Below are positions 1 to 21,279 of a stretch of DNA of 21,279 nt, one piece after another. The stretch is from NCBI GenBank assembly GCA_031416075.1, contig JANOSY010000006.1:1-21279 (forward strand), read 5' to 3'. Below the pieces are notes generated by a model. The model did no database searches. It had not been told where the DNA came from and saw only the letters and a program-made list of their open reading frames with translations. The position numbers and the translations under genes were made by a program. Every line of letters begins with the position of its first letter. Within the stretch, counting starts at the first letter, position 1. The DNA is from Candidatus Tenderia sp. Lineage in GTDB: Bacteria; Pseudomonadota; Gammaproteobacteria; Tenderiales; Tenderiaceae.

Positions 1-2
1 AC

Positions 3-41
3 GACAACAGCGATGAAATTCTTGGCGTTCTTCTTCTGTGA
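3..41 (+). CDS. 3' end of an upstream ORF (partial), possibly another flavoprotein reductase remnant
   Basis: Open frame from the window edge reads DNSDEILGVLLL-stop, resembling EKSDRILGAHLV in the neighbouring reductase; only 12 codons are visible. Confidence 0.2.
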   Translation, partial: DNSDEILGVLLL

Positions 42-264
42 GTGAGATAGCAACGGGGACAGGCATAGTCAGCGCACCAGAAAATAAGGAAGGAGTAGCG
101 CTATTATATATGATCATACTATTTGTTACAGTACACTAGTACGCAGATAGAGCAAGCCTGATTGTTCACGAAGGCCAAAACATCTGAGGACCGCAAGCAC
201 AAAATAGACAGGGTAGTAATGCTGTACAGCTTTTATTCAGCTACCTGAAAAGGAGTAGCACTCT

Positions 265-1049
265 ATGACCAAGCAATACGATCTGATCGCTATTGGAACC
301 GGAGCAGGCGCGTCTGGTGTCGCTTCGCGCTGTCGCGCCGCTGGATGGAGCGTGGCGGTGATTGATAGCTTACCCTTCGGAGGCGCCTGCGCCTTGCGCG
401 GCTGTGACCCCAAGAAGGTACTCGTCGGCGCAGCGGAAGCCATCGACTACTCCCGTCGAATGCGCGGCAAGGGCATCGCGGCTGGTGAGACCACCATTGC
501 ATGGAACGATCTTATCAAATTCAAACGCAGCTTCACGCAACCTGTGCCGGCGATGAGGGAAATGAGTTTCTCCAGCACGTCTCCAGCCCGGCAGCTTATG
601 CGGCGGGCGATGCGGCGCTGAGTGGCCCGCCGCTGACTCCCGTTGCGAGTCATGACGCTAAAGTCGTCGCTGCCAATATGCTCGACGGCAATCATCAGAA
701 ACCCAATTACCTCGGAGTGCCGAGCGTAGCCTTCACGATCCCGCCGATTGCGTCGGCGGGCCTCAGCGAAAAGCAGGCGCGCGACAACGGACTCAAGTTT
801 CAGATCAACAGCAAGAGGGCAGCAGGCTGGTATACCGCGCGTAGTGTCGCGGAAACGATCTATGGATTTAAGGTGCTCATTGAAGAGAAGAGCGACCGGA
901 TCCTGGGCGCGCACCTGGTCGGGCCGCATGCTGATGAGGTGATCAATATCTTCGCCTTGGCCATCCGCAACGGGCTCACAGCGGAGGATCTGAAGAGCAC
1001 GATGTTTGCGTATCCCACCGGGGCCTCCGATATCGGCTACATGCTCTGA
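265..1049 (+). pseudogene. Pyridine nucleotide-disulfide oxidoreductase (glutathione reductase-like), internally deleted and frameshifted
   Basis: AAGGAG RBS. The N-terminal frame has the GxGxxA FAD motif (IGTGAGA) and redox motif GGACALRGCDPKK. From 561 another frame gives NEFLQ..AYAAGDAA, PSVAFTIPP, ILGAHLVGP and AYPT. The central NAD(P)H-binding domain is absent. Confidence 0.9.
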
Positions 1050-1125
1050 AGCTAACAGTGTGGGTGAAGTGGCATCCATCGCGCGCAGCTGGAGCAGTGA
1101 TTAACGTTGCATACATGTTAAAGGA

Positions 1126-1490
1126 GTGACTACGTCAGACCCACTTGATCAGCTTTGTATCAACACCATTAGCTTTCTGTCGGTAGACGCAGTGCAGCAG
1201 GCCACCCCGAGCGTGGCCATACGCCGGGTGTTGAAGTCACTACCGGGCCACTCGGGCAGGGTCTCGCCAATGCAGTGGGCATGGCCATCGCCGAGGCGCA
1301 ACTGGCGGCGCGTTACAATCGCCCCGGCCATGCGGTGATCGACCACGCTACCTATGCGCTGGTCAGCGACGGTGATCTGATGGAGGGTGTCGCAGCGGAG
1401 GCGGCATCACTTGCCGGACATCTTAAACTCGGCAAGTTGACCTGTCTGTACGATGACAACCGCATTACGCTGGCCGTCGGCACCGAATTC
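1126..1490 (+). pseudogene. tkt: Transketolase fragment (internal deletion plus 3' truncation)
   Basis: [19 protein letters not shown], then a frame switch at ~1200 to [37 protein letters not shown] (TPP-binding motif). Similarity is lost after ~1485, roughly a third of the way through a full enzyme. Confidence 0.92.
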
Positions 1491-1765
1491 CGTAAGCGGG
1501 TCGCTATCATCAAGGTAACAATGACATTACAGATTTGTAATGTCGCCGTCATCTTGGCAACAGTGTCGTGCAGTGAATGTTAAAGCATGCAGATCAGCTT
1601 ATTGCATATTTAAAATGGTGGCCATGGAGTCGGTAGGCATGGGAGATTGTAGTCGGGTCGCTGTTATTTTCAGGTGACCACAGTCTAACAATTTATTTAA
1701 TGGTTGAGTTGTCTCCTGTTTTACAGTACAGACACGTAAGAATTTAGGTTGTAAATCAATAGTGA

Positions 1766-2053
1766 CTATGCGCGGAGTTTCATGCTTTCCAGCCGTACAT
1801 TGCCATGAGAGAGTTCGATCAACGCCGTTGTGATATGTTCGATCATCACCTGTTTTTTATTGCTGATGAGTTCAAAGCCGAGAGGTTCTATGGCCTGTCG
1901 AATGGTATCAATAATTTGATCGTCGGGCTGTTGGTCGTGAAAGGTGACTTCGCCCATGACTACTGTGGCGGTGGGATAACCTACTTGCGCCATAATGTTT
2001 TTGACCACCAGAATACAGCGATCACATACCATGTTTTTAATTGTCAGTTTCAT
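1766..2053 (-). pseudogene. Truncated AraC-family regulator; only the N-terminal HMA-like metal-binding domain remains
   Basis: MKLTIKNMVCDRC..VVMGEV..LGFELI..KKQVMIEHI matches the N-terminus of HMA-like+AraC regulators. The ORF stops at 95 aa with no HTH continuation visible downstream. Confidence 0.7.
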
Positions 2054-2070
2054 GGCGAAGGGGGACTCTC

Positions 2071-2808
2071 TCAATTTAACGGTTGCTTTTGTGGGGTGTC
2101 AATTTTATCCAGATAGAGCACCGTTGCTGCGGCAACTGCCAGTGGCATTGCAATAAAATTGATGATAGGAATCATGGTGAGTGTAAGCACACTTGCGCCA
2201 AAACTGAGGCTGCTGATGCGATGTTGTTTGAGTATATGCCGCTGCTGTGAAAACTGGATATTACGGTTACCCATGGGGTAGTCGAGATACTCCAGACTTA
2301 ATAACCAGGCGCTAAAGGCAAACCAGATGAAGGGGGCGAATAGATTGATGCCGGGGATGAAAAAAAGCACTAACAGTGGCAGGGCGCGCAGCAAAAAATA
2401 ACCGATTTTACGTGTTTCATTCCAAAGTATGGTTGGCGTCTGTTTAAGCGCTTGCATAGGAGTTGTCTGACTGCCCGTGACATTGCCGGCGAGTTCCCGT
2501 TCAACGGCCTCGGCCAGCAGGCTGTTGAAGGGGGCGCAGATGAAATTGGCAATGAGCGTGAAGCTGTAAAAAACAACCAATAACATGGTGATCGCAAACA
2601 GTGGCCAGAGTAGCCATTCGAGCCACTGCCATCCTGTCGGAATTATCTGCGCCATGGCGCTCTCAAAATAGTGGATACCCAGGGCGATGGCCGCACTAAA
2701 TAACAGGATGTTAACCAGTAGCGGGATTACTACAAAGCGGCGTATGCCGGGACGGCGAATGAGGCTGAAGCCTTTGTTTATATAGTGCAGGCCGATGAAT
2801 GGATTCAT
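2071..2808 (-). CDS. cysZ: Sulfate transporter CysZ (EI24 domain)
   Basis: GFSLIRRPGIRRFVVIPLLVN, IANFICAPFNSLLAEAVE, LEYLDYPMGN and IPIINFIAMPLAVAAAT motifs; 245 aa, hydrophobic. Confidence 0.93.
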   Translation of the reverse strand: MNPFIGLHYINKGFSLIRRPGIRRFVVIPLLVNILLFSAAIALGIHYFESAMAQIIPTGWQWLEWLLWPLFAITMLLVVFYSFTLIANFICAPFNSLLAEAVERELAGNVTGSQTTPMQALKQTPTILWNETRKIGYFLLRALPLLVLFFIPGINLFAPFIWFAFSAWLLSLEYLDYPMGNRNIQFSQQRHILKQHRISSLSFGASVLTLTMIPIINFIAMPLAVAAATVLYLDKIDTPQKQPLN

Positions 2809-3353
2809 TTGAGCATAAAGTCCCGGACGTTAAGTGTGGGGCCATTTTTTGTGTCGGCCTGGAGTGTGATGGGCAAGAGATAGACTGAACCTCTGGGCGC
2901 TGCGATGGGTAGGAGTCTTAAGTCGCTGATGGCTTGGCGGAGTTCGAATTCCACTGGTCTCATGCCGGGACTGCTCCAGAGCAGGTGAGATTCTGTCACT
3001 GCCCCATTGCTATTGAATACCAATAACCAGTCGATGGTCCCCTCAAGACAGGGGTGGGTAGTTCGTGCGTGAGAGTAGATGGCGTCAGCCCTGCGTTGCA
3101 GTGCTGCCCTTACAACAGGGGTTTGACGTTGTACGGTTTTTCCCCGCCAGCGTTCAGATAAACGCAAGTAGGCCTCTTGGGCGCGACTATAACTGTAAGT
3201 CTCATCTTCTTTGATTGGGCATGTCACTGAGGTTGCTGTGGGTGAGCTGTTGTCAGACTCGCCGGTGATGGTTTGAAGCAGTGCACAGCCACTCAACAAT
3301 CCGCCGCTGAGAAGCAAGACTAAATATCTGTTAACTGATGATTTGATCTGCAT
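2805..3353 (-). CDS. Putative lipoprotein with a TonB-C/AgmX-PglI-like C-terminal domain
   Basis: ATG at 3353 gives a basic N-terminus, a hydrophobic stretch and a lipobox (LLSG-C). The C-terminus IYSHARTTHPCLEGTI..VFNSNGAVTES..LPITL fits a TonB-C-like pattern. It overlaps both neighbours. Confidence 0.6.
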   Translation of the reverse strand: MQIKSSVNRYLVLLLSGGLLSGCALLQTITGESDNSSPTATSVTCPIKEDETYSYSRAQEAYLRLSERWRGKTVQRQTPVVRAALQRRADAIYSHARTTHPCLEGTIDWLLVFNSNGAVTESHLLWSSPGMRPVEFELRQAISDLRLLPIAAPRGSVYLLPITLQADTKNGPTLNVRDFMLK

Positions 3354-4599
3354 GATTCCACCCTCTTTTTGCCAGTAGCGCTGTTCCATATGCCGCCTCC
3401 TGCTGCACTGCCGCCACAAACGGCACGCCGAGCAGTTGTTGGCGGATGTTGCTCCAAGCCCGGTTGTTGGCACCGCCGCCAGCACTGCGGATGAATGTTG
3501 GATAGGGTGCGCCAAGTTCGGCGAGTAGTTTGTACCCCTGCTGTTCGATATGGGCCATGCCTTCGAGCATCGCCTGGAAGAAAATTACATCATCGGCGGG
3601 ACGTGGCGTCAGGCGCGGTGGCAGTGTGGCGTCGCTGATGGGAAAACGTTCACCGGGCTTGATGAGTGGATAGTAGTCGAGTCCGGTCGGTTGTTCTGGT
3701 TTTAATTTCGGTGTCATCACGGCCAGCTGCTCTTTGCTGAAGTGGTGCAACAGTACTGTGCCGCCGCTGTTGGAGCCGCCGCCCACCAGCCATTTATCGC
3801 CGAGTGGCTGGGAGTAGACGCCATGTTGTGGTGAGAAGATGGGTGTGGCGCTGATCACCTTTATCACCAGTGTGGAGCCGAGTGAGGTAACCGCTTCGCC
3901 GATTTGATGTGCGCCGGTGGCGATGAAGGCGGCGGTGCTGTCGGTGGTGCCTGCCACTATTAGCGTGTTTGCGGGTAGCCCAAAGCGCTGGCTGATCTCT
4001 GTGGTGATCGGGGCGATGGGTGTGCCGGGAGTCACCACCTTGGGTAGTAACATTCTATTTATATGCAACTGATCGAGCCAAGCGGGCCAGCACCTATTAA
4101 TAGCGTCATAACCCAGCTTGAGGCAGTTGTTCTCGTCGCTGATTCCGTAGCGGCCGGTGAGGTTACCAACGATCCAGTCGGCCTGATGCAGGGCGTATCG
4201 CACCTCAGGGCCGGGGTTGAGATGCATCAGCTTGGCGAGTGTGGCGGTGGCACCGTGAGCGGCGCTCTCTTGCGGGGCGATATGGGCGATGCGTTGGGCC
4301 TCGGCTTGACTGCGGTTGTCGTTGTACATCAATGCGGGGGCGATGGGATGGCCGTCTTTATCTGCAAGCAGCAGCGTGCCGGAGGTGCCGTCGATAGCGA
4401 TGGCTTTGATCTCTGATTTATCGAGTTGTGCCAGTAGTGCGGTGAGGGTGTCGCCACAGGCGTCCCACCAGAGCCGGGGTTCCTGTTCGCCGTTGGTCGG
4501 TGCGGGTAGTGTTGTGCGGGCTTCGGCGACGATCTGGCCGGTGCCGTTAATCGCAATCGCACGAACGCCGGAGGTGCCTAGATCGATGCCGATAAACAT
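3331..4599 (-). CDS. FGGY-family carbohydrate kinase (ribulose/xylulose kinase-like)
   Basis: IGIDLGTSGVR, IDGTSGT, GTTDSTAAF, SLGSTL, VGGGSNSGG, AGGGANN and EAAYGTALLA motifs. Confidence 0.92.
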   Translation of the reverse strand: MFIGIDLGTSGVRAIAINGTGQIVAEARTTLPAPTNGEQEPRLWWDACGDTLTALLAQLDKSEIKAIAIDGTSGTLLLADKDGHPIAPALMYNDNRSQAEAQRIAHIAPQESAAHGATATLAKLMHLNPGPEVRYALHQADWIVGNLTGRYGISDENNCLKLGYDAINRCWPAWLDQLHINRMLLPKVVTPGTPIAPITTEISQRFGLPANTLIVAGTTDSTAAFIATGAHQIGEAVTSLGSTLVIKVISATPIFSPQHGVYSQPLGDKWLVGGGSNSGGTVLLHHFSKEQLAVMTPKLKPEQPTGLDYYPLIKPGERFPISDATLPPRLTPRPADDVIFFQAMLEGMAHIEQQGYKLLAELGAPYPTFIRSAGGGANNRAWSNIRQQLLGVPFVAAVQQEAAYGTALLAKRGWNHADQIIS

Positions 4600-4609
4600 T
4601 GGGTTTTAT

Positions 4610-4635
4610 CCCCTCACTTCTGCAGAGGTGAGGGG
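4610..4635. promoter_or_regulatory. GC-rich hairpin in the queF-kinase spacer that includes the kinase Shine-Dalgarno
   Basis: Minus strand reads CCCCTCACCTC-TGCA-GAAGTGAGGGG-ATAAAACCCA-ATG. Confidence 0.6.
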
Positions 4636-4643
4636 GTAGATTA

Positions 4644-5057
4644 TCAGGGCAGTGTGACAGGCACGGGCGGTACCCAACCCGGTTGACGATGTTCTGCCAC
4701 CACGGTGGTGTAGATGCCGCCACGGACGTTGAATTCGCCGGTCAGGCGCATGAAGCGTGGGTTGCAGGCGGCAACCAGGTCGCTGAGGATATCGTTGGTG
4801 ACCTTTTCGTGGAAGGCACCTTCTTCACGGAATGACCACATGTAGAGCTTGAGGGACTTGAGTTCCACACACTGCCGGTCGGCGATGTAGTCGATTTTGA
4901 AGGTGGCAAAATCGGGTTGGCCGGTTTTGGGGCAGAGGCAGGTGAACTCGGGCACGGTGATACGAATGGTGTAGTCGCGCTCCGGCATGGGGTTGTCGAA
5001 GGTCTCCAAGGTCTTACTCGGTGTCTTGCTGGGGGTTGTGTTTGGCTGTAATGACAT
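4644..5057 (-). CDS. queF: preQ1 synthase QueF (short, unimodular type)
   Basis: [32 protein letters not shown] and FNVRGGI signatures. Confidence 0.97.
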
Positions 5058-5121
5058 AATGTATAGGACTCAATAAGTTAAAAAATATAGCTCGTTGGAT
5101 GCCAGAGCTTGTTAACAGCGG

Positions 5122-5150
5122 TTTAGTGCGGCACTGCACTCTGGTATGAT
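5122..5150 (+). promoter_or_regulatory. Putative sigma70 promoter for smc (extended -10)
   Basis: TTTAGT-17 bp-TATGAT with TGn immediately before the -10; an imperfect inverted repeat AGTGCGG-CA-CTGCACT (5125-5140) overlaps the spacer. Confidence 0.45.
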
Positions 5151-5271
5151 CGGGCGTTATTTTAACGCGAAAATGGTTTTAAGGTACCGCAATAAGTTGT
5201 ATCAGCGCCATTGGGGGGAAAAGTGGGCTGGAATAGGGTTGTTGAGTAGCTTACATCAGGTTGGAGAGTGA

Positions 5272-8200
5272 ATGCGTCTTAAGACAATCAAGCTGGCAGG
5301 ATTCAAGTCTTTTGTTGATCCCACCTCTATTCCTATGCCCAGCAACATGATTGGAATCGTCGGCCCCAACGGCTGTGGCAAGTCCAATACCATCGATGCG
5401 GTGCGCTGGGTGATGGGCGAAAGCTCGGCTAAAAACCTGCGTGGTGACTCCATGGCCGATGTCATTTTTAACGGCTCCACCTCCCGTAAACCGGTGGGGC
5501 AGGCAACGGTTGAGCTGATCTTTGATAACAGCGATGGTGGTCTGGGTGGTGAGTATGCCCAGTACGCCGAGATATCGATCAAACGTCAAGTGACCCGTGA
5601 CGGCCAATCCAACTACTACCTCAACAATACCCGTTGCCGCCGCCGTGACATTACCGACATCTTCCTCGGTACCGGCCTGGGGCCGCGCAGTTACGCCATT
5701 ATTGAGCAGGGCACCATCTCACGTTTGATTGAGGCCAAACCCGAAGAGCTGCGGGTTTTTATTGAAGAGGCGGCCGGCATCTCCAAATATAAGGAGCGCC
5801 GCCGTGAGACCGAAAACCGCATTAAACATACCCGCGAGAACATCGAACGTATTAATGACGTGCGTGATGAGTTGGAAAAACGTATTGCCACCTTGCAGCG
5901 GCAGGCCAAAACAGCGGAGAAGTACAAACAGCTGAAGGATGAGGAGCGCAAGCTCAAGGCTGAGCTGTTGGCACTACGGTTTCACAGCCTCGATGCCACC
6001 GTGCAGGAGCGTGACAAGCAGATCAAGGGGCAGGAGACGGCTCTGGAGGGGCAGATTGCCGAGCTACGGAGTGTGGAGGCCACTATTGAGAGCCAACGCG
6101 AACAGCAGATTGAGGTCAACGAGAAGTTTAACGAGGTCCAGGGACGCTATTATGCCTTGGGGGCCGAGATTGCACGCCTTGAACAGACCATCTCCCACGT
6201 CAAGGAGTCACGTCAACAGCAGGAGCGCGAGTTGCGCGAGGTGGACAACGCCTGGCGTGAGGCGACCGAACATCTCACCAGCGACAGTGAGGCTATCGAA
6301 GAGTTAAAGATGGCGCTGGAGGGGCACGAGGAGCAGATGTTGCTGTCCCGTGAAAAAGAGGCTGAGTCGGGCGCGATGCTGACCCAGGCGGAAGAGGGCA
6401 TGCACCTCTGGCAACAGCAGTGGGATGAGTTTAACCAGACATCCGCCGCCCATATCCGCAGTGCCGAAGTTGAAAATGCCCGTATCCAGCATCTGGAACA
6501 GAGCCAGACTCAACTCAATCAGCGTATGCAGCGTATGGAAGATGAGTTGACAACCCTCTCACCCGGCGGTCTCGATGGTGAGATCGAGGCCTTTCAGCTT
6601 GAACGTGCCGAACTGGATGAGCAGCTGGAGCAGCTACGCCACGAGCTGGAACAGCAGGTCGAGCAGATTGGCCATGAACGACAGCTGGCGCAAAATCTGA
6701 GTAGTGAGCTGGATAGTGACCGCAGCCGTTTGCAGGCGATGCAGGGGCGCAACTCATCACTGGAGGCGTTGCAGCAGCAAGCGTTGGGCAAAGGCAATCA
6801 AGCCGTCAACCACTGGCTCAAGGGGTGCGGACTTGATAACGCCAGCCGCCTGGCGCAAAACCTAACGGTTGAAAAGGGGTGGGAAAAGGCGGTTGAGGTA
6901 GTCTTGGGGCTGCATCTTGAGTCGGTCTGTGTCAATGGCATAGAGGCGGTGGCCGCCGCACTGAAGGATTTAAAACAGGGCTCACTGGCACTTTTTGATG
7001 TTACAGCGGATGCTGGCACTGCTCTGCAACAAGGGCCGCTGACCGACTCACTGTTGAGCAAGGTCACCTCAAAATACTCCATGGCCTCACTCCTGAGTGG
7101 CATTTACGCCGTGAATTCCTTAGAGCAGGCGCTGACGCAACGCAATCAGCTGCAGGCCAATGAATCGATGGTGACCCGTGATGGGTTATGGTTAGGCCGT
7201 GACTGGCTGCGCGTAGTGCGTGGCAGCACGGAGAAGGCAGGGGTTTTACAGCGCGAACAGGAGTTAAAAACCCTGGCCGCCGAGATTGATGAGACACGTG
7301 GCCGTGTTGAAGAAGTTAGTGGCCAGCTACAGGAGAGCCGCAGCCGACAGCAGGAGTTGGAGCGTGGCCGTGACGAGTTACAACTGCAGGTGAACCAGAG
7401 CACTCAATTGCTGGCACGTATTGAGTCGCAACTGAGTGCCCGTAACGAACGTCTGCAGCAGTTTCAAAGCCGCAAACTTCGTCTCGAGGCGGATATCAAC
7501 GACCTGCGTCAGCAGCGCGACGGCAGCGACCAGACGGTTGTTGAGGCGCGGGCACGCCTGACTGAAGCGCTGGCGTTAACAGAAAATTTTGAAGAGCAGC
7601 GCCATGAGTTAACTCAGCGGCGCGAAACATTACGCCAGCAGCTGGATAATAGTCGCCAGCAGTCGCGCACTGATCGTGATCAGGCCCATGAGATTGCCCT
7701 GAAGTTGCAGTCGATTCGTGCCCAACTTGATGGCACCCAGCAGCGGCTTGAACGTATGCAGGGTCAACTGAGTACGTTGGAGCGTCGTCGTGAAACGTTA
7801 CAGGCGCAACAACAGGTGCAGGGTGATCCGGTGGCAGAGCTGGGGCTTCAACTTGAAGAGCAACTGGGTCTCCGACTCGGTGTTGAAGAGGCGTTGATGT
7901 TTGCCCGTCGGACACTGGAGGAGGTGGATCATGCCATGCGCCAATCAGCGGAACAGCGCCTTCATGTTGAACAGAAGTCACAACAGATGCGTAGCCAGCT
8001 GGAACAGCTGCGTATCGCCAGCCAGGAGATTCGTGTTCGCAGTCAGACGGTATATGAACAGTTCAGCGAGACCAGCTTTAATCTTGAAGAGGTCGTTGCC
8101 CAGTTGATCGACGGGGCGGATGAACATAGCTGGCAGAACAAGGTGAACGAGATCGGTCAGGGCATACAACGTCTTGGAGCGATCAATCTTGCGGCCATTG

Positions 8201-8787
8201 AAGAGTATGAAGAGCAGTCACAACGCAAGGCCTATCTGGATGCGCAGTGTGGTGATCTGAACGATGCGCTGAATACTTTGGAGACGGCTATCCGCAAGAT
8301 CGATAAAGAGACACGTACCCGCTTTAAAGATACCTTTGACAAAGTGGACAGCGGTGTCAAAGAGCTGTTTCCGCGGCTCTTTGGTGGTGGCCACGCCTAT
8401 CTGGAGCTAACGGGGGATGATCTGTTAGACACCGGTGTTACAATCATGGCCCGGCCACCGGGCAAACGGAACTCGAGCATTCACATGCTCTCGGGTGGGG
8501 AGAAGGCGTTAACCGCGGTCGCGCTGGTATTCTCAATCTTCCAGCTCAATCCAGCGCCGTTCTGTATGCTCGACGAAGTGGATGCGCCGCTGGACGAAGC
8601 CAACGTCGGTCGTTTCTGCCGCATGGTAAAAGAGATGTCTGAGAAGGTACAATTCATCTTTATTACCCATAACAAAACCACTATGGAGATGTCGGATCAT
8701 CTCACAGGCGTCACCATGCACGAACCCGGCGTATCACGTCTCGTGGCTGTGGACATCGAAGAAGCCATAAGTATGGTTGCAAGCTAA
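5272..8787 (+). CDS. smc: Chromosome segregation protein SMC
   Basis: Walker A GPNGCGKSN, long coiled coils around a hinge, signature LSGGEKAL, Walker B/D-loop LDEVDAPLD and FITHNK; 1171 aa. Confidence 0.99.
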   Translation: MRLKTIKLAGFKSFVDPTSIPMPSNMIGIVGPNGCGKSNTIDAVRWVMGESSAKNLRGDSMADVIFNGSTSRKPVGQATVELIFDNSDGGLGGEYAQYAEISIKRQVTRDGQSNYYLNNTRCRRRDITDIFLGTGLGPRSYAIIEQGTISRLIEAKPEELRVFIEEAAGISKYKERRRETENRIKHTRENIERINDVRDELEKRIATLQRQAKTAEKYKQLKDEERKLKAELLALRFHSLDATVQERDKQIKGQETALEGQIAELRSVEATIESQREQQIEVNEKFNEVQGRYYALGAEIARLEQTISHVKESRQQQERELREVDNAWREATEHLTSDSEAIEELKMALEGHEEQMLLSREKEAESGAMLTQAEEGMHLWQQQWDEFNQTSAAHIRSAEVENARIQHLEQSQTQLNQRMQRMEDELTTLSPGGLDGEIEAFQLERAELDEQLEQLRHELEQQVEQIGHERQLAQNLSSELDSDRSRLQAMQGRNSSLEALQQQALGKGNQAVNHWLKGCGLDNASRLAQNLTVEKGWEKAVEVVLGLHLESVCVNGIEAVAAALKDLKQGSLALFDVTADAGTALQQGPLTDSLLSKVTSKYSMASLLSGIYAVNSLEQALTQRNQLQANESMVTRDGLWLGRDWLRVVRGSTEKAGVLQREQELKTLAAEIDETRGRVEEVSGQLQESRSRQQELERGRDELQLQVNQSTQLLARIESQLSARNERLQQFQSRKLRLEADINDLRQQRDGSDQTVVEARARLTEALALTENFEEQRHELTQRRETLRQQLDNSRQQSRTDRDQAHEIALKLQSIRAQLDGTQQRLERMQGQLSTLERRRETLQAQQQVQGDPVAELGLQLEEQLGLRLGVEEALMFARRTLEEVDHAMRQSAEQRLHVEQKSQQMRSQLEQLRIASQEIRVRSQTVYEQFSETSFNLEEVVAQLIDGADEHSWQNKVNEIGQGIQRLGAINLAAIEEYEEQSQRKAYLDAQCGDLNDALNTLETAIRKIDKETRTRFKDTFDKVDSGVKELFPRLFGGGHAYLELTGDDLLDTGVTIMARPPGKRNSSIHMLSGGEKALTAVALVFSIFQLNPAPFCMLDEVDAPLDEANVGRFCRMVKEMSEKVQFIFITHNKTTMEMSDHLTGVTMHEPGVSRLVAVDIEEAISMVAS

Positions 8788-8802
8788 TTTTTGGAAGGAA
8801 AT

Positions 8803-9675
8803 ATGGATTCTCTACTGCTGGTATTAACGGTTATTGGTGTAGTTCTGATTCTGGCGGGTATCGCCAAGATGCGTAGTAATCGCCGTCACCATCGGGACGA
8901 AATTGATCACAGCATTCTTTTTGACAACCAACATAATAACGACGTGTTGGCCGATGATGATGTGGAGATCAAGCGGATACGTAAAGCAGAAAAAACGGCG
9001 GATATATCACCAATACACACTGATATTGACGTTTCGATGGCTGACGAAGATCTGCCACATATCAGTAGCGACAATGATATGAGGATTGATATCGATGCTA
9101 GTGAGCGCCCAGAGCCAATCTACGAAGAACGCCCCATTGCCAGAGATCGCGCCCGTACAATCCTGAATAAGCTGCGTATGGATAACAAGGGTGATGATCT
9201 GGATCAAGAGGTCGAGTCTGATAACACACTGGTTAAGCACTATCGCACTGGTGCACCGGATAAGGTGGTGGTGCTGAACATCATGGCACCCAAAGGTCGT
9301 TTTTTTGCCGGCCCCGTATTGGTAGATGCCATTGAATCGCTAGGCATGATCTATGGCGAGATGGAGATTTTTCATCTCTATTCTGACAATGCACCGCTGT
9401 TTAGTTTGGTCAATATGGTCAAGCCGGGTATTTTTGATATGACAACCATTGAGTCACTCAACACACCCGGCGTCAGCCTGTTTATTCAGCTGCCTAATAA
9501 ACAGGGCAATGGTCTGGAGGCATTTGACATCATGCTTGATGTTGCACAGCGTCTCAACCTTACCTTAAGTGGTTCACTCTGTGACGAGCGCCGTAACATT
9601 CTCACCCACTCAGCTATTGATTACATGCGCCAGCAGCTGGCCGAGTATGACTGCAAGTGGTTGGCAACGGCCTGA
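8803..9675 (+). CDS. zipA: Cell division protein ZipA
   Basis: N-terminal TM anchor, acidic linker, and C-terminal GMIYGEMEIFH..FSLVNMVKPGIFD..TPGVSLF..LCDERR domain; directly after smc; AGGAA before ATG 8803. Confidence 0.92.
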   Translation: MDSLLLVLTVIGVVLILAGIAKMRSNRRHHRDEIDHSILFDNQHNNDVLADDDVEIKRIRKAEKTADISPIHTDIDVSMADEDLPHISSDNDMRIDIDASERPEPIYEERPIARDRARTILNKLRMDNKGDDLDQEVESDNTLVKHYRTGAPDKVVVLNIMAPKGRFFAGPVLVDAIESLGMIYGEMEIFHLYSDNAPLFSLVNMVKPGIFDMTTIESLNTPGVSLFIQLPNKQGNGLEAFDIMLDVAQRLNLTLSGSLCDERRNILTHSAIDYMRQQLAEYDCKWLATA

Positions 9676-9697
9676 GCTAGCTGAGGTATATGGACCA

Positions 9698-11443
9698 ATG
9701 GTTGAGTTGGAGGCTACCTCGTTACAGTCGATGAAAAAAGAGGCCGAGGCGCTTTTGCTGGAACAGCGCCTGCCAGAAGCAAGGGCCGCTTTTTCGCAGC
9801 TTTGTTTACGCTCACCTGATGATTGCAATGCTTGGCTTAACCTGGGGGCAGTAGAGGGGATGCTTGGCTCGCTAACAGCAGCCAAACAGGCCTTCCAGCA
9901 AGCACTTGGATTACGCAATGATGAACCCAGGGTGTTTTTTAATCTGGCGCGTTTGTGTGAATTGCAGGAGCAGTTTGATGAGGCACTGCATTACTGGAGT
10001 GGCTATTTGCAGTTAATGCCGGATGACGCAGCTGGTTACGCACAAATAGCCCAGCTGCTGCATAAAGTGGGAAAGTTGCCAGAGGCGGCGCAGGCGATGC
10101 ATGAGGCCGTTCAGCGCAATCCTGATGAGGTTGAGTATTATAATAATCTCGGCGTTATGTTGGGGCGATTGGGGCGTTATGATGAGGCATTAACAAACTA
10201 TCAACACGTATTGCGCCTAAGGCCTGATGTGGATGGGGTGTATTGCAATATTGCAAATCTCTACCACAACATGGGTGATGGTGAAATGGCCAGGGCCAAT
10301 TTTGCCCGTGCCCTGGCGCTTAACCCAGACAATGCCTCCACACATATGAATCTCGGATTTCATTACGCCAGGAGCGGCCGTAATGATGAGGCGCTGAACA
10401 GTTTTAGAGAGGCGTTACGGATAGCGCCCGATAATGCGGCGGCGCACTTTAATATGGCGTTGCTGCTGCTGTTGCTGGGGCGGTTTCATGAGGGGTGGTT
10501 AGAGTATGAGTGGCGTTTTAAATGTAATGAGATAAGACGCCAGGATGTGCTTGCAAGGTATTACTCAAAGCCCCAATGGGATGGCGCATATCTTACGACA
10601 GAGGTCTTGCTTGTTTACGTTGAACAGGGTTTTGGTGATGCCTTGCAGTTTTGTCGTTACCTGCCCCTTGTTGCGCGGCGTGTTAAACATCTCATTGTTG
10701 AATGTCATGCTGAGTTGTTGACACTGTTGCGTGGTCAAGAGCAACTTGGTGGCATTGAGTTTGTGTCCCGCTCTACCGATGATCTGTTGCCAATGGTCGA
10801 TTACGATGTGCAGATTCCACTCTTGAGTCTGCCTCGTTTGTTTGAGATGGAGGTGGGGCCGGTATTTCAAGAGACAACCTATATTCAGTCCGATCCACAG
10901 CATATGGAACGTTGGCAGCGCCATTTTAATCATAATAAGTTGAAGGTTGGCTTGGTATGGGCAGGCAGTCCTGATCATCAGCGTGACCAGATGCGTTCGT
11001 TATCACTGAAGGCATTTAACCTGTTTGCCGGGATGAGTGGGGTCTGTTTTTACAGCCTGCAAAAAGGCCTCGCCGCATCTGAGGCAATTACACCGCCTGA
11101 GGGTATAGATCTGATTAATCTTGCGCCGGAGCTAAATGATTTTTCAGCAACTGCTGCAGTGATCGCCCATCTTGATCTGGTGATCAGCGTTGATACTGCT
11201 GTTGCTCACTTGGCTGGGGCGATGGGCAAACCAGTCTGGACCTTGATCTACTCACCCCCTGATTGGCGCTGGTTACTTGAATGCACAGAGAGCCCCTGGT
11301 ATCCAACGATGCGGCTCTTCAGGCAGGAGATGGGTGGTGACTGGATGGCAGTGATTGAGCGTGTCGCCATGGAGTTGCAAAAAATAGTGCTTAAACGTGG
11401 TGTGGCATCTGATGTTAAACGTCCAGACCTAGATCTGGTGTGA
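9698..11443 (+). CDS. TPR-repeat protein with a C-terminal GT-B (GT9-like) glycosyltransferase domain, paralog 1
   Basis: Multiple TPRs (AWLNLG, YYNNLG, HMNLG), then EQGFGDALQFCRY, VGLVWAG, VISVDTAVAHLAGAMGKP and WRW..SPWYPTMRLFRQ. GAGGT lies upstream of ATG 9698. Confidence 0.88.
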   Translation: MVELEATSLQSMKKEAEALLLEQRLPEARAAFSQLCLRSPDDCNAWLNLGAVEGMLGSLTAAKQAFQQALGLRNDEPRVFFNLARLCELQEQFDEALHYWSGYLQLMPDDAAGYAQIAQLLHKVGKLPEAAQAMHEAVQRNPDEVEYYNNLGVMLGRLGRYDEALTNYQHVLRLRPDVDGVYCNIANLYHNMGDGEMARANFARALALNPDNASTHMNLGFHYARSGRNDEALNSFREALRIAPDNAAAHFNMALLLLLLGRFHEGWLEYEWRFKCNEIRRQDVLARYYSKPQWDGAYLTTEVLLVYVEQGFGDALQFCRYLPLVARRVKHLIVECHAELLTLLRGQEQLGGIEFVSRSTDDLLPMVDYDVQIPLLSLPRLFEMEVGPVFQETTYIQSDPQHMERWQRHFNHNKLKVGLVWAGSPDHQRDQMRSLSLKAFNLFAGMSGVCFYSLQKGLAASEAITPPEGIDLINLAPELNDFSATAAVIAHLDLVISVDTAVAHLAGAMGKPVWTLIYSPPDWRWLLECTESPWYPTMRLFRQEMGGDWMAVIERVAMELQKIVLKRGVASDVKRPDLDLV

Positions 11444-13146
11444 AGAGAGTGGCTACATCAGAGCGGCTTTTGCTGGATGCCAAAAAACAGGAAGCGGCGA
11501 CGCTGCTGCAAGCCAAGCGGTTTTCTGATGCACTTGCTATACTGACATGGGTTTGCCAGCACGATCCTGATGATTATGAGTCCTGGTTTAATCTTGGGGC
11601 TCTTAATGGCAAACTCGGGATGTTTGCAGCTGCAGAGGCCACATTTTTAAAAGCGCTTGCGTTACGTAGCAGTGATCCACAAATTTATATTAATCTGGCA
11701 CGCCTTTGTGATCTTCAAGGTCGTTTTGATGATGAGCTGGTCTATTGTCGGCGCTTTTTACAGCTGGTGCCAAATGATGGTGCGGCCTATTCACAGATAG
11801 GCAAAGTGCTGCATCGCTTGGGGCGCTTGCCAGAGGCTGAGCAGGCGTTACGTGAAGCCTGGCGCTACGCCCCTAATAATGCGGCATATGTGAATAATCT
11901 TGGCATTGTCCAGGATGATCTTGGTCGTTACGATGATGCATTAGAGTGTTATAGAAGTGCACTGCACTTGAACCCTCAAATGGATAGTGCCTATTGCAAT
12001 CTGGGAAAGCTATTCCAAAAAAATGGGGAAAGTGAATCTTCTGAAGCCGCATATTTAGCAGCGCTGAAAATTAATCCACAGAACTCAGATGTCCAACAAA
12101 ATCTTGGGATCCTGCTGCTGGGGCTTGGGCGTAATGATGAGGCTATGCACTGTTTTAACGAGAGACTTAGGGCACTCCCGGAGTGTGCAGAGGCCCATTG
12201 GAACCGTGCGCTGTTGTTGCTGGCGGCGGGTAACTTTAGTGATGGCTGGGAGGAGTATGAGTGGCGTTTTAAATGTCATGAGTTGATGTCTCAGCCACTT
12301 GAGGCGCGATACTCTTCAAAAACATTGTGGGATGGATCAGTACTGACTGATCAAACATTGTTGATCTATGTTGAGCAGGGGTTTGGCGATACGCTACAGT
12401 TTTGTCGTTATCTGCCACTGGTAATGCAGCAGGTCAAACATCTGATCTTTGAATGTCAACCTGAATTGTTTGCGTTGTTGTCGAATGTGTTTAAGGATAT
12501 CAAATGTATTCAGCGACCAGCGGAGAGTGCGCTGCCTGATATTGATTACGACCTTCAGGCTCCACTTTTGACACTCCCGCGTCTGTTGAATACAGTTATG
12601 GAATCGATTCCCGTTGCCATTCCGTATATACACGCTGATCCACGATTGGTGGAGCGCTGGTCTCAACGTATTGGCAAAAACAGTTTTAATGTTGGAGTTG
12701 TTTGGGCAGGAAATCAAAATTACAAGGGCGATAAAGAGCGCTCTCTTTCATTGGCGGCAATAGAGCGGTTGGGCGAGGTTAGTCGCCACATCTGTTTTTA
12801 TAGCCTGCAAAAAGAGGGGGGCACAGAGGCTATTTATTCAATAAACCCCATGCGGTTGGTCGATCTGGCGTCAGAGCTGGATAGCTTTGCTACGACTGCG
12901 GCTGTGATCGAGAATCTGGATTTGGTGATTACGGTTGATACGGCAGTGGCTCATTTGGCCGGTGCGATGGGAAAACCGGTTTGGACCTTGATATATTCGC
13001 CTCCTGATTGGCGTTGGCTACTGGATCGCAATGATTCTCCTTGGTACCCAACAATGCGCCTTTTCAGACAATCAAAGGCGGGGGAGTGGGATGAGGTGAT
13101 CGACCGTGTGGCCAGTGCACTCGCTATGGATGTGTCACGGCGGTGA
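11440..13146 (+). CDS. TPR-repeat protein with a C-terminal GT-B (GT9-like) glycosyltransferase domain, paralog 2
   Basis: Same architecture and motifs as paralog 1 (EQGFGDTLQFCRY, VITVDTAVAHLAGAMGKP, SPWYPTMRLFRQ); GTGA start/stop overlap with it. Confidence 0.88.
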   Translation: MKRVATSERLLLDAKKQEAATLLQAKRFSDALAILTWVCQHDPDDYESWFNLGALNGKLGMFAAAEATFLKALALRSSDPQIYINLARLCDLQGRFDDELVYCRRFLQLVPNDGAAYSQIGKVLHRLGRLPEAEQALREAWRYAPNNAAYVNNLGIVQDDLGRYDDALECYRSALHLNPQMDSAYCNLGKLFQKNGESESSEAAYLAALKINPQNSDVQQNLGILLLGLGRNDEAMHCFNERLRALPECAEAHWNRALLLLAAGNFSDGWEEYEWRFKCHELMSQPLEARYSSKTLWDGSVLTDQTLLIYVEQGFGDTLQFCRYLPLVMQQVKHLIFECQPELFALLSNVFKDIKCIQRPAESALPDIDYDLQAPLLTLPRLLNTVMESIPVAIPYIHADPRLVERWSQRIGKNSFNVGVVWAGNQNYKGDKERSLSLAAIERLGEVSRHICFYSLQKEGGTEAIYSINPMRLVDLASELDSFATTAAVIENLDLVITVDTAVAHLAGAMGKPVWTLIYSPPDWRWLLDRNDSPWYPTMRLFRQSKAGEWDEVIDRVASALAMDVSRR

Positions 13147-13155
13147 TGTTGCCAC

Positions 13156-13190
13156 TGGCGATTTTGTCCGGAATTCCTGTATACTGCGCC
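13156..13190 (+). promoter_or_regulatory. Putative ffs promoter
   Basis: TATACT (13180-13185) followed by a GC-rich discriminator GCGCC typical of stable-RNA promoters; the -35 is weak. Confidence 0.45.
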
Positions 13191-13228
13191 ACTCTTGATA
13201 CTTGCACCGCCAGTATCAGTCGTTTTAT

Positions 13229-13343
13229 GGTGGCTCGCGTCGGTCACCCCGCAACGATATGCTGTGAACCCCGCCAGGCCCGGAAGGGAGCAACGGTAAT
13301 AGCAGATTCGTGTGCCGGGGCCCGGCGGGCGCGGGCTGCCACC
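13229..13343 (+). ncRNA. ffs: Signal recognition particle 4.5S RNA
   Basis: Conserved domain IV core CCAGGCCCGGAAGGGAGCAACGG; termini GGTGGC.../...GCCACC pair into one long hairpin; lies upstream of dnaX. Confidence 0.95.
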
Positions 13344-13478
13344 TATCTGTAGCTCCGCATGTAAAAACTTACCAATTTCTATTTTTGTGTCGTGTAGTTA
13401 GCGCAGTTTTGCGTTAAAATCTTGGCCTATGTCATTATTTATCCATACATTCCCGGTTCTGCTTGTAAAGGTGAACGG

Positions 13479-15098
13479 ATGAGTTATCAGGTTCTGGCGC
13501 GTAAATGGCGGCCACGTAACTTCGGTACGATGGTGGGCCAGGAGCATGTTCTGCGGGCGCTGATCAACGCACTTGATAATGATCGTCTGCACCATGCCTA
13601 TCTGTTTACCGGCACCCGTGGTGTTGGTAAAACTACTGTGGCGCGTATCTTTGCCAAATCACTCAATTGTGAACAGGGCATAACGTCGGTGCCGTGTGGT
13701 ACTTGCAGTGCTTGCCGTGAAATTGATGAAGGGCGTTTTGTTGATCTGCTTGAAGTGGATGCTGCTTCGCGCACGAAGGTTGAGGATACCCGCGAGTTAC
13801 TGGAGAATGTGCAATATTCACCTACCCGAGGCCGTTTTAAGGTCTACCTGATAGACGAAGTGCACATGCTCTCCAGCCACAGCTTCAATGCCTTGCTCAA
13901 GACACTGGAAGAGCCACCACCACACGTTAAATTTCTGTTGGCCACTACCGATCCGCAAAAACTCCCGGTTACCATTCTATCCCGCTGCCTGCAATTCAGT
14001 CTGAAGCGGTTATCAAAGGAACTGATTGTTGGCCATCTCATTAATGTGATGGAAAAAGAGCAGATTCCTGTTGAACCAGCGGCGCTTTCGCTGATTGCTG
14101 AGGGGGCCGATGGCAGCATGCGCGATGCACTGAGCCTGCTTGATCAAGCTATTGCTTATGGCGGTGGCAAACTCACTATCGCTGAAGTGGCGACTATGTT
14201 GGGAACCATTGACAAAAGTTATCTCTTCAGGATTTTGCAGGCCCTAGCTGATAATAATGGCCAATCTGTTCTCGATACCGTTCATGGATTGGCTCAACAA
14301 GGAGTCGATTTTACGGCTGTATTGGCGGGGCTGATATCACAGCTACATCAGCTGGCCTTAATTCAAATCTCTCCACAAGCACTGGAGCAGTCACCAGACT
14401 ATGCGGTAATGACGACATTAGCTGCGGCTATTACCCCGGAAGATGTTCAGCTCTATTATCAGATCGCTCTTCTGGGGCGGCGTGATCTCCCTTACGCACC
14501 CGATATGCGTAGTGGTTTCGAAATGGTTTTGTTACGAATGTTGGCATTTCGCCCAGTAGCAGTGGGCGAGGTGGTATCGCATCCTCAGGGTGTGACAGCA
14601 CGATCCACAGCGAGCGCGCCTCCCCAGGCGTCCGCATCTGCCAGACAGTCAACGGTTATTGATGCTGTTTTAACTACGCAGCAGGATGATGTTGTAAAAA
14701 ACGAGACTACACCACTGAGCAGCGCTGCTCCTTGGCATGAGATTGTATCTAAACTTGACTTGCGCGGCATGGCACTACAACTGGCGGTTAATTCAGTAAT
14801 GACTGGGCGTGATGGCAATGTTATTCATCTGATGCTTTCATCACAACACGCCACTCTACGCAGCCCGGCTATGGAGCTGCGCTTACATGACGCGTTACAG
14901 AGCTTTTTCAATGAACCCGTCAAACTCAAATTTACGATTGGTGAGGTGCAGGAGAGTCCGGCCCATTTGAATCAACGTGCTAGCGATGAACGACAGCAAG
15001 CAGCTGTTACTGCTATGCATAATGATCCAAATGTTCAACGTATTCAGGAAACATTTAACGCAGAAGTGATTACTGAGTCTATTCGCCCCATTGGGTGA
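13479..15098 (+). CDS. dnaX: DNA polymerase III subunit gamma/tau
   Basis: [21 protein letters not shown], Zn-binding Cys cluster, DEVHML, ILSRC and the C-terminal tau domain ([16 protein letters not shown]). Confidence 0.99.
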
Positions 15099-15136
15099 TG
15101 CAGGCATCGATCTACTTTATTAAGGAGGAAAGTATC

Positions 15137-15463
15137 ATGATGAAAGGTGGTTTGGGCGGCCTGATGAAGCAGGCTCAAAAGATGCAGGAAAACGTGCAGA
15201 AGGCCCAGGAAGAGCTGGGTAATATGGAAGTCACAGGACAATCGGGCGGTGGTATGGTCTCGGTGGTGATGACGGGGCGTCATGATCTGCGTCGTGTGAC
15301 TATCGATCCAGCTCTGATGCAAGAAGATAAAGAGATGCTCGAGGATCTGCTGGCAGCAGCCGTGAACGATGCTGTGCGTACTATCGAGCGTGTAAGCCAG
15401 GAAAAGATGTCCGGTATGACTGCTGGCATGGGCCTTCCACCTGGAATGAAACTGCCATTTTGA
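15137..15463 (+). CDS. ybaB: YbaB/EbfC nucleoid-associated protein
   Basis: [18 protein letters not shown] and [15 protein letters not shown]; AAGGAGG RBS; dnaX-ybaB-recR synteny. Confidence 0.96.
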
Positions 15464-15531
15464 TGTTGGCCTGTTATCCTAAAGAAATAGTGCCTGATTA
15501 TTTTGCGGCTAAATTTAGTGTTTGATTCTCG

Positions 15532-16128
15532 ATGAAACAGACTTCATTAATTGGCCAATTGATCGACGCGTTGCGTTGTTTGCCAGGTGTTGGGCCAAAA
15601 TCTGCACAGCGTATGGCCTTCCACCTGCTTGAGCGTGATAGAAATGGTGCGCGCCGTTTGGCCCATCTGTTAGTGGAGTCCGCTGATAAGATTGGCCATT
15701 GTTCCCAGTGCCGCACCCTCACTGAACATGAAATCTGCGCTATTTGCGCCAATACCGGGCGCGACCGTTCGTTATTGTGTGTGGTGGAGATGCCTACAGA
15801 TGTGGCGGCGATTGAGCACTCAAATGTCTATCGTGGCCTCTATTTTGTTCTGTTAGGACATCTTTCGCCACTGGATGGTATAGGCCCTGACCAGATTGGG
15901 TTGGACATACTCTCTGCACGTCTGGCACAGCAAGAGGTGAGGGAGGTTATCCTTGCCACTAATTCGACAGTGGAAGGTGAGGCAACTGCCCATTACATTG
16001 CAGAGTTGGCAAAGGGATATAAAATTAATATCAGTCGTATAGCACGTGGTGTACCAATGGGAGGGGAGCTGGAGTATGTGGATGGTGGCACGTTGTCGCA
16101 TGCCATGGCCAGTCGGCAGCTGATTTAA
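15532..16128 (+). CDS. recR: Recombination mediator RecR
   Basis: [12 protein letters not shown]4 Zn finger, TOPRIM EVILAT..EGEATA and GGELEYVD. Confidence 0.98.
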
Positions 16129-16197
16129 TTTTTAAACTATCTTAATGATCTATTTTGCTTCAGATTGCTGTTACCAGATCAATAAAAAGGATAACGT

Positions 16198-16590
16198 GTG
16201 TCAGAAGCACTGCTGTTTGCAATTGCAATTTACCTCTTAATGGTACTGGCATTTTTTCTCGCTAAGTGGCGCTTTTTCCATGTGCCCGTCATGGTCCTTT
16301 CGATCCTGTTTGATCTGTTGATACCAGTCTATTTAATTCTTACTAAGGATTGGTATAAACGATTGATAGAGCAGGAAGAGATATTCTCTTTTATGATCTG
16401 GATGCATTTTATTCTGGTACTTACCCTTTATGCCCTTTATGGACTTCAGATAATGACCATTAAAAAGATGGTTAATGGGGATGAGGTTGCACGTAAAGAA
16501 CATCGCACACAAGGTGTGGGAATTTTAATTGCACGCGGTCTGGTGATACTGTCAGCAGCAATGTTGATAGACCCCACTGGTGCAGAGTAA
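16198..16590 (+). CDS. Small 4-TM membrane protein with three histidines (DUF420/cytochrome b-like, uncertain)
   Basis: Four hydrophobic segments with His in FFHVP, WMHF and KEHR; AAAAGGA upstream of the GTG. Confidence 0.6.
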   Translation: MSEALLFAIAIYLLMVLAFFLAKWRFFHVPVMVLSILFDLLIPVYLILTKDWYKRLIEQEEIFSFMIWMHFILVLTLYALYGLQIMTIKKMVNGDEVARKEHRTQGVGILIARGLVILSAAMLIDPTGAE

Positions 16591-16631
16591 CGCCATATTC
16601 GTTTCATTCAAACACTGTTTGGGGAAGTATT

Positions 16632-17108
16632 ATGCAATTAACGTTGTACAGTGATTACTCACTACGTGTATTGATCTATCTTGGCGCACATCCAGGACAT
16701 CGTGCAACTATATCCGAAATAGCCCAGAGTTACGGTATATCACGCAACCATCTGGTAAAAGTTGTGCATAATCTGGCCAATCTTGGCTTTATTGATACGG
16801 TTCGTGGTCGAAGTGGTGGCATGATATTGGCACTGGTACCAGAGCTAATTAACATTGGTAACGTTGTTCGTAAGACTGAGCCAGATTTTGATATAGTGGA
16901 GTGTTTTAATGAGGCAACCAATACCTGTCCAATCTCGCCCTCTTGTGCGTTGATTAAAGTTTTAAAAATAGCTCGTAATAGGTTTATCGAAACACTTGAT
17001 GAGTATACCTTAGCAGATGTGGTAGCTAATGCGTCACAGCTGGCTGTTTATTTGAGAATTGATACATTAGCTCTGCCAAAAATTCAGCGTGGACAAAAGG
17101 GAGGCTAA
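16632..17108 (+). CDS. nsrR: Rrf2-family Fe-S regulator, NsrR-like
   Basis: MQLTLYSDYSLRVLIYL, ISRNHLVKVV, RGRSGG wing and three Cys in VECF..TCPISPSC. Confidence 0.8.
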   Translation: MQLTLYSDYSLRVLIYLGAHPGHRATISEIAQSYGISRNHLVKVVHNLANLGFIDTVRGRSGGMILALVPELINIGNVVRKTEPDFDIVECFNEATNTCPISPSCALIKVLKIARNRFIETLDEYTLADVVANASQLAVYLRIDTLALPKIQRGQKGG

Positions 17109-17116
17109 GCCAGCTC

Positions 17117-18112
17117 TCACTTGTGTGAATGTGATATAGGCTCAATAAACGAGTTTAGAATTTCTAAATAGTTGTTATAGCGGCGTTGGCTGATCTGTTT
17201 TTCAGCCACTGCGGTTTTAATGGCACACAAAGGTTCGTGTATATGCACACAGTTATTGAACTTGCATTGTCCCAGATAGTGACGAAACTCTATAAAACAG
17301 TCAGCGAGCACATCTAACCCTATTCTGCTCAATCCAAATTCCCTTACACCCGGCGAATCAATCAGATTGGCACCACACGGCAAATGGTAGAGCACGGCGG
17401 TTGTGGTGGTATGTTTACCTTTTCCTGAACTGGCTGAAACCTCGCCGATACGGATCGCTTTATCAGGCAAGAGTGCACTGATGAGTGATGACTTACCCAC
17501 ACCTGACTCACCCACAAAAACATTTGTATGGCTGGCCAGTTGGGTGTGTAACTCATCAAGGCCATTTTTCTGTGTCGTGCTGGTGTAACACACTTGGTAA
17601 CCGATATCGTGGTAGTTTTTCAGATCCTGTGTTAACTGTTGTTGCTCCACTTTATTCAGCAGGTCAATCTTGTTTACTACCAGAACGGGGGTAATCTTCA
17701 GGCTCTCTGCTGCAATGATGTAACGGTCTATCAGGTTGGCATGAAACCGGTACCCCTCATCATCAAGGGCCTTGACTGTGGTAACGATAATGAGCTGGTC
17801 TATATTGGCCGCAATGGCTTTTTCACGGCCAATATCATCCGGGCGAGCGAGCAAGGTGTCGCGCTGCAACAATTCGACCACAATGCCTTGGTTATCATGA
17901 CTGGGTTCCCAGAGCACGCGATCACCACAGACAATAGCACCATGTTTGCGTCGTGAAGTGCAGCGATGGCTAATACCATCGCTATCTTCGATATCCATTT
18001 TCGCCCCGTAACTAGCGACAACCAGACCAGTACGGTAATCGCTGTTTATGGTGGAATTTTTAGTTTTTGAGGATGTTTGTGGACGTTGTGTAGGTGGACG
18101 TTTGATCGACAT
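17117..18112 (-). CDS. rsgA: Small ribosomal subunit biogenesis GTPase RsgA
   Basis: Circularly permuted GTPase motifs NKID, GESGVGKSS, GKHTTT and DSPGVREF; Zn motif CKFNNCVH..EPLC. Confidence 0.97.
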   Translation of the reverse strand: MSIKRPPTQRPQTSSKTKNSTINSDYRTGLVVASYGAKMDIEDSDGISHRCTSRRKHGAIVCGDRVLWEPSHDNQGIVVELLQRDTLLARPDDIGREKAIAANIDQLIIVTTVKALDDEGYRFHANLIDRYIIAAESLKITPVLVVNKIDLLNKVEQQQLTQDLKNYHDIGYQVCYTSTTQKNGLDELHTQLASHTNVFVGESGVGKSSLISALLPDKAIRIGEVSASSGKGKHTTTTAVLYHLPCGANLIDSPGVREFGLSRIGLDVLADCFIEFRHYLGQCKFNNCVHIHEPLCAIKTAVAEKQISQRRYNNYLEILNSFIEPISHSHK

Positions 18113-18118
18113 TGTCTA

Positions 18119-18403
18119 TTACTTGGTTGGGTATTTGTAAAAAGTGCTATTCAGGTATTGAACAACCTGATTGATCTGCGGCTCTGACCAGTGTTTGTTA
18201 TTGGCACTCTCACAAAACTCAACACGTGCTTTCAGCTCAGGTAGACTCTGTATAATACTGTTCTTGCGGACATATATAGCATCGTCGTGGCACTGCTGAC
18301 ACTGTCCGTCGACAAGTTTTTTGCCACTAGCGACATCAGAGGCATAAACACCAGGAGTCATTAATAGAGTGACGACCGTAGCAACCATAAGCACTTGTTT
18401 CAT
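18119..18403 (-). CDS. Small periplasmic monoheme c-type cytochrome (green heme protein-like)
   Basis: Signal peptide ending VYA, heme motif CQQCH, distal VEFC..W and YLNSTFYKY; no Met in the mature chain. Confidence 0.8.
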   Translation of the reverse strand: MKQVLMVATVVTLLMTPGVYASDVASGKKLVDGQCQQCHDDAIYVRKNSIIQSLPELKARVEFCESANNKHWSEPQINQVVQYLNSTFYKYPTK

Positions 18404-18526
18404 GACAATTCCTCATATGGGTGGAAAGTCCCTCATTCTAGCTGATTACATCCAAAAGTGTTTCACTTATAGGTTGTATCATTTGTAAAATGGCAATACC
18501 AAAAACTTACACATAAAAGGGCTATC

Positions 18527-19069
18527 ATGCTGCAAAACCCCAATAACCTAGTCTGGATCGATCTAGAGATGACGGGACTTGATCCTGACACCGATCTGAT
18601 AATTGAGATGGCAACTATTATCACTGATGCCAATCTTAACACCATTGCTGAAGGGCCAGTTTTTGCCATCCATCAAAGCGATACAATATTGGCGACAATG
18701 GATGAGTGGAATACCCGTCAACATGGAGGATCAGGGTTAACGGCGCGGGTAAAAGCCAGTGCCATTGATACTCGTGAAGCAGAGCGACAGACGATTGAGT
18801 TTTTGAGTCAGTATTTACCAGCTAAAACATCGCCCATATGTGGTAACAGTATCTGCCAGGACCGTCGATTTTTATACCGTCATATGCCGGAATTAGAGCA
18901 ATTTTTTCATTACCGCAATTTGGATGTCAGCACAGTCAAGGAGCTGGTAAAACGTTGGGCACCAGAGTTGGTCGATGGTTTTGCGAAAAAGGGAAGTCAT
19001 CTGGCCCTTGATGATATTCGTGACTCCATTCGTGAACTGCAATATTACCGGGAACATTTTATCAAATAG
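18527..19069 (+). CDS. orn: Oligoribonuclease
   Basis: [39 protein letters not shown] and [11 protein letters not shown]; divergent from rsgA as in many gammaproteobacteria. Confidence 0.98.
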
Positions 19070-19107
19070 TTTAGCGTACTGTTACAGCCTTTAAACGAAA
19101 CTATCGC

Positions 19108-19135
19108 CCCCAGCGGATATTTCCTCCTGGGGTTT
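19108..19135 (+). terminator. Possible orn terminator
   Basis: CCCCAG..GGA-TATT-TCC..CTGGGG stem followed by only TTT. Confidence 0.3.
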
Positions 19136-19210
19136 GGTAGTCAATAAGTAAGAGGGGGGTGAAAAAATGGAGTGTATAAAGCCTTGTACAACAATAAGTT
19201 AACCATTCAT

Positions 19211-19351
19211 TTGTCGTATAATGTCCCCATTATGTTCACGCCGCCCCAGAAGGATAATGGCGAAGCCCTGTCGGGGTGGCGCTCGATTCCCTTGGGGTGA
19301 ATATCTCTATCACCCCAAGGGGATTTATACATAGTGGCTATTATGCGGGCT
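19211..19351. other. Pair of inverted dif-like XerC/XerD sites forming a CTXphi-type att junction
   Basis: Site 1 (+): TTGTCGTATAA-TGTCCCCA-TTATGTTCACG. Site 2 (-): AGCCCGCATAA-TAGCCA-CTATGTATAAAT. Compare E. coli dif GGTGCGCATAA-TGTATA-TTATGTTAAAT. Two hairpins lie between them. Confidence 0.8.
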
Positions 19352-19448
19352 TGACGGGGTACGAAATCACAGCCTTAAACATGGTGTTTTTGACCTGGCT
19401 TTCTATCTTTCAGTTTTATCTTGGTTAACTGCAGGGCGATGGTCGAGG

Positions 19449-19498
19449 AGGTCCGGGGGCCTGTTACACACGGACTTTACCCCGGGATCCCGGGGTAA
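19449..19498 (+). repeat. Candidate rolling-circle origin hairpin plus an adjacent perfect 22-bp palindrome
   Basis: GTCCG-N15-CGGAC hairpin (19451-19475) and TTACCCCGGGATCCCGGGGTAA (19477-19498) just upstream of the rep gene. Confidence 0.6.
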
Positions 19499-19542
19499 CT
19501 AATTACTTAGAATCTTCCATCGCTCTCCATGGCGGTTAGCGC

Positions 19543-20636
19543 ATGTTCTATGACTGGCTGACTATTTACCAAGACCATGAGGGCGATCTGTCAATGATCG
19601 GTGACCGCGCCACTATTACCATCGATACTGTAACCGGTACTCACCTCGGTACGTCTCAGCCAATTGTTCAGCATGAAGGCTCTTACTGTACTTCGATTCA
19701 GATTCGCGTCAGTGCTAATCGTGTCACCGTGAAGGGTAATCCCTCCCGTATTAATCGTCTTGATAATTTGTTTGGTCTTACCTCCCTTGATGAATGTGTT
19801 GCTGTTTATAACCGTGTTTTGATCTCTCTCGGTCTGCCTCCCTTTACAAAATGCACTCGTGTTTTTCATCGTGCCAATGAAGCCGATCGCGTCGAGGTGA
19901 CTTATGACGGGGCCATGATTCAAGAGCTGCATATTACCTCTAATCGATCGGCGGGTGAGGGGTGTGCTGATGATTACATTCGCGGGCTTTCAACTCTGCG
20001 TTATCGCCACATCGAACCGCGTCTACATACCAACGGAAAAACAGCGGATTGGTTGAGTGTTCGCAACCATGAAGGTCGTGCTTCCTCGTTGATGTATCCC
20101 ACGGTGTATAACAAGGCGTTTGATATGGCGTTGCATCTGTTGCCCAAAATTTCGAAAAAATACGGTCCTGCTTCGGTTGAGGATGACTATGTGCGTGATC
20201 TGATTGAACATAAATTGAAGTCTAAATTTTTAGCACGTAATAATTTCAGGTTTTATGGATTATTTGACGAAGCGGGCCTGAAACCATTTCACGATGATTT
20301 TTTGAATATTGATGAAAATTGCAGGTGACAGCCATGACATTGGAGAGCATTTCAGAACGTCTATTAAGATTGGGAATTTGTGATAGCACCAAGGCGGCTA
20401 ACTCAACGGCCATGTATGCCATGCTTTGGATGAGTGGCCAGAGCTTTGATTTAAAAAAATCACAAGTCAAAATCCATCGCGCCCGCCTGCGTCGTATCGG
20501 CATAGATATTGCCGACAAGTGCAACGTCTCTCGTCACTCTCCTGTTTATGTACGCAAGGCTATTGAAGTAGAAATCAAGCCGTTAGATCGTCCGTACTGG
20601 TATCGGTCAGCTGTGCCGCTAAGGCTGGTGGCATGA
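19543..20636 (+). pseudogene. Phage/plasmid replication initiator, gene II/X family, frameshifted
   Basis: MFYDWL..HEGS..GNPSR..RLDNLFG..LGLPPFT..VYNKA, and C-terminal IHRARLRRIGIDI..PYWY. The frames join at 20314-20321, where GAAAATTG would read EKL with one more A. Confidence 0.85.
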
Positions 20637-20824
20637 CTGGCGTAATAGATATGAGTAGTGGGGCGGTGGTTGATCGTTTTTACGCGGTCTGCATGGAGAC
20701 AGGCAGAGACCCAAAAGAATTTTATGGTGCTTACGGCGGAAGAGAAGAATTTTGTGCCTCCGTGCGTAGCTTTTCAAGAGATGGCCCAATGATGTGGCCC
20801 ATTAAACATGTGATTAAATCATGA
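20633..20824 (+). CDS. Small hypothetical phage protein
   Basis: 63 aa with ATGA start/stop overlaps at both ends (with rep and with gene V), suggesting translational coupling. Confidence 0.55.
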   Translation: MTGVIDMSSGAVVDRFYAVCMETGRDPKEFYGAYGGREEFCASVRSFSRDGPMMWPIKHVIKS

Positions 20825-20969
20825 TCAAAATTAATGTTGAGTCTACAGAAACACGTCAACGTATGAGCAAAGCGAATAAGCCATATTATAAATAGGCTGG
20901 ATGGGCGTTTTTAGTTGATCGTGATGGCGTACAAGAACCGCATCCAACCAAAAATATTCAGATGAGGCC
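20821..20969 (+). pseudogene. Filamentous phage gene V-like ssDNA-binding protein with a premature stop and IS truncation
   Basis: MIKINVESTETRQRMSKANKPYYK*AGWAFLVDRDGVQEPHPTK. TAG (20893-20895) sits where G5P-like proteins usually have Gln after KPY. It is not in the supplied ORF track. Confidence 0.75.
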
Positions 20970-21279
20970 CTCAGTGATCCCCTCATTTTTCAATATACCG
21001 CTGATTGCCGTAATTTTTTTCAGCCCATTGATTTCATGCGCGAACATGATCATTCTTGCGCTTCATTTATCGAGAAGGCAAATCATGAAGAAGCGGAGTG
21101 TTGGGCGAATAGAAGATGTTCATTCCTTTCTTGATGATGTTCTTCAAGGCGATCTGCATGCCAAACGTGTGGCGTCATTGGCAAATGCCACGCTGGGGGT
21201 ATTAAACAGCACCTCATTAGCTGTACAGGCCATAGGCCTCGGCCTGGCTCATGCGCAGGGGTTGGTGACCAAGCATGCC
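20970..21279 (+). mobile_element. IS4-family (IS10-group) insertion sequence, left part
   Basis: Terminus CTCAGTGATCCCCTCATTT resembles the IS10 end CTGATGAATCCCCT; followed by a transposase ORF. Confidence 0.8.
21085..21279 (+). CDS. IS4-family transposase (5' part, runs off the window)
   Basis: MKKRSVGRIEDVHSFLDDVLQGDLHAKRVASLANATLGVLNSTSLAVQAIGLGLAHAQGLVTKHA, a typical IS10-group N-terminus; open to the window end. Confidence 0.85.
   Translation, partial: MKKRSVGRIEDVHSFLDDVLQGDLHAKRVASLANATLGVLNSTSLAVQAIGLGLAHAQGLVTKHA

Follow-up and report, generated by a model that had tools for sequence, protein, structure and literature searches.

A decayed filamentous prophage in an uncultured gammaproteobacterium carries a probable CTX-type attachment structure beside a gene II/X-type replication gene

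Results

Chromosomal genes and the start of the phage DNA

The stretch of DNA analyzed here (the window, 21,279 bases) is a complete contig and contains the chromosomal genes cysZ, an FGGY kinase gene, queF, smc, zipA, dnaX, ybaB, recR, an Rrf2 regulator gene, rsgA and orn, the last of which occupies 18527-19069 with its stop codon at 19069. The closest named relatives of the RsgA protein belong to uncultured gammaproteobacteria (Ca. Tenderia, 56%; Kaarinaea, 49%). Based on the gene content and these RsgA relatives, the host is a gammaproteobacterium with SMC and ZipA and not a Vibrio, which agrees with an earlier note on this DNA, where an SMC-encoding host unlike Vibrio had been proposed. 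Between zipA and dnaX, there is also a pair of adjacent and overlapping paralogues (9569-11443 and 11440-13146) with many TPR repeats and a weak C-terminal match to glycosyltransferase family 9.

Inovirus DNA begins at about 19211. The segment between the orn stop codon and this point (19073-19210) is non-phage DNA, which is 92% identical to the corresponding part of the best-matching related locus (L001) and differs from the phage DNA at the right end of L001. Right after orn (19073-19135), an inverted repeat CCCCAG...CTGGGG followed by TTTGG is kept in L001 and looks terminator-like by eye; the terminator scan of 18900-19700 called no terminator, this inverted repeat included.

Replication gene and decay of the prophage

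The first phage gene, located at 19543-20636 on the + strand, is a broken rolling-circle replication gene (rep) of the gene II/X type. When it was compared by tblastn with two full-length relatives of 376 aa (78% and 69% identical), the reading frame was found to change at 20316 inside a run of A, from frame 1 to another frame, although a one-base slip in such a run could equally be an assembly error. An in-frame gap of 11 residues relative to the full-length relatives lies at 20208-20230. The N-terminal ORF (261 aa) corresponds to positions 1-265 of the 382 positions of phrog_702, and the next ORF, in the other frame, corresponds to positions 267-367 of the same family and to Pfam G2P_X_C (PF05155). 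The best named relative of the rep is gene II of If1, to which the 261-aa N-terminal part is 46% identical over 99% of its length. If1 is not known to integrate. Among 553 candidates, 339 proteins were homologous to the rep at E <= 1e-10, and for the best 120 of these 339, most are about 375 aa long, many lie on contigs of 5-6 kb, and all but one contain PF05144 and/or PF05155. Using these profile matches, the If1 similarity and the domains of the homologues, the assignment to a gene II/X replicon rather than an RstA replicon, as claimed previously, is supported. RstA belongs to a different Pfam family. In L001, the rep is interrupted by a 348-nt insert with stop codons (1606-1953), exactly where the window rep is without the 11 residues.

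Upstream of rep by 45 nt, there is a perfect 22-nt palindrome, TTACCCCGGGATCCCGGGGTAA (19477-19498), which is kept in L001 (528-586) at 91.5% and has weaker matches in L021 and L018. This palindrome is a candidate plus-strand origin or operator. Between site 2 (described below) and the palindrome, L001 also has five tandem 13-nt units (ACCAGGTGCAGGA; 463-527), which are iteron-like and absent from the window.

Downstream of rep, a 63-aa ORF (20633-20824, +) stands in the place of a small phage gene and showed no family match in profile searches. It is followed by the remnant of a gene for a gene V-type ssDNA-binding protein (20821-20951, +), which is 91% identical to the first 44 residues encoded by L001 2546-2842 (a PF02303 match). 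An in-frame TAG (20893-20895) stands in the remnant at a position that encodes Q in the relative, and the gene is cut after residue 44 by the insertion of an IS4-family element, since homology to L001 ends at 20951. Only the left part of this element (20952-21279, +) lies in the window, and the N-terminus of its transposase (21085-21279, with the frame still open where the contig ends) shares 59-64% identity by tblastn with transposases annotated as IS4 or ISAs18-like. The order of rep and the gene V remnant is typical of Inoviridae of the gene II/X type; the coat, DUF2523 and Zot-type assembly genes were seen in the relative L001 only. No integrase was found in the prophage part on the contig (19211-20951) or among the 8 scanned ORFs of the complete L001 prophage. 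The prophage is thus decayed in three places, with a frameshifted rep, a stop codon in gene V and an inserted IS4 element, and judged from these lesions, it is a non-functional relic.

Two inverted dif-like sites and their single-stranded fold

Two dif-like sites lie 192 nt upstream of the If1-type rep. Site 1 (19211-19240, +) consists of a putative XerC-binding arm TTGTCGTATAA (19211-19221), which was matched by the scanner and through which the L001 homology runs, a central region TGTCCCCA of 8 nt (19222-19229) and a putative XerD-binding arm TTATGTTCACG (19230-19240) that matches the canonical arm at 8 of 11 positions. Site 2 (19324-19351, -) is inverted, has a 6-nt spacer (AGCCCGCATAA / TAGCCA / CTATGTATAAA) and forms the 3' half of the stem described below. 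The earlier note had reported two such inverted sites about 80 bp apart with arms that cross-pair on the + strand, and we found them 83 nt apart with this pairing. All of the strings quoted there are also present, including CGTATAA (19215-19221) and TTATGCG (19341-19347), the inner arms CCATTATGT (19227-19235) and ACATAGTGG (19329-19337), the arms of a first hairpin, CGCCGCCCC (19239-19247) and GGGGTGGCG (19273-19281), and the 12-bp arms of a second hairpin, CCCTTGGGGTGA (19289-19300) and TCACCCCAAGGG (19310-19321).

When 19205-19355 was folded as ssDNA on both strands, the + strand gave the stable fork that had been predicted. Its outer stem of 8 bp (19215-19222/19340-19347) is followed by an asymmetric bubble of GTCC opposite CT and, inside the bubble, by a 9-bp stem (19227-19235/19329-19337) which encloses two hairpins; within the central region of site 1, T19222 is paired, GTCC is bulged and CCA is paired. 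Hairpin 1 (19239-19281) has a G+C-rich stem of 9 bp with one G.T pair and an open loop, and hairpin 2 (19286-19324) has a stem of 15 bp, in which 12 perfect pairs are extended by three more including one T.G, and a loop of 9 nt. The + strand reached -30.4 kcal/mol (z = -3.99), and none of 200 shuffled sequences folded as well, while the - strand reached -26.4 kcal/mol (z = -2.60) with 1 of 200 shuffled sequences as good, and its fold does not contain the long-range stem. The stems contain four imperfect pairs: each outer stem has one, as do hairpin 1 and the extension of hairpin 2. All four read T.G or G.T on the + strand and would be A.C mismatches on the - strand, so the previous proposal that the rep-sense strand folds better through its G-T pairs was borne out. 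Because no Rfam family was matched in 18900-19700, no known structured RNA accounts for the fold. The sequence GGATAAT is located at 19252-19258, at the 5' side of the open loop of hairpin 1.

The motif matches themselves are not rare. Using a lax scan for dif (spacers of 5-13, score of at least 14 of 22), 6 matches were found in the window, whereas 200 random sequences from a first-order Markov model averaged 7.6, with a convergent pair in 23 of the 200. When spacers were restricted to 6-8, only sites 1 and 2 scored in the whole 21 kb. As the lax scan counts are at chance level, motif counting was rejected as a test of significance. The significance comes from the cross-pairing fold, the position beside an inovirus rep and the recurrence in relatives; the motif matches alone are insufficient.

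Recurrence of the layout in related loci

For comparison, relatives were collected by one scan of genome contigs with the rep alignment, which gave 47 loci with L001 as the best match (90% identical), and the dif scanner was applied to all of them. A convergent pair, consisting of a + strand site and an inverted site 70-170 nt further on, was found upstream of rep in 22 of the 47 loci, at about 0.5-1.7 kb from the gene. The other 25 are mostly short contigs or have one site or none at the scanner threshold. Since L005 and L046 share chromosomes with L006 and L045, 20 loci were analyzed as non-redundant. Among the 20 loci, the spacer of the + site is 8-13 nt long, with 8 nt in L014, L017, L025 and L045, as in the window, and 9-13 nt in 15 of the 20; that of the inverted site is 5-7 nt in 18, and 11 nt in L020 and L023 by the register used.

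At least 17 long-range pairs can form on the + strand in 19 of the 21 att regions including the window (the exceptions are L025 with 9 and L032 with 10). By folding energy, the + strand is favored in 16 att regions and the - strand, slightly, in 4, with one tie. A long stem is also possible on the - strand in every relative (20 of 21), and the window is alone in not having it. Folding energy alone therefore does not choose the strand, because the - strands of the relatives also form the long stem and 4 of 21 are more stable. A clearer asymmetry was found when the paired arms were compared: the differences produce G.T pairs 27 times on the + strand and 3 times on the - strand, next to 23 transversions and 283 identical positions, although this 27-to-3 ratio counts related sequences and one recurrent T/C at the first position of the XerD arm supplies many of the 27. 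The double hairpin on the + strand, a feature of the CTX type, is thus present in silico (window z = -3.99; G.T bias of 27 to 3).

The inner motifs of XerC and XerD are kept in the outer arms of all 21 att regions. The outer stem could be aligned for 10 of the 21 site pairs, in which 16 outer pairs are kept and two of these are changed on both sides (CG 5, GC 4 and AU 1; UA 7, GC 2 and UG 1). The inner hairpins were too divergent to be aligned across relatives, and only the outer stem was aligned. Other single-strand functions probably reside in the enclosed hairpins. The motif GGA[T/C/A]AAT occurs, on the 5' side of a hairpin loop, on the + strand of 12 of the 21 att regions (the window, L001, L014, L017, L020, L023, L024, L032, L033, L040, L041 and L045) and on the - strand of none, with the motif defined post hoc, after it had been noticed. 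This loop may be a single-strand priming or promoter-like signal.

Tandem phage copies 5.8-7.6 kb apart were observed in L017 (16.8 kb, in a record labelled plasmid), L005, L009, L040 and L045. L045 has three att regions, the last two of which are just 2.1 kb apart, and this close spacing suggests a satellite or deleted copy within the array.

Left junction, crossover point and regenerated dif

The window and L001 are 92% identical over 19073-19224 (L001 200-352), an interval that takes in the XerC arm and the first three bases of the central region. The homology breaks at 19224, 3 nt beyond the border between the XerC arm and the central region, and the sequences cannot be aligned again until 19441. 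In L001, site 1 lies at 339-372, site 2 at 430-457 and a dif at 7175-7202, beyond which host genes encode EarP, an amino-acid kinase and a CitMHS transporter. The DNA preceding this right-end dif is unrelated to window 19073-19210, and therefore the latter segment is not the phage's own; its interpretation as phage DNA or a tandem remnant was ruled out on the same ground. On the evidence of these alignments, 19073-19210 is most likely host DNA that once flanked the chromosomal dif on its XerC side. We also considered the different left flank of L001 as evidence against a host origin, which is accounted for by a 74-nt repeat: L001 126-199 is 100% identical to L001 1880-1953, where the insert in the L001 rep has its final 74 nt. 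The homology with the window begins immediately after the first copy and the L001 rep resumes immediately after the second, and the duplicate suggests a small mobile repeat.

The crossover point can be located in the Marinobacterium array (L005/L006). Its leftmost junction reads host DNA, ACTTCGTATAA and phage central region; the internal tandem junction reads phage DNA, GCTTCGCATAA and then phage central region; and the right end reads phage DNA, GCTTCGCATAA and then TGTATA-TTATGTTAAAT. These junctions thus confine the exchange to the interval from position 7 of the XerC arm to the central region, and as far as sequences can place it, this is also where XerC cuts according to the published CTX model. 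Together, the homology break at 19224, the non-phage DNA to its left and the Marinobacterium junctions agree with the earlier description of this locus as the left junction of a CTX-type Xer-exploiting element.

A far-end dif with a 6-nt spacer and 9-11 of 11 matches in the XerD arm was found in 16 of the 47 loci, 6-10 kb rightward; in L029, it lies at 0.3 kb, and the + site scanned there follows rep. Five of the 16 (L021, L027, L029, L038 and L042) are outside the 22 loci with a convergent pair. The window contig ends in the IS inside the prophage, and the right end and the host dif lie beyond the contig. GC skew is +0.107 over window 1-19210 and -0.124 on the right flank of L001, and in 8 of the 11 loci with both flanks, the skew switches from + to - over the prophage (the exceptions are L006, L014 and L043). 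This pattern fits integration at the terminus dif in the observed orientation and is no proof for the window genome. KOPS polarity in the window (1 vs 0) was uninformative.

Discussion

We consider it highly probable (about 85%) that a filamentous prophage entered by the CTX route and that the region from 19211 onward is both its attachment apparatus and its left junction, on the XerC side. Our data show the fold, its asymmetry between the strands, a layout shared across the family and, in relatives, the position of the crossover; for binding and cleavage by the Xer proteins, the choice of the packaged strand and the replicative resolution, the following scheme relies on analogy with the CTX literature. 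On the rep-sense + single strand, which would be the packaged one, site 1 and the inverted site 2 would pair into a stem that mimics dif, composed of a XerC-arm duplex (19215-19222/19340-19347), a XerD-arm duplex (19227-19235/19329-19337), a partly unpaired central region of 8 nt opposite 6 nt between them, and two capping hairpins. Host XerC and XerD would bind this folded stem, and XerC would cut both the site 1 strand and the top strand of the chromosomal dif after ...TATAA, so that one pair of strands is swapped. TGT, the first central bases, would supply the pairing for strand exchange, and the pseudo-Holliday junction would be resolved by replication. The left half of the product would then consist of the host XerC arm, the phage central region and XerD arm, 83 nt, an intact site 2, rep and the other phage genes, and in the right half, the phage XerC arm would be joined to the host central region and XerD arm, by which dif is regenerated. 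The double-stranded prophage would retain two sites, each unfit for a double-stranded reaction. Under this model, the window appears to contain the first half of the integration product, the XerC arm of site 1 would be derived from the host with the joining point of XerC cleavage after 19221, and the locus would be the dif of the host.

Other explanations need to be weighed against this reading, and most of the evidence bears on whether site 2 matters. If the double-stranded replicative form had recombined with dif via site 1 alone, as in VGJ-type phages, site 2 would be irrelevant or would serve another purpose. The direct orientation of site 1 and the right-end dif of the relatives is that of attL and attR in either model. 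Since the site 1 spacer is 8 nt and not 12, spacer length alone would also permit a double-stranded reaction at site 1 in the window, as in L014, L017, L025 and L045, and spacers of 8 bp are tolerated at some plasmid Xer sites such as cer. However, site 1 spacers are 9-13 nt in 15 of the 20 analyzed relatives, site 2 is conserved in position and inverted orientation with arms that co-vary with those of site 1, and a double-stranded reaction leaves the 27-to-3 G.T bias unexplained. According to the available text of PMC4246890, VGJ phage has a single 29-bp site. We therefore regard a VGJ-type origin as improbable.

Hairpins beside rep could also serve replication or packaging only, as a complementary-strand origin and/or a packaging signal, with the dif-like outer arms being incidental. 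Ff phages keep such hairpins in their intergenic region, the att region is the sole sizeable non-coding stretch beside rep, the GGA[T/C/A]AAT loop is found on the + strand in 12 of 21 cases and on the - strand in 0 of 21, and the motif matches alone are at the chance level of the lax scan. This explanation is nevertheless very improbable, because the XerC and XerD inner motifs are kept in 21 of 21 outer arms while the inner hairpins diverge past alignment, and the ends of the prophages coincide with the outer arms and a canonical dif. The two roles are in fact compatible, as the inner hairpins may serve replication or packaging inside the att stem. Least probable of all, in our estimation, is a cer- or psi-like multimer-resolution site that keeps the replicative form monomeric and has no role in integration. 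Plasmids use Xer sites in this way (PMC3442271, in the text available), and L017 is labelled a plasmid with two copies 7.6 kb apart; yet the relatives lie in chromosomes, flanked by host DNA at either end and with a dif regenerated, and an inverted partner site would be needless for resolution.

Returning to the CTX route, the resemblance to the cholera phage covers several features. As far as given in the available part of PMC4246890, CTX attP has a central region of 12 bp in attP1 and 5-7 bp in attP2, with 90 bp between the sites, and by the accessible text of PMC3442271, it folds into a 'double hairpin' on (+) ssDNA. In the window, the two XerC/XerD site pairs are likewise inverted, differ in the length of their central regions (8 and 6 nt) and lie at a similar distance (83 nt compared with about 90 bp); they fold into a double hairpin on the + strand, and the att region is upstream of rep at the left end of the prophage (in CTX, upstream of the regulator and rep). 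Integrase genes are missing from the window part and L001, and the relatives have a regenerated dif at the right end and tandem arrays. By its sequence architecture, the element can be classified as a CTX-type IMEX. In contrast with CTX, the rep is of the gene II/X type (PF05144 and PF05155) and not RstA, the long spacer is 8 nt (8-13 nt in relatives) rather than 12 bp, the host is an uncultured SMC-bearing gammaproteobacterium, and the copy is decayed with no toxin cargo visible. Because the rep is of the gene II/X kind, the element stands outside the CTX phage lineage, and If1, an Inoviridae member with a gene II/X replicon, is its best named relative by rep (46% identity).

Integration of the CTX type outside Vibrio is not new, since it has already been proposed for Ypf of Yersinia pestis and CUS-1 of E. 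coli K1. These two are listed with RS1 as related CTX-type members in the available text of PMC4246890, and for Ypf phage, the accessible part of PMC4266046 describes a potential inverted XerC/XerD site pair and an intact dif at the 3' end. By these descriptions, they resemble the window element as filamentous prophages at dif in hosts other than Vibrio and differ from it in host lineage; no Yersinia record was present among the 22 phage records that match the window rep. The VGJ type, which includes VGJ and the Cf and Lf phages of Xanthomonas, is similarly filamentous and uses host XerCD at dif with XerC catalysis, as far as PMC4246890 is available, and it is described there with a single double-stranded 29-bp site; its integration is reversible. 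In place of such a single double-stranded dif-like att site, the window has two inverted sites that cross-pair. IMEXs of Vibrio or of enterobacteria are the subject of the accessible parts of PMC12715192, PMC7307601 and a 2026 bioRxiv preprint, and a word search of the open-access literature found no description of such a hairpin for Pseudomonas or for inoviruses with an If1-type rep. What is new here is the host lineage and a different replicon for the known CTX-style integration, and not a new mechanism.

In conclusion, the integration trick of the cholera phage can be recognized from sequence in an uncultured gammaproteobacterium of the SMC type, in combination with a different replication module. 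In the genome of the window itself, the element is a dead relic without visible cargo, and the most useful by-product of the analysis is the set of related loci, which shows that the layout is widespread. The 20 non-redundant loci form a test set outside Vibrio that includes several from culturable Pseudomonas species, and with it, the way in which host specificity is set by spacer length and by the first central bases can be studied. They also offer a practical route to place dif, and hence the replication terminus, on fragmentary metagenome assemblies. We tentatively propose, as a possibility that is at present rather doubtful, that CTX-style single-strand Xer integration is the normal route in a large clade of If1-type gene II/X inoviruses, which would span Pseudomonas, Stutzerimonas, Marinobacterium, Cellvibrio and uncultured gammaproteobacteria, and that the fork hairpin with GGATAAT doubles as a priming signal for the complementary strand. 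If such a clade-wide route is true, the mechanism would be general and independent of the replicon, and not a speciality of Vibrio and two enterobacterial phages. If the priming role of GGATAAT is also true, attachment and second-strand synthesis would compete for one folded element.
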